Made by a program: the position numbers and the translations under genes | Part shown: in pieces, positions 1 through 64,000 of the stretch | Numbering within the stretch: position 1 is the stretch's first letter | How the letters are laid out: every line of letters begins with the position of its first letter | Virus record (IMG/VR): IMGVR_UViG_3300021961_005592 | Span: 51,210 to 115,209 of that record | Length of the DNA: 64,000 nt | Strand: one strand, 5' to 3' | Origin: a virus | The notes under the pieces: generated by a model | Databases searched by the model: none | Told to the model about the DNA's origin: nothing | The model's input: only the letters and a program-made list of their open reading frames with translations

Positions 1-1
1 G

Positions 2-685
2 AGGCCTCACAAGTTTATCTGTTTAAATAGGCGCCCACATGCAGGAAGACTGGCATTAGTATCAGAACTATTTGATTATAAAGATCAAGGACTATTGAGT
101 CTTGGACGAAGTGGTCAAATGTATAAAGGATATTATGAAGAACAAGAAGAATTGTTTATGAAAGGGTATCCTACATCATTTGACAAGTATATTGAAAAAG
201 ATATAAGATCTCATATACCTTTACGTATTAATGATGGAAGAAATCCTGAGTTTGAAAATCCTGTTCATGACTGGGCTACCGAAAAGTTTTTTGACAGTTA
301 TTTACACATATGTCCTGAAACCTATCAATATACTTGTAAAAACAGAACATTTTTCAGTGAGAAAATTTTTAAACCTATCATGTTCTTACAGCCTTTTGTA
401 ATTGTAGGAGAACCGTATGCATTACGTGCATTAAAAAATATGGGATACAAAACTTTTAGTAATTGGATTGACGAAAGTTATGACGGCATTGAAAACAATG
501 ATATGAGATTACGTGCAGCGGTAAGAGCATCTATAGAATTTTTTACAAAGCCTGAAGAAGAATTAAAAGATATTATTTCTGATATGTCTCATGTGTTGAG
601 TCATAATTCATCTATGCTTGTTTATAGATCTCTTATGATTGATTTTGAATTAAAAGAATCACTATGGAGATTCTTAAATGACTAG
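2..685 (+). CDS. Glycosyltransferase-like protein, 5'-truncated at window edge; paralog of 1309..2544
   Basis: Frame is open from base 2 (RPHKFICLNRR...DQGLLS). C-terminal ET...FFSEKIFKPI..QPF..G....L..L...GYKTF...IDESYD motif is shared with three other ORFs. Confidence 0.6.
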   Translation, partial: RPHKFICLNRRPHAGRLALVSELFDYKDQGLLSLGRSGQMYKGYYEEQEELFMKGYPTSFDKYIEKDIRSHIPLRINDGRNPEFENPVHDWATEKFFDSYLHICPETYQYTCKNRTFFSEKIFKPIMFLQPFVIVGEPYALRALKNMGYKTFSNWIDESYDGIENNDMRLRAAVRASIEFFTKPEEELKDIISDMSHVLSHNSSMLVYRSLMIDFELKESLWRFLND

Positions 686-1319
686 ACTGGTTACCTTTGG
701 ATGTTCATATCCCTATGGTCACGGGTTAAAAGACTGTTACAATTCTAAAGATAAAGGATACGGGCCTACACCAAGCAATTTTGCATTTCCAGGATTAATT
801 GCGCAACACTGTAATTTTCAAGATGTTAATTTGAGCAGACCTGGAATTAGCAACAAGGGAATAGTGCATAAAATAATGCAATTTGATTTTGTTAAAGGTG
901 ATATATGTTTATTAGCATGGACTCATGTTGATAGGACTTCTCAGATAACTAAAGACGACGATATTGTTTTTATAGGTCCGTGGCAAACTGACTCACTTTC
1001 AAAAAGTTATTATAAGTATTTTTATGAACATTATGATAATTTGTGGAATACAAAATTGTACATAAACTATGCAAATTTATATTTAAAAAACAAAGGCGTC
1101 CAGGTTATTAATATACAAGGATACAATGCATCTGAACATATAGAATGGAAAGAATTAGTTGATAAAGATATGATTATGACTTATGAAAATGTACATTCAG
1201 AACCTCTTGATCGTGCATTAGACAATGCACATCCGGGAGAAAAAACTCATAAAAGATTTGCAGAATACATGTTAGTTAGATACGGTTATATTTTAAGGAA
1301 AAATAAAGTTGAAAATTGA
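678..1319 (+). CDS. SGNH/GDSL-like hydrolase or acyltransferase
   Basis: N-terminal FGCSY, G.SN block, C-terminal DNAHPG. Confidence 0.6.
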   Translation: MTRLVTFGCSYPYGHGLKDCYNSKDKGYGPTPSNFAFPGLIAQHCNFQDVNLSRPGISNKGIVHKIMQFDFVKGDICLLAWTHVDRTSQITKDDDIVFIGPWQTDSLSKSYYKYFYEHYDNLWNTKLYINYANLYLKNKGVQVINIQGYNASEHIEWKELVDKDMIMTYENVHSEPLDRALDNAHPGEKTHKRFAEYMLVRYGYILRKNKVEN

Positions 1320-2544
1320 TTTGTATTTTGAAAACGATGGAAATAGTTACACTGTTGAAAATAGAAAGCCGTTTCTAAACGGAATACCAAAAAATCTAGT
1401 ATCTAAAGTTATTATTACACCCAAAGGTAGCCCAGCCGAATGTTATTTTGGAATGTTTGACGGTAGTTTTAGAAAAATTTTTTCAGTTAATACAAGTATT
1501 CCTGAAAATAAAAAATTTTTTTATCCTATAATTTTTAGTTTATCTGCATTAGGGGATTATGCTAAACAAATAACAATACAACCAGAAATAGTAAAATTAA
1601 TTAACGAAAATTGGTGTAAAATTTTATTAGTATGTCCTTATGAAGGATGGCCGTGGAGACTTTATGATAAAGTAATAGATGGTATAATAAAAAAATATAA
1701 GATAAAACATTCGCATATTGTCTTAATGACAGCTAAGTTGAATGATCACCCTAAATGCAAAGTAGTCTATTATAACAATTGGGAAGTAGCAGCATCTAAT
1801 AGACGCTTCGCCGAAGATCGATTACTAGGTAGAACAGCAGTTTTGTCTAGTAGTATTAGACCTTATAAGTTTATATGTTTAAATCGTCGAGCAACTGTAC
1901 ACAGATATGGCACAGTGTCACAATTATGGCCTTATAGAGATCAAGGACTACTTAGTTTTTGGCAGCACGGCTTCCACCAAAACGATACTCAGTATATTCG
2001 AGAACAAAAAAATCAATTCTATCATAATATGCCAATTTTAGCACAGTCTTGGATAACGCAGAGGATAGACAATCATATGCCTTTAGCATTGCCTGCTGAC
2101 CTTGATCCGTACGATAGCACAGACAATGAAAACAATCCAACATCTGATCCGCATTCTAAAAAGTTTTACAACAGTTATTTGCATATAGTAACTGAAACAA
2201 CAATGTCTGACGAGGGATTTTTTAGCGAAAAGATATTTAAGCCTGCTATTTATTTCCAGCCATTTGTATTAATAGGACAAAAACACGGTCTTGAAAATCT
2301 AAGAAAAATTGGATATAAAACGTTTTCTAATGTAATAGATGAAAGTTATGATCTAGAACCGGACAATCAAACTCGACTTATAAAGGCTACGAATGCGGCA
2401 ATTGAGTTTACTAAAATTGTCAATAACGATTTGATGCGTAAACTTTTGCCAATACTCGAGCATAATGCAGTCAACTTTATGAATAGAGCAAAAACAATTA
2501 TTAGCACACTGCAAAATGATTTAGCATCATCTTTGGAAAACTAG
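1309..2544 (+). CDS. Glycosyltransferase-like protein (GT10/exostosin-like C-terminal motif)
   Basis: FICLNRR and IVTET...FSEKIFKPAIYFQPFVLIG motifs. Confidence 0.55.
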   Translation: MKIDLYFENDGNSYTVENRKPFLNGIPKNLVSKVIITPKGSPAECYFGMFDGSFRKIFSVNTSIPENKKFFYPIIFSLSALGDYAKQITIQPEIVKLINENWCKILLVCPYEGWPWRLYDKVIDGIIKKYKIKHSHIVLMTAKLNDHPKCKVVYYNNWEVAASNRRFAEDRLLGRTAVLSSSIRPYKFICLNRRATVHRYGTVSQLWPYRDQGLLSFWQHGFHQNDTQYIREQKNQFYHNMPILAQSWITQRIDNHMPLALPADLDPYDSTDNENNPTSDPHSKKFYNSYLHIVTETTMSDEGFFSEKIFKPAIYFQPFVLIGQKHGLENLRKIGYKTFSNVIDESYDLEPDNQTRLIKATNAAIEFTKIVNNDLMRKLLPILEHNAVNFMNRAKTIISTLQNDLASSLEN

Positions 2545-2594
2545 CTTAAAAGTTTGTATAATTAATTAAAACACAGTTTATTTAAGGAGAAGAT

Positions 2595-3824
2595 ATGAAA
2601 GTAGCAATGATTGGTTGCGGAAAACTCGGGCTACCTTGTGCTGAGGTAATGAGCCAACATTATGATGTAGTAGGGTACGATGTAGTAAAAGACCCTGACG
2701 CACAAATTCTGCTGTTAGATTCTATTGAAGAGACTGTAAAAGATAGAGACTTAATTTTTGTAGCAGTTCCAACTCCACACGATCCTAAGTATGGCGGAAG
2801 CAAGCCTATAGCTGAAATGCCCCCAAAAGATTTTGACTATTCAATTGTGCAAAAAGTTTTAAAAGAAATTAATCCGCACGTTAACAAAAATCAATTAGTT
2901 GTGCTAATCAGCACAGTACTACCTGGTACAGTTCGCGCACACTTAGAACCATTAATTACTAATGCACGTTTTATCTACAATCCCTATCTAATTGCAATGG
3001 GATCTGTTAAGTGGGACATGGTAAATCCAGAGTGCTTAATTATTGGTACAGAAGATGGCACTGAAACAGGTGATGCGCAATTACTAGTTGACTTCTACAA
3101 GCCAATTATGGAAAACGATCCTACAGTTAATATTGGTACTTGGGACGAAGCTGAGTCTATTAAAATTTTCTATAATACATTTATTAGCGCAAAAATTGGT
3201 CTTGTAAATATGATACAAGATGTTGCCGAAGCTAATGGAAACATTAATGTTGATGTAGTTACCGATGCACTTAAAAAAGCAACACAACGTATTACAGGGC
3301 CACGCTATTTAACAGCAGGCCTAGGTGACGCTGGAGCATGTCATCCTAGAGACAATATTGCTCTACGTTATCTTGCCGAAAGACTTGATTTAGGTTACGA
3401 TTTATTTCATGCAATTATGCACAGCAGAGACATACAAGCAAACCGTATGGCAAATAAATTAGTTAAAATTGCTAAAGAACGTAGCCTACCAGTAGTTATA
3501 CACGGTCGTGCATACAAGCCTTACGTTCCTTATACTATAGGAAGTTATAGTGAACTAGTAGGGCATTTTGTAGAAGAAGCAGGAGTGCAGCTAACGTATT
3601 CAGATCCTTTAACCGGAGACACAGATCCAATAACAGAACCTAGCGTAATACTATTAGCACACAATGCTAGAGTCACTTATGAAGGCACCGGAGTTGTTGT
3701 AAATAATGATAGTTTCTATTTTATAATACCAAACGGAAGTGTTCTTGTAGATCCTTGGAGAACCACACCTCAAATGGAAGGCATTGAAGTAATACACTAT
3801 GGAAATACAAGACAAACAAAATAA
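2595..3824 (+). CDS. UDP-glucose/GDP-mannose dehydrogenase family protein
   Basis: GxGxxG (IGCGKLG), VAVPTP, STVLPGT, AESIKIFYN, G.GDAGACHPRD; SD AAGGA upstream. Confidence 0.85.
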   Translation: MKVAMIGCGKLGLPCAEVMSQHYDVVGYDVVKDPDAQILLLDSIEETVKDRDLIFVAVPTPHDPKYGGSKPIAEMPPKDFDYSIVQKVLKEINPHVNKNQLVVLISTVLPGTVRAHLEPLITNARFIYNPYLIAMGSVKWDMVNPECLIIGTEDGTETGDAQLLVDFYKPIMENDPTVNIGTWDEAESIKIFYNTFISAKIGLVNMIQDVAEANGNINVDVVTDALKKATQRITGPRYLTAGLGDAGACHPRDNIALRYLAERLDLGYDLFHAIMHSRDIQANRMANKLVKIAKERSLPVVIHGRAYKPYVPYTIGSYSELVGHFVEEAGVQLTYSDPLTGDTDPITEPSVILLAHNARVTYEGTGVVVNNDSFYFIIPNGSVLVDPWRTTPQMEGIEVIHYGNTRQTK

Positions 3825-4899
3825 ATTTTGTAAAGCAATGAGTAATTCCTTAAGTTTTAGAATTCCTGGCGACTCTAATACATTAACATTTAATCCTTGT
3901 TGTCTTTACGACGATTACATACCGTTTCACCCAACCCTCTTTAAAAAAACTAGAGACATGTTTATTGCTTCTGATAAAGATTTTTTGCCTGGTTGCAGCA
4001 AGTGTAAACTAAAAGAAAAAACACATAATACAAGTCATAGGCTTTTAATGAACAGAGATATACCAGACGGCATTGGCACTGATATACACAAATTAGAACT
4101 TGTACTTGATACAACATGTAATGCTGCTTGCATACAATGCGGAACCTTTCAAAGTAGTTTATGGAGGAACGAAGTTGCCTTGCGCGACAAAAATTACAAA
4201 CATATCCAACCAGAATTACAAATAGACGCTAAAGTTAAAATGATTAAAAATAGTATAGACTTTAGCAAAGTTAAAGAGTTTCATTTTTGGGGCGGAGAGC
4301 CTTTACTTACTGACACACATTTAAAATTTTTAAATGAAATTGAAGATCCATCAGATGTTGTTGTTAGATACACAACTAATGGAAGTATATTCCCATCTGA
4401 TGATGTTTTAAAATTATGGGAAAAATTTAAAGAAGTAAAAATTGGCATAAGTACAGACGGTATTGGAGATAGGTTTCATTACATAAGATGGCCATTAAGT
4501 TGGGACAAAGTTTCAAAAAACATAATAAAATTCAAAAATGAAACTCCCTTAAATATAGAATTTTTTGTTAATTGTTGTACAATTCCATTAAATGTTTATT
4601 ATACTAATGAACTTTCAGAATGGTTAGATATTAACTTTAGCAGACATTTAAACGGAACAAAAATTAATTGTAATTATATTAGAGGTGAAGGTATACTAGA
4701 TCTTGCATGTACTCCAGAACCGTTGAGAGAAGTAGTAATAAAAAAATTAGGTGATGATCATGTAATTAGTAAGTTACTAACTGAATTACCAGTATTAGAT
4801 TCTAAACATATGTTAAATCATATTAGGCAATGGGATCCAGTAAGAAAATTAGATTGGAAGAAAACGTTTCCAGAGATAGTGGAATATTTTAATGTTTAA
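3799..4899 (+). CDS. Radical SAM protein with N-terminal SPASM/twitch-like Cys cluster
   Basis: CNAACIQC, GGEP, TTNG; N-terminal PCC...CSKC. Confidence 0.85.
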   Translation: MEIQDKQNKFCKAMSNSLSFRIPGDSNTLTFNPCCLYDDYIPFHPTLFKKTRDMFIASDKDFLPGCSKCKLKEKTHNTSHRLLMNRDIPDGIGTDIHKLELVLDTTCNAACIQCGTFQSSLWRNEVALRDKNYKHIQPELQIDAKVKMIKNSIDFSKVKEFHFWGGEPLLTDTHLKFLNEIEDPSDVVVRYTTNGSIFPSDDVLKLWEKFKEVKIGISTDGIGDRFHYIRWPLSWDKVSKNIIKFKNETPLNIEFFVNCCTIPLNVYYTNELSEWLDINFSRHLNGTKINCNYIRGEGILDLACTPEPLREVVIKKLGDDHVISKLLTELPVLDSKHMLNHIRQWDPVRKLDWKKTFPEIVEYFNV

Positions 4900-6016
4900 C
4901 CCTGATAGACTAGGTTATTATAGAGTTGGCTGGAAAAAATTTTACAACAAAACACTAGCACTACTAGAAAGTAAACAAACAGGATATGATGTTGATTGGA
5001 TATTCAACAACGATGTCTACGGAAAAATTAACTGGACTGTTCCTGTTAATGAAACTCTAGAACAATTATATTTGCGTAGAGCATTACAACTACGCAATGA
5101 CTACGATTACCTTGTTTTATATTTTAGTGGTGGTGCTGATAGTACAAATATCTTAAAGGTATTTGTTGACAACAATATCTTTTTAGACGAAATTGTCATG
5201 CAATACCCTGAACCAACAGTTAAAACATTCAATGAACAAGACAGGTCAAATAAAAATATTTACAGCGAAATTAAATACCAAGCAATCCCAACCATAAACA
5301 ATTTAAAAATAAATCCTAAAACACATATACGGTATCAAGATTTTGCAAAACCATTGCTTGAACTATTAGATAAAGACGATTGGTTTGATCAAATACCTAT
5401 GGGTACTAACATAAGCCCGTCGGGTATTGGTAGGCAAATATCTCAGGTAGTTGAACCTCACATATTAGAACTATGTAGTAAAGGTAAAAATATTGCACAA
5501 ATACTCGGAGTTGACAAACCGTTAGTGTATTCTGATGGTGTCAATTATTTTGCTTATTTTTCAGATGTAAGTGCCATGCATTCGCCCCCGGTAGATTTTA
5601 CACAAAGCGAAGTTTTTAACAATCTGTATCATACTGAATTTTTTTACTGGACACCAGACCTTCCTGAGATTGTAGTCAAGCAAGCACAACTTATTAAAGC
5701 CTATTGTGAAACAAGTGAAGATGCCAAGTTAAAAATTATGTCGTCGATGAAAAAACACATTGGAACATTTAGGCCTTTGCTACATTCAATAATATATTCA
5801 CCAAGCCTTGTAATAGCATGGGATCCTGAGAAACCAAATTCAAAAGTAGTAAGACCAATGGACCAATGGTTTTGGGAGACGGGAACCACAAATCAGGTAG
5901 GAAACTATCGTGCAGTGATAAAATACTTACGAGAAAATACAAATACCAAGCACATGATTGACAATGATATTGAAAACGGACTTTCTGCACATACAACAGG
6001 ATTTTACAAATTATAA
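4892..6016 (+). CDS. PP-loop (N-type ATP pyrophosphatase) family protein
   Basis: LYFSGGADS PP-loop. Confidence 0.6.
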   Translation: MFNPDRLGYYRVGWKKFYNKTLALLESKQTGYDVDWIFNNDVYGKINWTVPVNETLEQLYLRRALQLRNDYDYLVLYFSGGADSTNILKVFVDNNIFLDEIVMQYPEPTVKTFNEQDRSNKNIYSEIKYQAIPTINNLKINPKTHIRYQDFAKPLLELLDKDDWFDQIPMGTNISPSGIGRQISQVVEPHILELCSKGKNIAQILGVDKPLVYSDGVNYFAYFSDVSAMHSPPVDFTQSEVFNNLYHTEFFYWTPDLPEIVVKQAQLIKAYCETSEDAKLKIMSSMKKHIGTFRPLLHSIIYSPSLVIAWDPEKPNSKVVRPMDQWFWETGTTNQVGNYRAVIKYLRENTNTKHMIDNDIENGLSAHTTGFYKL

Positions 6017-6029
6017 GAGGAACCATAAT

Positions 6030-6467
6030 ATGGGAAAAATGAACGAAGTACAAAAAAGAAGTATAGCAAAAGCACTTACAGCAAGAGTAATGTTTACATG
6101 TAGTCATTTAGTAAATGGGTTCATTGTTACTGGTTCTTGGGTTATTGGTGCGCAGATTGTAGGTATTGCAGCAGTTGTGAATCTACTGTTGTTTTGGTTG
6201 CACGAAAGAGTATGGAATTGGGTGCAATGGAACCGTAAACCAGCAGATAACCTATTCTTTTCAGACGGACATCCAAGAACTGTTAGCAAGTCAGCAACAT
6301 GGAGAGCAGTAATCACAATAAACAATTTTGTTATTCCGTACATTACAACAGGATCATGGAAGGCAGCAGCAGCCTTTTTAACTATTGCAACGGTAATGAA
6401 TATTGTACTGTATTACACACATGAAAGAGTGTGGAATAGATTTGCATGGGGGAAAGAAGCAGTATAG
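6030..6467 (+). CDS. DUF2061-like membrane protein (two repeats)
   Basis: Duplicated R(S/T)..K..T.R ... TGSW ... HERVWN unit. Start moved to ATG 6030 after SD GAGGA. Confidence 0.7.
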   Translation: MGKMNEVQKRSIAKALTARVMFTCSHLVNGFIVTGSWVIGAQIVGIAAVVNLLLFWLHERVWNWVQWNRKPADNLFFSDGHPRTVSKSATWRAVITINNFVIPYITTGSWKAAAAFLTIATVMNIVLYYTHERVWNRFAWGKEAV

Positions 6468-6468
6468 A

Positions 6469-6813
6469 ATGAAAGCGTATTGTAAATCTAAAATTCATAG
6501 GGCTACTGTTACTGACGGTAGCCTAAACTACTCTGGTAGTATTACTATTGGCAAAAATATGCTAGATGCTGCTGGTATTGACCTTTATGAATTTGTGCAT
6601 GTTAACAACATTAATAATGCTGCTCACTGGGAAACATATGTTATTGAAGGAAAAGACAATGAAATTATTCTTAACGGAGCACCAGCAAGATTATTTCAAC
6701 CGGGCGATTTAGTAACAATAATGTCCTTAGAGTACAGTGATAAGTTTAAGGAACACACAGTAGTTCTTGTCGATAACAAAAACAACGTAACAGAAATTAA
6801 AAAAATTAGTTAG
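6469..6813 (+). CDS. panD: Aspartate 1-decarboxylase (pyruvoyl)
   Basis: SKIHRATVT, YSG/SITI autocleavage site, ETYVI, LNGAPARL..PGD; ATG at 6469. Confidence 0.92.
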   Translation: MKAYCKSKIHRATVTDGSLNYSGSITIGKNMLDAAGIDLYEFVHVNNINNAAHWETYVIEGKDNEIILNGAPARLFQPGDLVTIMSLEYSDKFKEHTVVLVDNKNNVTEIKKIS

Positions 6814-6814
6814 A

Positions 6815-7687
6815 GTGTTTAAATGTAAGTATCCAATAATCGCAGCACCTATGAATCAGGTGTCTGATCTAAACCTTGCTATTGCGGTGCATAAAGCAGG
6901 CGGGTTTCCTTCCATTAGCGGATACTGCTACAAGAATGCAAATCAATTAATTAACGCTTTAGAGGATTTTGTAAAAATTACAGGATCATCAAATTTAATT
7001 CTTGCTATAGATGAGCACTGGCTACTAAATCCCAACATAATTTCTACTATTAAACGTTTAAACATATCTCACCTTTTCAAATACTTTAATGAAAATCCAA
7101 AATTTCCTTTAGAAACTAAATTAGCATGGCGAGAACCAATTGATAAACTACTAGAAAAATTAGATAGTCAGTTAATTGGAATACTACCTAATTTTAATGA
7201 CATACAAGATTTAGATAAGATATATTTTCTTAAAGGAAATGATGGCGCGGGCAGGCCCGGCGCCGCCACTACAAAAGAATTATTTGACTACCATATACAG
7301 CAAACTCCAAACGCAAAATTAGTTCCAATGGGTGGAGTAGGTACAGCAAGTCAAGTAAAATACTATATAGATAACGGTGCAATTGCAGTTAGTGTTGGCA
7401 CACTATTAGCAGCATCAAAAGAAAGTTGTTTAACAGAAGCAGTTAAACAAGCAATGGTTGCAGCTAGTAATTCTAATTTATCTATATTGGATACAAATCT
7501 AAAGCAGCAAGGGTTAGTTTTTAAGGAGTTTTCTGGATATGATACAGCTAATCACACCAATTCTTTAAAATTGGGTATTAATTCTAACGCAGATGCTGGG
7601 CATATATTTGCTGGTCATGGAATTAACTTTATTAATACAATTGATGATGTTGCGTCTATTATACTGAAGTTAGCAGACAAAATATAA
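6815..7687 (+). CDS. Nitronate monooxygenase / FabK-like FMN-dependent oxidoreductase
   Basis: YPIIAAPM..VS, AV..AGG, GAG, MGGV, GA.AV.VGT...SKES, AGHG. Confidence 0.75.
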   Translation: MFKCKYPIIAAPMNQVSDLNLAIAVHKAGGFPSISGYCYKNANQLINALEDFVKITGSSNLILAIDEHWLLNPNIISTIKRLNISHLFKYFNENPKFPLETKLAWREPIDKLLEKLDSQLIGILPNFNDIQDLDKIYFLKGNDGAGRPGAATTKELFDYHIQQTPNAKLVPMGGVGTASQVKYYIDNGAIAVSVGTLLAASKESCLTEAVKQAMVAASNSNLSILDTNLKQQGLVFKEFSGYDTANHTNSLKLGINSNADAGHIFAGHGINFINTIDDVASIILKLADKI

Positions 7688-7690
7688 ATA
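7683..7690 (+). promoter_or_regulatory. T4-type late promoter TATAAATA
   Basis: Exact TATAAATA 26 nt upstream of ATG 7717. Confidence 0.55.
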
Positions 7691-7716
7691 TATTCATATA
7701 ATGAAAGAAAGGTATA

Positions 7717-8328
7717 ATGCTAAATTATAAGGTATTTAATATTGATGCCCCACACATGACTGAAAGCAGTATATTTGATTTATATCAATACAAAGTGTAC
7801 ATAGGGAAAAACAGTGTAAGTACTAATAATAAAAATAGCTATTGGTACATTGAAGATAACACAGTAATTTCTAAATCAGGTGACGATAGTATTATTGATA
7901 GTGGAATATTGTGTATAGAAATATTTGGATATACACCAGAGACTAGAACTAGCACCTACAGTAGGTATACAGATTTGCCCTACATTAACGGTTGTAGTAG
8001 CAAACAGTTAATACCACCCAACAGGTTAGGTGATCCTACTTGGCAACTTTTACTACTGCCTCAGCATACTAGTGAACAGTCACATCATATTCATTCAACT
8101 GCACGGATAGTATATGTAGCAGAAGGAGAAGGTAAGAGCATCATTGGACAAGATGGTCATACAACTGAAATTAATTTAACTCCAGGCACTGTTATTATTT
8201 TAGATAAAATGGTGCCGCATCATTTTGTCACAACTGACAGCCATTTATTAGTTTTACCTCTGCATGTTTACAGTAGTGTAGCAGGCGAAACAACTCATCC
8301 AATGCGAAGCGGAACACACGAAATATGA
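7717..8328 (+). CDS. Cupin domain protein
   Basis: HHIHST.R.VYV.EG.G ... PG..I.L....PHHF. Confidence 0.75.
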   Translation: MLNYKVFNIDAPHMTESSIFDLYQYKVYIGKNSVSTNNKNSYWYIEDNTVISKSGDDSIIDSGILCIEIFGYTPETRTSTYSRYTDLPYINGCSSKQLIPPNRLGDPTWQLLLLPQHTSEQSHHIHSTARIVYVAEGEGKSIIGQDGHTTEINLTPGTVIILDKMVPHHFVTTDSHLLVLPLHVYSSVAGETTHPMRSGTHEI

Positions 8329-8933
8329 CATCAGAAACAGTATTAGTTGTTGATAGAGAGATTCAACGTATAGCATGTTCTACACCAGAACTTCATCAGG
8401 CAGTAGCATTAGCTGAAGGATTAATTAATTGTGGTGTAAGAGTAGTTTCGTTAGAAAATAATACTTACAATTTTAATGATATTAATATTCACTATCAGTA
8501 TAGTGATGGTAAAATACGGATTTTAAGTCCATATCAAATTCCTAATAATTGGATGGCGTTTCGAACACAGGTAATAGATCGAATAGAACCCTTGCAGATA
8601 TTAATTAATCAAGCAAAAAGTAGAACAAGCGATCTTGATAATTACTACAATACACCAATGTTTACAGCAATTTTAGCAGTTGAATTAGAAAAATGTAAAC
8701 CTAATGAAAATAGGTATTCTTTGGCTATAGAAGAGTGGGCATTGATGCAAGATGTATCTGTTGAAGTTGCGTATAAAGAGTTAAAAATTAAATATGAAGA
8801 TATATCATTAACATACATGAGGAACAACGCACTTTACTCTAGATTTGTAAGAAAAATTAATCAAACTGTTGGGAAAGATAATTTGAAACAAGTTATTAAT
8901 GAGTTTAGTCGTAAATTTGGAATTTTAATATGA
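8325..8933 (+). CDS. Hypothetical protein
   Basis: 202-aa ORF with ATGA overlaps at both ends. Confidence 0.7.
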   Translation: MTSETVLVVDREIQRIACSTPELHQAVALAEGLINCGVRVVSLENNTYNFNDINIHYQYSDGKIRILSPYQIPNNWMAFRTQVIDRIEPLQILINQAKSRTSDLDNYYNTPMFTAILAVELEKCKPNENRYSLAIEEWALMQDVSVEVAYKELKIKYEDISLTYMRNNALYSRFVRKINQTVGKDNLKQVINEFSRKFGILI

Positions 8934-10042
8934 CAAAACAACTCTATATTTGTAATATTGATGTTTTAGAAAATTCAAATAAGCCTGACGTAGCACTATG
9001 GTCAAACATGCATTCGATAGCATCGACCTGGGCTCCGTATATTGACAGGTGTGAATCAATACAAATGCCGTATCGTTTGAAGTTATATGATAAGTTTAAA
9101 ATGCCTAAAGACCTTTCAGGATTTAATTTATCATATGAAGAATGTTGCAATATACAAGCTCAAGAATTTATAGATTTAAGTAAAAAACTAGATAAAAAAA
9201 TTACTATAATGTACTCCGGAGGCATTGATAGCACACTAATAGTAATATTTTTTTTAAAACTACTAGGTGAAAGTGAATTTAAAAATAGAATAGATATTGC
9301 ACTAAGTCAACACAGCATTAGTGAAAATCCTAATTTTTATTATAGATATATTAGACCAATTGGAAACATTATTTCAAGCAATCATTTAACTAATATGTTT
9401 ACTGGTTCAACTATTATAGTAAGCGGCGAACACAATGACCAATTATTTGGAAGTGATCTAATATGTCACGCATCAAATTATTCTGGTTTTGCTGAGATGC
9501 ATAAACCGTATTCGAGAAAACATTTTGTAGGTTTTCTTACTCAATATAAAAGACAAGAAATGACTGAAAAAACTGCTAATTTTTTCTTTGATCTCATTGA
9601 TAATCATATTAAAACTCAAGCACCGTGTGAAGTAACTACTAATTATCACCTATGGTGGTGGCTAAATTTTTCATTCAAATGGCAAAATGTATTTTTTAGA
9701 ATGTTACTTAGAGCTAATAAACTTAACTTTGCAGATATAAATCAATCTTTTGTTGACAATTATTATCATTGTTTTTTCTCTGGAACAAATTTTCAAAAAT
9801 GGAGCATGTTAAACCATAATCTCAAAGTTGTAAACAGTTGGGATACATATAAGTGGGAAGCCAAACGCCTAATTTATGATTTTACCAAGGATAAGGATTA
9901 TCTTAATAAAATTAAAATTGGAAGTTTAGTAGAGATTTTTAGACAACGAGATGCACCAGCTGGGATTACATCTAATTATGAATTTTTAGAAAATCTTAAT
10001 CTTGATGAATTTTATGTTCCTGATAATAGTTTCAGAATATAG
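8930..10042 (+). CDS. PP-loop protein (asparagine synthase C-terminal-like)
   Basis: MYSGGIDST, VSGEHNDQLFG, WWWLNF. Confidence 0.65.
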   Translation: MTKQLYICNIDVLENSNKPDVALWSNMHSIASTWAPYIDRCESIQMPYRLKLYDKFKMPKDLSGFNLSYEECCNIQAQEFIDLSKKLDKKITIMYSGGIDSTLIVIFFLKLLGESEFKNRIDIALSQHSISENPNFYYRYIRPIGNIISSNHLTNMFTGSTIIVSGEHNDQLFGSDLICHASNYSGFAEMHKPYSRKHFVGFLTQYKRQEMTEKTANFFFDLIDNHIKTQAPCEVTTNYHLWWWLNFSFKWQNVFFRMLLRANKLNFADINQSFVDNYYHCFFSGTNFQKWSMLNHNLKVVNSWDTYKWEAKRLIYDFTKDKDYLNKIKIGSLVEIFRQRDAPAGITSNYEFLENLNLDEFYVPDNSFRI

Positions 10043-10099
10043 TTTTAGCATAAATATATTAAAGATTAACTAACACTGTTAACATAAAGGAATAATAAC

Positions 10100-10384
10100 A
10101 TGAGTATTACACTTAAAATGTCTAAGGTTAGACCTTCAGAAAACGTACCTTTTTACACTTTCAGTAAAGAGTATATTGATCTCCAACGTTCAAATCCAAA
10201 TATTACTAGAACGATAAATGCAGTTGACCCAACTACTGTAGAAGTTACATTAACTTTTTCTAATAAGGATGTATTTGATGCATGGAAAACAAATCCTATT
10301 GTAGTTTCAGAAATATCAAAATCAAAAGAATATTCTAACTTAATAGGAATTACTAGAACTATAGAAAAAGTAATAACACCATAA
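10100..10384 (+). CDS. Small hypothetical protein with its own late-type promoter
   Basis: CATAAATA at 10049-10056 and SD AAGGAA precede a 94-aa ORF. Confidence 0.7.
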   Translation: MSITLKMSKVRPSENVPFYTFSKEYIDLQRSNPNITRTINAVDPTTVEVTLTFSNKDVFDAWKTNPIVVSEISKSKEYSNLIGITRTIEKVITP

Positions 10385-10403
10385 ACGTGGGTTAGGTTGC
10401 GAT

Positions 10404-11588
10404 ATGGCAGGAAAGTTCTATCACATTGAACAAACAAAAAATCAGTTGCCGTTACTAGCAACTGATTTTTATTTTATAAACCCACAAATGATTTTAAATA
10501 CTTCTCAACATAGAGAAGCTATTTTAGAATCTTTAGATAGCAGTACAAAAACAAGCTTATTGTTTGGCTTACATATGAATCCGGGTAGCGTATATCCTCG
10601 ATTTAACAGGAATAACTTTTTTTATAAAGTCTCAACTATTCCTACATATAGTTTTTTACCTAATTTACATAATAAAAGAGTTTTAGACTTTTCTGATATT
10701 ACAGATGCTAGGGCATTAGAGTTGGAAAGAAAGTCAAACAATGTTGACAATGTTTACCTTTTTTGGAGCGGCGGTATTGATTCTACAGTAATACTTGCTG
10801 CGATACTAAAAAACTGGAAGAATGAAAATCTTGAAAAGCTAGTAGTTGTACTAAATCAATACAGTATTGACGAAAACAAAAACATGTATGAAAATTATAT
10901 ACATGCTAAACTAAAAACAGAATCAACGGATAAATTTTTTAACGGAGAATTAAATTTTTCTGATGAAAATATCTATGTTGACGGTAACGTTGGTGATACT
11001 GTTTCTTATTTGATGTTAGAGCATTTTGATTCTAAGTATCCGGGATATTATAACAAGCCGTGGAAAAAACACATAAACATTTTAATAGAACATTTTAGTG
11101 AATACGAAACTATTGAACATGGTAGAGATACATACAAGAAAATTGTTAGATCATTAAGTGAAAACAAGTTTGAAGTTGAAACAATTTATGATTTTTTATG
11201 GTGGATGACATTTAACTGGTTACATGATAAATTATTATACAATATACTTTGGCAATACACTCCTTGCTTTAATAGAAATACAGACATTAAAAAGTTTTTA
11301 GAAGAAAACATGTTCCAATGGTTTAACAGTAACGATTACCAAGATTGGATGGTATCATCAATTAGTACTAGTTTAAGAATAGGCGACAATATAACAACTA
11401 ATAAATTGGCATACAAGAAGTATATATTTGATTTTGACAAGAATTTGGAATATTTTAAATACAAACAAAAAGAGTACTCGACACCAAAGAATAAAGTTAA
11501 GGACAGTCATATCATACTGTGTGGAATAGACACAGAGTATAATTACTATTATAGGTACACTCATGAGAAAATATGGCCTCCTAAATGA
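10404..11588 (+). CDS. PP-loop protein, paralog of 8930..10042
   Basis: FWSGGIDST, SI.EN, LWW..FNW, FQ/YQ.W motifs shared with 8930..10042. Confidence 0.65.
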   Translation: MAGKFYHIEQTKNQLPLLATDFYFINPQMILNTSQHREAILESLDSSTKTSLLFGLHMNPGSVYPRFNRNNFFYKVSTIPTYSFLPNLHNKRVLDFSDITDARALELERKSNNVDNVYLFWSGGIDSTVILAAILKNWKNENLEKLVVVLNQYSIDENKNMYENYIHAKLKTESTDKFFNGELNFSDENIYVDGNVGDTVSYLMLEHFDSKYPGYYNKPWKKHINILIEHFSEYETIEHGRDTYKKIVRSLSENKFEVETIYDFLWWMTFNWLHDKLLYNILWQYTPCFNRNTDIKKFLEENMFQWFNSNDYQDWMVSSISTSLRIGDNITTNKLAYKKYIFDFDKNLEYFKYKQKEYSTPKNKVKDSHIILCGIDTEYNYYYRYTHEKIWPPK

Positions 11589-12751
11589 GTATTTTAAAAA
11601 GACCCCCCGGTGACTTATTCACTTTTAGATTGTTTTTTAATTTAACGTCTAAAATAAAAATTCCACACGATAAGTTTTATTTTTGGTCAGTATGCATTGA
11701 TCCAAACTTTAAAAAAATTTCTTATTTTATAGGATCGCAACAATTTTACGAAGACGAAATATTATATAGAAATATTATAATGTCTTCAATAAATACCGAT
11801 TTAATCATTTTAGGAATAAAAGATCATCTCACTGGAAGTGATTTTAATCCATTGACATCTAAATATACAGATATGTCGGTGTGGTTAAAGCAAATGGCTC
11901 AATATTATAGACATAAGAAAATTATATTGTTTACTAGTTTAGAAAATCTTAATCTTGATGAACCTAACATTATAGTTATTCCATGGGGCGGCGATATTAC
12001 CAATCATCAATATGAATATCAAAAATTAAACCCCGTGTTAGAAAAAAATTTAGACAGCAAAAATACTTTTTTAAGTCTTAATAGAAATAAAAGAACACAT
12101 AGAGCTATGCTAGTTTCGTTGTTGTATGGTCTTAACCTACAGAATAACGGATTAATATCTTGTATGTTTAAAGATAATCTAGATAACTTATTTGAGTATA
12201 CAAAATGGCAGGTATTAAATTCTAATGTGTACTTAACAGGGTTTAATGATTTTAAAACGTCAACATTACCAATAAATGATGGCCCAGACATATATCATAA
12301 TCATAATAATGACAACGTGTCTAATTTTAAAAATAGTTTAACAAAATATTATGAAAATACATTTGTAGAAATTGTAAGTGAAACTAGCTATACAGAACCA
12401 TGCTATAACTTAACTGAAAAAACTTTGAATAGTATCTATGGATGCTGTTTTCCAATATTGTTATGCAGTAAAGGCAGTGTTAAATTTTTAAGAGAAATGG
12501 GTTTAGATGTTTTTGATGACGTTGTAGACCATAGCTATGATGAAATAGACGATCCTGCCCTTAGGCTAGAAACAGCAATTAAAAACAATATCGAGTTGTT
12601 AACTAACAATACAAAAACTAAACAGTTATGGATTCAAAATAAAGATAGATTTTTAAAAAATGTTGACTTTTGCAAAGAAAGAATGTATAATTTTTATTAT
12701 AATAGAGCCAAAGATCTATTTTTGGAGTTAATACCTCATGATAACATATAA
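11585..12751 (+). CDS. Glycosyltransferase-like protein (same family as 1309..2544)
   Basis: FLSLNRNKR.HR; IVSET...LTEKT..SI....P; FDDVVDHSYD. Confidence 0.55.
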   Translation: MSILKRPPGDLFTFRLFFNLTSKIKIPHDKFYFWSVCIDPNFKKISYFIGSQQFYEDEILYRNIIMSSINTDLIILGIKDHLTGSDFNPLTSKYTDMSVWLKQMAQYYRHKKIILFTSLENLNLDEPNIIVIPWGGDITNHQYEYQKLNPVLEKNLDSKNTFLSLNRNKRTHRAMLVSLLYGLNLQNNGLISCMFKDNLDNLFEYTKWQVLNSNVYLTGFNDFKTSTLPINDGPDIYHNHNNDNVSNFKNSLTKYYENTFVEIVSETSYTEPCYNLTEKTLNSIYGCCFPILLCSKGSVKFLREMGLDVFDDVVDHSYDEIDDPALRLETAIKNNIELLTNNTKTKQLWIQNKDRFLKNVDFCKERMYNFYYNRAKDLFLELIPHDNI

Positions 12752-13367
12752 AGATGACGATTCATTTTTTACAACTGTTTTTCCTCCGTTTATTCACCAC
12801 GGTTTGCTTATTAAGCAATGGCTTACTCGGAACGAAAACTCAAAATTTAGATATATTAGAGATAAGGAAATTGAAGACTATTTCTATAATGTAGAACAAA
12901 TAAATGAAATTTATCCTGGCATTAAAACTATAGGCATGGTTTTAAATCCGTGGAATAGGATATCATATGCATATAGAACCTTATCTTATATGAAGGAAAC
13001 TGGATTCAACAATTATAGCATAAATTTTGATTTTCTAAAATTAGATACTTTTACCAAGTTTGTAGAAAGTTTAAATAGTAGTGCTGTTGTAGAGCCGTTT
13101 ACTTTTTCCTTATCAGAATCGCAACATAGTTGGTTTAACAGAGGAGAGCTTAAAGCAACTTATGTTCTACGAGCTGAATTTATAGAAGAAGACTTCAAAG
13201 AAATTAAAGAGTATTTTTGTTCTGATACGCCGCTAGTAAACAAGACAATGCTAGAACTAAGCAATCTTACACTGCCTGAATACAAAGAATATTATACTGA
13301 CTATACAAAGGCAATTGTTGCACAAGTATTTAAAGAAGACATTGAACAGTATGGATATGAATTTTAA
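12738..13367 (+). CDS. Sulfotransferase family 2-like protein (degenerate)
   Basis: LNPWNRISYAY resembles the RNP..R..S.Y 3'-PB motif; C-terminal Y..YY......V...F.EDIE.YGYEF. Confidence 0.55.
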   Translation: MITYKDDDSFFTTVFPPFIHHGLLIKQWLTRNENSKFRYIRDKEIEDYFYNVEQINEIYPGIKTIGMVLNPWNRISYAYRTLSYMKETGFNNYSINFDFLKLDTFTKFVESLNSSAVVEPFTFSLSESQHSWFNRGELKATYVLRAEFIEEDFKEIKEYFCSDTPLVNKTMLELSNLTLPEYKEYYTDYTKAIVAQVFKEDIEQYGYEF

Positions 13368-13369
13368 AT

Positions 13370-14056
13370 ATGTATGATATTGTATTCATATCCTACAATG
13401 AGGAAAATGCAGAAAAAAATTGGGCAGTTTTAAAGTCAAAGTTCCCAATGGCTAAACGTGTAGATGGCGTTAAAGGAATTCATCAAGCACATAAAGTTGC
13501 AGCAAAAAAATGTTTTACAAAAATGTTTTGGGTAGTTGATGCAGATGCTGTTATATTAGATAGTTTTAATTTTGATTATGTTGTTCCCGAATGGGATTTA
13601 GATGCTGTACATGTCTGGCGTAGCATCAATCCTGTTAATGATTTAACTTATGGTTATGGCGGCGTAAAACTATTGCCTAGAACACTTACACTAAACATGA
13701 ATACAAAAAATCCAGATATGACCACAAGCATATCTTCTAAATTTATAGCAGTCCCAGACGTTTCAAACATTACTGCATTTAATACAGATCCGTTTAGCAC
13801 ATGGCGTAGTGCATTTAGAGAGTGCTGTAAGTTGGCAAGTAAAACTATAGATAGGCAAAACAATGAAGAAACAGATGCAAGACTCAGTAGATGGTGTTCA
13901 GACTACGGAAGAGATCGGCCTTTTGGAGATTATGCAATCTCTGGCGCCCGCGCTGGCCGTCTTTATGGCGTGGCTAATAGTACTAATAGTGATGCTCTTA
14001 GGCTAATAAATGACTTTGATTGGTTAAAGGAACAGTTTGATGCAACGGGTATCTGA
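13370..14056 (+). CDS. GT-A fold glycosyltransferase-like protein
   Basis: FISYNE, GVKGIH.AH, WVVDAD (DxD), YGYGGVKL, WRSAFRE. Confidence 0.6.
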   Translation: MYDIVFISYNEENAEKNWAVLKSKFPMAKRVDGVKGIHQAHKVAAKKCFTKMFWVVDADAVILDSFNFDYVVPEWDLDAVHVWRSINPVNDLTYGYGGVKLLPRTLTLNMNTKNPDMTTSISSKFIAVPDVSNITAFNTDPFSTWRSAFRECCKLASKTIDRQNNEETDARLSRWCSDYGRDRPFGDYAISGARAGRLYGVANSTNSDALRLINDFDWLKEQFDATGI

Positions 14057-15098
14057 CATTAAATCAGTTCATATTGAATTGACAGATAAATGTCAAGCAC
14101 AATGCCCTATGTGCGCAAGGAATTATAATGGCGGCCCCACACGTCCTTTCATCCAAAACAAAGATATTAGTATTGATCAGTTTAAAGAATGGTTTCCTAA
14201 AAAGTTTCTTGCACAGTTGACAAAATTCTATAGTTGTGGTAACTACGGTGACCCTGCATTTGCACGAGATTGTTTAGAAATTTATTCTTATGTAAGGGAA
14301 TGTAATCCTACAACTAGACTCTCGATCCATACAAACGGAGGAATGAGAAATCCAGAATGGTGGAGCAAACTTCCTCAATATAACATTGAAGTAGTGTTTG
14401 CTGTTGATGGATTTAAAGGAAAGCACGAAGTTTATCGTAAAAATACTAACTTTGATAAAGTTATTGAAAACATGACTGCATTTATTAATGCTGGAGGATA
14501 TGCTATAGTTGACAGTCTTGTATTTGCCCATAACGAACATGATGTAGACAAACTTGAACAATACTTACTCAATTTAGGTGTTCGTAAGGTAAATTTTATT
14601 AGTACAACTCGATTCTATAACATGACTGAGTATGAAGTATATGATACTAACAAAAACATTGAATATAAAATTTATCCGGCTACACTACCCCAATACAAAC
14701 GAAAAACAAACTTTAGCTTAGATTTATTAACTAGTAATGTGGGAAAAGAACAAATTTCACGATCGTCAAACATTAACCCTGTTTGCGAAAATCAAAAAGA
14801 AGTTTATATTGATCCGCACGGCAATATTTTACCTTGTTGCTGGATAGGCAGTGATTATTTAGAAGAACATGTTGAAGAAACACTACCTATACATCATTTA
14901 AGAAATTTAATTTTAAGCCAAACAAAAGAAATATTAAAAGTTGTAGGCATACCAAAATGCCAAGATGGTATTCTAAAAAATTCTAATTTATTATTATTTG
15001 AAAGGTTTAATGACTTTTGGCAAGGAGATAATAAGTGCATGACGTGTGTTAAAAATTGTTCTAGTGCAATATTTTCAATTAGGAAAAACAGTGTCTAA
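14037..15098 (+). CDS. Radical SAM/SPASM protein
   Basis: CQAQCPMC; C-terminal C...YID..G...PCC ... CMTC. Confidence 0.88.
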   Translation: MMQRVSDIKSVHIELTDKCQAQCPMCARNYNGGPTRPFIQNKDISIDQFKEWFPKKFLAQLTKFYSCGNYGDPAFARDCLEIYSYVRECNPTTRLSIHTNGGMRNPEWWSKLPQYNIEVVFAVDGFKGKHEVYRKNTNFDKVIENMTAFINAGGYAIVDSLVFAHNEHDVDKLEQYLLNLGVRKVNFISTTRFYNMTEYEVYDTNKNIEYKIYPATLPQYKRKTNFSLDLLTSNVGKEQISRSSNINPVCENQKEVYIDPHGNILPCCWIGSDYLEEHVEETLPIHHLRNLILSQTKEILKVVGIPKCQDGILKNSNLLLFERFNDFWQGDNKCMTCVKNCSSAIFSIRKNSV

Positions 15099-16068
15099 TA
15101 TTCCTTTTGATGACATAGTACGATTTGGCCAAAAGACACTTTTAGAGAGCCATCTTTTTACAGTCTCATGGATCTTGGCTAGATTTTGTAATTATAACTG
15201 CTCTTATTGCTGGCCTTACGCAAGATCTAGTACCCCTGACCACCAAGAACTAGGAATTTACTTAAATGCACTAAACAGTATCAAGGCACAGGCCAGAGCA
15301 AACGGTTTTACAGATTTCCATTTTAGTTTTAGTGGCGGCGAACCTACTGCTTATAAATACTTTGGGGAGCTCATAGAGCATTACTGTAGTGATACAGTAC
15401 CCGAATATCAAAGCATACACATGACCACAAACCTAAGTCCAGGAAGCAAATGGTGGACACAGTGGTTAAAAACAACAGAGTCACTTCAGCGTAGAAGTAT
15501 AACAGCAAGTTATCACGCTGAATTTGCCAAAGAACAGGAGTTTGGAGACAAGTGTCTTCAGTTAATTAATGATGGCGTATTTGTTACAATTAATCAAGTT
15601 ATGGTTCCAGAAATGTTTGACGAACTATATGAACGTTTACAGAGATTTGCCGCTAGGGGCATTAATGTCACACTCAAGCCCCAGTCCGATCCTACTGCCT
15701 CCTTTGTGGTACCTGGATACAGCAATGAACAAATTAATGTCATGCGAACAGGATTTCCTCAACAATGGGGAGGAGAGTATATTGCACAAATTGCCCTCTA
15801 CGACAAAGACGGACGAGAGTACGAATTAGATCAAGCAGAACGATTTAATGCTTTTGGTTTTAATAAGTTCAAAGGATGGACATGTAATGCAGGATATCAG
15901 GGTATTGTAATACGCGGCAACGAAGTTAAACGCAGTTATAGTTGTCACGATAAACCAATTGGAACATTAAACGGCGGCTTCAAAATATTTCAAGAACCTA
16001 GCGTTTGTATAACACCGTCGTGTGTTAGCTCTGCAGACAGCAAGTTACCAAAGGTAAGGAATGTCTAA
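15091..16068 (+). CDS. Radical SAM/SPASM-twitch protein
   Basis: CNYNCSYC, SGGEPT; C-terminal CNAG...C...C...C; probable GTG start 15091. Confidence 0.88.
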   Translation: MSNIPFDDIVRFGQKTLLESHLFTVSWILARFCNYNCSYCWPYARSSTPDHQELGIYLNALNSIKAQARANGFTDFHFSFSGGEPTAYKYFGELIEHYCSDTVPEYQSIHMTTNLSPGSKWWTQWLKTTESLQRRSITASYHAEFAKEQEFGDKCLQLINDGVFVTINQVMVPEMFDELYERLQRFAARGINVTLKPQSDPTASFVVPGYSNEQINVMRTGFPQQWGGEYIAQIALYDKDGREYELDQAERFNAFGFNKFKGWTCNAGYQGIVIRGNEVKRSYSCHDKPIGTLNGGFKIFQEPSVCITPSCVSSADSKLPKVRNV

Positions 16069-16810
16069 ATTTGGAATATTAGGTTACGGGTTTGTTGGTA
16101 AAGCAACCCATAAAGGCATCCTTAACAATTCTGATAGTGTAATTGTTCATGATATTTTGCTTAACACTAATAAAAACAATTTAAGAAGTGCAAGTACTGT
16201 TTTTGTTTGTTTGCCGACAAACACTGATGCCGACATTGAAACAATGATTCAAGAAATATTAGAATTACAGTTTCTCAATCCTGATGTGCAAATTATTATT
16301 CGTAGCACTTTGCCATTGGGCGCATGTAAAAAAATTCAAGAAAAAGTAGGACCAATTATATACATCCCAGAATTTTTACGAGAACGATTTTGGGACACTG
16401 ACTGTTTAAACAGACCGTTAGTTGTTGGACATGATATGATAGAATTGTTACCAACTTGGCTAAAAGAAGAAGATATTATAACATGTTCTACAGTAGAAGC
16501 AGAAATGTTAAAAATGTTTTCAAATAACTTTGCAATAGTGCGTATTGTATTTGCAAATATGTTTTATGACTTATCAAACAGTCTTGATGTAAATTATGAT
16601 ACAATTAAAGACATGTTTTTTAGGGTACAGCCGAATCAAACGTACTTAGAAGTTCCAGGCCATGACGGTAATCAAGGATTTGGTGGAAAATGTTTGCCTA
16701 AAGACTTAGACTTTTTTATAGAAACATTAGATCAACATGGTCTAGACTCGAATTGGTTTAAATATATTAAACTTTTAAACAAAACCTGGAAGGAAAAGAA
16801 TAATGAATAA
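16061..16810 (+). CDS. UDP-glucose 6-dehydrogenase-like protein lacking the C-terminal domain
   Basis: GYGFVG, CLPT, RST, PEFLRE, AE..K...N, GFGGKCLPKD; only 249 aa. Confidence 0.8.
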   Translation: MSKFGILGYGFVGKATHKGILNNSDSVIVHDILLNTNKNNLRSASTVFVCLPTNTDADIETMIQEILELQFLNPDVQIIIRSTLPLGACKKIQEKVGPIIYIPEFLRERFWDTDCLNRPLVVGHDMIELLPTWLKEEDIITCSTVEAEMLKMFSNNFAIVRIVFANMFYDLSNSLDVNYDTIKDMFFRVQPNQTYLEVPGHDGNQGFGGKCLPKDLDFFIETLDQHGLDSNWFKYIKLLNKTWKEKNNE

Positions 16811-17429
16811 CGATTTTCCTATAAAAATAGACATAGAAGATGTGCTTTTTTGGATGGATGCTATTCGTAATAGTGAAGATCGATATCGTACACTTGAGAG
16901 TTTTTGGAAGGGACAAGTAAGAAGCAAACTTTGGCTCATAGATAAACTTAATGTTACTATAAATGCTTATCCTAAAAAGATAGTGATACACGGTGGCTGG
17001 AATGGAGTACTAGCAAGTTTACTCTTTAATAGTAGAATGCTGAGTATAAGTCATATTACAAGTGTTGATATAGATCCTGTATGCGAAACAATTGCTAGTA
17101 CAGTAAACAAGCGACAAGAAATGGAAGGACGTTTTAAAGCAGTAACAGCAGACATGTGTTCTTTTGAATATGAATATGAACCAGAAGTTGTTATTAATAC
17201 AAGTTGCGAACACATAACGCAAGATCAGTACGAGCAGTGGTTAAATAAAGTTCCTAATAATGCGTGGGTTGTTTTACAAAGCAATAATTACTTTGATTTA
17301 GATGAACACATACGATGTTCAGTTGACATTGATGATTTTATTCATATGTCACAAATTAAACCGTCTTACAGAGGAACATTTGATACTCCTAAGTATAAAA
17401 GATTTATGATTATAGGAAAAAAGAAATAA
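16803..17429 (+). CDS. Class I SAM-dependent methyltransferase-like protein
   Basis: IHGGWNG motif I, SVDID, ADM, INTSCEH. Confidence 0.7.
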   Translation: MNNDFPIKIDIEDVLFWMDAIRNSEDRYRTLESFWKGQVRSKLWLIDKLNVTINAYPKKIVIHGGWNGVLASLLFNSRMLSISHITSVDIDPVCETIASTVNKRQEMEGRFKAVTADMCSFEYEYEPEVVINTSCEHITQDQYEQWLNKVPNNAWVVLQSNNYFDLDEHIRCSVDIDDFIHMSQIKPSYRGTFDTPKYKRFMIIGKKK

Positions 17430-17992
17430 TGTACAAAATAGTTCCGTTTACTGACGATCTAGATTTAGAAGATTTTTACAAAACAGCAGCAGAAAAAGGC
17501 TTTAAAAATAACACCAGCCGTTTTTGGTTAAAAGATTGTTTTCGAAACGAAGCAGAAAGTGAGACATGGATATTGTATTATAACGATGTAGCAGTAGGTA
17601 GTGTAGCAGCACATTCGTTTCCAGAAATGGGGGAAAACGCATATCGTATTGCTGCTCGTACTTGTGTATTTACAGACAAACTTGGCGGTTCATATGCTAA
17701 CCGTTTAAGAAATATAGACGTTATTACAAAGGGACAAAATCCAACGTCACAATTTTTAATACCAGCTTGCATTGAATGGGCCGGTAGAGATAAAGATCTC
17801 TACATTACATCAAATGAACTTGAAGCAGGATCACAAAGATTAGTACATAAAATATTTTTTCCTGCATTAGTTAGAACAGGCCAGGCAGAACATATTTGTG
17901 AACTTGAATATCGAGGAGCTACACAGAGCGTGTGGAAATTAAATGTAGAAAAATTTTACAAAGTACTAGAGAAGTATGGAAAATGGCAATAG
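17429..17992 (+). CDS. Hypothetical protein, possible GNAT fold
   Basis: Beta-strand WILYY..VAVG..AA, RI..R pattern; fold call is weak. Confidence 0.4.
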   Translation: MYKIVPFTDDLDLEDFYKTAAEKGFKNNTSRFWLKDCFRNEAESETWILYYNDVAVGSVAAHSFPEMGENAYRIAARTCVFTDKLGGSYANRLRNIDVITKGQNPTSQFLIPACIEWAGRDKDLYITSNELEAGSQRLVHKIFFPALVRTGQAEHICELEYRGATQSVWKLNVEKFYKVLEKYGKWQ

Positions 17993-19362
17993 ACAAATAT
18001 AAAAAACAACTTGAAGAAATAACAGGGTCACCAACTTTTTGTATCTTGCCATGGATACACTTAGCTACTCGTCCTAACGGCGATATGAGATTATGCTGTA
18101 CTTCAAATGCTAGTGGAGCAGGTGTTGATCATAAAATTGGACTAGTTAAAAATGAAGACGGCCTTCCTGCAAATTTTGCAAAAACTTCACCGTTGGAAGC
18201 GTTCAATAACGAATATATGTGTAGTGTACGTAAAACTATGCTAGAAGGAAAAATACCAGCAAGCTGTACAGGATGCTTTAAAGAAGAAGATCAGGGTATT
18301 GTAAGCAAGCGTATTTGGGAAACAGGGTTTTGGATACAAGACGAAGGTTTAGATGTTGAAGAATTAATACAACAAACAGCAGAAGATGGTACTGTTCCTA
18401 GTCGTTTGCAATATTTAGATTTACGTTTAGGACATACATGTAATATTAAATGTGTAATGTGTTCACCGCATGACAGTAGTAAATGGGTAAGCGATTGGCA
18501 AAAACTTATACCAGTATTACAAGATCCTGAAGTCAAAAGTCAAATGACTTGGGATAAAAAAGAGTTTAATAATAAATGGTATGAAGAAGGAAAATTCTGG
18601 AACGAACTGTATGCACAGATACCCAATCTAAAACAAGTATACTTTGCAGGCGGCGAACCGCTAATGATTAAAGAACATAAAACTTTCTTAGAAGAAATTA
18701 TTAGGCAGGGTTATGAAAAAAATATATTATTAAGATATAATTCAAACGGAATTCTTGTTGATGAAGCATTAATTGAATTATGGAGTAAATTTAAAAAAGT
18801 AAAATTTGCTGTAAGTATAGATGCTTGTTTTGAGAGAGACGAGTACATAAGATATCCAACAAATTTTAAAGACGTAGAGCGTACACTGCATTTGCTTGAT
18901 AACACACCTGACAATATTCATGTTAGTATAGCAACTGCTATACAAGTTTTTAATATAAAACACATACCTGATTTTATTAAATGGAAAGTAAACAGTAATT
19001 TTAAAAAAATGAACATAGGAACAATTGACGGACACGTTATGGGCGGCGGCTTAGTTAATGCACACTTAGTACACATTCCTACCTTTCTTAATATTGCAAT
19101 ACTTCCAAAAAAAGATAAACAAGAAGTACAGGACAAGTTTGACGAATTAAAACAGTGGTTGTGGGACAATTATACTCAAGACGATAATTTTTGGATTAAA
19201 AATCCAAAAGGTTGGAATCAGTGGGAAGGTATTTTAAATTTTATGCACAAGTACGACAATAGTCGACTACTGCCAGGTTTTAAAGAATATGTAAACAAAC
19301 TAGATGCTATTAGAGGATTATGTGCAGCAAAAGTTTTTCCAGAGTTGGAACATTTATTATGA
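17983..19362 (+). CDS. Radical SAM protein with N-terminal twitch/SPASM domain
   Basis: FCILPW.H...G..RLCC, C..C; CNIKCVMC; FAGGEPL; start moved to ATG 17983. Confidence 0.9.
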   Translation: MAIDKYKKQLEEITGSPTFCILPWIHLATRPNGDMRLCCTSNASGAGVDHKIGLVKNEDGLPANFAKTSPLEAFNNEYMCSVRKTMLEGKIPASCTGCFKEEDQGIVSKRIWETGFWIQDEGLDVEELIQQTAEDGTVPSRLQYLDLRLGHTCNIKCVMCSPHDSSKWVSDWQKLIPVLQDPEVKSQMTWDKKEFNNKWYEEGKFWNELYAQIPNLKQVYFAGGEPLMIKEHKTFLEEIIRQGYEKNILLRYNSNGILVDEALIELWSKFKKVKFAVSIDACFERDEYIRYPTNFKDVERTLHLLDNTPDNIHVSIATAIQVFNIKHIPDFIKWKVNSNFKKMNIGTIDGHVMGGGLVNAHLVHIPTFLNIAILPKKDKQEVQDKFDELKQWLWDNYTQDDNFWIKNPKGWNQWEGILNFMHKYDNSRLLPGFKEYVNKLDAIRGLCAAKVFPELEHLL

Positions 19363-20333
19363 ACAACATAATTAGAATAGAATCAAATATACCAAAAGAT
19401 ATTTTAAGAATAGAGTTGTTCTTAAGTAATATGTGTAATTACAAGTGTTGGTATTGCTTTCCTGGATATCATGAAGGCGATACACCGTGGCCCAAGTTTG
19501 AAAGAATAAAAGATAATCTTAGCCATATTATTGATTACTATAAGCGTAACGGAAATAAACGTGAAATACATTTGCATATAATTGGCGGTGAGCCTACTCT
19601 ATGGAAAGAGTTTGGTACGTTTGTAAAATATTTTAGTGAAGAACATAAGTGTGTTATTAGTATGAGTTCTAATGGAAGTAGAACCATACGATGGTGGAAC
19701 GAATATGGCGACTATGTTGATCATACTATGCTAAGTTGCCATCACGAAAGAGCTGATCCTGCACATATTGCAGAAGTTGGTGATATTTTATACACTAAAA
19801 ATAAAACTGTAAATGGAATGGTGTTAATGGATCCAACTGTTTGGGATAAATGTGTTTCTATAGTTGAAGCACTAAAGAAAAGTAAGTACGAATGGCCAAT
19901 TACTGCACTTGAAGTACACAATGATAAACAAAAATATACACAGGAACAAAAAGACTATCTTAGCGATTCTTTAAAACGTTGGCCTAACAAAGAATATTGG
20001 CTTAGTGCTGAAAAGTTACCTAGAAATAATCCTACAATAATTTTTTCTGATACAACAGAGCAAGAAGTTCCACGCAATTGGTTATCATTAAATAACAAAA
20101 ATATTTTTACTGGATGGCAATGTAATATTGGAATAGATACATTTTTTATAGATAAAAATGGAGATATAAGGGGCGGCTGCGGACAACCGTTATATAATAT
20201 GGATTCTTTTTATAATATATATGATGAAGATTTTATTAACAAGTTTACGCCTAATTTAATTCCTACAATCTGTAAAAAGACAAGTGCTTGTGATTGTCAA
20301 CCTGAAACTAACGCAAGGAAACAATTTTTATAA
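19359..20333 (+). CDS. Radical SAM/SPASM-twitch protein
   Basis: CNYKCWYC, GGEPT, C-terminal GWQCNIG...GGC...C...CDC. Confidence 0.88.
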   Translation: MNNIIRIESNIPKDILRIELFLSNMCNYKCWYCFPGYHEGDTPWPKFERIKDNLSHIIDYYKRNGNKREIHLHIIGGEPTLWKEFGTFVKYFSEEHKCVISMSSNGSRTIRWWNEYGDYVDHTMLSCHHERADPAHIAEVGDILYTKNKTVNGMVLMDPTVWDKCVSIVEALKKSKYEWPITALEVHNDKQKYTQEQKDYLSDSLKRWPNKEYWLSAEKLPRNNPTIIFSDTTEQEVPRNWLSLNNKNIFTGWQCNIGIDTFFIDKNGDIRGGCGQPLYNMDSFYNIYDEDFINKFTPNLIPTICKKTSACDCQPETNARKQFL

Positions 20334-21242
20334 AATAGATATCTTTGTAAGAGGAATATCTGCTGCACAAGTACACCATCTACGTGTACATACAACCGGG
20401 TCGCTAGGTTGCTTAAATGTTCCTGTGTATATATTACCTAAGCTTTCACCTACACGGCAAGTTGCTCGATACACTTGACCATCCCAATTTATCATAAGGC
20501 TTTCTATTCCTGCATTGCAAGTCCATCCTTCAAAATTATTTCTATGTAGTTTAATTACATCATTAGCATGTATTTCTTCTGAATCATCTATAATGCAGTT
20601 AGGTTTAGCAGTAGCAGTCTTTCCTAGTATCCAATCTAAATCATTAGCTTGGTATCTCATATCGTCAAACCAATCTCTATCTGCTGCGTTTGTCCATCTT
20701 ATACGTCTAACAACATAGGGAATAAAATGAGAATCAAATAGATCGGCTGCTTCTCGAACTCTGTCCATATAGTTGTGATGAGCCATTAAATTAATTTGGA
20801 ATGGAATTCTACCAGGAGTTGACGGCTCGTTTCCTTGCGCAAACAATAAAATATTCATCATACACCTATACCAGTTAGCATCGTCTTCTACATGCAAGCT
20901 AAACACATAATGGTTAACTGGTAATTTTGTATAAAATGTTTCAGGCATTGTACCATTAGTTGTAATGTTCATCCAACTAATTTTATCTTTAGCATGTTTT
21001 AACAACGTAGGAAGGTTAGGGTTAACACATGGTTCCCCTCCTGTAAAACTAAGTCTTACGGGCTTATTTAACATTGCTAGTTTGTCTACAACTGACATCA
21101 ACAAATCTAGATTAGTATGAGGACTATGATTGTCGTGTATTTCTGCAGGACAATAACTGCAATCTAAATTACACCTCTTGCCTAAGTTCCATTCAACATG
21201 AATACTATCCTGGTGCGGCCATTTACTTGTAATCTTATACAT
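20328..21242 (-). CDS. Radical SAM/SPASM-twitch protein
   Basis: CNLDCSYC, TGGEP, GWTCNAG...ATC...C...CTC. Stop abuts the stop of the convergent gene (TTATAA). Confidence 0.88.
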   Translation of the reverse strand: MYKITSKWPHQDSIHVEWNLGKRCNLDCSYCPAEIHDNHSPHTNLDLLMSVVDKLAMLNKPVRLSFTGGEPCVNPNLPTLLKHAKDKISWMNITTNGTMPETFYTKLPVNHYVFSLHVEDDANWYRCMMNILLFAQGNEPSTPGRIPFQINLMAHHNYMDRVREAADLFDSHFIPYVVRRIRWTNAADRDWFDDMRYQANDLDWILGKTATAKPNCIIDDSEEIHANDVIKLHRNNFEGWTCNAGIESLMINWDGQVYRATCRVGESLGNIYTGTFKQPSDPVVCTRRWCTCAADIPLTKISIL

Positions 21243-22506
21243 ACGGAGCAAACTCTGGATTAACGGCAGTAAAACTTATTTGATTACGACTATGGTCTAA
21301 TCTATGATTAAATTCTATACAATCTTGCCAATGTGATTTATACATACACCGTGCTTGTAAAAAGTTAATGTTGTCTTGTATTTGTTGTAGAGTAACTTGT
21401 TCTAGTAATTTGTGTTCACGTACTAACGGGTATTTTAAAATTTCTGTTTTCATTTGTTCTAGTCTTGCTACTACTTTTGATTTTAACTCAGGAGGTAGTA
21501 CTTGTGCAGATAACGGCATAGGATAAGTGACACGATGCGAATAAAAAACAATACCTAGTTTGTTAATAAAATAATCAATCACTTTATCAATCTGCATAAT
21601 GTTGTTTGCTTGCACTGTAAATGCACCAACTACTCTAGATACATTTGGAAAACTTTGAAATACTTTAATGTTTTCTTCTATTTCGCTAAACTTACCGTTG
21701 CCTCTAATGTATTCGTAAACATCGTGTATGCCGTCTATGCTTACGTTTACAGCAATGCTTTTAAACTTAGGCCAATAGTCGTGTATAGTGCGTCCGCCTT
21801 TTATACCTAGTGTAGTACCGTTTGTAGCATACTTTAGTTCTATGTTTTTGCCGTAAGGTGCTAACATGTCAAGTATCTTGTAATGATAAGGATCCATTAA
21901 AGGTTCCCCTCCCGCAAATTCTACTCTGCGGAAATGCGGCAGTAGTTTAGTAAAGGATGCCCACCAGTTTTCACTGTCGTCAAACGGTCCAATATATTTT
22001 CCGGGTGTGTCTGTAAGTTTGTCTATAATTGGAATGAGAATATTATTTTCTTTTTCGTAAAAAGGCTTTACCTCGTTCCAGTCTTTCCATTGTGTACTAT
22101 CTAAAGGATTACACATGCGACATTTGAGATTACAGAGGTTATTGAGCTTAATTTCCATCGTAGGAAGCTCAAACGGCATGCTGTAATCGTCGTTTAAAGC
22201 GTTTAGTGCGTTAGGGTATAAGTTGACCCTAGCTTCTGGTATAACCCCTGCTATATGACGCTGTCGTAAGCTCTGTACACCCTGATCTTCGAGGTCAAAG
22301 CAAGGTTTGCATACTTCTGGACGTTCACTGTTAAGTACTTGTCTACGTACTTCTCGCATAGTGTCGTTATTCCATGCTTCTTCTAGAGTTTCGTTTTGTA
22401 TGTAGCCAATAGGAGCACTGCGGCAGCAAACTTTAATTGCTCCGTCTTCTCGTGTAGCAAGTCCTGTAAAAGGGTGCATACAAAATGTACATGATTTATT
22501 TTTCAT
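21235..22506 (-). CDS. Radical SAM protein with N-terminal twitch/SPASM domain
   Basis: FCMHPF...VCC...CKPC; CNLKCRMC; FAGGEPL. Confidence 0.9.
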   Translation of the reverse strand: MKNKSCTFCMHPFTGLATREDGAIKVCCRSAPIGYIQNETLEEAWNNDTMREVRRQVLNSERPEVCKPCFDLEDQGVQSLRQRHIAGVIPEARVNLYPNALNALNDDYSMPFELPTMEIKLNNLCNLKCRMCNPLDSTQWKDWNEVKPFYEKENNILIPIIDKLTDTPGKYIGPFDDSENWWASFTKLLPHFRRVEFAGGEPLMDPYHYKILDMLAPYGKNIELKYATNGTTLGIKGGRTIHDYWPKFKSIAVNVSIDGIHDVYEYIRGNGKFSEIEENIKVFQSFPNVSRVVGAFTVQANNIMQIDKVIDYFINKLGIVFYSHRVTYPMPLSAQVLPPELKSKVVARLEQMKTEILKYPLVREHKLLEQVTLQQIQDNINFLQARCMYKSHWQDCIEFNHRLDHSRNQISFTAVNPEFAPYV

Positions 22507-23083
22507 TTAATACCTTAACTATATTTTCACTAGTGGTTTTATGAGATTGTATACCGGGATGTAAATTATCTGTTCCTTTATCTAATAAAAACATACCGTC
22601 TCTACAAAAATTTGAAATTTCTAATTTTTCATTTGTATACTTAGATAACTCGTGTATAGTAAATGGATAATGCAAGTATTTTAAATTTTTTGATTTTAAA
22701 AAAAGATCTGCATGGTGTATGCACATCCAACTTTTTGTATTGTAATCTGTTGCATTCATTAATTTTTGCCAAGACATATCTTTTGTTGAAGCACTAAATC
22801 TTTTTCTTAACGACTTAAATCTAGCTCCCCATTTACTAAAAATTAAATCTCGATGCGTATGTGTCCACATAATTACAATAGTATCTGTTGTTTTATAATC
22901 AAAGTTTAATACTTCGTAAAGAATTTCTGTATTACTAGCAGCAGGTTCGCCTTTGTTTATTAATTCTAAACTTAATTCTTTAGCTACTAAAGACGGCCAA
23001 GATATTTTACTTGGAAAAAGACCATCTCCGGGCAACCCTACTCCCCAAGTATAAGAACATCCAAAAGCAATTAATCTTGACAT
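22496..23083 (-). CDS. SGNH-like protein, paralog of 678..1319
   Basis: AFGCSYTWG, ASN, MWT...R, DNLHPG. Confidence 0.6.
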   Translation of the reverse strand: MSRLIAFGCSYTWGVGLPGDGLFPSKISWPSLVAKELSLELINKGEPAASNTEILYEVLNFDYKTTDTIVIMWTHTHRDLIFSKWGARFKSLRKRFSASTKDMSWQKLMNATDYNTKSWMCIHHADLFLKSKNLKYLHYPFTIHELSKYTNEKLEISNFCRDGMFLLDKGTDNLHPGIQSHKTTSENIVKVLNEK

Positions 23084-23748
23084 TTACTTATAGCCCATTC
23101 TCTCTCTTTACACCAAAAACATTCTCCGCATATCGGTACGTCTTGTCCAGGATCATATGTTGTATAATCTAAACCTTCAAACTCACCTTCGCAACTTCTT
23201 GTAATTTCTAATAAGTCTAGGATATCGTATTTGTAATATTGTTTGATAATCCAGTCTTTAGTAGTATACACAAAGGGATGATAAACGTCAATACCCATAT
23301 GTTCCATATGTATAGGTAATACCCCTTCATCTCTTTCAGGTAATGCTCCTGGTATTTCTATGTCTGGATTTTTATTTACAGCAGCAAACCATGCATCTAA
23401 TTTGTATGCATGTGCAACCCACTCGTTATGCGCACGAAGTATAATCCTGTTTCCAGGTTTCTTTGCTCCGTATTCATCTGTTATAAGAGGACTAATAGGT
23501 TCTTCTAATTCAGGAGGAATAAATCCTTCTATGTGTTCAAAACGATTTGGAAAATTATATTTAAACCATCTAACAACTTGTTGAGCAATGTAACGTTGCC
23601 AAGGACGAGTTTTCCACATACGTATTTGTGTAGTAAAATAGATATCTGCATTAGATTCTTTTACTATAAGATATGCTAAAAGCGCACTGTCTGCACCACC
23701 GCTTAAACTAATACCAATTCTTTTCCATTCTTTATCTATGTGTATCAT
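23071..23748 (-). CDS. QueC-like PP-loop ATPase with C-terminal Zn motif
   Basis: SLSGGADS; PF....K..I; TRSC...CGECFWCKER. Confidence 0.65.
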   Translation of the reverse strand: MIHIDKEWKRIGISLSGGADSALLAYLIVKESNADIYFTTQIRMWKTRPWQRYIAQQVVRWFKYNFPNRFEHIEGFIPPELEEPISPLITDEYGAKKPGNRIILRAHNEWVAHAYKLDAWFAAVNKNPDIEIPGALPERDEGVLPIHMEHMGIDVYHPFVYTTKDWIIKQYYKYDILDLLEITRSCEGEFEGLDYTTYDPGQDVPICGECFWCKEREWAISKCQD

Positions 23749-24437
23749 AATTCTTTTAGAACTTTCTCAATAAATTCGGTAGGATAATTTGTTCTAAAAC
23801 TATTCCAACATAACTTATTCATAGTTTCAAATGTTTGCGGGGTGTTCCAATCTATTCCTAAAGTTTCTAAATATTTTTTCATTTCGTCTTGACGTGTACT
23901 GTATATGTGACTTTCTACATCTGCAATACTAAAATTAGGTTCGTCTTTATGATATGTAAAAAAATAATTGATACTTTTTAATTTTCCATCGACAATAAAA
24001 TAACTTGATGGATGCATACTGTACTTGTGAAGACCTAAACTTTTATGTGCTTTAATTATTTCAAGCATTTGATCTTGCCAGTCTGGTAATACACTATCAT
24101 AATTTTCTGTTAAACAACCTGCACGATTCCAAAAGTCAAGTCCGTCTATTTCCAAATGTAGTTTTTTATTTTCTAGATCAATTTTAATAATTTTTGGAAT
24201 TAAGTCCGGGTATGCATTACGCATTTGTGTAATGTAGTTAATTTCACGTAGCCACTTCTCGTTCATCTTAGTAGGATCAACTACTTGATTTTGTCCTTTA
24301 TGATACTCTCCGTCGTTATAATACCATTGGACAAATTCTGTTTTATCTTTGTTAACTAGGCTTGTGTAAATTAAGTTGTTACGGCATAACCCTACTCCGG
24401 GTACGTTATTCCAGTAATAATCATAATTGTTTTCCAT
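23745..24437 (-). CDS. Protein kinase-like (APH/RIO-like) fold protein
   Basis: W.REI.......PKII, H.LG..K.S.HP..Y.IVDG.LK.I; start moved to ATG 24437. Confidence 0.45.
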   Translation of the reverse strand: MENNYDYYWNNVPGVGLCRNNLIYTSLVNKDKTEFVQWYYNDGEYHKGQNQVVDPTKMNEKWLREINYITQMRNAYPDLIPKIIKIDLENKKLHLEIDGLDFWNRAGCLTENYDSVLPDWQDQMLEIIKAHKSLGLHKYSMHPSSYFIVDGKLKSINYFFTYHKDEPNFSIADVESHIYSTRQDEMKKYLETLGIDWNTPQTFETMNKLCWNSFRTNYPTEFIEKVLKEL

Positions 24438-24465
24438 ATAAATACTTATTGATAAGTACTTATAT
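24436..24465. promoter_or_regulatory. Palindromic bidirectional late-type promoter between divergent genes
   Basis: ATATAAATACTTAT-TG-ATAAGTACTTATAT (14-bp arms, 1 mismatch); ATAAGTA-N5-ATG on both strands. Confidence 0.6.
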
Positions 24466-25279
24466 GATACGAGGAATTGGCAATAAACCATATATCAATT
24501 TAGATCCTTACCTAGACGTGGAAGGATTTAAAAACCTGCATCCTGAAATATGCAAGGGATTTGCACTTGCACGTGACTATGCAAAAGAAGGAACTTGGAT
24601 GGCACCAGGTTTTAAATTTGATGATATGAGTTATATCATCGATTGGAAGCCAATATACAAAGCATTTGCTGAGTACCAATCACTTCCAGATGATCATCCT
24701 ATTAAAGTACAAGGCCGCGAGATATTTCCTACAGACTTCAAAGATTACAAACAACGTAATACATTTACACGCTATCTTAAAACAACATTAGGTGCAAACG
24801 ATCCTTACATTTATTATTTTTTATGGAATGAGGGTGACTGGAACGAGCGTAATGCAGAGCGTCAAAAAACTGAAGAATCAAAGTTTTTTCCTAAAGTAGT
24901 TGAATGGGTTGAGAGTTTACAGACTAAAGGTATTATTAACAGAATAGGTAGAGTTATTTTCTTTCATTGTGATCATAATGGTAAAGCATTTGAACATAGA
25001 GACTTAGATGCTAATAATGGTGTACACGATGACAAGCAATATAGTCCACATAACAACGAATTCATTCATATACGTTATCGTACTAAGCGTGGATTTTATA
25101 TATGGGATCCTGAAAGTGAAAACAAGTATTACTTAAATTGTCATGCAGCATTTTGGAATGATCAAGATTGGCATGGTGGAGAAGAATCTAAAGAAGTAGA
25201 GTACGGTCTACGTATTGATTGTAAGTTTACACCGGAGTTTAGAAACGCTATAGGGATAGGTCACCTAGACCATTACTAA
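24464..25279 (+). CDS. 2OG-Fe(II) oxygenase-like (DSBH) protein
   Basis: GRV.F...EHRD ... WHG ... LRIDC; ATG at 24464. Confidence 0.55.
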   Translation: MIRGIGNKPYINLDPYLDVEGFKNLHPEICKGFALARDYAKEGTWMAPGFKFDDMSYIIDWKPIYKAFAEYQSLPDDHPIKVQGREIFPTDFKDYKQRNTFTRYLKTTLGANDPYIYYFLWNEGDWNERNAERQKTEESKFFPKVVEWVESLQTKGIINRIGRVIFFHCDHNGKAFEHRDLDANNGVHDDKQYSPHNNEFIHIRYRTKRGFYIWDPESENKYYLNCHAAFWNDQDWHGGEESKEVEYGLRIDCKFTPEFRNAIGIGHLDHY

Positions 25280-25754
25280 CTTCTATTCTTACAGGTAAAA
25301 TACTTTTACCATTAATTACACTATCAACAGTTGAACATATCTGTTCGTTAGTAACGCTGGGCACAACACCTTCACCATAGTTTGAAATACTAATTAATGC
25401 ACTATTTTTGAGTTCTTTATGTACATATTCTAGAAATAGTTTTTGTGATATGTACTCTGGATTGTTAAACCGTTTCATAGCAGACCAAGCAAATTGTGTT
25501 ATTAGGCTTGTAAAACTTATGTTAATTTTTGCATTGCTTTTTTCTAGTAGTAAACCTTGTATAAAGTTTATGTGTGCTAAATTAATAAAAACATCACAGT
25601 CATCTGTTAGTGTTATTAGACGGTCCTGATGTTCTCTGTTTTCTAAATTCCAACCTTGTTTTCTCGATGCAGTAGTAACGTCGTGACTTTTATTTAAATG
25701 AGAAAATAGTACTTTTCCAATAGGACTTGTAGAACCAGTTAAAATAATTTTCAT
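25248..25754 (-). CDS. Short NAD(P)-binding Rossmann (SDR-like) protein
   Basis: ILTGSTSPIG, DVFINLAH, YISQK (YxxxK); ATG 25754. Confidence 0.6.
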   Translation of the reverse strand: MKIILTGSTSPIGKVLFSHLNKSHDVTTASRKQGWNLENREHQDRLITLTDDCDVFINLAHINFIQGLLLEKSNAKINISFTSLITQFAWSAMKRFNNPEYISQKLFLEYVHKELKNSALISISNYGEGVVPSVTNEQICSTVDSVINGKSILPVRIEVSNGLGDLSL

Positions 25755-25755
25755 A

Positions 25756-26304
25756 TCATCCCCAAATGTTAAACAAATATTTAGGCTCCGTTCCTGCGTT
25801 GGCACCAGCATGCCAACTTTTACGACCAGGCCATTGATATACATTGCCTTGAGCCTCGTTAAAAAAGACAGTGTCGTCAACTTGGAAAAAATGCCCAGGC
25901 CTTGGGATATCTATATGACAATGAAATCGTCTGAGATTGCCTTTGGCATCTAGTGTCCTTTCGTCGTCAGTTATGTCCCAGTGCCAAGGCGCAACATCAC
26001 CCGGCAAAACTTTACTAATCCAACAATTTATGTAAGACGTCATTCCAATAAAATTCATAAATGTTGTAACTACTTCTTCAGGAAATTGTTTTCCAGGAAA
26101 ATGCATTTCCCAACTAGCATTGCCACCTTCTGCTTTAAATTTGTAACCTGCATTACGTAGAGGCGCAGCAACTTCGTTAACTCCTTCTACTGGATGCCCT
26201 ACATCATGTTTAGGACCAATATATGCTGGTGCTGAATTATTAACACATTGGATAACGTGATTCCAATCAATTATATCATTACAATTTCCAATAAATTTAA
26301 CCAT
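25756..26304 (-). CDS. 2OG-Fe(II) oxygenase-like protein
   Basis: PG..APWHWD ... WHAGAN. Confidence 0.65.
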   Translation of the reverse strand: MVKFIGNCNDIIDWNHVIQCVNNSAPAYIGPKHDVGHPVEGVNEVAAPLRNAGYKFKAEGGNASWEMHFPGKQFPEEVVTTFMNFIGMTSYINCWISKVLPGDVAPWHWDITDDERTLDAKGNLRRFHCHIDIPRPGHFFQVDDTVFFNEAQGNVYQWPGRKSWHAGANAGTEPKYLFNIWG

Positions 26305-26851
26305 TTAAAAAATCCCCAGGCCAATTTCCTATATTTTGTTTTATTGTGTAATCATAAGTATCTTTTATATTTAATATATTATTTTCAAACTGAAATCTAT
26401 TTTTGTCATTTATGATATTACCAATCATATCTTGTTTAATTTCGTCATCGTAGCATACACATGCATGTAAGTCCATTATATGTATTTTAGACTCTTTTAT
26501 ATAAAATGTGTGAGGGTATATGTTAAGTTTATATAATCCTAAACTTTCTAAGTCTATCAAAATATCTTTAATTTGTTGTTGCCAGTTGTTCGGTAAGTCT
26601 GTATTAAAATGCAACAGATGATTTAAACTGCTGTTGTACCATTTAAATTTTATTTCTTTATCAAGCGCATTAATTGAAATAATTTCAGGAGCATACGGTT
26701 TATAACAGGTTAATCCAATTCCTTTTACTTCTTGATTAAACCAAAAAGCATTTTTAAATTTCATCACAAATATGTTATCATCATAAAACCCGTCGTATAT
26801 AGGTGTTGCTTGACATAGGTTGCCATCTATATATTTCTTAAATTGGATCAT
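26297..26851 (-). CDS. Kinase-like protein, distant paralog of 23745..24437
   Basis: QEV......PEII; WQ.Q...I...LGLYK.NIYP..FYI...KIHIMD. Confidence 0.4.
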   Translation of the reverse strand: MIQFKKYIDGNLCQATPIYDGFYDDNIFVMKFKNAFWFNQEVKGIGLTCYKPYAPEIISINALDKEIKFKWYNSSLNHLLHFNTDLPNNWQQQIKDILIDLESLGLYKLNIYPHTFYIKESKIHIMDLHACVCYDDEIKQDMIGNIINDKNRFQFENNILNIKDTYDYTIKQNIGNWPGDFLNG

Positions 26852-26868
26852 AAGCTACTCTTGTGTCA

Positions 26869-28101
26869 TTATACTTCTAACCAACTTATATCTGCATTTT
26901 TAATTTTTTCTCTAGCAGAATATATTTGTTCTTTACTATACATTATAGCACTAAATGGATAGATTGTCAATATAGTACTAGTATGTATAATAGTTTTTCC
27001 GTCAATAAAACTTAATAAACTGTCAGTGTTAGTAACACAATCGCATACTAAAAAATCTACTTCTTTAGACTGTTTAAAATTATTCCAGTCTTTGAATTCT
27101 AGCAAGTATTTTTTAGATTGAATTAGATCATATTCTGAAGTAGGCTCTATACTAAGATTTTTTGCTTTTGCATAATCTAAAACAAGCTGATTATAATTAT
27201 TTCCGTCCCATTCGTTATACAATTTCCGTTTAAACTCGATGTTGTTTGGATTCTTATCGTAAAATATTATTCTTTTTGCGTTAGATTTAATAGCCAAATC
27301 TTCAGCTAAAAATCCTGTAGCTGGAGCAATGACAGTGTCGGCGTTGCCAAGAACTTTTACTTCTTCATAATGATATGCATTTAGAACATTGAACTCTTGA
27401 ACTTTAATTATTGCTGATATTAGCATTGTTTGTGCTTCGTCTAAATCTGGAATTAGAACAAGATTTTTAAGAGCATATTCGAAATTACTAGTATTTCTTG
27501 TAGGATAACAAAACCCTCTAGCAGGCAATCGTTCTCCTAAAAGATATTGATGATCGTTGTATCTCCATTCGTGATCCCAATTTGATATTTTATATCCGTT
27601 TGACAAACAGTGGTCAATAAGTTTTGTCCCAAATTTATCTTGACGAGCTATTTTACTTTCCCCCAAAGAAATACTCAACGGAGCCCATCCCCCATGCATA
27701 TCTTCTTCACTACGTATTAATTCATTACCAATTATATTACCTTGCGAAAAGTCTAATGTATTAAACGCTTTTGTATTAATAATAAAAAATTGTTCGTGCA
27801 TCCACGGAGTTTCGTCTCCGTGTTGTAATAGATTGCCCATTAACCCTATATTATTTGGAATGTTATGTATCTTATCCCATATATGGTCTCTATCAATGAT
27901 AACAGTTCCGGCAGTTGCAACTACTAGCAATTCGGCAGCATTTAGGTGTTTGTTTATATCGTTGTAGTTGTTTATATAGATAACAGGATATTTTTCTATA
28001 TTTAAGATACTAATAAACGCTTCGGTTATTTGCATCATTTTTTCATTTAACCAGTTGCTTTTAGAAAAGCTCGGTACTAAAATGAAAGCTACCTTTTGCA
28101 T
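26869..28101 (-). CDS. Hypothetical protein
   Basis: 410-aa ORF in operon context. Confidence 0.7.
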   Translation of the reverse strand: MQKVAFILVPSFSKSNWLNEKMMQITEAFISILNIEKYPVIYINNYNDINKHLNAAELLVVATAGTVIIDRDHIWDKIHNIPNNIGLMGNLLQHGDETPWMHEQFFIINTKAFNTLDFSQGNIIGNELIRSEEDMHGGWAPLSISLGESKIARQDKFGTKLIDHCLSNGYKISNWDHEWRYNDHQYLLGERLPARGFCYPTRNTSNFEYALKNLVLIPDLDEAQTMLISAIIKVQEFNVLNAYHYEEVKVLGNADTVIAPATGFLAEDLAIKSNAKRIIFYDKNPNNIEFKRKLYNEWDGNNYNQLVLDYAKAKNLSIEPTSEYDLIQSKKYLLEFKDWNNFKQSKEVDFLVCDCVTNTDSLLSFIDGKTIIHTSTILTIYPFSAIMYSKEQIYSAREKIKNADISWLEV

Positions 28102-28747
28102 TTTGTATCTCCAATGATCGTTGTATTAGATCTAAATATTTTGACGTACTATCATAATGGTGTATAATTAAATGATACCTGTCTTCTTGACTAGGATTAA
28201 CTACACTATGTTCATAGCTTAAATTCATAGCATATACATCACCAGGTTGAATCTCTAAAGTTTCGCCATCATTCCATTTCCACACACATCCTTTTGGATT
28301 TGTAATAGCAATATTAATAGCACCTAATATACTATGTTTGGTATCTATGTGCGGTTCAATTACACCACCGGCTTCTAGTAGCATAAATCTAGTACGACCA
28401 TAGCTGTTACTTGGATATACTTCTTTTAACCATTTAGTTGTTATAGGACACATCTTTGAAATTTCTGTCCATTGCATATCTGATACTGCTTCTCTAGCAT
28501 TTTTATAACCGTAAGCATCCCAAGCGTATGGGTCTTTACTTGATTTACCTACAATAGGTAAACTAGCCCATCCTTTAGTCTTATAAGATGCTCTGTAGTC
28601 TACAAAGTTTTCTTTTAAAGCAATAACTTCTGAAAATACTTCCTTGTAAGGAAATTTAATATCTAGTTTAAGATATTTTAGATCGCTCAGTAAGTATTCA
28701 CGTCCTTTACACAGCTCTCCGTTAATGCATTCTTTAAATGGAGACAT
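28061..28747 (-). CDS. Aspartyl/asparaginyl beta-hydroxylase family 2OG-Fe(II) oxygenase
   Basis: RFMLLEAGG.IEPHID ... HSVVN.S.EDRYHLI. Confidence 0.8.
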   Translation of the reverse strand: MSPFKECINGELCKGREYLLSDLKYLKLDIKFPYKEVFSEVIALKENFVDYRASYKTKGWASLPIVGKSSKDPYAWDAYGYKNAREAVSDMQWTEISKMCPITTKWLKEVYPSNSYGRTRFMLLEAGGVIEPHIDTKHSILGAINIAITNPKGCVWKWNDGETLEIQPGDVYAMNLSYEHSVVNPSQEDRYHLIIHHYDSTSKYLDLIQRSLEIQNAKGSFHFSTELF

Positions 28748-29417
28748 GCTCTAATCTGATCTCCATATTTGTTTTATTACATGCTGCTTTAAGTTCTGTA
28801 AACATTGTTTGTTCAATATCAAACTCTACATGAGTATTGTGTTGACAGAAGTTTGTTATTTCTCTGCTCTTACACCATCTGTTTAATTTAGGACTTATGT
28901 ATTGATCAAATATATATCTATAATTAGTAGGCGGATTATCAATGTACATCTTAACATTAATTGGATTGTTGAGCGCAACATCAGACAGTAATTTTCGAAC
29001 AACTAGTTGATATCTAGAACTTTCACCAAAGTTTACAGCACTATGTAAAATTCCAGCATCCATACTATGCCATATGCCAGGTGCAGTTTGAAACATTTTC
29101 TGATTTTCTAAATCTATTAAGAAACTGTTGCCTGTACTAAACGACAAGTGCCATCTATCATCAATATCGGCGTGCATAGTGTAACAGGTTTTAATATCAA
29201 GATTTATAATTCTTGCTTCGCCTACATTATCATACGGAAGTGTATTTAAAATTTCTTCCCAAATAGTATCTTTGAATTCGTCCTTTAAAACCCACTTGTC
29301 ATAGAAAAATCTACCAGTCGGCATGTTAAGTGAAAGTTTTCCAATATCATCTGACAATGATGCTGTTGCTTTAGCAAGTAGATGAGAGGAGACATGAATG
29401 TTGGTAGGTACTATCAT
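28734..29417 (-). CDS. Aspartyl/asparaginyl beta-hydroxylase-like 2OG-Fe(II) oxygenase
   Basis: ARII.L....Y.MHADID.RWH ... HSAVNFG..SR. Confidence 0.7.
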   Translation of the reverse strand: MIVPTNIHVSSHLLAKATASLSDDIGKLSLNMPTGRFFYDKWVLKDEFKDTIWEEILNTLPYDNVGEARIINLDIKTCYTMHADIDDRWHLSFSTGNSFLIDLENQKMFQTAPGIWHSMDAGILHSAVNFGESSRYQLVVRKLLSDVALNNPINVKMYIDNPPTNYRYIFDQYISPKLNRWCKSREITNFCQHNTHVEFDIEQTMFTELKAACNKTNMEIRLEHVSI

Positions 29418-29456
29418 AACTTTATTTATTGTTACCTATACACCTATAAATACAAT
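29418..29456. promoter_or_regulatory. Back-to-back late-type promoters for probably leaderless transcripts
   Basis: + strand TATAAATA(29445-29452)-CAAT-ATG; - strand AATAAATA(29430-29423)-AAGTT-ATG; no SD on either side. Confidence 0.6.
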
Positions 29457-29966
29457 ATGAAACACATTACTCCTTTTTGGGACGACTACTATTTAAATTT
29501 AGATTACACTGTAGAATCTTTTAGAGATTCGGAGCAAGTTTCTCGCTGGAAGCAGTCGGGACATAACTTAAATAACTTGACTATTGATTTATACCAAAAC
29601 GCAACAGATAATAGCATAACATTAAAAATTAAAGAACACTTTCCAGACTTAAGAGATATTGGCATTTCTTTCCATAGATTACGTCCAGGACATTTTTTAC
29701 CCATGCATGTTGATAGGTATAAATTTTATGCTTCAAGGCATAACATTACAGATCTAAATCAAATTAAAAGGTACGTTGTATTCCTTGAGGATAGTAAACT
29801 AGGGCATATGCTAGTTGTCAATGACACAGTATATTCAAAATGGAAAGCTGGTGATGTTCAAGGCTGGAACGGAGAAACACCACATAGCGCAATTAATGTG
29901 GGTATGGAAGATAGATATACTTTACAAGTTACCGGAATAGATGTTAGTAGAACCTTTAATCCTTGA
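29457..29966 (+). CDS. 2OG-Fe(II) oxygenase-like protein
   Basis: PG..LPMHVD ... PHSAIN.G.EDRYTLQ; ATG 29457. Confidence 0.7.
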   Translation: MKHITPFWDDYYLNLDYTVESFRDSEQVSRWKQSGHNLNNLTIDLYQNATDNSITLKIKEHFPDLRDIGISFHRLRPGHFLPMHVDRYKFYASRHNITDLNQIKRYVVFLEDSKLGHMLVVNDTVYSKWKAGDVQGWNGETPHSAINVGMEDRYTLQVTGIDVSRTFNP

Positions 29967-31230
29967 AAAAATATACGATTCGATAAGTTATATATTTCCT
30001 AACGGTGTTAGAGCAGATATAGACAGCAAGTTTGACGAAACTAAATTTATATTTCCAACAGCTGAAGTTTGGCGTTGCTATCCTGATGACTTGCTATGGT
30101 ACGTAGAAAAAATAAAACTTAAACAGTCTCAGTTATCCTGGATTCTTGCCAATCACGCTTTGGAATTACCACAGTTGTCAACAATTTTTTATGATGATAA
30201 GACTGTTGAACATTTAAATAAAAACGGATTACATATTATACTATTAGAGAATCTTTTAAAGTATGACGGTCCTAAAATTAACTTGGATAGATATACACTT
30301 GAAGAAGTTCTTCCTACTTTAGAAAATAACGGTGCTGTAATAGGAAAGTTTCAAAATCCAAAAGCAATGCAGTTAGATAGTGTACAGGATCTTATAGATA
30401 ACAATCGTCTAACTAATGTAACTGTATATGTGTGTGAAAAGGATGTTGATACATTTTTTCACAAGTACAATATGTACACAACAATGAAGTTTGTATGGAA
30501 AGATTTTTATCTATTACAAGATTTAGAAAAATTTAATAGCACCGATGATATACCTAAGAAAGATATCAAATATACGTTTGTGAATTCTAATTGGCGTTAT
30601 GACACATTTAGACATGTTATAGCAGCATATCTTTCTAATTATAATTCTAAGTTAAGTTGGTATTACACTAGTACACAAGAAGATTTTAAAAATTTATTAT
30701 GGTTTAATCCGCCTCAGAGTTTAATAAACGGATTTGAAAAACTAAATCAGCGTACCCCTATTAATCTCGATAAACATATTACAACAGCAACACCTGTAAC
30801 AGGATCATTGATTGATAGGTTTTCTAAGTTGCCAACTACCGATTTTTTTCCAAATTCGATTAACAGTAACATATATGAAGGTGTATTTTGTAGCATAGTT
30901 TCAGAGTCTGGGTTCTTTGACGAAACAGCGTATGTTACTGAAAAAACAATGTGGAGCATTTTTAATTTAATGCCTTTTGTTATTGTAGGACCACCCGGGG
31001 CATTAGCTGCGTTAAAAGATTTAGGATTTAAAACATTTGATAAATGGTGGGACGAAGGTTACGATAATGAAAAAGATCATGCTGAACGTATAATTAAAAT
31101 ATTTAAGCTTATAGATTATATTGCGTCCTTGCCTAAGGATGTTCAAGCCAGTGTTACCAAAGAAATGAACGAAACGCTGCTATATAATAAGCAGCGCCTA
31201 CAAAATTTACACAAAGATATAACCCTATGA
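29941..31230 (+). CDS. Glycosyltransferase-like protein (same family as 1309..2544)
   Basis: IVSES...VTEKT..SI....PFVIVG....L..L..LGFKTFD..WDEGYD. Confidence 0.55.
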   Translation: MLVEPLILEKIYDSISYIFPNGVRADIDSKFDETKFIFPTAEVWRCYPDDLLWYVEKIKLKQSQLSWILANHALELPQLSTIFYDDKTVEHLNKNGLHIILLENLLKYDGPKINLDRYTLEEVLPTLENNGAVIGKFQNPKAMQLDSVQDLIDNNRLTNVTVYVCEKDVDTFFHKYNMYTTMKFVWKDFYLLQDLEKFNSTDDIPKKDIKYTFVNSNWRYDTFRHVIAAYLSNYNSKLSWYYTSTQEDFKNLLWFNPPQSLINGFEKLNQRTPINLDKHITTATPVTGSLIDRFSKLPTTDFFPNSINSNIYEGVFCSIVSESGFFDETAYVTEKTMWSIFNLMPFVIVGPPGALAALKDLGFKTFDKWWDEGYDNEKDHAERIIKIFKLIDYIASLPKDVQASVTKEMNETLLYNKQRLQNLHKDITL

Positions 31231-31751
31231 CGGCTAAGTTTGATACTTTTAATTGGCTAGAGACATATATGATTGACGAGGTCCCACATAATGATGTTTG
31301 GGAAAACTTTGCCACGAGTAACAAGTTAAAGTTAGAGGAACAGTATCGCAACCTCAATATGCCAAAAGAGTGTTCTAAGCACTATATGGCATTACAACCT
31401 GAACTAAGCCAAGACTTAAAAAAGTATTTAGAACCGTTTAGTGACAAAATGCATCACTTTAACTTTTTAAAGCTTACGCCGGGTTATAATTTATGGTGGC
31501 ATTATGATAGTTATTCTACATTTATTCGTTACAACAATATAACAGAGTTGCAAGCAGAAAATATTAACAGAACTATCGTAATGCTTACTCCTTGGACACA
31601 CGGTCAAATATTACAAATAGGTGACAATGCACATATTAATTGGACAGTTGGAGATACATATACCTGGAATGCATATACTTGGCATGGTGTTGGAAACTTT
31701 AGTTTTACTGATTTTGTAGTAATGCAAATTACTTGGATAGACAATGAGTAA
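31227..31751 (+). CDS. 2OG-Fe(II) oxygenase-like protein, paralog of 29457..29966
   Basis: PG..L.WHYD ... WHGVGN. Confidence 0.65.
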   Translation: MTAKFDTFNWLETYMIDEVPHNDVWENFATSNKLKLEEQYRNLNMPKECSKHYMALQPELSQDLKKYLEPFSDKMHHFNFLKLTPGYNLWWHYDSYSTFIRYNNITELQAENINRTIVMLTPWTHGQILQIGDNAHINWTVGDTYTWNAYTWHGVGNFSFTDFVVMQITWIDNE

Positions 31752-32670
31752 GTATCAATACGATAATAAACATTTGCCATTTGGACACTCTAAAGCAATA
31801 GAAGATTTAGAAGTACAAACGTTGTTAAACAACATCAATTTTAAATTTACTGATGTATTGTCTAACTCTAACATAAACAAACAATTTTGTTCTGAATATT
31901 TAAATTGGATAAAATCTAGCAATTTAAATTTAATTTACGGACTAGATGATTATAGCTATGCAGTTTTTTCGCAAGGCACGTCGGAAGCATTTGATAAATT
32001 TTATTTAAAAAATAGCAAACGTCGTTTTCGCTGCTTTAAAGGCGAGTACTTGTATCATAAATTAGCATGGAGAGACAGTTATGATTGGGCATACATTGAA
32101 GATGATTTTTTAGACAGTAATGATGCTGTAATTATTAGTATTCCATTTGCAGATACCGGGTCTAAACACTTAGAAACAGAATCGATACTTTGTAAATGCA
32201 CACAGTTAGGAATACCAGTATTAATTGATTGTGCTTACTATTCGATTAGTAGTAATGTAAGAGTTGATTTAACACACCCGTGTATAACAGATGTTACATT
32301 TAGTCTTAGCAAAATGTTTCCGGTAGCACATGCTAGAATAGGCTTGAGATTAACTAGAGAAGATTGCGATGACTTGTTATTTGTATATGACAAAGCAGAA
32401 TATACAAATAGGATTAGCGCAGCTATTGGATTAGAGCTTATACGTAAATTTCCAGCAGATTACATTGTAAACAAATATAAAACAATACAAGAAAAATACT
32501 GTGAACACTTAAAAGTATTTCCTAGTGACACAGTACTTTTTGGGCTAGCACCAAAAGAAAAATATACAGAATATAATCGAGGATGCAATACTAATAGATT
32601 AGGATTGCATAACTTTTTAAACAAAGATATAAAATTTTTAGAAGGAGCCGTAAATGGCAGTACAAAGTAA
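31744..32670 (+). CDS. PLP-dependent aminotransferase-like protein (fold I)
   Basis: G.SEAF, P...TG, LIDCAY, FSLSK.F....RIG. Confidence 0.7.
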   Translation: MSKYQYDNKHLPFGHSKAIEDLEVQTLLNNINFKFTDVLSNSNINKQFCSEYLNWIKSSNLNLIYGLDDYSYAVFSQGTSEAFDKFYLKNSKRRFRCFKGEYLYHKLAWRDSYDWAYIEDDFLDSNDAVIISIPFADTGSKHLETESILCKCTQLGIPVLIDCAYYSISSNVRVDLTHPCITDVTFSLSKMFPVAHARIGLRLTREDCDDLLFVYDKAEYTNRISAAIGLELIRKFPADYIVNKYKTIQEKYCEHLKVFPSDTVLFGLAPKEKYTEYNRGCNTNRLGLHNFLNKDIKFLEGAVNGSTK

Positions 32671-33712
32671 TAACGATTGGGATCCATTAGAAGAGATCTT
32701 TGTAGGTACAGCAAAAGGTGCTGTACTTCCTACTATGAACGCAAGTGTAAGAAGTTTTTCTTATGCTACTTATAGTGAGGAAGAATTAAAAGATCTAGAA
32801 GGACCCCACGATAAACAAATTATGGAAGAAGCTGAAGAAGATTTAGATATTCTTGCCAATACACTAACTAAATTAGGTATCAAAGTACATCGCCCTACTC
32901 CTATGGATCATAGTGTAGAGTTTAGTAGTCCAGACTGGACTACAACTGGTTGGTATAGTTTTTGTCCACGAGATTTATTATTGCCTTTAGATAATATTAT
33001 TTTAGAGTGTAGTAGTCCAATGAGGGCAAGACAATATGAAACTAGAGTGTATTATGATTACTTGTATCAACAAATGAAAGAAGGCACTCAATGGATTAAA
33101 AGTCCGTCACCTATACTAAAAGATGACTTATATCAATTTGAAGATTTAAGTGTGCCTACGGTTAAAAATAACGAAATAGTTTGGGAAGCACCAAATGTAG
33201 TCCGCTTAGGCAGAGACTTGTTATATCAACATAGCAATACCGGAAGCATATTGGGATTTGAATGGTTGAAAACTATACTTGAACCTAGAGGCTACCGAGT
33301 GCATCTTGCAGAAGATTTTTATTTTTTTGCACACTTTGATAGTACTGTTATTCCGTTGCGCCCTGGACTAGTTATGTTCAATGCTGAACGTTGCAGACCA
33401 GATCACTATCCAAAGATATTTAAAAACTGGGATAAGATATTTGTAGGTATGGATGACTTAGTTGCACCTAGCTGTAACTTGCCAAACGGTGTAAGCCCTT
33501 GCTCTCCATGGATTGGAATGAATTTGCTAAGTATTAATGAAAATTGTGTAGTAATTGACAAAGATCAAGAACCATTAATGCGTATACTAGACAAGCACGG
33601 TATTGAAAGTGTGCCGTGTCCTGCAAGACAAGCTCGTAGTATGAGCGGTGGCTTCCATTGTAATACCCTAGACGTTAAGCGCAAAGGCGGCTTACAAGAC
33701 TATTTTGGCTAA
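32654..33712 (+). CDS. Amidinotransferase (glycine / inosamine-phosphate amidinotransferase family)
   Basis: NDWDPLEE..VG, CPRD, HFDST..PL.PG, W.GMN.LS, GGFHC.TLD. Confidence 0.9.
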   Translation: MAVQSNNDWDPLEEIFVGTAKGAVLPTMNASVRSFSYATYSEEELKDLEGPHDKQIMEEAEEDLDILANTLTKLGIKVHRPTPMDHSVEFSSPDWTTTGWYSFCPRDLLLPLDNIILECSSPMRARQYETRVYYDYLYQQMKEGTQWIKSPSPILKDDLYQFEDLSVPTVKNNEIVWEAPNVVRLGRDLLYQHSNTGSILGFEWLKTILEPRGYRVHLAEDFYFFAHFDSTVIPLRPGLVMFNAERCRPDHYPKIFKNWDKIFVGMDDLVAPSCNLPNGVSPCSPWIGMNLLSINENCVVIDKDQEPLMRILDKHGIESVPCPARQARSMSGGFHCNTLDVKRKGGLQDYFG

Positions 33713-33724
33713 GGAATAATTCGT

Positions 33725-35209
33725 ATGCATCACTGTTTAATTTTTAATGTATCGTGTGACGATATTATAAGAGGATTCGGAACTTATAGAATAGCACACT
33801 ATCTTAGACAGCATAACTGGGATGCAGAAACTGTTGATTATACTATAAGTTGGAAACTTGAAGAATTAAAAGAATTTGTAAAATCTCGAATAAATGCTAA
33901 TACTAAATTTATAGGTTTTGGGCATATTTTTGCATACTGGACGCCAACATTGGAAGCATTTACTAAATGGATTAAAGAAACATATCCTAATGTTTATCTA
34001 TTGGCAGGAATGCAAGGATTTCCTACATATGATGCTAACTATATCGATTATTACATTATAGGACATGGCGAGAAGGCACTAATATCTTTATTATCCCAGT
34101 TGTTTAGTAACGGTGAAGTTGTGCAAATTCACAAGTTTCCTTGGTCCAACAAAAAAGTTATCTTGGCTAATAGTGTACACAGTCCATATTCTTCAGGGTT
34201 AATGACAAACTTAGAAGTACAATATGAAGACAGAGACTTTATAAGAGAAGGCGAATGGCTCACTATGGAGTTTTCAAGAGGTTGCAAATTTGCATGTAAA
34301 TTTTGCGATTTTCCTTACCTAAGTGCTAAAGGCAATTATATTTCTGCAAAGGAAAGTTTTGTAACTCAAATGAAAGAAAACTATGATAGATTTGGTGTAA
34401 AAAATTATATTGTTGCAGATAACACTTTTAATGATACTACTGAAAAAATAAGAACTTATGCAGAAGGTGTCCAAGAGTTAGACTTTGATCCATTTTTTGC
34501 AGGATTTATACGTGCTGATCTTCTCATAAGCAGGCCACAAGATAAAGAACTTTTATTAAACATGGGATTTCTTGGTCACGCTTATGGAATTGAAACTCTT
34601 AATCATGAAAGCGGTAAGTCAATAGGTAAAGGAATGGACCCTGAAAAAACTAAGCAAGGCTTTTATGATATCTATAACTATTTTAATAATAACGGTCGTA
34701 AGTTATTTGCATCAACTCTTTCTTTTATAGTTGGTCTTCCTTATGAAACAAGGGAAACTATGATGTATACAGCAGAATGGATTAGAAACTTGCCGCCTGA
34801 AGTATCTATAACTATACATCCATTAATAATTCCTAAAAACGTTTATGGTGCCGCTTCTGCTTTTACACTAGATTGGAAAAAATATGGATATAGAGAAAGG
34901 ACTGTAGTAAACAGCGATACTTATCAAGAAGCTATTTTTAGAGACCCGTCTAGAAATGCAGTCTACTGGGAAAATGATTATATGACAATGGATGAAGCTT
35001 TGGAAATTGCAAAGTCAATATCAGCAGGATTTCTTAATAATAATTCTATGACTGATATTTGGATGCTTGCAACAAATGCAATGCACGGAAAAGAAGTTGA
35101 AGAAAGATTAAAGACTCCTACTTACGAATATGACGGGCCGGACGGAAGAGTGAATACAGATGCTTTTACAAGGCAATATATTCAGAGTAAACTAAATTGG
35201 AAACCTTAA
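33725..35209 (+). CDS. Cobalamin-binding radical SAM protein
   Basis: N-terminal B12-like domain (GHGE), EFSRGCKFACKFC, D.TFND, GIET, FIVGLPYET. Confidence 0.85.
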   Translation: MHHCLIFNVSCDDIIRGFGTYRIAHYLRQHNWDAETVDYTISWKLEELKEFVKSRINANTKFIGFGHIFAYWTPTLEAFTKWIKETYPNVYLLAGMQGFPTYDANYIDYYIIGHGEKALISLLSQLFSNGEVVQIHKFPWSNKKVILANSVHSPYSSGLMTNLEVQYEDRDFIREGEWLTMEFSRGCKFACKFCDFPYLSAKGNYISAKESFVTQMKENYDRFGVKNYIVADNTFNDTTEKIRTYAEGVQELDFDPFFAGFIRADLLISRPQDKELLLNMGFLGHAYGIETLNHESGKSIGKGMDPEKTKQGFYDIYNYFNNNGRKLFASTLSFIVGLPYETRETMMYTAEWIRNLPPEVSITIHPLIIPKNVYGAASAFTLDWKKYGYRERTVVNSDTYQEAIFRDPSRNAVYWENDYMTMDEALEIAKSISAGFLNNNSMTDIWMLATNAMHGKEVEERLKTPTYEYDGPDGRVNTDAFTRQYIQSKLNWKP

Positions 35210-35994
35210 TGAATAAAATAGCAATATTTGGAGATAGTTTTGCTACTAGGACATATACTGAAGAATCACCAACCGCTGAAGGATTTTTAAAAGAGATATA
35301 TGCACTGTGTAATAAAGTCTATAATAAAAAAGAAATAGATACTCTAAAGCGTAATTGGGGTAAAAGATACCATCCTTGGGTAGACTTGTTAGACGCCGAT
35401 GTTTTTGGCGCAAGCGGAAGTGATTTATATTACAGTTATAACCAGTTTATTAACAATCACAAAAAATATAATAAATGTATTTTTGTTATAACAAGTCCTT
35501 TAAGATATAGTTCAAATATACACGGATGGCTACACGGTGCTTCTATAGAAGATGCACTAGAAGGGATAAAATTTTCTAAGGGAAATTCTTTTAAGCAGTA
35601 CTACACATCTCTTGCAGATTTTTTTAAAAACATTTATTATAAAGATATTGATAGGATTGAATTAATAAATCAAGCAATGATTGATAGTATTACGTTTAAA
35701 CGACCTGATACAATTTTTATTAACGCATTTCCTGATTTAAAAAATGTATATGAGTTAGAATTAAAAGCGTGGAATTTAACACACGATGAAAGTCAAGATT
35801 ATAACAAATATTTTGATTTAAGACAATGTCATATGACAAACGACAATAATAGAATACTTGCTAAGTTTGTTTTGGATAATTTAGATAAAAGTGGAGTATT
35901 AGATCTATCTAGCATACAGTGGAAAGTACCTAGTATGGAAGATAGATCTTATTACTTACCGAATACTACGGACCTTTTTGCTAGATTGATCTAA
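35209..35994 (+). CDS. SGNH-like protein
   Basis: IFGDSF, SGS, R.CH.T..NN. Confidence 0.55.
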   Translation: MNKIAIFGDSFATRTYTEESPTAEGFLKEIYALCNKVYNKKEIDTLKRNWGKRYHPWVDLLDADVFGASGSDLYYSYNQFINNHKKYNKCIFVITSPLRYSSNIHGWLHGASIEDALEGIKFSKGNSFKQYYTSLADFFKNIYYKDIDRIELINQAMIDSITFKRPDTIFINAFPDLKNVYELELKAWNLTHDESQDYNKYFDLRQCHMTNDNNRILAKFVLDNLDKSGVLDLSSIQWKVPSMEDRSYYLPNTTDLFARLI

Positions 35995-36903
35995 TACGCT
36001 TTTCCAAATATCAATAGTATAGTCAACACCATCACTTAGACTAACTTTAGGTCCCCAACCTGTAATACTAGTAATTAATCTATGATTGCTGTTTAACCAA
36101 TATATTTCACCTGGGCGCACTGGTTTAGTATCCCAGACTACTTCTCCCCTCCAATCAATCTTATCTGCAATCATATTAACATAATCTTTAATCTTGATAG
36201 GATTGTCAGGACCAATTGTAAAGATATATCCGTTATTTACTTTAGCAGGGTTATTAATAACTGTACACCATGCATCTAGCAAATCGTCAATAAAAATAAA
36301 GTTGCGATAAGGTTCACCGTATCCTAATCCTATACGTTCTGGATTTTTTAACATCTGTGTTATGATTTGCTCAGTAACAAAGAAGTCGTTGTCCTTTCGA
36401 CCGTAACTATTAGTTTGACGTATAGCTGTAAAAGGAAGACCTAAACTTCTGTGTGCGTATTCTAAATATTTTTCACATCCGTATTTTGCAACAGCATAAG
36501 GTGCATTAGGATTAGGAGTTGTATTTTCGTCAAATGCAATAAATCGTTTGGGGATTATGTTTTCTTTAACTTCGTCACTTATAGGTTGCCATCCATACAC
36601 TTCCATAGTACTTGCAAATACAAAGTTCTTTAAATTTTTAACTTTGCTTGCAGCCTCTATTAGATTTACAGTTCCTACATAGTTAATTTGACTAAATGTG
36701 ATTTGCTCATAGAAGCTATTTTCAACTTCTGTTCGAGCTGCTAAGTGAATAATAATGTCAGGTTTAACGCTGTTAACTTCTTGCTGAACAGCGTCAAACT
36801 CTAATAGATTGCTTTTTAAATGAAATAATTCATGATCTTTTTCTAAACGTGGAGTTAGATGTTGACCAATGAATCCAGATGAACCTGTTAATAATATACG
36901 CAT
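35956..36903 (-). CDS. NAD-dependent nucleotide-sugar epimerase/dehydratase
   Basis: TGSSGFIG, HLAA, STMEVYG, YAVAK (YxxxK), R.F.F.DD. Confidence 0.9.
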   Translation of the reverse strand: MRILLTGSSGFIGQHLTPRLEKDHELFHLKSNLLEFDAVQQEVNSVKPDIIIHLAARTEVENSFYEQITFSQINYVGTVNLIEAASKVKNLKNFVFASTMEVYGWQPISDEVKENIIPKRFIAFDENTTPNPNAPYAVAKYGCEKYLEYAHRSLGLPFTAIRQTNSYGRKDNDFFVTEQIITQMLKNPERIGLGYGEPYRNFIFIDDLLDAWCTVINNPAKVNNGYIFTIGPDNPIKIKDYVNMIADKIDWRGEVVWDTKPVRPGEIYWLNSNHRLITSITGWGPKVSLSDGVDYTIDIWKSVLDQSSKKVRSIR

Positions 36904-36905
36904 TC

Positions 36906-36936
36906 AATACCCCGCTATATTATATAGCGAGATATT
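36906..36936 (-). promoter_or_regulatory. Hairpin covering the RBS of the epimerase gene
   Basis: AATATCTCGCTATA-TAA-TATAGCGGGGTATT, 14-bp stem with two GU pairs, ending 2 nt before ATG. Confidence 0.45.
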
Positions 36937-38161
36937 AATTTAATGATACCCAAGCTGATCCAGTGTAACCTTGGAATTGTGGAGTACCTGCACCGTCACC
37001 GTTTGTTACAAAACAAACCATTCCTGCTTCAACAACACCTGGTGGTAGCGCAGTGTCTCGTTCAGATGTATCAGCGAATGCTGCATATTTTGTTACAGTT
37101 GTGCCAAGATGTCCATATGAGTTAATATAGGTATCAGTGTTAAATCCACCGTTGGCAGAAGAAACGCCAAATATAAATTTTGCTGGTAGATCATTGTTAA
37201 CTGTTGGAGTATCAATTTGTCCTAATAAAGCTATTTTAGGAGTATAATCAACCCCGTCATGTGCTGACATTACGTAGTTGCCTATGTAATCGCCTGCTTG
37301 AAGAGATGTAGGAGTAAGTCTAGTACCTCTAGAACTCATAACTGTTATTGTTGGTAGGTTGCTAACCCCTCCATCGTTTTCACTTCTAAGAACACTAAGC
37401 ACATCACCGTTTACGGTAACAGTATCTAATAAGCTAGATGGGTTACCTATTGAAAGAATTCCTGCAGGTACTTCAATAGTATTACTAGCTATATTAATTG
37501 AACCATTAGATAGTATACTGTTTACACCGTCTACCATTAATGTGCTGTCGTCAGCAAATACACTGCCTACAACGTCACCAACAACATTACCCGTTACATT
37601 ACCTGTAACATTACCTGTAACATCGCCATTAAGGCTAGCGTAAACTCTTGCATTGTCGCTGTCAACTATAACAGTGTCACCGGCTGTGTTACGAACGCTT
37701 CCGTAAAAACGATGGAAATCAGCACTTAAAACAGGATCTCCGGCGTTGTCTTCAATTTGGAGGTGATAACTGTTGCCTGGAACAATTCCAGATCCGCTGC
37801 TATCGTCAACTCCAACAACCCAACTTGCGCCATCATATTTTAAAACACTTCCAAAAACAGCACCAGTAGTACTTACATCAACTAAATCTCCAATACCATG
37901 AACTAGACTTGCTTCAGCTTGGGCTACCCATTTTGACCCATCATACTTTAGCACGTCTCCCAATATTGGAGCAGATGTTAAATCAACATCTGTTAGATCA
38001 TCCATACCGTAAACTGCGCCAGTGTTTACCAAATTACCGCCCAATGTAAATCCGTCACCAACATATAAGCGTTTGGTGTCGGTAGCATAGATTAGCTCAC
38101 CGTCTTGCGGTGTAATTAGCTGACGTTGTGCGTCTGTTCCACGTCTTAGTCGTAATGCCAT
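36935..38161 (-). CDS. Tail fibre / virion appendage protein with Mtd-like N-terminal domain
   Basis: MALRLRRGT...GELIYATDTKRLYVGDG; two DL.DV...VLKYDG..WV repeats; G(N/D)V(T/V) repeats; Gly/Ser/Thr-rich; CATAAATA upstream. Confidence 0.7.
   Translation of the reverse strand: MALRLRRGTDAQRQLITPQDGELIYATDTKRLYVGDGFTLGGNLVNTGAVYGMDDLTDVDLTSAPILGDVLKYDGSKWVAQAEASLVHGIGDLVDVSTTGAVFGSVLKYDGASWVVGVDDSSGSGIVPGNSYHLQIEDNAGDPVLSADFHRFYGSVRNTAGDTVIVDSDNARVYASLNGDVTGNVTGNVTGNVVGDVVGSVFADDSTLMVDGVNSILSNGSINIASNTIEVPAGILSIGNPSSLLDTVTVNGDVLSVLRSENDGGVSNLPTITVMSSRGTRLTPTSLQAGDYIGNYVMSAHDGVDYTPKIALLGQIDTPTVNNDLPAKFIFGVSSANGGFNTDTYINSYGHLGTTVTKYAAFADTSERDTALPPGVVEAGMVCFVTNGDGAGTPQFQGYTGSAWVSLN
37564..37628 (-). 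repeat. 12-bp coding tandem repeat (GDVT-GNVT-GNVT-GNVV-GDVV)
   Basis: ACATTACC(T/C)GT(A/T) units on the + strand. Confidence 0.8.
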
Positions 38162-38191
38162 TCGTATAACTCCTGATGTACTTTATATATG

Positions 38192-38199
38192 TATTTATG
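38192..38199 (-). promoter_or_regulatory. Late-type promoter CATAAATA
   Basis: Upstream of the tail-fibre SD (AGGAG). Confidence 0.5.
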
Positions 38200-38213
38200 T
38201 CTTTTAAAAAGAA

Positions 38214-38525
38214 TTACAACCTACGTTTCATAAAACGCTTGGTATGTATCTGTACATCTTTCTTAACTTTGGCAGTGTTTAAGTTAAACTCCACACTTTC
38301 TATAAGATCATCGTGCTCGTTGAAGAATTCTTCCAAAGATTCTTCTAATTCTTCAACAGTAGAACCTTTATTTTTGTTCATTTCAATACACCACTTATTT
38401 CCATCTTTAAAATTTACATTTATTGCATGTAAATATTTTATAGGAATAGCACGTATTTCTACATCGTTAAAAATTTCGGGCCAGTGATCTATAATGCTTC
38501 TTGGAAACTTATTAGTTTTGGGCAC
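38214..38525 (-). CDS. Hypothetical phage protein
   Basis: 103-aa ORF overlapping the upstream gene's stop. Confidence 0.7.
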   Translation of the reverse strand: MPKTNKFPRSIIDHWPEIFNDVEIRAIPIKYLHAINVNFKDGNKWCIEMNKNKGSTVEELEESLEEFFNEHDDLIESVEFNLNTAKVKKDVQIHTKRFMKRRL

Positions 38526-39111
38526 TTGTTTTTAGCTTCTTAGTAGGAGCAAGTTCCTCTGCTTGTTCGCGAAGTCTTTTTGCTTCTTTAAACATAGCAT
38601 CTGCTTGTGATCTATACTGTGCAGCAAGTGCTTCGTCACTAAGCGGACTATCTACAGATGCAATAGTCACAGTTTCTTCGGCAGTATTTACAACGGTATT
38701 TTCTGGTGCTTTTTTTACAGTAGGACCCTGTAGTGCTAGATCAGATACAGATACACCTTTTTGTTGTGCAATTGCTTCGTTTAAGTCTTTTAGAAGAACA
38801 GAAGTTCTCATATTAGGCGTCATTTCTACTTCAGAAGTTGATAATTTAACCATCTTTCCTGTTGCGTGAAATGCTGACAGCATAATACGCCCATCGGGTA
38901 ATCTAGTTCTTGCCATTACTTCAGCTAGTTCATTTGCATTTTGTCCTGCATCAGACTCGATTAATTTCATAAGAGTATCGTGTTCGTCAGCTTGCAAATT
39001 TTCAGTAGTAATAACAATACAATTTTCAGGCTCGTTTGGAACTACCCTGTATGCTACTATTACCTTTCTTTTATTTCTAACTATTCTTCCAACATGCTTT
39101 AAATCAGCCAT
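38512..39111 (-). CDS. Hypothetical phage protein with C-terminal coiled coil
   Basis: SD AAGGA; 199 aa. Confidence 0.75.
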   Translation of the reverse strand: MADLKHVGRIVRNKRKVIVAYRVVPNEPENCIVITTENLQADEHDTLMKLIESDAGQNANELAEVMARTRLPDGRIMLSAFHATGKMVKLSTSEVEMTPNMRTSVLLKDLNEAIAQQKGVSVSDLALQGPTVKKAPENTVVNTAEETVTIASVDSPLSDEALAAQYRSQADAMFKEAKRLREQAEELAPTKKLKTSAQN

Positions 39112-39128
39112 AGTTTTTTCCTTATGTT

Positions 39129-39365
39129 TTATTTATTTTGAGATGCAACTGCATTTAAGAACACTTCTAATTTTGTATATACTGTTCCTACGGCAGTCAT
39201 TTCGTTTGGTCTAAACGCACCTCTAGTACTAGCTACATCAATAATGCTTTTTAGAGCTTGTAGGTCTTGTACAGTTAGGTCCGGACCAGCAGACTGTTCT
39301 TCACCAACATGAGTTGTTGTGTTGGCTGCTGCTTTGGTTTCTTTTTCTACTTTGGTATCGCTCAT
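39129..39365 (-). CDS. Hypothetical phage protein
   Basis: SD AGGAG; CTAAATA at 39407-39401. Confidence 0.75.
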   Translation of the reverse strand: MSDTKVEKETKAAANTTTHVGEEQSAGPDLTVQDLQALKSIIDVASTRGAFRPNEMTAVGTVYTKLEVFLNAVASQNK

Positions 39366-39403
39366 AATTTAAACTCCTATAGTAATATATATGCGCACTT
39401 TAT

Positions 39404-39685
39404 TTAGTTGTACTTTAAAAGTGGACAAGCTAACATGAAATATGATGCTTCTTTTGGATCTTCAAATCCAATTTGTAAAGCAGTTTCTAGCTTATTAGAT
39501 CCGTTTAATATAACATGCTTTCCAATAGAATATCTACCTTTTAAATTGCAAATAATCCATTTTTCTACAGCACCTACTAGGTTATATGGTAAGCTAATAA
39601 CCAGTTTTTCAAAATGGGAAGGTAGGAATTCTACCTTCCTAATTCCTAGTAATTCTAAAGGCCTTGCTACAATTTCTTTATGCAT
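39404..39685 (-). CDS. Hypothetical phage protein
   Basis: 93 aa, overlaps the VWA gene stop. Confidence 0.65.
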   Translation of the reverse strand: MHKEIVARPLELLGIRKVEFLPSHFEKLVISLPYNLVGAVEKWIICNLKGRYSIGKHVILNGSNKLETALQIGFEDPKEASYFMLACPLLKYN

Positions 39686-40985
39686 CCGCTTCTTCGTAAT
39701 GTGCTGTTACACCAAATGGTGCTTGCAAGTTTTTGTCAGGATGACCGTGAATAATGAAAACAGTTTCACAATAGTTTTCATCACCCCAGCTGTCCCAGGG
39801 ATATCCATCTGTAAACATAATAAATTTTTTGGGCTGGATATCATTTTCTTTCATATAGTTCCAATTGCACATAAAGTCTGTGCCACCACCGCCCATTAAA
39901 TTGTAATCTAACAGGTCGTCATTACCGTTTGTACCGTAGTCTTGTTCATTATAAACTTTGGTATCAAAACACCAAAGTTTAATATTGTAGTCTTTAAACT
40001 CTTCCATGATGCCTTTGATTTCACCTAAGAAGTCTTTTGCTTGATCGTCACCAATAGAACCTGACATGTCCAATCCAATAGCAACATCGATAGTGTCCAT
40101 AAAGTTCATACCAGGAAGAATAGCACCAGTATGCCAACCTTTACGGCTAGGACGACTAAATGTATAGTCATTTTTAACAGTAGATTGTATTTGCTGACGA
40201 ATAATTTGTCGCCAGTTCATTTTAGGTTCAGTAAGTTCTTTTACCATACGAGCAATTTCACCAGGGACATTGCCAGCACCTGCAGATTGAGAAGATGAAA
40301 TCATTGCTTCTTTGATCTCATCTTTAATCTTAGCTATTTCTTCTTTAGAATACTTTGGACGTTTACTTTTTCCATTCTTGGAGTCAGAAGCATCACTAGA
40401 ACTTTCTTCACCGTCTTCACCGTCCCAGTCAAGATGTTCGTCAAGTAGTTCGCCCAATTGTTTAACAGCCTCTTCGCCTTGTTTTTTGGCTTGTTCAAAC
40501 AGATCATCGTACACTTCTTCTGAAGTCCATTTGTCATATTTGAAATCCTGATAGCAGTCAACAATTTTGGGTTTCTCACCAATGCGGTCTCGCACTAGCA
40601 AATTATTAACAATATAGTCTGCGGCAATGTTATGGAGAATTGGAATACGATCTTCTCGACGGGTAAGATGATCAAACACACAATGCAAGATTTCGTGTGC
40701 AATAACAAACTCAATTTCTTTGTTTGACATTGCATGGAAAAATTGAGTATTGAAATACAAATTGCGCCCATCTACAGCCGCAGTAGGCAACCAATCGTCA
40801 GCAGCTTGTATACGCAACCGTGTTGCCATGTTACCAAAAAACGGATGCCGAAGCAGTAATCCAACACGAGCAGTAATAATGCGATCAATTACTTCTACAC
40901 GCATTGATTCCAATTGATCTTCAGTAACATCTGGATTTGGTTGCCAGTGTTTTTTACCAGCTACGCTGTGAATTAGATTGTGCAT
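39678..40985 (-). CDS. Metallopeptidase (HEXXH)-VWA domain protein (DUF2201-like)
   Basis: AHEILH; MIDAS D.SGS; GGGTDF; FTDG. Confidence 0.85.
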   Translation of the reverse strand: MHNLIHSVAGKKHWQPNPDVTEDQLESMRVEVIDRIITARVGLLLRHPFFGNMATRLRIQAADDWLPTAAVDGRNLYFNTQFFHAMSNKEIEFVIAHEILHCVFDHLTRREDRIPILHNIAADYIVNNLLVRDRIGEKPKIVDCYQDFKYDKWTSEEVYDDLFEQAKKQGEEAVKQLGELLDEHLDWDGEDGEESSSDASDSKNGKSKRPKYSKEEIAKIKDEIKEAMISSSQSAGAGNVPGEIARMVKELTEPKMNWRQIIRQQIQSTVKNDYTFSRPSRKGWHTGAILPGMNFMDTIDVAIGLDMSGSIGDDQAKDFLGEIKGIMEEFKDYNIKLWCFDTKVYNEQDYGTNGNDDLLDYNLMGGGGTDFMCNWNYMKENDIQPKKFIMFTDGYPWDSWGDENYCETVFIIHGHPDKNLQAPFGVTAHYEEADA

Positions 40986-41016
40986 TTGGTATTCCTTTTC
41001 TCAGTGCCTATAGTAT

Positions 41017-41044
41017 ATAATAACATATTTACAGTATTTGTCAA
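41017..41044 (-). promoter_or_regulatory. Sigma70-type promoter for the VWA gene
   Basis: TTGACA-N16-TATTAT with TGn extension; TAAATA inside the spacer. Confidence 0.55.
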
Positions 41045-41047
41045 CTA

Positions 41048-41081
41048 TAAAAAGAAAGAGTGGGCTAATTAGCCCACTCTT
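41048..41081 (-). terminator. Rho-independent terminator after the MoxR gene
   Basis: Perfect palindrome AAGAGTGGGCTAATTAGCCCACTCTT (41056-41081) followed by TCTTTTT on the - strand. Confidence 0.8.
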
Positions 41082-41087
41082 AATGGC

Positions 41088-42182
41088 TCACTTGTCTGTT
41101 GAAGCGGCTTTGATATACTTATGATAACGTTCGTGGAACTCATCAAAGCATTCTACTTCGTCTGGATCAATTGGAAGGCTGTATTGGGTAAGGGCAACTT
41201 TAATACCCATTACTACCAGCTCAGTTTCAAAATTGTCCATTGCAAAACGCAAGAAGTTATTAACTTTGGAGTCAAACTTCTTGTCGCCTTTGTCACACGC
41301 TTCTTTCAGTTCGTAGCAGAGCGAAACAGTCAAGGAATACATGGCACTGATTTCTTTAGTTTTTAGCTCTCTTACCTTGCCCTCTAGAATATCTGTCGGG
41401 TTAGGCATGTTAGCGGCTACTTTACGGTGAGCCATAAACTTGACAGCAAGACCTTCACCTACTGATCCGCTAACCAAATCAGTAGTAGTAGTGTCGTCAA
41501 GTTCATCTTCTAATAGCTCGCTTACAAACGACCAAGAACGAGGCGTTGCAAACGAACGACTAGGAGATTTAGGATCAAAGTCGTAGAGGTCTTGTTTTGC
41601 AAATTGCAAGTAGCCTACTACGTCTTTATGTTGTTTGTTATCTACAGCCCACTGGAACCAGTCATCAAATGAAACTGTAAGTTCAATATGGACAAAACGA
41701 TTAGCAAGTGGAGCAGGCATCCGGTATGTAACACCTTTGTCTGCTTCTCGGTTACCAGCAGCAACAATCCTTACGTTTTTAGGAAGTTTATATTGTCCTA
41801 CGCGGCGATTTAGGATTAGTTGATATGCCGCCGCCTGTACAGCAGGAGCCGCAGAGTTCATTTCGTCAAGGAAAAGAACAATTGTATCATACTTTGATGC
41901 AAGTTCTTCATCGGGCAATTCCATTGGAGGAGCCCAAACCATTTTACCTAAAACCGAGTCAAAATATGGAATACCTTTAATATCGGTAGGTTCCCAAAGA
42001 CTTAAACGAATGTCAATGAGTAATGAGTTTGTAAAACTTTCAGTAATTTGTTTTACAATATCTGATTTGCCAATGCCGGGAGGACCCCAAAGAAAAATTG
42101 GACGATTTTTCTGCATTGCATGTTTAATGCTAGTTTTAGCTTTGTTAGGAGTAACAGTCCGGGTTGCATCTGTGATAGCCAT
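41088..42182 (-). CDS. MoxR-like AAA+ ATPase
   Basis: Walker A GPPGIGKS, Walker B LFLDE, AAGN, LANRF, TPRSW. Confidence 0.9.
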   Translation of the reverse strand: MAITDATRTVTPNKAKTSIKHAMQKNRPIFLWGPPGIGKSDIVKQITESFTNSLLIDIRLSLWEPTDIKGIPYFDSVLGKMVWAPPMELPDEELASKYDTIVLFLDEMNSAAPAVQAAAYQLILNRRVGQYKLPKNVRIVAAGNREADKGVTYRMPAPLANRFVHIELTVSFDDWFQWAVDNKQHKDVVGYLQFAKQDLYDFDPKSPSRSFATPRSWSFVSELLEDELDDTTTTDLVSGSVGEGLAVKFMAHRKVAANMPNPTDILEGKVRELKTKEISAMYSLTVSLCYELKEACDKGDKKFDSKVNNFLRFAMDNFETELVVMGIKVALTQYSLPIDPDEVECFDEFHERYHKYIKAASTDK

Positions 42183-42237
42183 TTTGTATTCCTTCAGTAG
42201 TGTTCAGTGCCATATAGTTTTTTCTAACTATGTATAT

Positions 42238-42265
42238 AGTATAGCATCACTAGAACACATGTCAA
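42238..42265 (-). promoter_or_regulatory. Sigma70-type promoter for the MoxR gene
   Basis: TTGACA-N16-TATACT with TGn extension. Confidence 0.6.
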
Positions 42266-42657
42266 GAAGTTTTTTGTTCTTTTTCGGATCTTTTCATAGC
42301 TTTTATGAGTCCATATTTACGTATGTCTCCCGAAAAAAGAGTAAGCTCGACTGCTTTTCGTTCATTTGTTACTACAACACTTTTTTGGAACAAGTAATAT
42401 GGACAGTCAATAAATTGATCTAGGAATATTATAACTTGTGCAGTTAAGGGCATATCTTTTGGAAACGGTATGTCGTATGTAGCAAGTCCAATATTGCTTA
42501 TGAGTTCGTAACCTTGCTCAGTAAGGCGTAGTCCACCTTTGTTCTTATCTCTAGTGTTCTTCCACCATAATGGCAGGTACTGTTTAACTGTAGCATCGTC
42601 TACAGATTTTCCAAATTCCTTCAGAAATATTTTTGTATAGGTTTCTTTCCAGTTCAT
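42262..42657 (-). CDS. Hypothetical phage protein
   Basis: 131 aa, ATGA-coupled to the upstream gene. Confidence 0.75.
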   Translation of the reverse strand: MNWKETYTKIFLKEFGKSVDDATVKQYLPLWWKNTRDKNKGGLRLTEQGYELISNIGLATYDIPFPKDMPLTAQVIIFLDQFIDCPYYLFQKSVVVTNERKAVELTLFSGDIRKYGLIKAMKRSEKEQKTS

Positions 42658-42977
42658 TCTTCATCAACACTATCAGTAAAACAATCAGAGTGTTGGGGTA
42701 TCATTTCTCCACTATTTAATTTATAAACAGAAAAATCTTCAGACTTAAACATTTCATTTAGCTTTTTTGCTAGATTAAATGCATGTCCGGGATTAGAAAA
42801 ACTAACCTTTTTATATTTTGGTCCAGGATAGTTCGTAAGAGAATTTAAACTTTTTAAATTGAACGGTTTGCCTTGATAAAACACCGCCCAAATAGCATCC
42901 GCCTCTAAAACTTGCTCAGTCTTATAGGTTTTGTTATTAGTGTATTCAAGTATTACTTTGGGCTTAGGCCGACTCAT
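42654..42977 (-). CDS. Hypothetical phage protein
   Basis: SD AAGGA; late-type promoter upstream. Confidence 0.75.
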   Translation of the reverse strand: MSRPKPKVILEYTNNKTYKTEQVLEADAIWAVFYQGKPFNLKSLNSLTNYPGPKYKKVSFSNPGHAFNLAKKLNEMFKSEDFSVYKLNSGEMIPQHSDCFTDSVDEE

Positions 42978-43014
42978 ATGCGTATTTCCTTGGTTATATA
43001 CGCATATATTTATC
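42976..43014 (-). promoter_or_regulatory. Late-type promoter GATAAATA plus RBS-enclosing hairpin
   Basis: Perfect 10-bp IR 42976-42985 / 42998-43007 with the SD in the 12-nt loop; GATAAATA at 43014-43007. Confidence 0.6.
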
Positions 43015-43041
43015 TCTATTTAAGCTATCTGTATATATATA

Positions 43042-43287
43042 TTATTTCCAACCAGATCCGGCGTCCATATTAATTTGAATTAAACTGTCGTCGCTATCTT
43101 TACTGTTAGCAACAAGTTTTTCTAGATCGCCGTGTAATCGGCTCATTACAATGCCCAAAGTAAACGCAAGATTTTTGCATTGATCTATAGGCATACGTAG
43201 TTCTTTTGCCTTACTAGCTTCAGCACTTTTTACTTGCTGTAAAAATTGTTGTATTGGGATTGTGTTTAACGGTTCAATGGTTGGCAC
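43042..43287 (-). CDS. Hypothetical phage protein
   Basis: 81 aa, SD AGGAG. Confidence 0.7.
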   Translation of the reverse strand: MPTIEPLNTIPIQQFLQQVKSAEASKAKELRMPIDQCKNLAFTLGIVMSRLHGDLEKLVANSKDSDDSLIQINMDAGSGWK

Positions 43288-43744
43288 GACTTAACTCCTG
43301 TCTCATTTCTAACTCTGTTTTAAACGGTCCACGATTTTCGTAACGTTCAATAGTAATTAGTTTTGGACAAAAACTTTTAACCCAACCTTTTTCAAATCGA
43401 ATTATATAATACCCTGCACAATACAAACTCTTAGATTTGTCAGATTTAGTAAACAATGGAAGTCTTCTTTTAAGATCATACATTGTATTAAATGGCTGTA
43501 CACTAGATGGATATCCATGTACACTTAGATCTAGCGATTTATCGCTAACTTTAATAGGTTCATCACCCCATACAATAAAGCCAAACTTCTTTTTTAACTG
43601 TCGCTTACTATCAAAGAAACATGTTTCAATTGGACTAGAGAACATATACCTTTCATCGTTCCATGAAAGTGTTCCTATTCGCTCGTTGTTTTCTTCAACA
43701 ATCCAAAATTTATCTTTTAATACTGGTTTTACTTTTACAGTCAT
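43274..43744 (-). CDS. Hypothetical phage protein
   Basis: 156 aa, ATGA-coupled to rnh. Confidence 0.75.
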   Translation of the reverse strand: MTVKVKPVLKDKFWIVEENNERIGTLSWNDERYMFSSPIETCFFDSKRQLKKKFGFIVWGDEPIKVSDKSLDLSVHGYPSSVQPFNTMYDLKRRLPLFTKSDKSKSLYCAGYYIIRFEKGWVKSFCPKLITIERYENRGPFKTELEMRQELSRANH

Positions 43745-44724
43745 TGTGGATACCTCGCAGAAAGTGGTTCGGAGTAAAGAGCAGCATTATCTGCAATTCG
43801 CTGCATATCCCATTTAGCACAAAATTTCATAAGACGTAGACCAACTTGTGTCACTTCTTTAGGTTTTACATCTTGAATAGTTTGGGTAATCATTTCTTTT
43901 ATATCAGCAGGTTGTGCCGTTAAATCACATAGTGTTACATTTCTATTATAATCATCTAGTACACGATGTTCTGTACCATTATGGTCAGTCCACCGTTGTA
44001 ACATAAGATTGTTCCAGTTGTAACCTTTAGTATTCTTGTCAGCAAATGCTTCTTGTAAGCCAACTTTATTTTTAGTACCTTTAATTCGAACACCCGGATA
44101 AGCAGAGAAAACATTATCACTAGTGTCACCCCGCATACACTTTTCAAATAACAACCATTGAGGATCGGGCGCTGTCTTAACTTCTTTAGTTTTCTTATCT
44201 ACAACGGGTTTTCCCTTGTCATCAAAGTAACCTTCGTGCGTAATTGTAACGTTTTGTATACCATTGTACTGTCGTACATTAGGTGCAATAAGTTGTGCAA
44301 AGTCACCATCTGTTGAAATAATAACATGATCGTCGTTTGGATGATTTTGAATCCAACCTGCAATTAAGTCATCTGCTTCTAGTTGCGGATGACGAATAAT
44401 AGTACAGTTAGTCTTGGTATCAATAAATTCTTTAAACTCGTCAAAGATTTCCCAAAACACTTTGTCTTCTTCTGCTTCTCGTGGACTTAGTGCATCACGA
44501 GCATCTTGCCTATTGCGTTTGTAAGGCTCGTAGTAGTCCTTGCGCCAGCTACGACCTTCTAAGCAAAAAACAACATGATCTGCATTAAAGTCTTGCCAAG
44601 CTTTTTTAATACTGTTAAGTGTGATGTGTAACGCCATACCTACTTTTGTGTCGATATCGCCACGTACTACGTGACGAGCCCTAAAAAAGGTATTTGCTGT
44701 ATCAACTAAAACGTATGTAGTCAT
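43741..44724 (-). CDS. rnh: T4 RNase H-like 5'-3' exonuclease / flap endonuclease
   Basis: LVD.AN..FR, WR...Y..YK.NR, EADD, STDGD..QL, GDTSDN. Confidence 0.88.
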   Translation of the reverse strand: MTTYVLVDTANTFFRARHVVRGDIDTKVGMALHITLNSIKKAWQDFNADHVVFCLEGRSWRKDYYEPYKRNRQDARDALSPREAEEDKVFWEIFDEFKEFIDTKTNCTIIRHPQLEADDLIAGWIQNHPNDDHVIISTDGDFAQLIAPNVRQYNGIQNVTITHEGYFDDKGKPVVDKKTKEVKTAPDPQWLLFEKCMRGDTSDNVFSAYPGVRIKGTKNKVGLQEAFADKNTKGYNWNNLMLQRWTDHNGTEHRVLDDYNRNVTLCDLTAQPADIKEMITQTIQDVKPKEVTQVGLRLMKFCAKWDMQRIADNAALYSEPLSARYPQ

Positions 44725-44927
44725 TAAAAAGCCTCTTTAAATCCATCATTGTTAATAGCATTATAGTATATTTCTGCACCCTTGTCAAGAGTTGTTTTGA
44801 TGGTCTGAACATACTCATATTGGTGATAATAATCAATTATAACTTTGTTAAGCTTACGAACGACTTGAAAGGCCATTGTGTCTTTCTCGTCGTTTTGTAA
44901 AACCATATTTTTAGCTTGCTTTTTCAT
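44724..44927 (-). CDS. Small hypothetical protein
   Basis: 67 aa, coupled at both ends (ATGA, TAATG), but it contains the rnh promoter. Confidence 0.45.
   Translation of the reverse strand: MKKQAKNMVLQNDEKDTMAFQVVRKLNKVIIDYYHQYEYVQTIKTTLDKGAEIYYNAINNDGFKEAF
44760..44788 (-). promoter_or_regulatory. Consensus sigma70 promoter upstream of rnh
   Basis: Exact TTGACA-N17-TATAAT. Confidence 0.85.
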
Positions 44928-45349
44928 GAAACTGAGCTTTTACCCTTACTAATTGGAACCACATTGATATATCCTGCTCCTCTAGAAGTATCCAGTCCTT
45001 CATCTTGAAGCATATTGTACACAATGTCTCGAAACCAACGATCAACAATTTCCTCATCAAGATCTCCTTCTTCGCCATATCCTGCTCTCCTTAATTCCAA
45101 TATAAAAGGATCATTCCAGTCTAGTTCAAAGAATCCGTTTCTAACGTTATCTTGATTAACTTTAACATCCAACACAGCTACCCAAGGTTCACCCCTTTTA
45201 GTTGCGTATGCTTTTGGATCTTTCTTTTTAAGAAGTTCCATTTCTGCTTGTTCAATACGTTTACGTTCAGTTTCTGCAGATTCACGTTCTTCTGCAAGAC
45301 GTTGTTCTTCTGCTTCGATGCCTGTTATACGTTTTAGCCAATTTTTCAT
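44924..45349 (-). CDS. Hypothetical phage protein
   Basis: 141 aa; SD AAGGAG. Confidence 0.75.
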   Translation of the reverse strand: MKNWLKRITGIEAEEQRLAEERESAETERKRIEQAEMELLKKKDPKAYATKRGEPWVAVLDVKVNQDNVRNGFFELDWNDPFILELRRAGYGEEGDLDEEIVDRWFRDIVYNMLQDEGLDTSRGAGYINVVPISKGKSSVS

Positions 45350-45403
45350 TGATATCTCCTTACACGTTCAACTAAATCCTCGTCTGGTTGAACGGTTTCT
45401 TGT

Positions 45404-46276
45404 TTAGGTACCCCAGGCGTTTCCAAAGATGTCGACATGTAGGCGGGGCGTATATCTCCATCCTCGCTCCATTGCGAGGTTTGCAACCCGCTTGGTGTTT
45501 TCGTGGTAGAGTCCGTCTTTCCCACCAACCGGCATAACAAAGACCGTACACTCGATCCCAGCCGCTCTATACTCTGATACTGCTCTTCCAACCTCATCCA
45601 CGTCCACATCATCACTAACCACAAACTTGAGATAAAGGTCGCTATTAGGAATATCGTAGTAAGACCGAACAATGCTAGGCTTAATAGCATCATTCCAAGA
45701 CTCTCCCGAAACGGAAAGTTTCGGTGAACAGGAAAAGGTGAATCGTATAGCTCTCTGACTTTCGAGGTAATCTCGAAACTCTCCTTTGAGCTCTTGCGTA
45801 GAATTTGTCTCAAAAGTGACATTTTTTAAATCTCCCATGCGTGGATGTGTTAATAAATCTTTCCAGAATCTCTGCCATCCTAGCAAAGGTTCGCCACCAG
45901 TAATAACTAAATGGACGTCTTGTCCATTGTCCATTGTCCATTTGCCTTCTGGTGTTAGTGACAACAAATGGTCAATTACTTCTTCTACAGTTCTATCCAT
46001 CATATATTTTTTAAACTCTGGATAGATACTTGCGTAAGTATCACAACCTGTACCAATAATAGGAAGGTCGTTAAATTTTTCAATAGTGTTTAGTTTACCG
46101 CTGTCAAGCAAATCTTTAACTTCTGCATTGTATTTGCCAGTTACAGTACCTCTAGGCAAACCAAAGTTCATACAACGGAAGTTACACCCAAAGGTACGTA
46201 GAAACACACTAGGTGCTCCTACAAACTTGCCTTCGCCTTGCACACTATAAAATGCTTCTGAATATCTTAACTTCAT
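45404..46276 (-). CDS. queE: 7-carboxy-7-deazaguanine synthase (radical SAM)
   Basis: E.FYSVQGEG...G.PSVFLR..GCN..C ... GCDT, ITGGEP, ETN, SPK, PRLH; adjacent to folE. Confidence 0.9.
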   Translation of the reverse strand: MKLRYSEAFYSVQGEGKFVGAPSVFLRTFGCNFRCMNFGLPRGTVTGKYNAEVKDLLDSGKLNTIEKFNDLPIIGTGCDTYASIYPEFKKYMMDRTVEEVIDHLLSLTPEGKWTMDNGQDVHLVITGGEPLLGWQRFWKDLLTHPRMGDLKNVTFETNSTQELKGEFRDYLESQRAIRFTFSCSPKLSVSGESWNDAIKPSIVRSYYDIPNSDLYLKFVVSDDVDVDEVGRAVSEYRAAGIECTVFVMPVGGKDGLYHENTKRVANLAMERGWRYTPRLHVDIFGNAWGT

Positions 46277-46959
46277 CGTGGTGCAAACTCCTGTTGTAAT
46301 TTAATGTTGTCAAAGAACTCTTTCTTTGTACCTGGGTCATCCTTGAACGCACCTTTTAGTACTGTGGTCTGTGTAAGCGAACTATGCGCCATAATGCCGC
46401 GATTCTCACAACAACCATGTGTTGCTTGTACATATACACCTAAATGTTTTGCATTAGTTGCTAGTCGAATCTGCTTTGCAATTTCATTTGCAAGTTCTTC
46501 TTGCAGTGTACCGCGTCTAGCACACCATTGTGCAATACGTGTGTACTTAGATAGACCAATAAGTTTTTCTGCGGCAATAATACCAATGTATGCTACACCT
46601 GTAACAGGCTGGTGATGATGGGAACACATGCTCTTTAGTTCTGAACGAACTACTAGCATACCTTCATAACGTTCATCGCTGTCGTTTGGGAATGCTGTTG
46701 CACTAGGAATAGGATCATAACGTCCTGCCATAATCTCATTAAAGTACATTTTAGCAAGTCGTTTTGCAGTACCTTTAGAGTTTGGATCGTTATGGCGATC
46801 AATAACAAGTGCATCTAGCACATTTTCAAATGCTTCTGTTGCTTCTTTGATTAGTTCTTCTTTGTCGCCCTTTTGTAGGATTTTTGAAATATTGTCGCCA
46901 GCCCAATAACGAATGCCAGCTTCTTCTAGTTTACACCTAATTTGTAATGATTTGCTCAT
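46273..46959 (-). CDS. folE: GTP cyclohydrolase I
   Basis: T.KR.AK, SMCSHH, IGLSK..R, LQE, H.C...RG; ATG 46959 after SD GGAGA. Confidence 0.95.
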   Translation of the reverse strand: MSKSLQIRCKLEEAGIRYWAGDNISKILQKGDKEELIKEATEAFENVLDALVIDRHNDPNSKGTAKRLAKMYFNEIMAGRYDPIPSATAFPNDSDERYEGMLVVRSELKSMCSHHHQPVTGVAYIGIIAAEKLIGLSKYTRIAQWCARRGTLQEELANEIAKQIRLATNAKHLGVYVQATHGCCENRGIMAHSSLTQTTVLKGAFKDDPGTKKEFFDNIKLQQEFAPR

Positions 46960-46966
46960 CAATGTT

Positions 46967-46995
46967 TTTCTCCGATGTTAAGGCAGTGGATTGCC
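46967..46995 (-). promoter_or_regulatory. Candidate structured RNA leader of folE (hairpin or pseudoknot over the SD)
   Basis: GGCA-AUCCAC-UGCC-UUAACAUC-GGAGA; loop UCC can pair with SD GGA. Confidence 0.5.
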
Positions 46996-47002
46996 ATGTT
47001 TA

Positions 47003-47057
47003 ATGGTACAATGTTTCTTTATAGTTACATTGTACCATATATTTAGGTTTTTGTCAA
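47003..47057 (-). promoter_or_regulatory. Sigma70 promoter of folE with nested TAAATA and a 12-bp inverted repeat over the -10
   Basis: TTGACA(47057-47052)-N17-TACAAT(47034-47029); IR 47003-47014 / 47027-47038. Confidence 0.75.
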
Positions 47058-47060
47058 GTA

Positions 47061-47678
47061 TTATTTGCTAATTTTATTTTTCAAATAAGATAGCAACACA
47101 CCGTATGCTGGTAGGAACACTACCAATCCTACGACCATCTTGGTAATGGTCTGGTTAAACGCAACGTCAGCTACCCAAGGTTGCGGATAGAATGCTGTGT
47201 AGAAAAATGCATAAGTGTCAATAAAGTTTGCCGCAATGGTTGAAATTGCTGGTGCTGCCCACCATGCTTCTGTAAATCTGTCACGAATGTGCTGGAATAC
47301 ATAAACATCAAGCATTGTGCCTACGCCGTATGCTACACCACTTGCTGCACCAATACGTAGTGCCTTTTCCATTGGAGCACCACCGCCCCATACAACCAAA
47401 ATACTTGCAACGATTGCAGGAATTACTGCTAACGCAACTACACGTCTGCCGGCTTCCTTTCCTAGCAAGCGAACAGTTAAGTCAGTAGCAACGACTACAA
47501 GAGGAAAAGTAAAAGCTGCTGCCGCTAGTGGAAACTCCCCAAAGAATGGTAAGTTAGCACCTGGAAACAGATTAAACTTAAATTGTACTAGATAATTGCT
47601 AATAGCAATAACTAGCGTATGTAGTATAACAAGATTGCGAATAAGCGTCTTGTCAACTCCCGATAAAATATTAGACAT
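47061..47678 (-). CDS. yhhQ: Queuosine-precursor (preQ0/preQ1) transporter, VUT family
   Basis: I..SNYLVQ, FTFP....TDLTVR..G...R, RI..AS, LDV.VF..R, WW.AP..ST....DT..F; next to folE. Confidence 0.88.
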   Translation of the reverse strand: MSNILSGVDKTLIRNLVILHTLVIAISNYLVQFKFNLFPGANLPFFGEFPLAAAAFTFPLVVVATDLTVRLLGKEAGRRVVALAVIPAIVASILVVWGGGAPMEKALRIGAASGVAYGVGTMLDVYVFQHIRDRFTEAWWAAPAISTIAANFIDTYAFFYTAFYPQPWVADVAFNQTITKMVVGLVVFLPAYGVLLSYLKNKISK

Positions 47679-48036
47679 TTGTTATTTCCTTTCTATAATT
47701 TCCCTTCTCGGGTATTACGTGTCTAACGCCACCTCGCGGATCTTCCATATCTCCTTGTCTGCGAGGAATTAAGTGTACATGGGCATACATGACAGTTTGT
47801 CCTGCTGCCTCACCTACATTCTGACCGATATTGAACGCATCACAATAACCACGTTCAACCCAGTCATAGCCCCACTTGTAAGCAGCTTCCCAGCATTTTA
47901 CCATGTGTTGCCAATCTTCAACCTTTGGTACAAAAAGAACATGTCCTTCTGTAACAGGAAATCCGTCTTTGTAGACGGTAAAATCCTTAGTGTCTATTAA
48001 AACATCCGTCCACGGTATATCTTTAAATTCCATCAT
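47671..48036 (-). CDS. HIT family nucleotide hydrolase
   Basis: D..PVT.GH.L.VPK, NIGQN.G..AGQTV, HVHLIPR; ATGA-coupled start 48036. Confidence 0.88.
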   Translation of the reverse strand: MMEFKDIPWTDVLIDTKDFTVYKDGFPVTEGHVLFVPKVEDWQHMVKCWEAAYKWGYDWVERGYCDAFNIGQNVGEAAGQTVMYAHVHLIPRRQGDMEDPRGGVRHVIPEKGNYRKEITNV

Positions 48037-48590
48037 TGCCCAACCACTTCCCAAGGATACACTAGCCAAACATCTTCTTCTGCTTTGTTTACTTCGTGTG
48101 CATGATACCGAACACCTTCAAACGAACTAGATAGATTTTCTGTTAGTACGGCAAAACGAACATTTTCTCTCCATACACTAGCCCAGCCATGTTCTTCTTT
48201 AGGTAAACAACTGCTTTGCCAATCTTCTTTGATCCAATTAAATGTTGCACCTGTGTCGTTGATATCATCCACAATAAGAATATTTTTACGTTTGTTATTA
48301 TCCCAACGGCATTTGTATGTGGCTTGTTCCTCTAGAGGAACATAACCAAACGCATCTTCTGCCATCCAACAATTGCTTTCGCAATCACCTTCTTTGTCAT
48401 CACGCAAACTAACCTTTAGTGCTTCACCTCTAACACCTAGCATATTACAAAGGATAGTAGCGGGAACATTTCCGCCTTTGGTAATACCTACAATATAGTC
48501 AGGACGCCAGTTGTCAGCATACATTTGTAGAGCAATGTTTACGCACATCTTTTCTACATCTTGCCAACTATAATGATGTTTCTTAATCAT
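48033..48590 (-). CDS. Type I phosphoribosyltransferase (purine PRT-like)
   Basis: VGIT.GG..PA, PRPP loop ILIVDDINDTGAT, W.VYPWE. Confidence 0.85.
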   Translation of the reverse strand: MIKKHHYSWQDVEKMCVNIALQMYADNWRPDYIVGITKGGNVPATILCNMLGVRGEALKVSLRDDKEGDCESNCWMAEDAFGYVPLEEQATYKCRWDNNKRKNILIVDDINDTGATFNWIKEDWQSSCLPKEEHGWASVWRENVRFAVLTENLSSSFEGVRYHAHEVNKAEEDVWLVYPWEVVGQ

Positions 48591-48874
48591 TTCATCATCT
48601 CCAGTGTAGCAATTTTAGCAATCTTTTCACCAAAGTCGTCATCTTTAGTAATGATATAGGTTTGTGTGTTACTGCGATCCTTTTGACGATCGTAACTGCG
48701 AAACTCTACAACACGCCCGCCTACAGCACTAAACACACGGAAGTTTAGAATAGGTTCAGCATCGCATACCTGTGCCTCTACATCACGACTGGCGACCAGT
48801 ACCTCGCGAGTAGACTTGACATTGTCCCAATCCTCACGAACCCACTTAATTACTAATTTCTTAAACCAATTCAT
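48587..48874 (-). CDS. Hypothetical phage protein
   Basis: 95 aa, ATGA-coupled. Confidence 0.7.
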   Translation of the reverse strand: MNWFKKLVIKWVREDWDNVKSTREVLVASRDVEAQVCDAEPILNFRVFSAVGGRVVEFRSYDRQKDRSNTQTYIITKDDDFGEKIAKIATLEMMK

Positions 48875-49230
48875 GCTGACTCCTTAATCAAATCAAATGT
48901 TTTATACTTTTCTAGCTGAAGCCTATACTCGTCTGCTAGTTGCTTTAGTTTAGGATACTTTGCTTCCATATCCACGTCACGTCTTAATAATAACAGAACA
49001 TCACGTATTTCGTCAAGTTCTGCCATTACATCTCTGCCATTTACTAATAACGGCGTATTAATTTTGGTTACGCTAGAACTAATGTCAACAGCACTAATAC
49101 CATTAGAACCACTAGCAAACACGTAATTACTATTAACTACACTACCTACTGTTAAACCTGGTCCTGGTGCAGGCGTTGGTGTTGCAGCACCAAAGCCACT
49201 ACCACCATAAACGTTAGTGTTCGAGCTCAT
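48871..49230 (-). CDS. Hypothetical protein (low-complexity N-terminus, YPxL helical C-terminus)
   Basis: 119 aa; KYPKLK.L..EY. Confidence 0.65.
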   Translation of the reverse strand: MSSNTNVYGGSGFGAATPTPAPGPGLTVGSVVNSNYVFASGSNGISAVDISSSVTKINTPLLVNGRDVMAELDEIRDVLLLLRRDVDMEAKYPKLKQLADEYRLQLEKYKTFDLIKESA

Positions 49231-49660
49231 ATTTCTCTCTCAAATACTGTTCGTTCTGTACCCACTCGCCGTTGCGAATGAATCCCCACTCTCTAGTCTT
49301 AGGTCCAGGTATAAAGAGTGTCCAAGTGTCCACACCAGGCTCAAGCTCAATGCGGTGAAGACTGCTAGGACTACAGAATCTAAAGTGTCCAGGCTTTCTC
49401 CAAAACTTACCACTAGGAGTATGCTCCCAATAACCACCACGAAGAATAAGAGTAAAATAAGGCCAAGGGTGATCATGTAAATCATCTAAGTCTCCTTTGT
49501 GGAAGTTGTGTAAGAACACATTGAATGGAAACCATGTACGGTCTTTTAAAAAAAGATAATAGCGAGTTAGGTATGGTTCGTTAAATTCACGGTCCATAAT
49601 AACTCGCTTTCTATCAACTCGTTCTAGAAAGTTTAAAAATTTAGAACGGAATGTCGTCAT
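49214..49660 (-). CDS. Cupin-fold protein
   Basis: LH.F...D...LHDHPW...IL.GGY.E ... HR.EL. Confidence 0.7.
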   Translation of the reverse strand: MTTFRSKFLNFLERVDRKRVIMDREFNEPYLTRYYLFLKDRTWFPFNVFLHNFHKGDLDDLHDHPWPYFTLILRGGYWEHTPSGKFWRKPGHFRFCSPSSLHRIELEPGVDTWTLFIPGPKTREWGFIRNGEWVQNEQYLREKYELEH

Positions 49661-50099
49661 CTAGTTCTCCTGATTTCTTTTTACCGTTGTAATCTTGCTC
49701 AACCATTTTATAAATGGTTTTAAATGTTTCGTATGCTTTTTCTAAACCCGGATACTCTTTACACATTTTTTCTAACTGAGTTATATCAGGCATAGTATTC
49801 TCAAACACTTTTTTCTCTAAGTTTTTATAAAAATTATCTAAATTAATAGTGTCGTTTCCTATGCTAATAGTATAGGAAGAATTGTCAAGTGTTATTGATG
49901 AAATACCACTGCTATCAACCCAATCGGTGTTATAGGTTGTTACTCCGTTAATGCCGTCACTGATAACAAAGGTACTGTCGTTCGTGCCAGTATACATTGT
50001 TTGAGCAGCATTAACTTCTCCGCTCAAATCTATCACAATATCATCGCCACTTAAACTGCTTACGATTATTGTATCTTCATCCTTTTTTGATTGTGTCAT
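49641..50099 (-). CDS. Hypothetical protein ending in SSB-like acidic tip DDDIPF
   Basis: C-terminus ...GELDDDIPF*; EYPGLEKAY helix; ATG 50099. Confidence 0.7.
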   Translation of the reverse strand: MTQSKKDEDTIIVSSLSGDDIVIDLSGEVNAAQTMYTGTNDSTFVISDGINGVTTYNTDWVDSSGISSITLDNSSYTISIGNDTINLDNFYKNLEKKVFENTMPDITQLEKMCKEYPGLEKAYETFKTIYKMVEQDYNGKKKSGELDDDIPF

Positions 50100-51171
50100 A
50101 CAATGCAGTTCCATTAAAAAATTCTTTGTTTAATTTAATACGCTGTTTTTCCAACGATACTATAAAATCATCATAGTTATTCATATACTCGGTAATTTGC
50201 GCCATTAACTCGTTACGGTATTGCCTATAGCTAGAAAAGTCTTCAGTCCACTTACCAGGGTATTTAAATTCTGGCAGCGCCATCTCACCGTAGCTTAGAC
50301 GATCTGGAACCATCGGAATAGCATCTACTAGTACGCCTTCGTACCAACTAATGCCAAGTGTTTCTTGCAGGTTGGCACTAAACACTAACTTAGCTTCTCC
50401 TAGCAAATTGTGATATTCGTTTTTAGAGAGTGTGCGCTCTTGACAAATAACAAACTCATATTGTGGCATATGTTCTGCTAAATCACGAAAAATATCAACT
50501 TGCTTTTCTGGAGCAATACGATGTGGGAAAAGTATAAGATTACGCTTCTCCATACCTTTGTAGCTATCTAAGCTGTTCTTTAGATATTCCATAGGCCATC
50601 CTACTTGCTTAATACGAGGGTCGTTGCCTGTTATAGCGTCAGTCACGTCATCCTCGATCCAAGGATTATCGAGTTCAAATAATGTTCTTACAAACATTTC
50701 AATATGAAACTCGCTGGCAAAAAAGTTATGATCATATGTGTAGAACATGCTTTTTTCAGCATGTCTTACCCAAGGTTTATCGCCAATTAACCTCCCCAAG
50801 AAATCATGAGGATCATAACTGCCAGCATGCCAAAGACCACCGATTCTAATGTCCACACCCAGGAGCTCAGCCATGTAACGAAGCTGAATAACAGTTGGGT
50901 TCCACGCATCCGTATATAGGAAATAATCTCCATTTTTTATTGCGCCTTTACAAAACATTTCACCAATCTGTTCGAGCTGTTTGCTCTTATACACATTGGT
51001 GCCACCGAAATTGAGAAACGCCCCAGGCGTTGTAGCCTGAGGTGTTTCGCCTCCACTGATAACAATGACCTCAGTATTCGTAGCATGACGCAGTTGTTTG
51101 GGTAGATAATCCTTCCACTGTTTAGTGTAACGTGTATCTACTGCTTCAATGTCTACGATATAAATTGTCAT
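50077..51171 (-). CDS. GT-B (GT4-like) glycosyltransferase
   Basis: FPHR.APEK and E-X7-E motif ETLGISWYE. Confidence 0.75.
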   Translation of the reverse strand: MTIYIVDIEAVDTRYTKQWKDYLPKQLRHATNTEVIVISGGETPQATTPGAFLNFGGTNVYKSKQLEQIGEMFCKGAIKNGDYFLYTDAWNPTVIQLRYMAELLGVDIRIGGLWHAGSYDPHDFLGRLIGDKPWVRHAEKSMFYTYDHNFFASEFHIEMFVRTLFELDNPWIEDDVTDAITGNDPRIKQVGWPMEYLKNSLDSYKGMEKRNLILFPHRIAPEKQVDIFRDLAEHMPQYEFVICQERTLSKNEYHNLLGEAKLVFSANLQETLGISWYEGVLVDAIPMVPDRLSYGEMALPEFKYPGKWTEDFSSYRQYRNELMAQITEYMNNYDDFIVSLEKQRIKLNKEFFNGTALYDTIKKG

Positions 51172-51389
51172 CGTGTTACGTTCCTTTTATTAACAAAAGG
51201 TCTTGGTTTAAATCCACCTCGACGTTTAGCACGTATGTAATTACGATACTTCTCATAAGACTGCCAATTAGCGTCCTCTTTATTATAAAGAGCCTTTTCG
51301 TCGAATACCTTTCCTTCAAAGCGGCAATAATCGCGATATTCATCTAGATCATCAAACACTTTGCTGATTACTGGATTGGAGATAGACAT
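51168..51389 (-). CDS. Hypothetical phage protein
   Basis: 73 aa, SD AAGGA. Confidence 0.7.
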   Translation of the reverse strand: MSISNPVISKVFDDLDEYRDYCRFEGKVFDEKALYNKEDANWQSYEKYRNYIRAKRRGGFKPRPFVNKRNVTR

Positions 51390-51404
51390 TTTTGTTTTCT
51401 TCCT

Positions 51405-51872
51405 TTAGATATGTTTAGGATAAAAAATTGAACAGCCATTTTCATTATCTTCAGCTACGCTGATCTCTACAAAGCGGCTGGGATACTTTGTAGAAATTTC
51501 TTTATACAAGTCGTCTGCGATCATTTCGCATGACTTGTGATTTAAATTGAGCACTTGACCGTTAGTCGAACCCTGCTCAGAATATAGTCTTTCCATCCAT
51601 CGTTTGAACTGGATGAACTCGATGTCTCTATCATTGTGGAACACTTCGATGCGCACTCGGAAATGGAAAATATGACGATGAGGAACACTAAGGAAGCTTA
51701 CGTCATCCCAATCTCCTGTTGCTAGTTTAGGGTCTTTGTCAGCACCTGGATACATGTGTACACCTTCTTTAGTAAAGGTGACCCAAATACTACGTTGTGC
51801 ATTTTCTAGTTTGTCCATAATTTTATCTTCTTTCATTCTACGTAATATGTAATCGTGGTAGCTTTCGCGCAT
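51405..51872 (-). CDS. queD: QueD/PTPS-like T-fold protein
   Basis: H..P ... PHRH.F...V, SCE.IA, V.ED.EN; sits in the deazaguanine cluster. A DpdL-like decarboxylase role cannot be excluded. Confidence 0.65.
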   Translation of the reverse strand: MRESYHDYILRRMKEDKIMDKLENAQRSIWVTFTKEGVHMYPGADKDPKLATGDWDDVSFLSVPHRHIFHFRVRIEVFHNDRDIEFIQFKRWMERLYSEQGSTNGQVLNLNHKSCEMIADDLYKEISTKYPSRFVEISVAEDNENGCSIFYPKHI

Positions 51873-51879
51873 TGTTTAC

Positions 51880-51908
51880 AGTATACTTTCATTTAAGTAT
51901 TTTGTCAA
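51880..51908 (-). promoter_or_regulatory. Sigma70 promoter giving a probably leaderless QueD-like mRNA
   Basis: TTGACA-N17-TATACT, then 7 nt, then ATG. Confidence 0.7.
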
Positions 51909-52422
51909 GGCCGTACTTTGACCAATCTGTAAATTTTTCATCATCCATTAGATTGTGAAGCCTATGACACCAAACACCTGGGTTGGTTGCATTGAAGTCC
52001 TTGTCATCTAGTTTAATCATGGTGTTATAATTATACTGTTTGATGTAAGGAAGTGGAATACGAATCTGCGGAATAAAGTTATTCTGCTCAATTAGGACAC
52101 TTTCAAGTAATGCTTCTGCATGACTATACGGTAAGTCCAAACTGCACAAGATACCTTTTTTAAGAAAGTACATGATCATGTCGTCCCAGCGGTCCCAATT
52201 TCCAGCGTCTTCTGGAAAGTTAACGCCTGGATGAAAACTGTGATTAGATCCAAAGAAAATATGTTGACACTTTTCGTTCTTATAATGCGCTTCAATTTCT
52301 TCTACAGGCTGTAGTCCAGTTACAAACAATGTTTGCTTGCCAAACGCAGGAGTATGTTCAATTTCTCTGCCTGTGAAGAAAATTACCTGTTCTGCTTCAC
52401 CAGTTTCGTAATCTCGTTTCAT
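51889..52422 (-). CDS. Uncharacterised protein of the deazaguanine cluster
   Basis: 177 aa between the DpdA-like and QueD-like genes. Confidence 0.75.
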   Translation of the reverse strand: MKRDYETGEAEQVIFFTGREIEHTPAFGKQTLFVTGLQPVEEIEAHYKNEKCQHIFFGSNHSFHPGVNFPEDAGNWDRWDDMIMYFLKKGILCSLDLPYSHAEALLESVLIEQNNFIPQIRIPLPYIKQYNYNTMIKLDDKDFNATNPGVWCHRLHNLMDDEKFTDWSKYGLDKILK

Positions 52423-52628
52423 TCTAGATCCAATTGTACAAGTTTAGAGTTTATCCTGTGTATTTCGTCTTTCAAATAAAGTTTCATAGTCTTCATTCTA
52501 CGAACTTCATCTGAAACAGTAACATTATGATAGCGTACTTCTAGTTCGTTGTCAAGCTCTTTATGACGTCGTTCCAATTCTGCTAGGTGGGCACGAAGTT
52601 TATCTGCTTCGTTTTCATAGTTGCTCAT
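52419..52628 (-). CDS. DUF465/YdcH-like coiled-coil protein
   Basis: L...H.ELD ... K..KL.LKDEI; ATG 52628. Confidence 0.65.
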   Translation of the reverse strand: MSNYENEADKLRAHLAELERRHKELDNELEVRYHNVTVSDEVRRMKTMKLYLKDEIHRINSKLVQLDLE

Positions 52629-54144
52629 CCTCAAGTTCCTCCAATTTTGTTTCATCAAAAGTGTCTTCGACTTCTTCTACAGTTTCTTCAACTTCAAAAA
52701 GAGAATCAAAGAACGTACTAGCATTTACAGTCTTTTTACCAACTGCACCTCTAGTACCAGGAATAGCCATGTAAAAACGACTATGTTCATCAACTAATTT
52801 TAATGCCTTGTCACGGTCATCTGTTGCAAATATTTCTTCCACAACGTCTCTAAAAAGAACCCTATCAAACCGTTCTTGTACAAGCATGTTAGGAATTCTT
52901 CCTGCGTCATACTGTCTATTTGCTTCTTGGACTGCATTTATGTGACTCCAAACGTTATGACCCATCTGAATAGCATATGAAAAACTATCCCACGATGTTT
53001 TACCTTCTTTACCAATCTTGTTTAAGTCTCCTGGTGCATATATGCATACATCTGAGACTTTTAGTTGCTCAGTAATTGGACTATCTTCAAAGTTTTTAAA
53101 GATGCCATCCTGTAATACTGCATCACGGAATAAGCGTTGATCTGTTGCATACTTCTTGTTGTCAACGCTTGGAACCATTCGATAGGTCCATTTGCCACGA
53201 TCAGGTGTTTCATTTTGAATGTAGATCTGTCCATTAGCAGTTGCTAAGAACGGACTTGCACAGTCAAATGTAACCATAAAGTTTTCATTATGGTGTTTGC
53301 GAACAGCACGTTGAATGTCCGTAAGCAAACAAGCCCACTCTAGTTTACTTGTACCTAGGAAGTGCATACAGTCCTGTACACCTTTCTCTAACAAGCCGTC
53401 ATAGCGCAGTGCAATGATACGCTTCAGCACCAAGTGAACGTCACACATGTTCTGTCCGCCCATTGCCCACCCGTTGAAGTGAACGCCTGGATACTGCTTT
53501 GGATCAGAATACTTTTTCATACGCTGATACCAATCTTCAGCGTCTGCGTGATTTTCACCCTGTAGAACGTTTAAGAACTTACAGTTGCCATTACGGTTGT
53601 TAATAAACCAATCGTTGTTGATGTAAGTACCTTGAACTGCTTCAGAGTAGGAAGTAATGCCAGTTGCTTTTTGTCCAGCAGGTGAACGAGCGACCCAGGC
53701 AGGAATATCAAGGATCATTCCATAGTCCATATAGGCATCCATCCACGCAAGAACTTGTTCACGTTTCTTTTGTGCCTTAGGACAGTTTGGATCTTTCCAG
53801 TCGCCTTCCCAAACGCCTTTGCCAATCTGGAAGCCGCCTGAGTCTCCTAAGATCCAACTTGTATTCCTGTTACGATTTCGTACCATGTCTTCTTTAGGAC
53901 TGTGCTTATTAATATCAAGCTCTGCGTGTCCTGCAGAATATAAAGTCCAATGATAGTTGAAAAGCCCCTTACTTGGATCTAGGTAATTAAGACTCTCAAC
54001 GTCATTAATAAAGTTTGAAGGAATACGGGCCGGGTCTACATAATTATCGAAACGTTGTTTACCTACATAAGTAGCATAGAAACCACTTAGTGCAGGTAAA
54101 AAGTGTGCGTAATCGTTTTGTGTAGATGTTAGGTCTTTATTCAT
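52615..54144 (-). CDS. dpdA: TGT-fold guanine transglycosylase, probably DNA-directed (DpdA-like)
   Basis: DSGGFQ, LD.P, VLQG, A.GG, HFLG, FDC.SP; lacks the CxCxxC Zn site of bacterial tRNA TGT; que-gene context. Confidence 0.7.
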   Translation of the reverse strand: MNKDLTSTQNDYAHFLPALSGFYATYVGKQRFDNYVDPARIPSNFINDVESLNYLDPSKGLFNYHWTLYSAGHAELDINKHSPKEDMVRNRNRNTSWILGDSGGFQIGKGVWEGDWKDPNCPKAQKKREQVLAWMDAYMDYGMILDIPAWVARSPAGQKATGITSYSEAVQGTYINNDWFINNRNGNCKFLNVLQGENHADAEDWYQRMKKYSDPKQYPGVHFNGWAMGGQNMCDVHLVLKRIIALRYDGLLEKGVQDCMHFLGTSKLEWACLLTDIQRAVRKHHNENFMVTFDCASPFLATANGQIYIQNETPDRGKWTYRMVPSVDNKKYATDQRLFRDAVLQDGIFKNFEDSPITEQLKVSDVCIYAPGDLNKIGKEGKTSWDSFSYAIQMGHNVWSHINAVQEANRQYDAGRIPNMLVQERFDRVLFRDVVEEIFATDDRDKALKLVDEHSRFYMAIPGTRGAVGKKTVNASTFFDSLFEVEETVEEVEDTFDETKLEELEDEQL

Positions 54145-54148
54145 TCAA

Positions 54149-54883
54149 TTATTTGCTCTGTGCAGGTAGAATGTAATCGTACTTTGCCATACCTGAATCA
54201 ACAGTAATCATCATAGCACCTTGATCAGAAATGCTCATTGTTGCATCACCGTCTAGTCCAAGAATAGCTTGAACTTGTGCAACAGGCCAACTCCATGAGT
54301 GCTTAAGAGAACCTGTAACTGCATTCTGGAACACAAACTTACCTGCGTGTGTGCTTGCATCTCCAAAGTAAAATACTAGATCATTAACACCCCCGGTGGT
54401 TTCTGTCTTAACAGTAAAGATAGTTTCTTCGCTGTGTGCAGTACTCATTAACCGCATACGCTGAATTGAAGCCATAGAAGGTTTAACCTGTACGTCCCAT
54501 GAAGCACCTTTGAACTTAACAGTCTTGAGTTTTTCTTCAATGATTGCTTTATTCATAAAACGATAATCGTTTTCAAAGTCGCCCGCAGCGTTTTCAAAGT
54601 GGATATGCGTTGGGATTGTTTCACCATTTCTTTCTGCTTCAACTACTTCAATTTTTGCATTATCTTTGTATTCTGGGTTTTTCAAATGAAGCGCGAGCTT
54701 ATCTAGATTTGGCATACCAAATGTACCACTAGCAATATTGTAGTTACTAGTTGCGTTCATAATTACTGATCGATCCTCTGCCATCGAATCAATAGTTGTA
54801 CCGTTATCTCCGGTAATTTTAACTAGTGATAGAAATCCTAGTGAATGGGTATGTGCAACAATGTCCTGTAGAATGTCTTTCAT
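54149..54883 (-). CDS. Sliding clamp (gp45/PCNA-like)
   Basis: 244 aa, beta-rich, ends ..YDYILPA; located near the DNA polymerase. Confidence 0.65.
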   Translation of the reverse strand: MKDILQDIVAHTHSLGFLSLVKITGDNGTTIDSMAEDRSVIMNATSNYNIASGTFGMPNLDKLALHLKNPEYKDNAKIEVVEAERNGETIPTHIHFENAAGDFENDYRFMNKAIIEEKLKTVKFKGASWDVQVKPSMASIQRMRLMSTAHSEETIFTVKTETTGGVNDLVFYFGDASTHAGKFVFQNAVTGSLKHSWSWPVAQVQAILGLDGDATMSISDQGAMMITVDSGMAKYDYILPAQSK

Positions 54884-55638
54884 TTAATATCTCCTATGTT
54901 ATATTCTATTGTATTGTCAATGCCTTGATTTGTCAAGAATTTTTGTACAGTGTATTTAGGTTTAAAGTCTAAATCTTTTAAAAAACTTATGTCTGCCTGT
55001 GTTACCTTTCTTTCGTGAGGTGTGTGTTCTTTTATACGTAAACCTTTTGGAGCAATGCTAGGGATGTACACACTTGTACCTGTTCCAACATCAACTACTC
55101 CGGTTTTATGTGTGTTAAATGAAAGTAATTGAATAGCATCACATACATCTTCTAAATGTATAAAATCCCTATAGTGAGGTGTTACATATTCTAACGTATT
55201 GTTTAATAATTTGTCAAAAAACATTCCACTACGAGGAACATCGCTGTATGTAGTATGGATTCTTAAACCTAGTGAATTTGTATGCGTTAATGCTAATTGC
55301 TCTAATAAAAACTTTGATGCAGCATACGGATTTAAATATGGTTCGTATGCGCTACTAGAACTTGCATATATAATTCTAATGTCTTTGAAATGCGTAAATA
55401 GTCGCTTACTAGCCTCAACGTTATTAAACCAGTAGCTACTTAAATTTCTAAAACTTTCTCGTACACCACTTTTTCCGGCAAGATGAATAACGAGGTCAAC
55501 TTCATAATCTAAATTACAAGAATTTAAATCTTGATTTTCTTGAATATCAATACCGTAAACTGTATGCTTTTTTTCTTTGAGAATAGAACACAGCCTACTT
55601 CCGATAAATCCTCGATGACCTGTTAGTAGTATACGCAT
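54880..55638 (-). CDS. NAD-dependent nucleotide-sugar epimerase/dehydratase
   Basis: TGHRGFIG, HLAG.SGVR.S, ASSS, YAASK, RDFIH..D; ATG 55638. Confidence 0.85.
   Translation of the reverse strand: MRILLTGHRGFIGSRLCSILKEKKHTVYGIDIQENQDLNSCNLDYEVDLVIHLAGKSGVRESFRNLSSYWFNNVEASKRLFTHFKDIRIIYASSSSAYEPYLNPYAASKFLLEQLALTHTNSLGLRIHTTYSDVPRSGMFFDKLLNNTLEYVTPHYRDFIHLEDVCDAIQLLSFNTHKTGVVDVGTGTSVYIPSIAPKGLRIKEHTPHERKVTQADISFLKDLDFKPKYTVQKFLTNQGIDNTIEYNIGDIK
54908..54936 (-). promoter_or_regulatory. Sigma70 promoter for the clamp-dpdA unit
   Basis: TTGACA-N17-TACAAT, SD AGGAG downstream. Confidence 0.75.
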
Positions 55639-56345
55639 TATTTTGCTATACCTTTTTCTTGATATAATTGTAAGTATTCCATAGTTTTCATCCAACTCGA
55701 TACTTGTGTTGGGTAGTCTACTACTTGCGCTAACGGATAATCATTACCGTCACTGTCCATACGATCCCCAAAGAAATACAAAACATCATTAGGTCCAAAA
55801 TCATTAATAATTTGTCCTTTATCTCTACCTAGAGGAAAAATGTCAATACCAGTCTCGCCACCTACTTTAGCACATAGATCTGGAAACATTTCGTTAAACT
55901 CTTTAGCAATGTGTTCGCGTTCAAAAATACGAGTGTCCCACTTGACATATTCGGCTCGTTGTACTTTAGTAGCACCTCTACCAACAATACTAAAATTAAC
56001 TAAGCCAGGCCGTTTTTCAATGTGTTGACCTGTTCTCAATTTAAAATTACTATCTTCTAATTTGTTTAGTAACCAATGTTCTGCATTATTAGGAATTTCC
56101 CAATCGAGTGTATAAACATTTACACCTTTTTCCCAAACATCGTTTCCGGAACAGTTATAAATTTTAGAAACCGCAAGGCATATGTCAGATCCAACCTGTT
56201 CTAAAGTTTTTGGATAATCAGAACCAGTTATTAAATAAACGTCGTTTCCGTAGCAAAAGTCTAAAAAGTAATCTTTAAACTCGTAGTCGATACTAGCTCT
56301 GCTAGGGGTAAGCGTTCCGTCTACATCAAAAATAAATTTATTCAT
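55638..56345 (-). CDS. HAD-IIB phosphomannomutase-like protein
   Basis: FDVDGTLT, TGSD, IE.R....NFS..GR, GG...IDI.P.G.DK, FFGD....GND. Confidence 0.85.
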   Translation of the reverse strand: MNKFIFDVDGTLTPSRASIDYEFKDYFLDFCYGNDVYLITGSDYPKTLEQVGSDICLAVSKIYNCSGNDVWEKGVNVYTLDWEIPNNAEHWLLNKLEDSNFKLRTGQHIEKRPGLVNFSIVGRGATKVQRAEYVKWDTRIFEREHIAKEFNEMFPDLCAKVGGETGIDIFPLGRDKGQIINDFGPNDVLYFFGDRMDSDGNDYPLAQVVDYPTQVSSWMKTMEYLQLYQEKGIAK

Positions 56346-56517
56346 TTGTAGAAATCATAGCCTTGTGTTGTGCTTTATATTTTTCTGTTTCAACAGTTTT
56401 TACAAGTTCTGAAAAACGATCCGCCACTTCACGATAAAATGTGTTACCAGTTTCACGACCTTTATCATGTAACCAAATTATCATTTCACGGTCTGTTGTT
56501 GGAATATTGCTATTCAT
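56338..56517 (-). CDS. 59-aa hypothetical protein absent from the ORF track
   Basis: MNSNIPTTDREMIIWLHDKGRETGNTFYREVADRFSELV...STNE*; fills the gap exactly, overlaps both neighbours, SD GGAG. Confidence 0.65.
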   Translation of the reverse strand: MNSNIPTTDREMIIWLHDKGRETGNTFYREVADRFSELVKTVETEKYKAQHKAMISTNE

Positions 56518-56926
56518 TTTCTTTCTCCGCTACTCGTTTCCTTAGATCGCTTGAACTAAAGCGATGGTCTCTCTTGTTAAAGTATAAATCTATATCACGT
56601 TTACGACAAATGTCTTTGCCTGTAAAGTCTTTGTCTCTATACTCTTCTCCTAGTATTCTAACATCAATATGATACATTGTCAAGATATCTTCTAGATCTC
56701 GTTCAGTACCATATGGAATTATTTCATCTACATAACTAACTGCTTTGAGTTGTGTGTATCTCTCTACAATAGTTTGAATTGGTGGATTTTTGCTAGGACG
56801 ATCTACACTAGGGTCAACTTGTAGTCCGCATATCAAATAGTCGCATTGTTCTTTTGCTTCACGCAACATCTGTACATGTCCGGCATGCAAGAGATCGAAC
56901 GTAGAGCAAGTGAAACCTACTTTCAA
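56510..56926 (-). CDS. Cytidylyltransferase (TagD/RfaE-like)
   Basis: TFDLLHAGH (HxGH), ER, YVDE, R....SSS. Confidence 0.88.
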   Translation of the reverse strand: MKVGFTCSTFDLLHAGHVQMLREAKEQCDYLICGLQVDPSVDRPSKNPPIQTIVERYTQLKAVSYVDEIIPYGTERDLEDILTMYHIDVRILGEEYRDKDFTGKDICRKRDIDLYFNKRDHRFSSSDLRKRVAEKENE

Positions 56927-57249
56927 TGATTTCTCCTTCCATCAAATACACAAATAAAATAACAACCATCTTTCCCTGAATGTACACGATGGAATACACC
57001 GTCTTTAATTAGTACAGTACTGCCTTCTCTAAATGAGATGATATCACCATCTAGTTCTATGTTGCCGCTACCACGAACAAAGATATAAACTTCTTCTTGT
57101 CCTTCGTGTTTATGGCCTGTTGTACTTTTAAAAGGGCGAAGCTCTGTTGAACTTAGGACGAGATTTGTTAAAACCGTATTGTCTTTAACAGTGTAACGAT
57201 CGTCTTGCTTAACAACCTCTCCACCAATATCCCATCCGTAATTCATCAT
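56923..57249 (-). CDS. Cupin domain protein
   Basis: GH.H...EEVY.F..G.G ... G.FHRV. Confidence 0.8.
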   Translation of the reverse strand: MMNYGWDIGGEVVKQDDRYTVKDNTVLTNLVLSSTELRPFKSTTGHKHEGQEEVYIFVRGSGNIELDGDIISFREGSTVLIKDGVFHRVHSGKDGCYFICVFDGRRNH

Positions 57250-57407
57250 CTCTGTTCTCTCTTTCTTTTTTGTACATTGTTATTTAGGTTATGATCGAGT
57301 TTGTGTAATATTTCTCTAACTTGTTCTAGATTGTAAAGTGTTTCTTCAATCTTTTTCATGTCTTCGGAATTATCAGTATCAAACTCTATTTCTATTTTTA
57401 CTTTCAT
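57246..57407 (-). CDS. Small hypothetical protein
   Basis: MKVKIEIEFD..., SD GGAG, ATG 57407. Confidence 0.6.
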   Translation of the reverse strand: MKVKIEIEFDTDNSEDMKKIEETLYNLEQVREILHKLDHNLNNNVQKRKREQR

Positions 57408-57408
57408 T

Positions 57409-60105
57409 TTAGTCTCCAAAGTCAAACAAACTTGAAAATGTGTTGTGTTGTTTTGTATCACCTAGGTCATACTCTAGCACACCAATCAAGTTGTCTAACT
57501 TATTATCAATAATTGTTTCTTCCATTGCTGCATCATCAAATGGAAGTTCTTTAAACCACTCTGGTAAACGGAGTTCATCTGTTGGATAAGCAACACTTGT
57601 ATACCCTATCGGGTTTTGTTTAAGTTTGCAAACAATAACTTTCATACCGTCTACAATCTCTTGCGAATACTTGTCACCGTTCATGCGTTTTAGAGTATTC
57701 CAATTGATAGCAGCTCTTACGTGCCCGGGCATGTTTGCTTTGCCTTGCTTTTGTTCTAGTCGTTGGTAATGACCAATCTTGTTAGCACGTTTGGGAGAGC
57801 CCTTTTCGTAGCCGGGCCGTTCTTTAAACTCTTGACGGAATTTAGTAATACGTTCAATTACTTCTTTTTCTTCCTTACCGGTTAGAACCATTAGCAGAAC
57901 TTCTGACAAAAACTCCTGCATAAACACAGGTGTGTCCGAACGACGCAAGTCCAAACCCATAGCCTTTACTTTTCCTGGCTTACCGTCTGTATCGTTACGG
58001 AAACCTTCCGTATCATATACCAGCGCCGCATAACGCTTCTTGGTAATATACAACCCTGACTCTGCAACAATTTCACGTCCTGCTGCAATTACTTCTGCAC
58101 GAGTTTTTGGACAGTGAAATGCCTTTCCCATAAATTCTTGGAATGTGCTGTTTGCTTCTTCACAAACTTGATCATAAAGTGTGATAACATTTTCTTTAGT
58201 CCAAGGCAAACGTCCTGCGTCAATATCATCTTGTAGTGTAGTATATGCACTAAAATAAACTGAGTCAGTATCACCGTAGATAACTGCTTTACCTACGTGG
58301 TCATATGTGCCTGTAATAATTTCATTTACCTTAGCAGCCATGTGCTTGGCAATTTGTCTACCAGTAAGGGTAGTTGACTGTCCAATACGTTTATCAAAAA
58401 ATCTGCAACCAGGGTTAAGAATAGCACCATACAAACTGTTAAGGTTAATTTTCTTAACCAACTGGCGTTTGTCCCAGAACGCAACCTCTGTAGCATTACC
58501 TGCCTCCTTGGCTTTCTTTAACATCTTTTGTAGATCTTTACGTTCAGCATACCAACGTTTTAGAATACCCGGAATAACGCCTTCAAATTCTGTTGTAAAG
58601 ATTGTGCCGTTTGCACTAAGCATCCATGGCATGTGACTGTCAAAGATGAGTTTATTTATTTCTGCGCCGCTTAGGACGTCAGAGCGACCGTCTTCCCAGT
58701 CAATAGTTATAGCAACGTCTTTACGTTTATCTATAACAGCTTCGTATTCTTCAGAACCAAAACGTCCTTCCCATGAATTTGCAAAAGACATCTTTTTTAG
58801 TGTTGTGTCTTCGTAAATACGTGCGTCAGTTAACTCTTGACGCAGTTGACCTACAATAGTTTCGGGGGCCATGTTTAATGCGCGAATCACAGACGGATAC
58901 AGTGAGTTCAAGTCCATTGAACCAATCCATTTATGAACACCTTTTTTAGGAAAAGCTACATATGCGCCAGCCGCTTGAGTATTTTCATCCTCATTTCGTT
59001 TAGGACGATTAGGAACTTGCAAACCTCGATAGTGTGCTTCGTTAATAATTGCTTGCTCTGTAACCGCAACAGCACCCATAGTCGTTTGTAGCAATACTGT
59101 GTTTGCGTGTGCAAGTTCGTTACTTAGATCAATAAAACGCAGTTTCTTATCTAGTTTATCTAGTAGTGCAACGTCTTGTCTGTTATATTCAATAAATGTC
59201 TCAAAGTCCTTGTTGTATAATTGATCAAGTGTACCTTCGTAAACAGTTTTACGTTCACCCACTTCTAGTTCACCAATAGCATCTAATCGGTATGTATGAC
59301 GTTCTTCATAGGTGTACTTACGATATAATTCAAGACTGTCTAGATGAACACGCCCAACAAGGTCATATGTTTCACTTTGTTTGCCAAATTTTTCGTATTC
59401 TCGTTTTTTAGGCATTTGATCCCAAAGACAAAAACGTCTTGTGTCGTCATTGCTTAGTACACGTTTAACACGGTTAACAGTGTAAGGTATATCATAACCT
59501 TCGCTGTTCCAGCCACTAATAACATCAGCGTCTTCGATTAAATCAAGGAACGCTTGTAACATTTGACGTTCGCCGTTGCCATCTGAGTCGTTAGGGAATA
59601 GAATAACACTATCTCCCCACTTAGCTCGACATATTTCTTTTGCTTGATCAAAAGGTAAGCCTTTTGGTGGAACTGCGACTGTAATAAGAGCATCCATCCA
59701 TTGTAAACATACTGTGATAGCAGTAATTGGCATAAAAGGATCTTCAACAGGAGCAAAACCTCGCTCAGGATCAAAGTCTGTTTCAATATCCCAGAATGCA
59801 ATGTTTAGTTTTGGTGCATCTTGATTAAGATAGTTTTCGCTTAGACATTGAAAGATTGGATTAATATCGCTCTCAAATAACTGCTTATCTCTATTGATAG
59901 CTATTTCTTTTCGAAAGTCTTTTGTACTCTTAGTAACAATACGTGAGAGCGGATCACCATACACGCTCTTGTATTTTCCTTTAAGGTCTTTATAGTAAAA
60001 AGTGTATTTGACAGGGTATTCTGTAAAACGTCTTTTTCCGTCCTTACGTTCTACGACTCTAATAATGTCAGAGTCTCTATCAAAAATTGCATCTACGTAA
60101 CTCAT
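57409..60105 (-). CDS. Family B DNA polymerase (gp43-like) with 3'-5' exonuclease
   Basis: DIET, GWN...YD, YN..D exonuclease motifs; DLNSLYPS, K...NSLYG, YGDTDS, KKRY. Confidence 0.97.
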   Translation of the reverse strand: MSYVDAIFDRDSDIIRVVERKDGKRRFTEYPVKYTFYYKDLKGKYKSVYGDPLSRIVTKSTKDFRKEIAINRDKQLFESDINPIFQCLSENYLNQDAPKLNIAFWDIETDFDPERGFAPVEDPFMPITAITVCLQWMDALITVAVPPKGLPFDQAKEICRAKWGDSVILFPNDSDGNGERQMLQAFLDLIEDADVISGWNSEGYDIPYTVNRVKRVLSNDDTRRFCLWDQMPKKREYEKFGKQSETYDLVGRVHLDSLELYRKYTYEERHTYRLDAIGELEVGERKTVYEGTLDQLYNKDFETFIEYNRQDVALLDKLDKKLRFIDLSNELAHANTVLLQTTMGAVAVTEQAIINEAHYRGLQVPNRPKRNEDENTQAAGAYVAFPKKGVHKWIGSMDLNSLYPSVIRALNMAPETIVGQLRQELTDARIYEDTTLKKMSFANSWEGRFGSEEYEAVIDKRKDVAITIDWEDGRSDVLSGAEINKLIFDSHMPWMLSANGTIFTTEFEGVIPGILKRWYAERKDLQKMLKKAKEAGNATEVAFWDKRQLVKKINLNSLYGAILNPGCRFFDKRIGQSTTLTGRQIAKHMAAKVNEIITGTYDHVGKAVIYGDTDSVYFSAYTTLQDDIDAGRLPWTKENVITLYDQVCEEANSTFQEFMGKAFHCPKTRAEVIAAGREIVAESGLYITKKRYAALVYDTEGFRNDTDGKPGKVKAMGLDLRRSDTPVFMQEFLSEVLLMVLTGKEEKEVIERITKFRQEFKERPGYEKGSPKRANKIGHYQRLEQKQGKANMPGHVRAAINWNTLKRMNGDKYSQEIVDGMKVIVCKLKQNPIGYTSVAYPTDELRLPEWFKELPFDDAAMEETIIDNKLDNLIGVLEYDLGDTKQHNTFSSLFDFGD

Positions 60106-60110
60106 CTGTT

Positions 60111-60162
60111 CTCCTCGTTGTTAAAGGCCAACGCTTGCCTGCTACATGTCCGTAAAGTGGAC
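60111..60162 (-). promoter_or_regulatory. Structured leader of DNA polymerase: hairpin plus H-type pseudoknot abutting the SD
   Basis: GUCC-ACUUUAC-GGAC, then S1 AGGC/GCCU and S2 CGUUG/CAACG immediately followed by AGGAG. Confidence 0.65.
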
Positions 60163-60166
60163 GAGT

Positions 60167-60391
60167 CTATTGTGTTATTAAGCCTATAAAATATATAGCG
60201 TTCAAACCTAGATTTGACCATAGAAGTGACTTCTCTTTCCACAAGTATCCGACCAACATCCAAAGTGAATTGGCAATAATAAATGCGTAATGATGCCAAT
60301 ACCACTCTGGAACAAAACTTGCTAAAGATGCTGCTGATAGCAATGACACAGTAGCAAGCCAGGCCAGCCATTGATAGGGTTTTACAACCAT
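60167..60391 (-). CDS. Small membrane protein
   Basis: 74 aa with three hydrophobic segments. Confidence 0.65.
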   Translation of the reverse strand: MVVKPYQWLAWLATVSLLSAASLASFVPEWYWHHYAFIIANSLWMLVGYLWKEKSLLWSNLGLNAIYFIGLITQ

Positions 60392-60400
60392 TTCATAGCC

Positions 60401-60661
60401 CTATTTGTCGTAGCCAAGTGTGGCAATTAGTGTTTCAAGGTCTTCGTGATAATCAGCGTGTTTGTCCCAATCGCGATTCTTGGCAATCTTGATTGCTTTG
60501 TTAATTAGGGCTGGTTTAATATCGAGTTCTTCTGCTACTGCCTTTACTGTTTCTTTTAGGCCTTGTTGTAGATCTTCTACTTCCTGCATTACAGTTACGC
60601 CTTCTTTTACGAGTCGTTCTAGTTTTGCCTTTTCTTCTGCGCCATAGGTGCGGTCACTCAT
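60401..60661 (-). CDS. T4 DsbA/GapR-like dsDNA-binding protein
   Basis: Helical E.EDL...LKE.VK.V.EEL.IKP..INK.IKI pattern; SD AGGAG. Confidence 0.55.
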   Translation of the reverse strand: MSDRTYGAEEKAKLERLVKEGVTVMQEVEDLQQGLKETVKAVAEELDIKPALINKAIKIAKNRDWDKHADYHEDLETLIATLGYDK

Positions 60662-60695
60662 TGTTATTCTCCTGTGTGAGTTTAGTTTAGTTATT

Positions 60696-60724
60696 AGTAT
60701 AAAGGATATTTAGAAAAAAGTCAA
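60696..60724 (-). promoter_or_regulatory. Sigma70 promoter with nested TAAATA
   Basis: TTGACT-tttttcTAAATAtcctt-TATACT (N17). Confidence 0.7.
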
Positions 60725-60729
60725 GTACT

Positions 60730-61341
60730 TTAAAACGATTTAAGTGTTTTTTCTGCAAAAGTCCATCCAAAGATTTCTTTTGCTTTCCAATCGTTTTGTT
60801 TGAATCCAGATAAATTGGACCACTCTGACTCTTTTGCTATAATGTGTTTACTTATATCTTCCCAGTCTAGGCTGAGGATTTTTTCTTGAACAGCATTTTT
60901 CATATTGACAATTTCGTCATAATCATAACTGTCCCATTCAATATGTATGACTTCCCAAATTTTCCCTTCAAAGTCAACATAGTCTAGAGCAAAGTCAAAT
61001 CCCCATTTCTTTTTGGTACGTAATAGGAATTGAGCTGTTGGTGTTTCAACACTTGCTCTTTTCAACTGATCCTTTGCTTCGCCGTCAAAGTCACAACGGT
61101 GTAGTAACATTGCATGATCAATAATAAGGTTATGGTGATTTGATTTTAACCAAGTATCTTGCCAACATAGATGATATAGACACTCTGTTAACGGAAAGCC
61201 TGTTGCTTTGTACAGTTTCTTTTCTGCTGTACAAAGTTCAAATCCGTCTTTATCGTACCAAGAAAAATCCGCTGGTTCTAAAGCAGCGGATTTGGTACAA
61301 GTTATATTTTCTGTTAGATTCTCATTAACTAATTTAAACAT
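60730..61341 (-). CDS. Hypothetical phage protein
   Basis: 203-aa ORF overlapping the upstream gene's stop. Confidence 0.7.
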   Translation of the reverse strand: MFKLVNENLTENITCTKSAALEPADFSWYDKDGFELCTAEKKLYKATGFPLTECLYHLCWQDTWLKSNHHNLIIDHAMLLHRCDFDGEAKDQLKRASVETPTAQFLLRTKKKWGFDFALDYVDFEGKIWEVIHIEWDSYDYDEIVNMKNAVQEKILSLDWEDISKHIIAKESEWSNLSGFKQNDWKAKEIFGWTFAEKTLKSF

Positions 61342-62065
61342 CGTTCTTTTTTAAAGCTGCCCACAATTTATCTTTAATAGATTCGTATTCTTTTGACTTG
61401 TGTTTTTCGTAACCCTGTTTGGACAATTTCTTTTTGTCTTTATGAGAGCCTGCCGCTCCGCTTTTGCGTAGAGCTTCCATATCACGCCAATTTGGATCAC
61501 GTTGCTTTACTGTGTTAGGCGCTTTAAACTTCATAACTTCTGCTTCGTCAACTGATTCAATAGTTGGATCAGCACGTTTCATTAGTGCAATGAATTCTTT
61601 TTTAAGTTCTCTTTCGCTAGTAAAGATCTTTTCTAATGCTGTTTTATACTGTTCTAGTTTTGAAACTAATCTAGGATGTAATGTGCTTGTTGCGGGCACT
61701 GATTTTGGCTTTTCCGTTGGCTTAGAACTTCCGCCCTTTCCGCTTATCCAGTTACCTATACCCTTTTGTAGTGCGTCAGGTGCTAAACCTCCTGACTTAT
61801 AACTTTGCATACCGGCTCGTATACCGTCTAGAGGACCTTCTGACACTTTAACACCAGCTAGTGCTGCAAAGTCAGAAACACTATAATTTTTATCTAGTTT
61901 TAAAGAACCTTCAGGAACTTGAGCACTTTCGTTTAAGTAATCTTTAGTAGGTGGTACGTCTCTAGATACGCCACCATTAGCCATAGCAGTTAGCTTTTTA
62001 AGATCTTCTCTTGGATCACTTGGATCTAACGCAAATAGTTTTTGTTGAAGTGCGTGATAGTCCAT
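61334..62065 (-). CDS. Charged hypothetical protein, probably virion-internal
   Basis: ATG 62065 after SD AAGGA; Lys/Glu-rich. Confidence 0.6.
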   Translation of the reverse strand: MDYHALQQKLFALDPSDPREDLKKLTAMANGGVSRDVPPTKDYLNESAQVPEGSLKLDKNYSVSDFAALAGVKVSEGPLDGIRAGMQSYKSGGLAPDALQKGIGNWISGKGGSSKPTEKPKSVPATSTLHPRLVSKLEQYKTALEKIFTSERELKKEFIALMKRADPTIESVDEAEVMKFKAPNTVKQRDPNWRDMEALRKSGAAGSHKDKKKLSKQGYEKHKSKEYESIKDKLWAALKKNDV

Positions 62066-62069
62066 TAGA

Positions 62070-62738
62070 TTAGTCCTTCTTAACGTGCTCTGGTTTGCCT
62101 TTGTGTTTAGTAGAAGCATAGTCTTTAGCAGCCTTCTTGCTCATGCCTTTTGCTGCCTTAGCAACTTCTGGACTTGCTGCTGGTTCACCTTTTTGCGCAG
62201 CATGTACCATTCCCATAAAACGTTGTTGTGCTTTACTCTTTGCTTTCTCACTTAGTTTAGCATGAAGTTTTGATTTATAAACATCTTCCTTCATCTTCTT
62301 GTCTTTGTTAGCATGGATAGCTTTACGTTGTGCATCAGACTTGTACTTGCCTTCGCCTACTTGAATTTCCATTTCAGGACCAGCGCCGCCGCCGTCACCA
62401 CCAAACTTCATTTCATAGTCTAAATTGTGATACACTGCACCAATATAATCAGCTGCTTTTGTAATCTTAGCCTGTACCCAACCTTCTAGTCCTTCTTCTT
62501 CTGAAACGTTTTTTAACATTTCATGTAGTTTAATAGCATACTTTGCAATTTTGTATAGGTCAGCACGAGCCATTTGTACTTCGTGATCGCGCTCTGCTGC
62601 ACCAGCTAGATCTGCTAGACCTTCTTTAACAGCTTCTCTATTGCAATCACAGCCCTTGCAATTGGGCGAACATGTGCATTTGGCTGCTGTTGACTCGCAG
62701 CACTTACACATTTTTGTTTCTCTTAGTGTTGTTGTCAT
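62070..62738 (-). CDS. Charged hypothetical protein, probably virion-internal; Cys-rich N-terminus
   Basis: GATAAATA at 62772-62765; CKCC....CTC...C..CDC; LE.WVQ.KIT.A.DY; basic C-terminus. Confidence 0.65.
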   Translation of the reverse strand: MTTTLRETKMCKCCESTAAKCTCSPNCKGCDCNREAVKEGLADLAGAAERDHEVQMARADLYKIAKYAIKLHEMLKNVSEEEGLEGWVQAKITKAADYIGAVYHNLDYEMKFGGDGGGAGPEMEIQVGEGKYKSDAQRKAIHANKDKKMKEDVYKSKLHAKLSEKAKSKAQQRFMGMVHAAQKGEPAASPEVAKAAKGMSKKAAKDYASTKHKGKPEHVKKD

Positions 62739-62767
62739 TATATACTCCGGAGCTCTTTATATAGTAT

Positions 62768-62989
62768 TTATCGCTTAATAGGTTTGCCGCCCATTATATT
62801 ATTACTTAAATCTAATGCGTTTTTAGCAGTACCATCTGCGTTCTTTCTTTGTGGTGCTTCTGGAGCACCGTATTTGCCACGCTTCTTAGGCTTTGAATGT
62901 GCAGCGGTAGGGTTAGCAACAGATGTTATGCTTCCTGAACTAGTTGCTCCTGCTGTTGCTGTTTCTTGTATAATATCTGATATTTTCAT
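62768..62989 (-). CDS. Small basic protein with capsid-targeting-like N-terminus
   Basis: MKISDIIQE/ followed by an Ala/Ser/Lys-rich chain. Confidence 0.6.
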   Translation of the reverse strand: MKISDIIQETATAGATSSGSITSVANPTAAHSKPKKRGKYGAPEAPQRKNADGTAKNALDLSNNIMGGKPIKR

Positions 62990-63864
62990 TTCTTCTTAGC
63001 CCTTCCTGCTTTCATATTAGCAAGCCAATGTGCCATACGCTGTTTTTCGCCTGTGCTATTTTTAGCAGTTTTACGCAGATCGCTAACACTTGCTTTTGTA
63101 TTTACACCGCTACGTTTGGCTAGACCTTTGCGCCCAGGCTTTTTACCATCGGCAAAGTTTTCGTTTGTAGATGCTAGGTTATTATATTTTGTTAATAAAT
63201 CGTTTATCTGCTTCTTTTTAGCATCAAATCTCTCAGGTTTTAAATGTTCTCTAAAATGAGCAATAGCATAGTTCATCATATCGTGAATATGTGTGAGTAT
63301 TTTGTTTTTGTTTTTTTCTAATGCTTGCTTGTCTAAATTTTGTAAATTTTTATTGCTCTGAGCAAGTGTTCTTAATACTTCTTTTATTTTCTCTGCACTA
63401 TCAGAAGATTTTGCATAATCAGATAGACCCATTTGACCAAACGAAGAAAACATTTGGTACTCTGCAATTAAATCCTGCATAGGAGACATTTGCGGCTGAA
63501 ACGTTCTTGCTTCTTCAGTATTGTAGGTAGGATCGGCCTCAACACCTGGCACATCAGCAGCACCTGGATCTACATCTAATATTTCTAATCCTAGTTTCTG
63601 TAATAGTTTTATGTACTTGTGTTCTTCTTCTTCACTACCAAACGCAATTACTGCTTCTGGAGGTCCTTTACCAAAGTCGTTTTTATCTAGGTTAGGCAAG
63701 TCGCTAATATGTTGACCTAGTTTGTACCAGTCATATACGTCAGAAACTTTTACACGTATTGAACCCCTAGGCATTGTAGGTTTAGTTTCTGGACCTAGAG
63801 GACGATCGTTAGGATGCTGGTCTTCTTTCTTTTTTATGTCTTCAAATAGTTCACGTAGTCTCAT
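62986..63864 (-). CDS. Charged protein with capsid-targeting-like N-terminus
   Basis: MRLRELFE/; basic C-terminal module after NE/NFADGKKPGRKG. Confidence 0.65.
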   Translation of the reverse strand: MRLRELFEDIKKKEDQHPNDRPLGPETKPTMPRGSIRVKVSDVYDWYKLGQHISDLPNLDKNDFGKGPPEAVIAFGSEEEEHKYIKLLQKLGLEILDVDPGAADVPGVEADPTYNTEEARTFQPQMSPMQDLIAEYQMFSSFGQMGLSDYAKSSDSAEKIKEVLRTLAQSNKNLQNLDKQALEKNKNKILTHIHDMMNYAIAHFREHLKPERFDAKKKQINDLLTKYNNLASTNENFADGKKPGRKGLAKRSGVNTKASVSDLRKTAKNSTGEKQRMAHWLANMKAGRAKKK

Positions 63865-63998
63865 TTTTTACGCCCCCTAAATTTATGCCCAGTCATATAA
63901 GGAAGGCTAAACCACAGCTCAAACCACTCTTTGTCACCTGGTTTGATATTATTATCTCGTTCTTTTTTCTTTAACTCACTAGCAGTTTGGCTCATGTT
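63861..63998 (-). CDS. Hypothetical protein, probably truncated at the window edge
   Basis: Open frame ...KKKERDNNIKPGDKEWFELWFSLPYMTGHKFRGRKK*, ATGA-coupled to the next gene. Confidence 0.55.
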   Translation of the reverse strand, partial: NMSQTASELKKKERDNNIKPGDKEWFELWFSLPYMTGHKFRGRKK

Positions 63999-64000
63999 CT

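Follow-up and report, generated by a model that had tools for sequence, protein, structure and literature searches.

Leader RNAs of the closest known kinds

Type III is the smallest subgroup of the preQ1-I riboswitches, with a short pyrimidine-rich loop and a second helix, P2, that is formed with the Shine-Dalgarno (SD) sequence itself (PMC10622847, PMC11625349). In preQ1-I RNAs the specificity cytosine is directly 5′ of the 3′ strand of P1 and is preceded by U in type I and by A in types II and III (PMC11625349), and L3 is A-rich, with 4–5 conserved adenines immediately 5′ of P2 (PMC10622847). The type III examples relevant here are the yhhQ leaders of E. coli and Shigella. The label ‘folE motif’ already belongs to another RNA, the THF-II riboswitch of alpha-proteobacteria, which consists of one longer hairpin interrupted by internal loops, is bacterial and binds folates. 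As to phages, we know of few riboswitch classes that are restricted to them.

Phage leaders also have a protein-based precedent. The loop of the T4 and RB69 gp43 operators is 8 nt. These operators are hairpins of 18 (T4) and 16 (RB69) bases, upstream of and overlapping the ribosome-binding site, through which gp43 represses its own translation, and their loops hold UAAC (PMC3014915). In T4 gene 32, a leader pseudoknot of the H-type serves autogenous repression as well (PMC3014915, PMC535899). How do two leaders of an uncultured giant phage, one in front of folE and the other in front of its DNA polymerase gene, compare with these?

The locus and its relatives

The window, i.e., the whole 64-kb stretch of DNA analysed, makes up the final 64 kb of an IMG/VR contig of 115 kb, which is itself estimated to cover about one third of the genome of a giant phage, and both leaders, those of folE and polB, are on its − strand. 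The family B polymerase is 43–50% identical to that of Sinorhizobium phage Phosso, Agrobacterium phage Atu_ph07 and the 121Q group. A search of cultured phages for close DNA relatives found none; those that come nearest are Sinorhizobium phage Phosso, Rhizobium phage RHph_I1_18 and Vibrio phage 2.275.O, and folE of RHph_I1_18, like that of phage NCTB, has no leader. Comparison was with IMG/VR, from which FolE-guided searches gave at least 80 loci each (FolE identity 75–90%) and the polymerase gave at least 80 loci (polymerases 80–88% identical). Relatives of the folE leader furnished one covariance model, R1, and relatives of the pol leader two, R2 and R3, with which five phage records, among them one complete 357-kb genome, were scanned. 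Within the window itself 60 leaders were compared with each other, as 1770 pairs, by Smith-Waterman local alignment.

The folE transcription unit and its neighbours

As read from sequence, the folE unit has a sigma-70-type promoter at 47029–47057 (−), with TTGACA at 47057–47052, a 17-nt spacer and TACAAT at 47034–47029; the RNA is predicted to start downstream of it, at about 47022–47024, and TTGACA-AAAACCTAAATA-...-TATAAT is at the same site in most of the folE relatives. The leader, ...AUGGCAAUCCACUGCCUUAACAUCGGAGAAAAACAUUGAUG, is followed by folE, the gene for GTP cyclohydrolase I (46273–46959, −; Pfam PF01227, GTP_cyclohydroI, E 2e-38), whose start, as in relatives by start alignment, is the ATG at 46959 (MSK...). 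Directly downstream in the same unit is a probable queE, for 7-carboxy-7-deazaguanine synthase (45404–46276, −). NCBIfam QueE models match it with E 5e-11 to 4e-7, every one under its cut-off, and the gene is also 3′ of folE in relatives. Upstream of the promoter, and beyond the control of the motif, is a gene for a YhhQ-type transporter of the queuosine precursors preQ0/preQ1 (47061–47678, −; TIGR00697, 92.7 bits for a cut-off of 50.95; NF008406, E 2.5e-41; Pfam Vut_1), and 5′ of it are genes for a HIT-family hydrolase and a purine-type phosphoribosyltransferase (the three within 47061–48590). A QueD gene is elsewhere in related genomes. Pfam searches of the contig and four related records, one of them complete, found no QueC and no recognisable TGT or DpdA; at the thresholds used, neither Pfam nor PHROG matches a 509-aa protein encoded at 52615–54144, for which a distant fold is possible. 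Because a phosphoribosyltransferase, a HIT protein and YhhQ are encoded upstream and QueC, TGT and DpdA were not found, the modified base may be supplied by a nucleotide-level route and not by base exchange in DNA. Preceding folE in a set of 7-deazaguanine genes, the leader motif would be expected to control the entry step of the pathway.

The promoter region has features of its own. The spacer AAAACCTAAATA after TTGACA (47040–47057) has a 79% DNA match to an unannotated part of Pseudoalteromonas phage J2-1, and a weaker copy of it, TTGACTTTTTTCTAAATA, is at 60707–60724, upstream of the small ORFs that precede polB. A perfect 12-nt inverted repeat, ATGGTACAATGT / ACATTGTACCAT, is at 47003–47014 and 47027–47038, with the −10 box of folE in its left arm. 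Many relatives have it at the same site with compensating letters (GTGTATACT/AGTATACAC, GGTATACT/AGTATACC) and others do not have it. It could form solely in DNA or in RNA reading through from upstream.

A conserved structured element in front of folE

Within the folE leader (46995–46965, −) the string GGCAATCCACTGCCTTAACATCGGAGAA occupies 46995–46968. Its hairpin, P1 (46982–46995, −), pairs GGCA (46995–46992) with UGCC (46985–46982) across the 6-nt loop AUCCAC (46991–46986); the tail UUAACAUC (46981–46974) follows and then the SD, GGAG (46973–46970), tail and SD together spanning 46970–46981. Relatives keep the same order of blocks: a 4–5 bp stem encloses the loop AUCCNC, and its return strand is followed by a tail WAAC(A)UC and GGAG, with the start codon 7–9 nt further on. 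This is the single block kept, and the rest of the leader varies freely.

The stem is conserved as a structure. In an alignment of 52 sequences, five P1 pairs have changed on both sides (88 cells) and none of 500 shuffles reaches the score; 91% is paired in the true P1 register versus 26–49% in slid-register controls. The inner stem takes at least 12 different forms in 59 unique copies, and the compensating versions of P1 include GGCA/UGCC, AGAC/GUCU, UGAC/GUCA, UGUC/GACA, CGAC/GUCG, GGUC/GACC, CCCA/UGGG, AGGG/CCCU and others, with G·U pairs that are consistent with the sense strand only. The unpaired part is nearly invariant. The loop is AUCCAC in 34 of the unique copies, AUCCUC in 20 and AUCCCC in 5, its variable place never being G; AAC, U, C and GGAG are invariant across 51 relatives, and 14 unpaired positions in all are invariant. 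The closing pair of P1 tracks the length of the tail, being A-U in 11 of 11 copies with AACAUC and C-G in 43 of 43 with AACUC, an association that is expected of a tail lying in the groove of the stem and that could alternatively be due to shared descent. Folding of single sequences is not significant (z −0.2 to −1.2), and the structural support is the covariation in relatives. Judged by such comparison the element in front of folE is truly a structured RNA under conservation.

The proposed second helix, P2, would involve the SD. GGA of the SD (46973–46971) is complementary to the loop UCC (46990–46988, −), and the two are complementary in 51 of 52 copies; as the partners never vary, P2 gives no covariation signal, and conservation of GGAG would be expected anyway because it is the ribosome-binding site. 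At least 80 further loci around a divergent variant (L123) were sampled for variants informative about P2, and gave only degenerate or lost copies. We infer P2 from this complementarity.

How widespread is the element? R1 has one strong match in each of the five phage records (42–48 bits) and nothing besides. In a pattern scan of IMG/VR, among the matches listed (80 loci), folE follows in all 56 for which there is a stem and the DNA downstream can be read, usually with queE next after it, and the 22 listed without a stem are chance matches in unrelated DNA. In IMG/VR and metagenomes together, copies of the element exceed 600. A few relatives have a degenerate motif or none. A scan of cellular genomes, one per species for 185,579 prokaryote species and with the commonest stem version (GAC/GUC) only, gave five chance matches within GC-rich genes and one true copy, on a phage-like contig. 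From these scans the element appears as specific to folE in one clade of uncultured aquatic giant phages. The contig with the true copy, JBDNIA010000152.1 (L471; 5.5 kb), has been binned to a Crocinitomicaceae MAG and carries a type B folE motif with a folE of phage type. Probably it is a piece of phage DNA, and as a hint of the host it is weak at most.

Is it a preQ1-I riboswitch?

No Rfam family matches the window at gathering score, and at E ≤ 10 there is no relevant match in the folE leader (type A), in a type B relative or in the pol leader. The Rfam PreQ1 model specifically (RF00522, family cut-off 39 bits) has no match at E ≤ 10 in the type A leader of the window or in one type B leader. 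The match to a known family that would have removed the novelty proposed at the outset was found for neither leader. On design, the comparison drawn in the original prediction with compact preQ1-I pseudoknots is apt as an analogy for folE, the closest being type III (PMC10622847), to whose E. coli and Shigella yhhQ leaders the element would correspond as a tiny H-type leader pseudoknot. P1 is within the 4–6 bp range, and is backed by covariation. The loop, as in type III, is short, pyrimidine-rich and complementary to GG(A) of the SD. The last base of the loop, which adjoins the return strand of P1, is C in 51 of 51 aligned copies, and in the 59 unique copies its 5′ neighbour is mostly A (34), otherwise U (20) or C (5). 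The linker starts UUAA or AUAA, as in type III. Like preQ1-I, the element also adjoins 7-deazaguanine genes: it is always in front of folE, usually with queE following, and YhhQ is next door.

There are, however, clear departures. The loop is, as had been pointed out, shorter, 6 nt versus about 9 in type III, and it opens with AU (A invariant, U nearly so), unlike the conserved U or UU of preQ1-I L1 that contacts the ligand. The tail WAAC(A)UC has two invariant adenines, with C(A)UC between them and GGA, and is without the 4–5 adenines of preQ1-I. The base adjoining P2 is C where preQ1-I has A; the proposed P2 pairs run in the opposite order, with C-G beside the stem in the folE motif where type III has U-A; and a one-nt L1 spanning a 3-bp P2 may be strained. 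The gene context differs too, phage folE as against gamma-proteobacterial yhhQ. On paper, then, the element resembles preQ1-I, and by the tests made it cannot be counted as a member of that family. With THF-II it has in common that it would be a cis-regulatory RNA specifically 5′ of folE; THF-II is longer, and Rfam gave no match here.

Other leaders of the pathway deserve mention. The folE leader of Vibrio phage 2.275.O (MG592671.1; L176:914–944), a cultured giant phage at a greater distance than the IMG/VR relatives, aligns to the Rfam PreQ1 model with 12.5 bits against the cut-off of 39. It has the stem UGCGG/CCGCA and the tail UUAAAAAAACUA, and is possibly an unannotated divergent preQ1-I riboswitch. 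In two related giant-phage genomes the queD leaders (L474, G001:C1:269400–270900, −; L475, G003:C1:30000–31300) have a third element in common, with a stem GUGG/CCAC in one and, compensating, GAGG/CCUC in the other, a loop ..GACGCUCAYC, and a tail CUAAAUACUCUGCGUGUC able to pair with GACGC of the loop; it is a candidate for another leader knot on a 7-deazaguanine gene. The 2.275.O alignment and the queD knot are both compatible with metabolite sensing in this phage group.

The polymerase leader pseudoknot

The polymerase gene (57409–60105, −) encodes a family B DNA polymerase of T4/RB69 gp43 type, with Pfam DNA_pol_B and exonuclease domains, and its nearest solved structures are those of RB69 gp43 (E 7e-62, almost end to end) and T4 gp43. 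It is preceded by ...GUCCACUUUACGGACAUGUAGCAGGCAAGCGUUGGCCUUUAACAACGAGGAGAACAGAUG, and its leader (60139–60109, −) bears GGCAAGCGTTGGCCTTTAACAACGAGGAGAA. An H-type pseudoknot can be drawn at 60116–60140 (−), in which S1 pairs AGGC (60140–60137) with GCCU (60128–60125) and S2 pairs CGUUG (60133–60129) with CAACG (60120–60116), with AAG as L1 and UUAA as L3. The 3′ end of S2 abuts the polB SD, read from sequence as AGGAG at 60111–60115 (−). Upstream is a hairpin, P0 (60148–60162, −; GUCC-ACUUUAC-GGAC), followed by a conserved AUGUAG, and its stem compensates among relatives (GUCC/GGAC, GCUC/GAGC, GUUC/GAAC, GCCC/GGGC).

In most relatives P0 is followed by AUGUAGAAGG-UUAA-GUUG-GCC-AUAAG-CAAC-GA-AGGAG (consensus GGUUAAGUUGGCCAUAAGCAAC), and one lineage has GCGA/UCGC for GUUG/CAAC, which amounts to three compensating changes. 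A sister clade, with polymerases about 70% identical, has two units in tandem about 85 nt 5′ of polB (L307–L386, e.g., L307:1435–1491), each with a covarying helix of its own: UGAUCA/UGAUCA, GCGG/CCGC, UGCCA/UGGCA, UGCGA/UCGCA, UGUGA/UCACA, UGCAA/UUGCA, UGUCU/AGACA and more. The tandem arrangement suggests cooperative binding. Altogether 116 unique leaders gave 138 units, each with GGY, 0–3 nt and a helix of 4–7 bp closing the 8-nt loop RCC-NNAAR, and among these units, which were chosen by four complementary pairs so that the percentage paired is partly built in, there are more than 30 different S2 helix sequences. In an ungapped alignment of 51 units five S2 pairs covary, with 94 cells changed on both sides and none of 500 shuffles as high, and no unit has a mismatch at the third pair of GGY:RCC, where U·G (127 units) is commoner than C-G (9) or U-A (2). 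All this fits an H-type pseudoknot in which the upstream GGY would pair with RCC of the loop and the second stem would end at the SD. R2 and R3 match pol leaders only, in the window and in the five genomes, and the pseudoknot precedes the T4/RB69-type polymerase only.

There are points of likeness to the T4 and RB69 operators: the leader of a gp43-type gene, a 4–5 bp stem with an 8-nt loop (16–18 nt) and a place abutting the ribosome-binding site. The size of the hairpin fits, and the loop letters, RCC-NNAAR (AUAAA, AUAAG, ACAAG...), partly fit UAAC/UAAA. However, a review reports no pseudoknot in T4 (PMC3014915), and here the upstream GGY can pair with RCC; moreover, the sister clade has the unit in tandem. 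As a likely H-type pseudoknot that precedes a replication gene it also recalls that of T4 gene 32, which differs in sequence, in sizes, in its far-upstream position and in serving a single-strand-binding protein (PMC3014915, PMC535899). A polymerase of gp43 type combined with a hairpin of operator-like size makes autogenous repression the most likely function, and by this analogy the leader is probably an autogenous translational operator bound by its own polymerase.

One motif or two?

The original prediction was that the two leaders have one motif in common and hence one ligand or one protein. Its letters are right. The quoted folE and pol strings are exact in the sequence, both leaders have GGC/GCC stems, and UCC:GGA in folE and CGUUG:CAACG in pol are complementary as claimed; moreover GGCAA-N6-GCCT-(N)-TAACA is at these two sites only in the whole 115-kb contig. 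What does not survive is the idea that the two are alike beyond chance. As 45-nt leaders they score 26, which puts 26 of the 1770 pairs ahead of them in rank (27th place), and with a score of 24 another leader comes close to pol as partner of folE; much of the alignment is the SD. A looser pattern search finds 2 matches versus 0.39 expected, and 7 of 100 shuffles reach 2. The letters they have in common, GGCAA and GCCTTTAACA, are absent from the pol consensus of relatives, and GGCAA and GCCUUUAACA are peculiar to the window phage and its nearest kin. The ‘6-nt variable insert’ turns out, in folE, to be AUCCNC, the most conserved part.

The models do not cross over either. R1 scores the folE leader at 47 bits and, with filters off, has no match at E ≤ 10 in the pol leader of the window; nor does it match any of 100 pol leaders of relatives, and R2 and R3 have no match on the folE leader. 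Fixed and variable parts are reversed, stem 1 varying in folE with loop and tail fixed, and GGY/RCC being fixed in pol with stem 2 varying. The two are also separable, as in one relative the pol knot is present and the folE leader is without its motif. In the five genomes no extra copies of either motif, which would be the sign of a regulon, were found. By these comparisons the leaders are two different RNA families, and what makes them look alike in the window is generic: each has a GC stem, a linker rich in A and a strong SD. So while one system is not upheld, the description ‘candidate new riboswitch or translational operator’ is credible for each leader taken singly, both being conserved, beside the SD, without an Rfam match and covarying in relatives, as had been proposed as a check, with 0 of 500 shuffles each.

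What the two leaders may do

The reading we prefer, and hold with evenly balanced confidence, is of two unrelated cis-regulatory RNAs, a preQ1-I-like OFF riboswitch for folE and a self-repression site for pol. Most likely the folE element, of about 26 nt, would fold into a small H-type pseudoknot with (U)CC of the loop paired to GG(A) of the SD; the invariant C at the end of the loop, next to the return strand of the stem, would be paired by a base of 7-deazaguanine type (preQ0, preQ1 or CDG); and by stabilising the knot this base would block ribosome binding to the folE-queE message, i.e., translational OFF control. Whether the element senses a ligand at all we put at about an even chance, with a protein operator as the main rival. 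That it is a phage-only new riboswitch class or subtype, with the smallest known aptamer and a 7-deazaguanine ligand that is possibly other than preQ1 (CDG, preQ0) because the phage encodes FolE, QueD and QueE but not QueC or QueF, is a more specific proposal, which we offer tentatively, as conceivable and rather doubtful. On the pol side, the pseudoknot abutting the SD would be the site at which the gp43-type polymerase represses its own translation.

If true, much follows. A ~26-nt aptamer that folds onto its own SD would be near the lower size limit of ligand-sensing RNA and would be a compact, portable regulatory part, and should the base sensed be a 7-deazaguanine the phage would have feedback control of the first step in supplying its modified DNA base. 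With the pol knot, polymerase self-repression as known from T4 would reach distant giant phages, in a form that is pseudoknotted and sometimes tandem. With folE, queD and the tandem pol knot together, small leader RNAs would be the main means by which the clade controls its genes for DNA modification and replication. The folE and pol leaders are separate targets rather than a single regulon, and both are short enough for synthetic RNA.

Could a protein do instead what is attributed above to a metabolite? By recognising the loop AUCCNC together with the tail AAC..UC, a phage or host RNA-binding protein would block the SD, with the RNA sensing no metabolite. A motif on one pathway gene in one phage clade fits such an operator just as well, since a conserved-loop hairpin beside the SD, in single copy, gene-specific and confined to one clade, has its counterparts in T4 gp43, gp32 and RegA (PMC3014915); the failure of the PreQ1 model on the folE motif and the lack of covariation in P2 are also in its favour. 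However, there is no candidate protein, the motif has type III traits (C before the P1 3′ strand, an SD-complementary pyrimidine loop, the link to 7-deazaguanine), and the second, different small knot on queD in related genomes is more easily understood by metabolite sensing, so that we consider the protein operator unlikely. Distinctly more improbable is a folE hairpin that is constitutive, serving mRNA stability or a fixed level of translation with no switching at all. It is true that 5′-proximal hairpins often stabilise bacterial and phage mRNAs, and the modest folding energy of the single sequence is also in favour of such a role; but a constitutive hairpin needs no invariant loop or tail, and here it is 14 unpaired positions that are fixed and the stem letters that are free.

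The original suggestion that one factor, possibly the polymerase, binds both leaders and so couples the supply of modified base to replication has in its favour that both can be drawn in one topology: a stem, a loop that pairs downstream, an A-rich linker with UAA, and the SD. T4-type polymerases bind RNA loops with UAAC, UAAA or CAAC (PMC3014915), with which the invariant (U/A)AAC of the folE tail and NNAAR of the pol loop may be compared. However, in folE, unlike in a gp43 operator, the UAAC is outside the hairpin loop, which is the 6-nt AUCCNC, and the leader is that of another gene. The conserved positions differ, AUCCNC and AAC.UC as against GGY, RCC and AAR, and the lack of any cross-match in the window, the five genomes and the 100 pol leaders, the chance-level similarity in the window and the genome with a pol knot and no folE motif all tell against a common factor, which is very unlikely. 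Two separate RNAs, one for each gene, are thus still the reading preferred here.

Another leader pair in the window

The best-scoring of the window leader pairs, with a score of 42, is formed by those before 38161 and 62738 (−), which have ATAAATAC(.)TATATAAAG in common 5′ of the SD. These shared letters may be a promoter motif of TATAAATA type, for middle or late phage transcription.

Follow-up and report, generated by a model that had tools for sequence, protein, structure and literature searches.

Modification of phage DNA with 7-deazaguanines has been described as a post-replicative process, and the very high or complete replacement of guanine that some DpdA enzymes achieve is unexplained. 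In eukaryotes, the base-flipping enzymes DNMT1 and UNG2 are recruited to newly replicated DNA by PCNA-binding PIP boxes in disordered regions. In phage T4, gp43, gp55 and gp33 bind the clamp through interchangeable hydrophobic-acidic tails borne on linkers that vary (PMC2988020, PMC3012046), and the C-terminal peptide of the RB69 polymerase has been crystallised on the clamp (PDB 1b8h; PMC3012046). The T4 record shows gp43 ending in KASLDFLFG and gp55 in PSLDFLYEAND; the DNA glucosyltransferases in this record are without a tail of this kind, so that phage DNA-modifying enzymes are not tethered to the clamp as a rule. The extent of G replacement by DpdA ranges from <0.1% to 100% depending on the subfamily, and the 2023 paper reporting this range does not mention the clamp (0 occurrences; PMC10516641). 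We found no description in the literature of a clamp-docking tail on a DNA transglycosylase. Here, we describe a phage locus that, in our judgement, quite probably encodes a member of a new subfamily of DpdA-like enzymes, brought to the phage sliding clamp by a polymerase-type peptide.

The stretch of DNA analysed (64 kb, hereafter the window) belongs to a 115-kb genome fragment, ~32% complete, of an uncultured marine jumbo phage, and its relevant features are collected in Table 1. Between the clamp stop codon TAA (54149-54151) and the transglycosylase ATG lie the four letters TTGA, which confirms the 4-nt gap noted in the original prediction, and the clamp-to-transglycosylase gene order is kept in 165/165 loci. 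Nucleotide-sugar genes sit between the polymerase and clamp genes, and an NDP-sugar epimerase gene (54880-55695) ends in a TGA that overlaps the start codon of the clamp gene (ATGA). The promoter that had been proposed to serve both the clamp and transglycosylase genes is present within the 3' end of this epimerase gene. The same pattern occurs 20-29 nt upstream of the clamp start in 120/164 related loci (73%) compared to 3.1% of random 150-nt windows, and is absent from every clamp-to-transglycosylase spacer of the related loci compared. As a class, promoter-like sites are not enriched within the window (38 found vs 32.7 expected). The comparison across loci supports the proposal, and the two genes are probably co-transcribed from one promoter.

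Table 1. Features of the clamp-transglycosylase locus and its neighbourhood (positions in the window).
Feature	Coordinates	Strand	Basis or remark
Sigma70-like promoter TTGACA-N17-TACAAT	54908..54936	(-)	24 nt upstream of clamp ATG
PCNA/gp45-type sliding clamp, 244 aa, two-domain protomer	54149..54883	(-)	fold
DpdA-like transglycosylase, 509 aa, whole gene	52615-54144	(-)	
Transglycosylase catalytic core, residues 1-465, TGT-fold	52750..54144	(-)	predicted structure
Transglycosylase disordered C-terminal tail, residues 466-509 and stop	52615..52749	(-)	pLDDT
Polymerase-like peptide S476-TFFDSLF-E484, candidate clamp-docking motif	52693..52719	(-)	
Acidic amphipathic helix FDETKLEELEDEQL, residues 496-509, second conserved tail element	52618..52659	(-)	
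T4/RB69-type family B DNA polymerase, 898 aa	57409..60105	(-)	Pfam, PHROG
Polymerase C-terminal peptide NTFSSLFDFGD, counterpart of T4 gp43 clamp-binding tail	57412..57444	(-)	
DpdL-like T-fold protein (QueD paralogue)	51405..51872	(-)	similarity to phiST CGPG_00067
177-aa protein, syntenic with transglycosylase	51889..52422	(-)	
GT-B/GT1-like glycosyltransferase candidate	50077..51171	(-)	cluster names, a lead only
QueE-like radical SAM (45404-46276), FolE (46273-46962), YhhQ/Vut_1 transporter (47061-47678)	45404..47678	(-)	Pfam

The clamp gene product has no Pfam match, and its PHROG match (phrog_12062) is to a family of unknown function. Its AF2 model (pLDDT 91.7) covers residues 1-244 and contains two tandem clamp domains per protomer. 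The top Foldseek matches to this model were all PCNA, with E down to 4e-11, and VIA comparisons gave Z 17.9 to PCNA (218 aligned) and Z 16.4 to T4 gp45 (6drt_A; 213/230 aligned, rmsd 3.3); the top 38 VIA representatives were all clamps or clamp-fold processivity factors. By predicted structure, this product is a PCNA/gp45-type sliding clamp, a point on which the original prediction had been staked beforehand.

The polymerase matches Pfam DNA_pol_B (1.2e-36), phrog_262 (3.9e-199) and the RB69 polymerase (6.7e-62), and ends in HNTFSSLFDFGD immediately before the stop codon. Its terminal NTFSSLFDFGD had been read correctly, although its 11 codons, the last of the gene, lie at 57412-57444 and not at 57418-57441. 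Likewise, the STFFDSLFE of the transglycosylase is present, but the interval first assigned to it, 52696-52713, covers FFDSLF only. The FxSLF motif said to be shared by the two C-termini thus occurs in both proteins, but is internal to the transglycosylase tail in the window, where 25 residues follow it; the T4 clients carry theirs at or near the C-terminus. Neither STFFDSLFE nor NTFSSLFDF fits the canonical PIP box Qxx[LIM]xx[FY][FY], since both lack the Q and an aromatic pair after L-x-x. Among the 117 ORFs of the 115-kb contig, only the polymerase and the transglycosylase have F..LF in their last 45 residues.

The two tails also vary together between phages. The polymerase and transglycosylase tails read TFSSLFDF and TFFDSLFE in the window and HFDSLFGW (at the stop codon) and SFNSLFDV in PA5oct, and the pairs FVDDLF and AVHDIF, and SFDMLF and SHGMLF, occur in other lineages. 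In Vibrio phage 2.275.O, the polymerase stops after NNTDLFDW and the transglycosylase after NNNDLFGW, and these are the sole two such ORF ends in the 349-kb genome. Of the 107 homologues that have PolB or the clamp encoded at most 10 kb away, 104 carry the motif, compared to 3 of the 52 that lack these neighbours, two of the three being truncated phage contigs. Permutation of same-phage tail similarity reached the observed value in 4/5000 and 5/5000 shuffles. The cases behind both the association and the co-variation are linked by phylogeny (a single gain of the tail is possible), so the p-values make the support look stronger than it is. Where both tails have changed class, the clamp of that lineage is the most divergent one (27% vs 39% identity) at equal polymerase divergence. 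The shared peptide indicates a shared partner, which, by the homology of the polymerase to those of T4 and RB69, would be the clamp.

Co-variation by itself demonstrates only that the two peptides have a common partner, and this partner could be SSB, helicase/primase or the clamp loader, so that the enzyme would be associated with the replisome and not tethered to the clamp. T4 replisome proteins use acidic tails for non-clamp contacts too, and the second conserved acidic helix of the tail (Table 1) makes more than one tail interaction likely. Nevertheless, we regard a non-clamp partner for the shared peptide as unlikely. The polymerase is a clear homologue of RB69/T4 gp43, whose equivalent peptide was crystallised on the clamp (1b8h; PMC3012046), the transglycosylase gene comes after the clamp gene in all 165 loci, and it is the clamp that diverges most where both peptides switch class.

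Sequence models do not assign the 509-aa protein. It was unmatched in Pfam, including PF01702 (E up to 0.01), and in NCBIfam and PADLOC, including the DpdA model (E up to 1 each), no PHROG model found it, and the family profile recovered no TGT or DpdA from PDB sequences. The sole sequence bridge to TGT is an hhalign match (98.8%) of the family to the TGT-domain protein of Vibrio phage GR7B, which itself scores 24.1 bits on PF01702, below the cut-off of 26.3. In this alignment, DSGGFQ pairs with an identical GR7B motif, and GR7B CNCPVC pairs with ITEQLKVSDVC; the TGT zinc site CxCxxC...H is absent, and the family consensus contains no Cys cluster. The match of the transglycosylase to phiST DpdA3 reached an hhalign probability of 78% over just 82 columns, and the family profile found nothing in the DpdA3 carriers phiST and CP220 with a first-look filter that may miss remote matches.

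The predicted structure places the protein more clearly. The AF2 model (pLDDT 91.3) has the TIM-barrel TGT fold, and the top 50 Foldseek matches were all tRNA-guanine transglycosylase. VIA scores for the TGT family lay at Z 16-19, with Z 19.2 over 301 residues (rmsd 4.4) to 2ash, followed by Z 15.5 to the bacterial DNA preQ0 insertase DpdA (7ui4); a wide VIA search gave Z 14.3-18.1 for ArcTGT, QTRT2, TGT, DpdA and Cap10 compared to ≤11.8 for generic TIM barrels. Moreover, D101 (in DSGGFQ), D146 and D294 (in FDC) are invariant across 71 diverse sequences of the family; judged by their motifs, these may be the counterparts of the catalytic Z. mobilis Asp102/156/280, which comprise the Asp of DSGGFQ, the substrate-binding Asp and the nucleophile of FDC.

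The surrounding genes point in the same direction as the DpdA-like label. FolE and YhhQ are identified by GTP_cyclohydroI (2.3e-38) and Vut_1 (6e-23) in Pfam, and the QueE-like protein by a weak Radical_SAM match (0.0034). The DpdL-like protein, encoded one gene from the transglycosylase, is 32% identical (E 6e-16) to CGPG_00067 of Cellulophaga phage phiST, a predicted CDG decarboxylase DpdL (PMC10516641), and its gene and that of the 177-aa protein co-occur with the transglycosylase in most loci. The 177-aa protein has no family match in Pfam, PHROG or NCBIfam, and has a PA5oct homologue at 42% identity. The glycosyltransferase-like candidate matches Atlas clusters named glycosyl transferase family 1 and PA5oct gp317 (44% identity), and its gene keeps company with that of the transglycosylase in the phages and, among the bacterial loci, in about 9. 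The transglycosylase homologue of Vibrio phage 2.275.O adjoins QueF, YhhQ, QueC and FolE; that of PA5oct, whose DNA resists restriction enzymes with G in their sites (PMC12191111), is near QueE. QueC and QueF were not found in the 115-kb fragment, although at ~32% completeness the missing QueC means little. This linkage to 7-deazaguanine biosynthesis genes, as is typical of DpdA, supports 7-deazaguanine DNA modification. The best reading of the protein is a TGT-superfamily DNA guanine transglycosylase of a DpdA-like subfamily that current sequence models do not cover; it would act on DNA and not on tRNA and insert a 7-deazaguanine base. The label DpdA-like is supported by the fold, the invariant Asp residues and the neighbouring genes; it finds no counterpart in DpdA or TGT model matches or in a zinc knuckle.

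These same shortfalls could be taken to mean that the enzyme is tethered to the clamp but is no 7-deazaguanine insertase, acting instead as a TGT-fold DNA glycosylase, by exchange of some other base, or on tRNA. Its structure is as near to tRNA TGTs, and almost as near to Cap10, as to bacterial DpdA; in addition, QueC and QueF are missing from the fragment, and the bacterial homologues lie in defence-island-like surroundings. We consider such other chemistry rather unlikely, given the tight linkage to FolE, QueE-like, YhhQ and DpdL-like genes in this phage and, in Vibrio phage 2.275.O, to QueC, QueF and FolE, the modified G of PA5oct (PMC12191111), and the invariance of three Asp residues that look typical of TGT chemistry.

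The last 44 residues of the transglycosylase are predicted to be disordered; pLDDT is <50 for residues 466-496, except for a one-turn helix at 480-483, and AF2 places a helix at residues 499-508. The stretch after STFFDSLFE has 14 D/E in 25 residues, and the acidic, probably disordered tail that had been proposed is borne out. The tail peptide has the hydrophobic-acidic consensus [ST]-F-x-x-L-F-[DE]. The looser motif phi-x-x-[LMIF]-F was found within the last 70 residues of 55/98 full-length 50%-identity representatives, compared to 22.6 +/- 4.2 (maximum 38 in 500 shuffles) in shuffled tails and about 8 expected in equal-sized core windows. The motif recurs in homologue tails down to ~30% identity and is degenerate (VF, NF or HF) in three phage homologues; its conservation among homologues, named beforehand as a check, was therefore found, together with co-variation with the polymerase tail. 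Most unique phage tails (90/100) continue past the LF motif, with about 42% of the residues after it being D/E, and 72 of these 90 extensions contain an [FWL]-D-[DE]...L..LE element. In the other 10/100, such as that of Vibrio 2.275.O, the motif is terminal (≤8 residues after it) and there is no acidic extension.

Homologues with the same core (26-34% identity) are also encoded on Sphingomonadales, Rhizobiales, Rhodobacterales and Burkholderiales chromosomes, with no PolB or clamp gene nearby. Their median tail is 0 aa, compared to 49 aa in the phage homologues. Some of these loci have a glycosyltransferase-like (p364) or DpdL-like (p155) neighbour, and a DrmD-like SNF2 helicase, GmrSD, HhH-GPD, patatin and IS21 are also found nearby. 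These tail-less homologues suggest an undescribed cellular family of TGT-fold proteins in DNA modification or defence.

Acidic autoinhibitory tails are common among DNA-binding proteins, and the high D/E content after the motif would suit a DNA-mimicking tail that, anchored by LF, folds onto the DNA-binding groove of the enzyme or mediates oligomerisation; the low AF2 confidence for the tail is compatible with any docking site, and the likeness to the polymerase would then be convergent. Such action within the enzyme is, however, improbable: it gives no account of the 5 pre-LF residues, which vary in step with the polymerase tail from phage to phage, and leaves unexplained the near-identical NN[TN]DLF[DG]W termini of the two Vibrio phage 2.275.O proteins, the tail-less bacterial homologues that retain the same core, and the terminal motifs without acidic extension. 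A functionless, coincidental resemblance, to which the shortness of the motif (just 5-7 residues), the frequency of Phe, Leu and acidic residues in disordered tails and the lack of promoter-like enrichment in the window alone might incline, is already disfavoured and very improbable given the enrichment over shuffled tails and core windows, the conservation to ~30% identity with co-variation, the absence from the tail-less bacterial clade, and the restriction of F..LF near the C-terminus to two of 117 ORFs.

Thus, recruitment to the clamp by the polymerase-type peptide is the reading that we favour, and it resembles the T4/RB69 system in several respects. As in the gp45 clients gp43, gp55 and gp33, a short hydrophobic-acidic peptide is carried on a variable disordered linker, and one peptide type is common to the polymerase and to another protein of that phage with an unrelated function; moreover, the window polymerase is a gp43 homologue and the window clamp aligns to gp45. 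Unlike these clients, the protein is a predicted base-exchange enzyme, a kind of client that the reviews consulted (PMC3012046, PMC2988020) do not name for T4, its consensus is [ST]F..LF[DE] and not SLDFL[FY], and most lineages add an acidic extension of ~31 aa with the second conserved helix. Compared to DpdA (bDpdA, DpdA1-4; Hutinet 2019 and 2023), the family shares the TGT fold, probably the conserved Asp, the linkage to FolE, QueE, QueC and DpdL-like genes and, likely, a role in shielding phage DNA from restriction. Yet it is missed by the Pfam TGT and PADLOC DpdA models, lacks the CxCxxC zinc knuckle and, at about 500 aa with a tail, differs from phiST DpdA3 (259 aa, without a clamp-type tail). 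The analogy with DNMT1 and UNG2 lies in a base-flipping enzyme with a candidate short clamp-binding peptide in a disordered region; the folds differ, the origin is independent, the motif is not a PIP box, and the reaction is base exchange and not methylation or excision.

In the mechanism that we propose, the transglycosylase would dock on the PCNA-like clamp encoded immediately upstream through a tail peptide that mimics the C-terminal peptide of the T4-type polymerase of the same phage. Clamps that stay behind on newly replicated DNA, or travel with it, would deliver the enzyme to fresh duplex, along which it would scan, most likely swapping guanine for a 7-deazaguanine derivative supplied by the neighbouring FolE, QueE-like and DpdL-like enzymes. 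Dense or complete modification would thereby be favoured ahead of host nuclease action. We infer both the clamp binding by the tail peptide and its timing relative to the replication fork, which the original prediction had placed during replication. A wider reading, which we offer tentatively and regard as doubtful when all of its parts are taken together, is that the jumbo phages of this group have hypermodification built into the replisome. The polymerase-type peptide would hold the base-exchange enzyme on the clamp while the second acidic helix binds another fork component, 7-deazaguanine would replace guanine as DNA emerges from the fork, and the conserved glycosyltransferase-like neighbour might later glycosylate the base, drawing on the nucleotide-sugar genes that separate polymerase and clamp.

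Marine and freshwater metagenomes contain this family in great abundance (>7,800 proteins per search), and its cultured relatives PA5oct and Vibrio phage 2.275.O allow bench testing. Clamp docking offers a testable mechanism by which the enzyme would come to new DNA and scan it. If correct, the known sliding-clamp clients would come to include a base-exchange enzyme, in parallel to PCNA-tethered DNMT1 and UNG2, and if modification is built into the replisome as well, this would provide a mechanism for near-complete replacement and recast 7-deazaguanine insertion as replication-coupled.

The window belongs to a 115-kb IMG/VR viral contig, of estimated completeness ~32%, that derives from an uncultured jumbo phage. 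Among cultured phages, the closest to it are Sinorhizobium phage Phosso, Vibrio phage 2.275.O, Agrobacterium phage Atu_ph07, and the 121Q/Rak2 group, together with Pseudomonas phage PA5oct for the genes studied here. From the polymerase gene through the genes downstream of the transglycosylase, all lie on the minus strand. The likely ATG of the DUF465 gene (~52628) falls within the last codons of the transglycosylase acidic tail.

Genes of the window considered here, with strand and remarks
Feature	Position	Strand	Remark
Family B polymerase, T4/RB69-type	57409-60105	-	Pfam, PHROG, and RB69 matches
Nucleotide-sugar genes (cupin, cytidylyltransferase, phosphomannomutase, epimerase)	54880-57249	-	inserted between polymerase and clamp genes
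244-aa clamp gene	54149-54883	-	
509-aa transglycosylase gene	52615-54144	-	
DUF465 coiled-coil gene	52419-52658	-	overlaps 3' end of transglycosylase gene
177-aa neighbor, no assigned role		-	
155-aa T-fold protein, DpdL-like	51405-51872	-	
364-aa glycosyltransferase-like (GT1-like) protein	50077-51171	-	
157-aa protein	49641-50114	-	ends GELDDDIPF, the tip of the bacterial SSB C-terminal tail; no family match
MoxR-like AAA ATPase adjoining DUF2201 metallopeptidase/VWA-like protein	39678-42182	-	pair unrelated to the transglycosylase finding

The 244-aa protein had been called a sliding clamp in the original prediction, and its predicted structure bears this out. Its sequence matched nothing in Pfam, NCBIfam, PADLOC, or PDB and one unnamed PHROG only. 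Alignments were built from metagenomic and viral-contig homologs (A1, the transglycosylase family, 71 sequences with identity down to 24%; A2, 25 sequences, down to 25%). The AlphaFold2 model of the clamp (pLDDT 91.7) is a two-domain sliding clamp for which every top Foldseek match was a PCNA. An unbiased structure search of 48,161 representatives placed sliding clamps or clamp-fold processivity factors in all of the top 38 positions, followed by a sharp drop, and the model scored Z 17.9 to PCNA and Z 16.4 to T4 gp45.

The 509-aa protein likewise matched nothing in Pfam, PHROGs, NCBIfam, PADLOC (including its DpdA model), or PDB sequences, and the family profile returned only noise from PDB sequences. 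Its model (pLDDT 91.3) contains a TGT barrel at residues 1-465 and scored Z 16-19 to TGTs, Z 15.5 to the bacterial DNA preQ0 insertase DpdA, and Z 14.3 to Cap10, compared to Z <=11.8 for generic TIM barrels. Residues D101 (in DSGGFQ), D146, and D294 (in FDC), which by known motifs would correspond to the catalytic Asp residues of TGT, are invariant across the family. Residues 466-509 are predicted to be disordered, except for a single helical turn at DSLF and a weak helix at the terminus. By hhalign, the family aligned to the annotated TGT-domain protein of Vibrio phage GR7B (probability 98.8%), whose zinc knuckle is missing from the 509-aa protein in that comparison. This GR7B protein (vB_VcorM_GR7B, L283:3815-5431) is a more distant TGT-fold relative that retains the CxCxxC zinc knuckle and whose tail, NKTLFGKEEEDVGE, leads into a long Lys-rich end; the GR7B genome yielded no PolB. 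Likeness to the 259-aa phiST DpdA3 was weak and partial. Profile A1 found nothing in phiST or Campylobacter phage CP220, phiST DpdA3 as query found nothing in CP220, and the Pfam TGT model had no match in CP220, phiST, PA5oct, or Vibrio phage 2.275.O. Judged by PADLOC, the phiST DpdA3 comparison, and the profile search of phiST and CP220, the family falls outside the named DpdA subfamilies. The related-locus search found no viral contigs for two distant representatives (P0283 and P0257).

The tail of this protein had been predicted to carry the same peptide as the polymerase C-terminus. Read from the translated genes, the polymerase ends NTFSSLFDFGD, and STFFDSLFE occupies residues 476-484 of the 509-aa protein (52693-52719), after which comes an acidic stretch of 25 residues; the coordinates originally assigned were correct to within a few bases. 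The motif is conserved among homologs: phi-x-x-[LMIF]-F occurs within the last 70 residues of 55 of 98 full-length representatives (clustered at 50% identity), compared to 22.6 +/- 4.2 in shuffled tails, and the consensus is [ST]-F-x-x-L-F followed by D/E. An acidic extension of ~31 aa follows the motif in 90 of 100 unique phage tails, and 72 of these 90 contain a second conserved acidic amphipathic element, whose form in the window is FDETKLEELEDEQL (52618-52659, minus strand) and in PA5oct is FADINDEKLTELEQGLDN.

Polymerase and transglycosylase tails from the same phage or locus type
Source	Polymerase tail	Transglycosylase tail
This window	TFSSLFDF	TFFDSLFE
PA5oct	HFDSLFGW-stop	SFNSLFDV
Vibrio 2.275.O	NNTDLFDW-stop	NNNDLFGW-stop
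L092 type	GFVDDLFD	AVHDIFD
L088 type	SFDMLFG	SHGMLFE
L148 type	NFNKLFDFE	EFNRMFVEV

The two tails also vary together. In the 349-kb genome of Vibrio phage 2.275.O, the polymerase and transglycosylase are the only ORFs that end DLF[DG]W. Over the five residues before LF, similarity between tails of the same locus exceeded that of shuffled pairings and was reached by 4 of 5000 shuffles, or by 5 of 5000 when the test was collapsed to 20 motif classes. Moreover, in a lineage where both tails have switched to [VI][DN][DE][LI]F, the clamp has diverged unusually far, with 27% rather than 39% identity to the window clamp, at equal polymerase divergence. We conclude that the tail motif is genuine and varies with both polymerase and clamp.

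Bacterial homologs served as a negative control. Two kinds of locus emerged when a single genome from each prokaryotic species was scanned. The first consists of jumbo-phage contigs that had been binned into MAGs, on which the homologs have the tail and motif, with PolB and the clamp nearby. The second comprises ~60 chromosomal homologs from Alpha- and Betaproteobacteria (26-34% identity) that end at the core. The latter (loci L178-L246; Sphingomonadales, Rhizobiales, Rhodobacterales, and Burkholderiales) are tail-less, and none has PolB or a clamp within 10 kb. Since the last 70 residues include a conserved core helix (VVEEIF-type) that confounds the count, we restricted the two-by-two comparison to residues beyond the core. 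The motif was present in 104 of 107 homologs with a polymerase or clamp neighbor and in 3 of 52 without one, counts that are not phylogenetically independent and therefore speak for a clear-cut association, not for a series of separate events. Two of these three exceptions are truncated phage contigs, and the median tail was 49 aa with such a neighbor compared to 0 aa without. At the two bacterial loci examined (L205:9965-11416 and L196:10001-11365), genes of defense type lie alongside (a DrmD-like SNF2 helicase, GmrSD, HhH-GPD, patatin, and IS21), and no PADLOC model matched the bacterial homologs, which may constitute an undescribed cellular DNA-modification or defense family.

The transglycosylase gene lies downstream of the clamp gene on the same strand in all 165 loci, separated by <=20 nt in 81 of them. 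As predicted, the spacer in the window is 4 nt (TTGA) from clamp stop to transglycosylase start, and TTGACA-N17-TACAAT is found at 54936-54908, 24 nt upstream of the clamp ATG. This site falls in the last part of the epimerase gene, and the epimerase stop overlaps the clamp ATG. A TTGACA-N16-18-TAnnnT pattern 20-29 nt upstream of the clamp start was present in 120 of 164 loci, compared to 3.1% of random windows, and in none of the clamp-to-transglycosylase spacers. This gene order, with a promoter before the clamp and none in the spacers, implies that the two genes are likely co-transcribed. Within the 50-61 kb region, five sites agree with the sigma70 consensus at 11 of 12 positions (56683, 55217, 54936, 52555, and 51908; together spanning 51880-56683), and all of them are on the coding (minus) strand. 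Promoter-like sites overall show no enrichment in that region.

The gene neighborhood bears on the inserted base. The window also encodes FolE, a weak radical-SAM QueE-like protein, a YhhQ/Vut_1 precursor transporter, a PRTase, and a HIT protein. The 155-aa neighbor is 32% identical (E 6e-16) to phiST CGPG_00067, which is predicted to be DpdL, a CDG decarboxylase (Hutinet et al., 2023; PMC10516641). No QueC scored above the cut-off in the 115-kb fragment, an absence that carries little weight because the fragment is only ~32% complete. The Vibrio phage 2.275.O homolog adjoins QueF, YhhQ, QueC, a Gat-like amidohydrolase, and FolE, and QueE is near the homolog in PA5oct, whose DNA shows a restriction-enzyme resistance pattern indicative of modified G (PMC12191111). 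Thus, the enzyme probably inserts a 7-deazaguanine into DNA. The transglycosylase is accompanied, in PA5oct as well, by a GT1-like glycosyltransferase and a DpdL-like T-fold protein; these companions and the nucleotide-sugar genes between polymerase and clamp suggest a sugar-decorated 7-deazaguanine.

Other candidate peptides were considered. The match of a PA5oct virion protein ending VIFGW is probably incidental. EST35_0220 of PA5oct (L282:15939-16541; 200 aa), which matches phrog_11778 ("DNA polymerase") and ends EEEAEQEPDPFKLFS, where LF comes after an acidic run (PFKLFS), was set aside, as its Vibrio phage homolog lacks the tail. The QueE-like C-terminus HI[DS]LFGNAWGT fits the motif expression and was left out of the clamp-peptide count as presumed conserved QueE core. 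Directly after the Vibrio phage 2.275.O transglycosylase, NVP2275O_469 (L082:7723-8835; no family match) starts MFNELFDFND, a polymerase-tail-like peptide in an N-terminal position. An N-terminal peptide of this kind has been described for T4 RNase H.

The transglycosylase motif does not conform to the canonical PIP box, and neither the T4 DNA glucosyltransferases nor phiST DpdA3 have such a tail. In a full-text literature search, we found no paper that connects a sliding clamp with DpdA or a TGT-fold DNA enzyme; the 2023 DpdA paper leaves clamps unmentioned and terms the modification post-replicative (PMC10516641). The arrangement resembles that of T4 in its gp43 homolog, its gp45-like clamp, and a second protein that carries the polymerase peptide on a variable disordered linker. 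In T4, gp43 ends KASLDFLFG and gp55 ends PSLDFLYEAND (from the sequence record), the linker preceding the gp55 epitope is variable (PMC2988020), and the RB69 polymerase tail has been crystallized on its own clamp (PMC3012046). Docking of the transglycosylase on the clamp seems to us reasonably probable, and strictly co-replicative action, at the fork rather than on clamps left behind, less so. Read most economically, the transglycosylase would be a clamp client that follows the same logic as T4.
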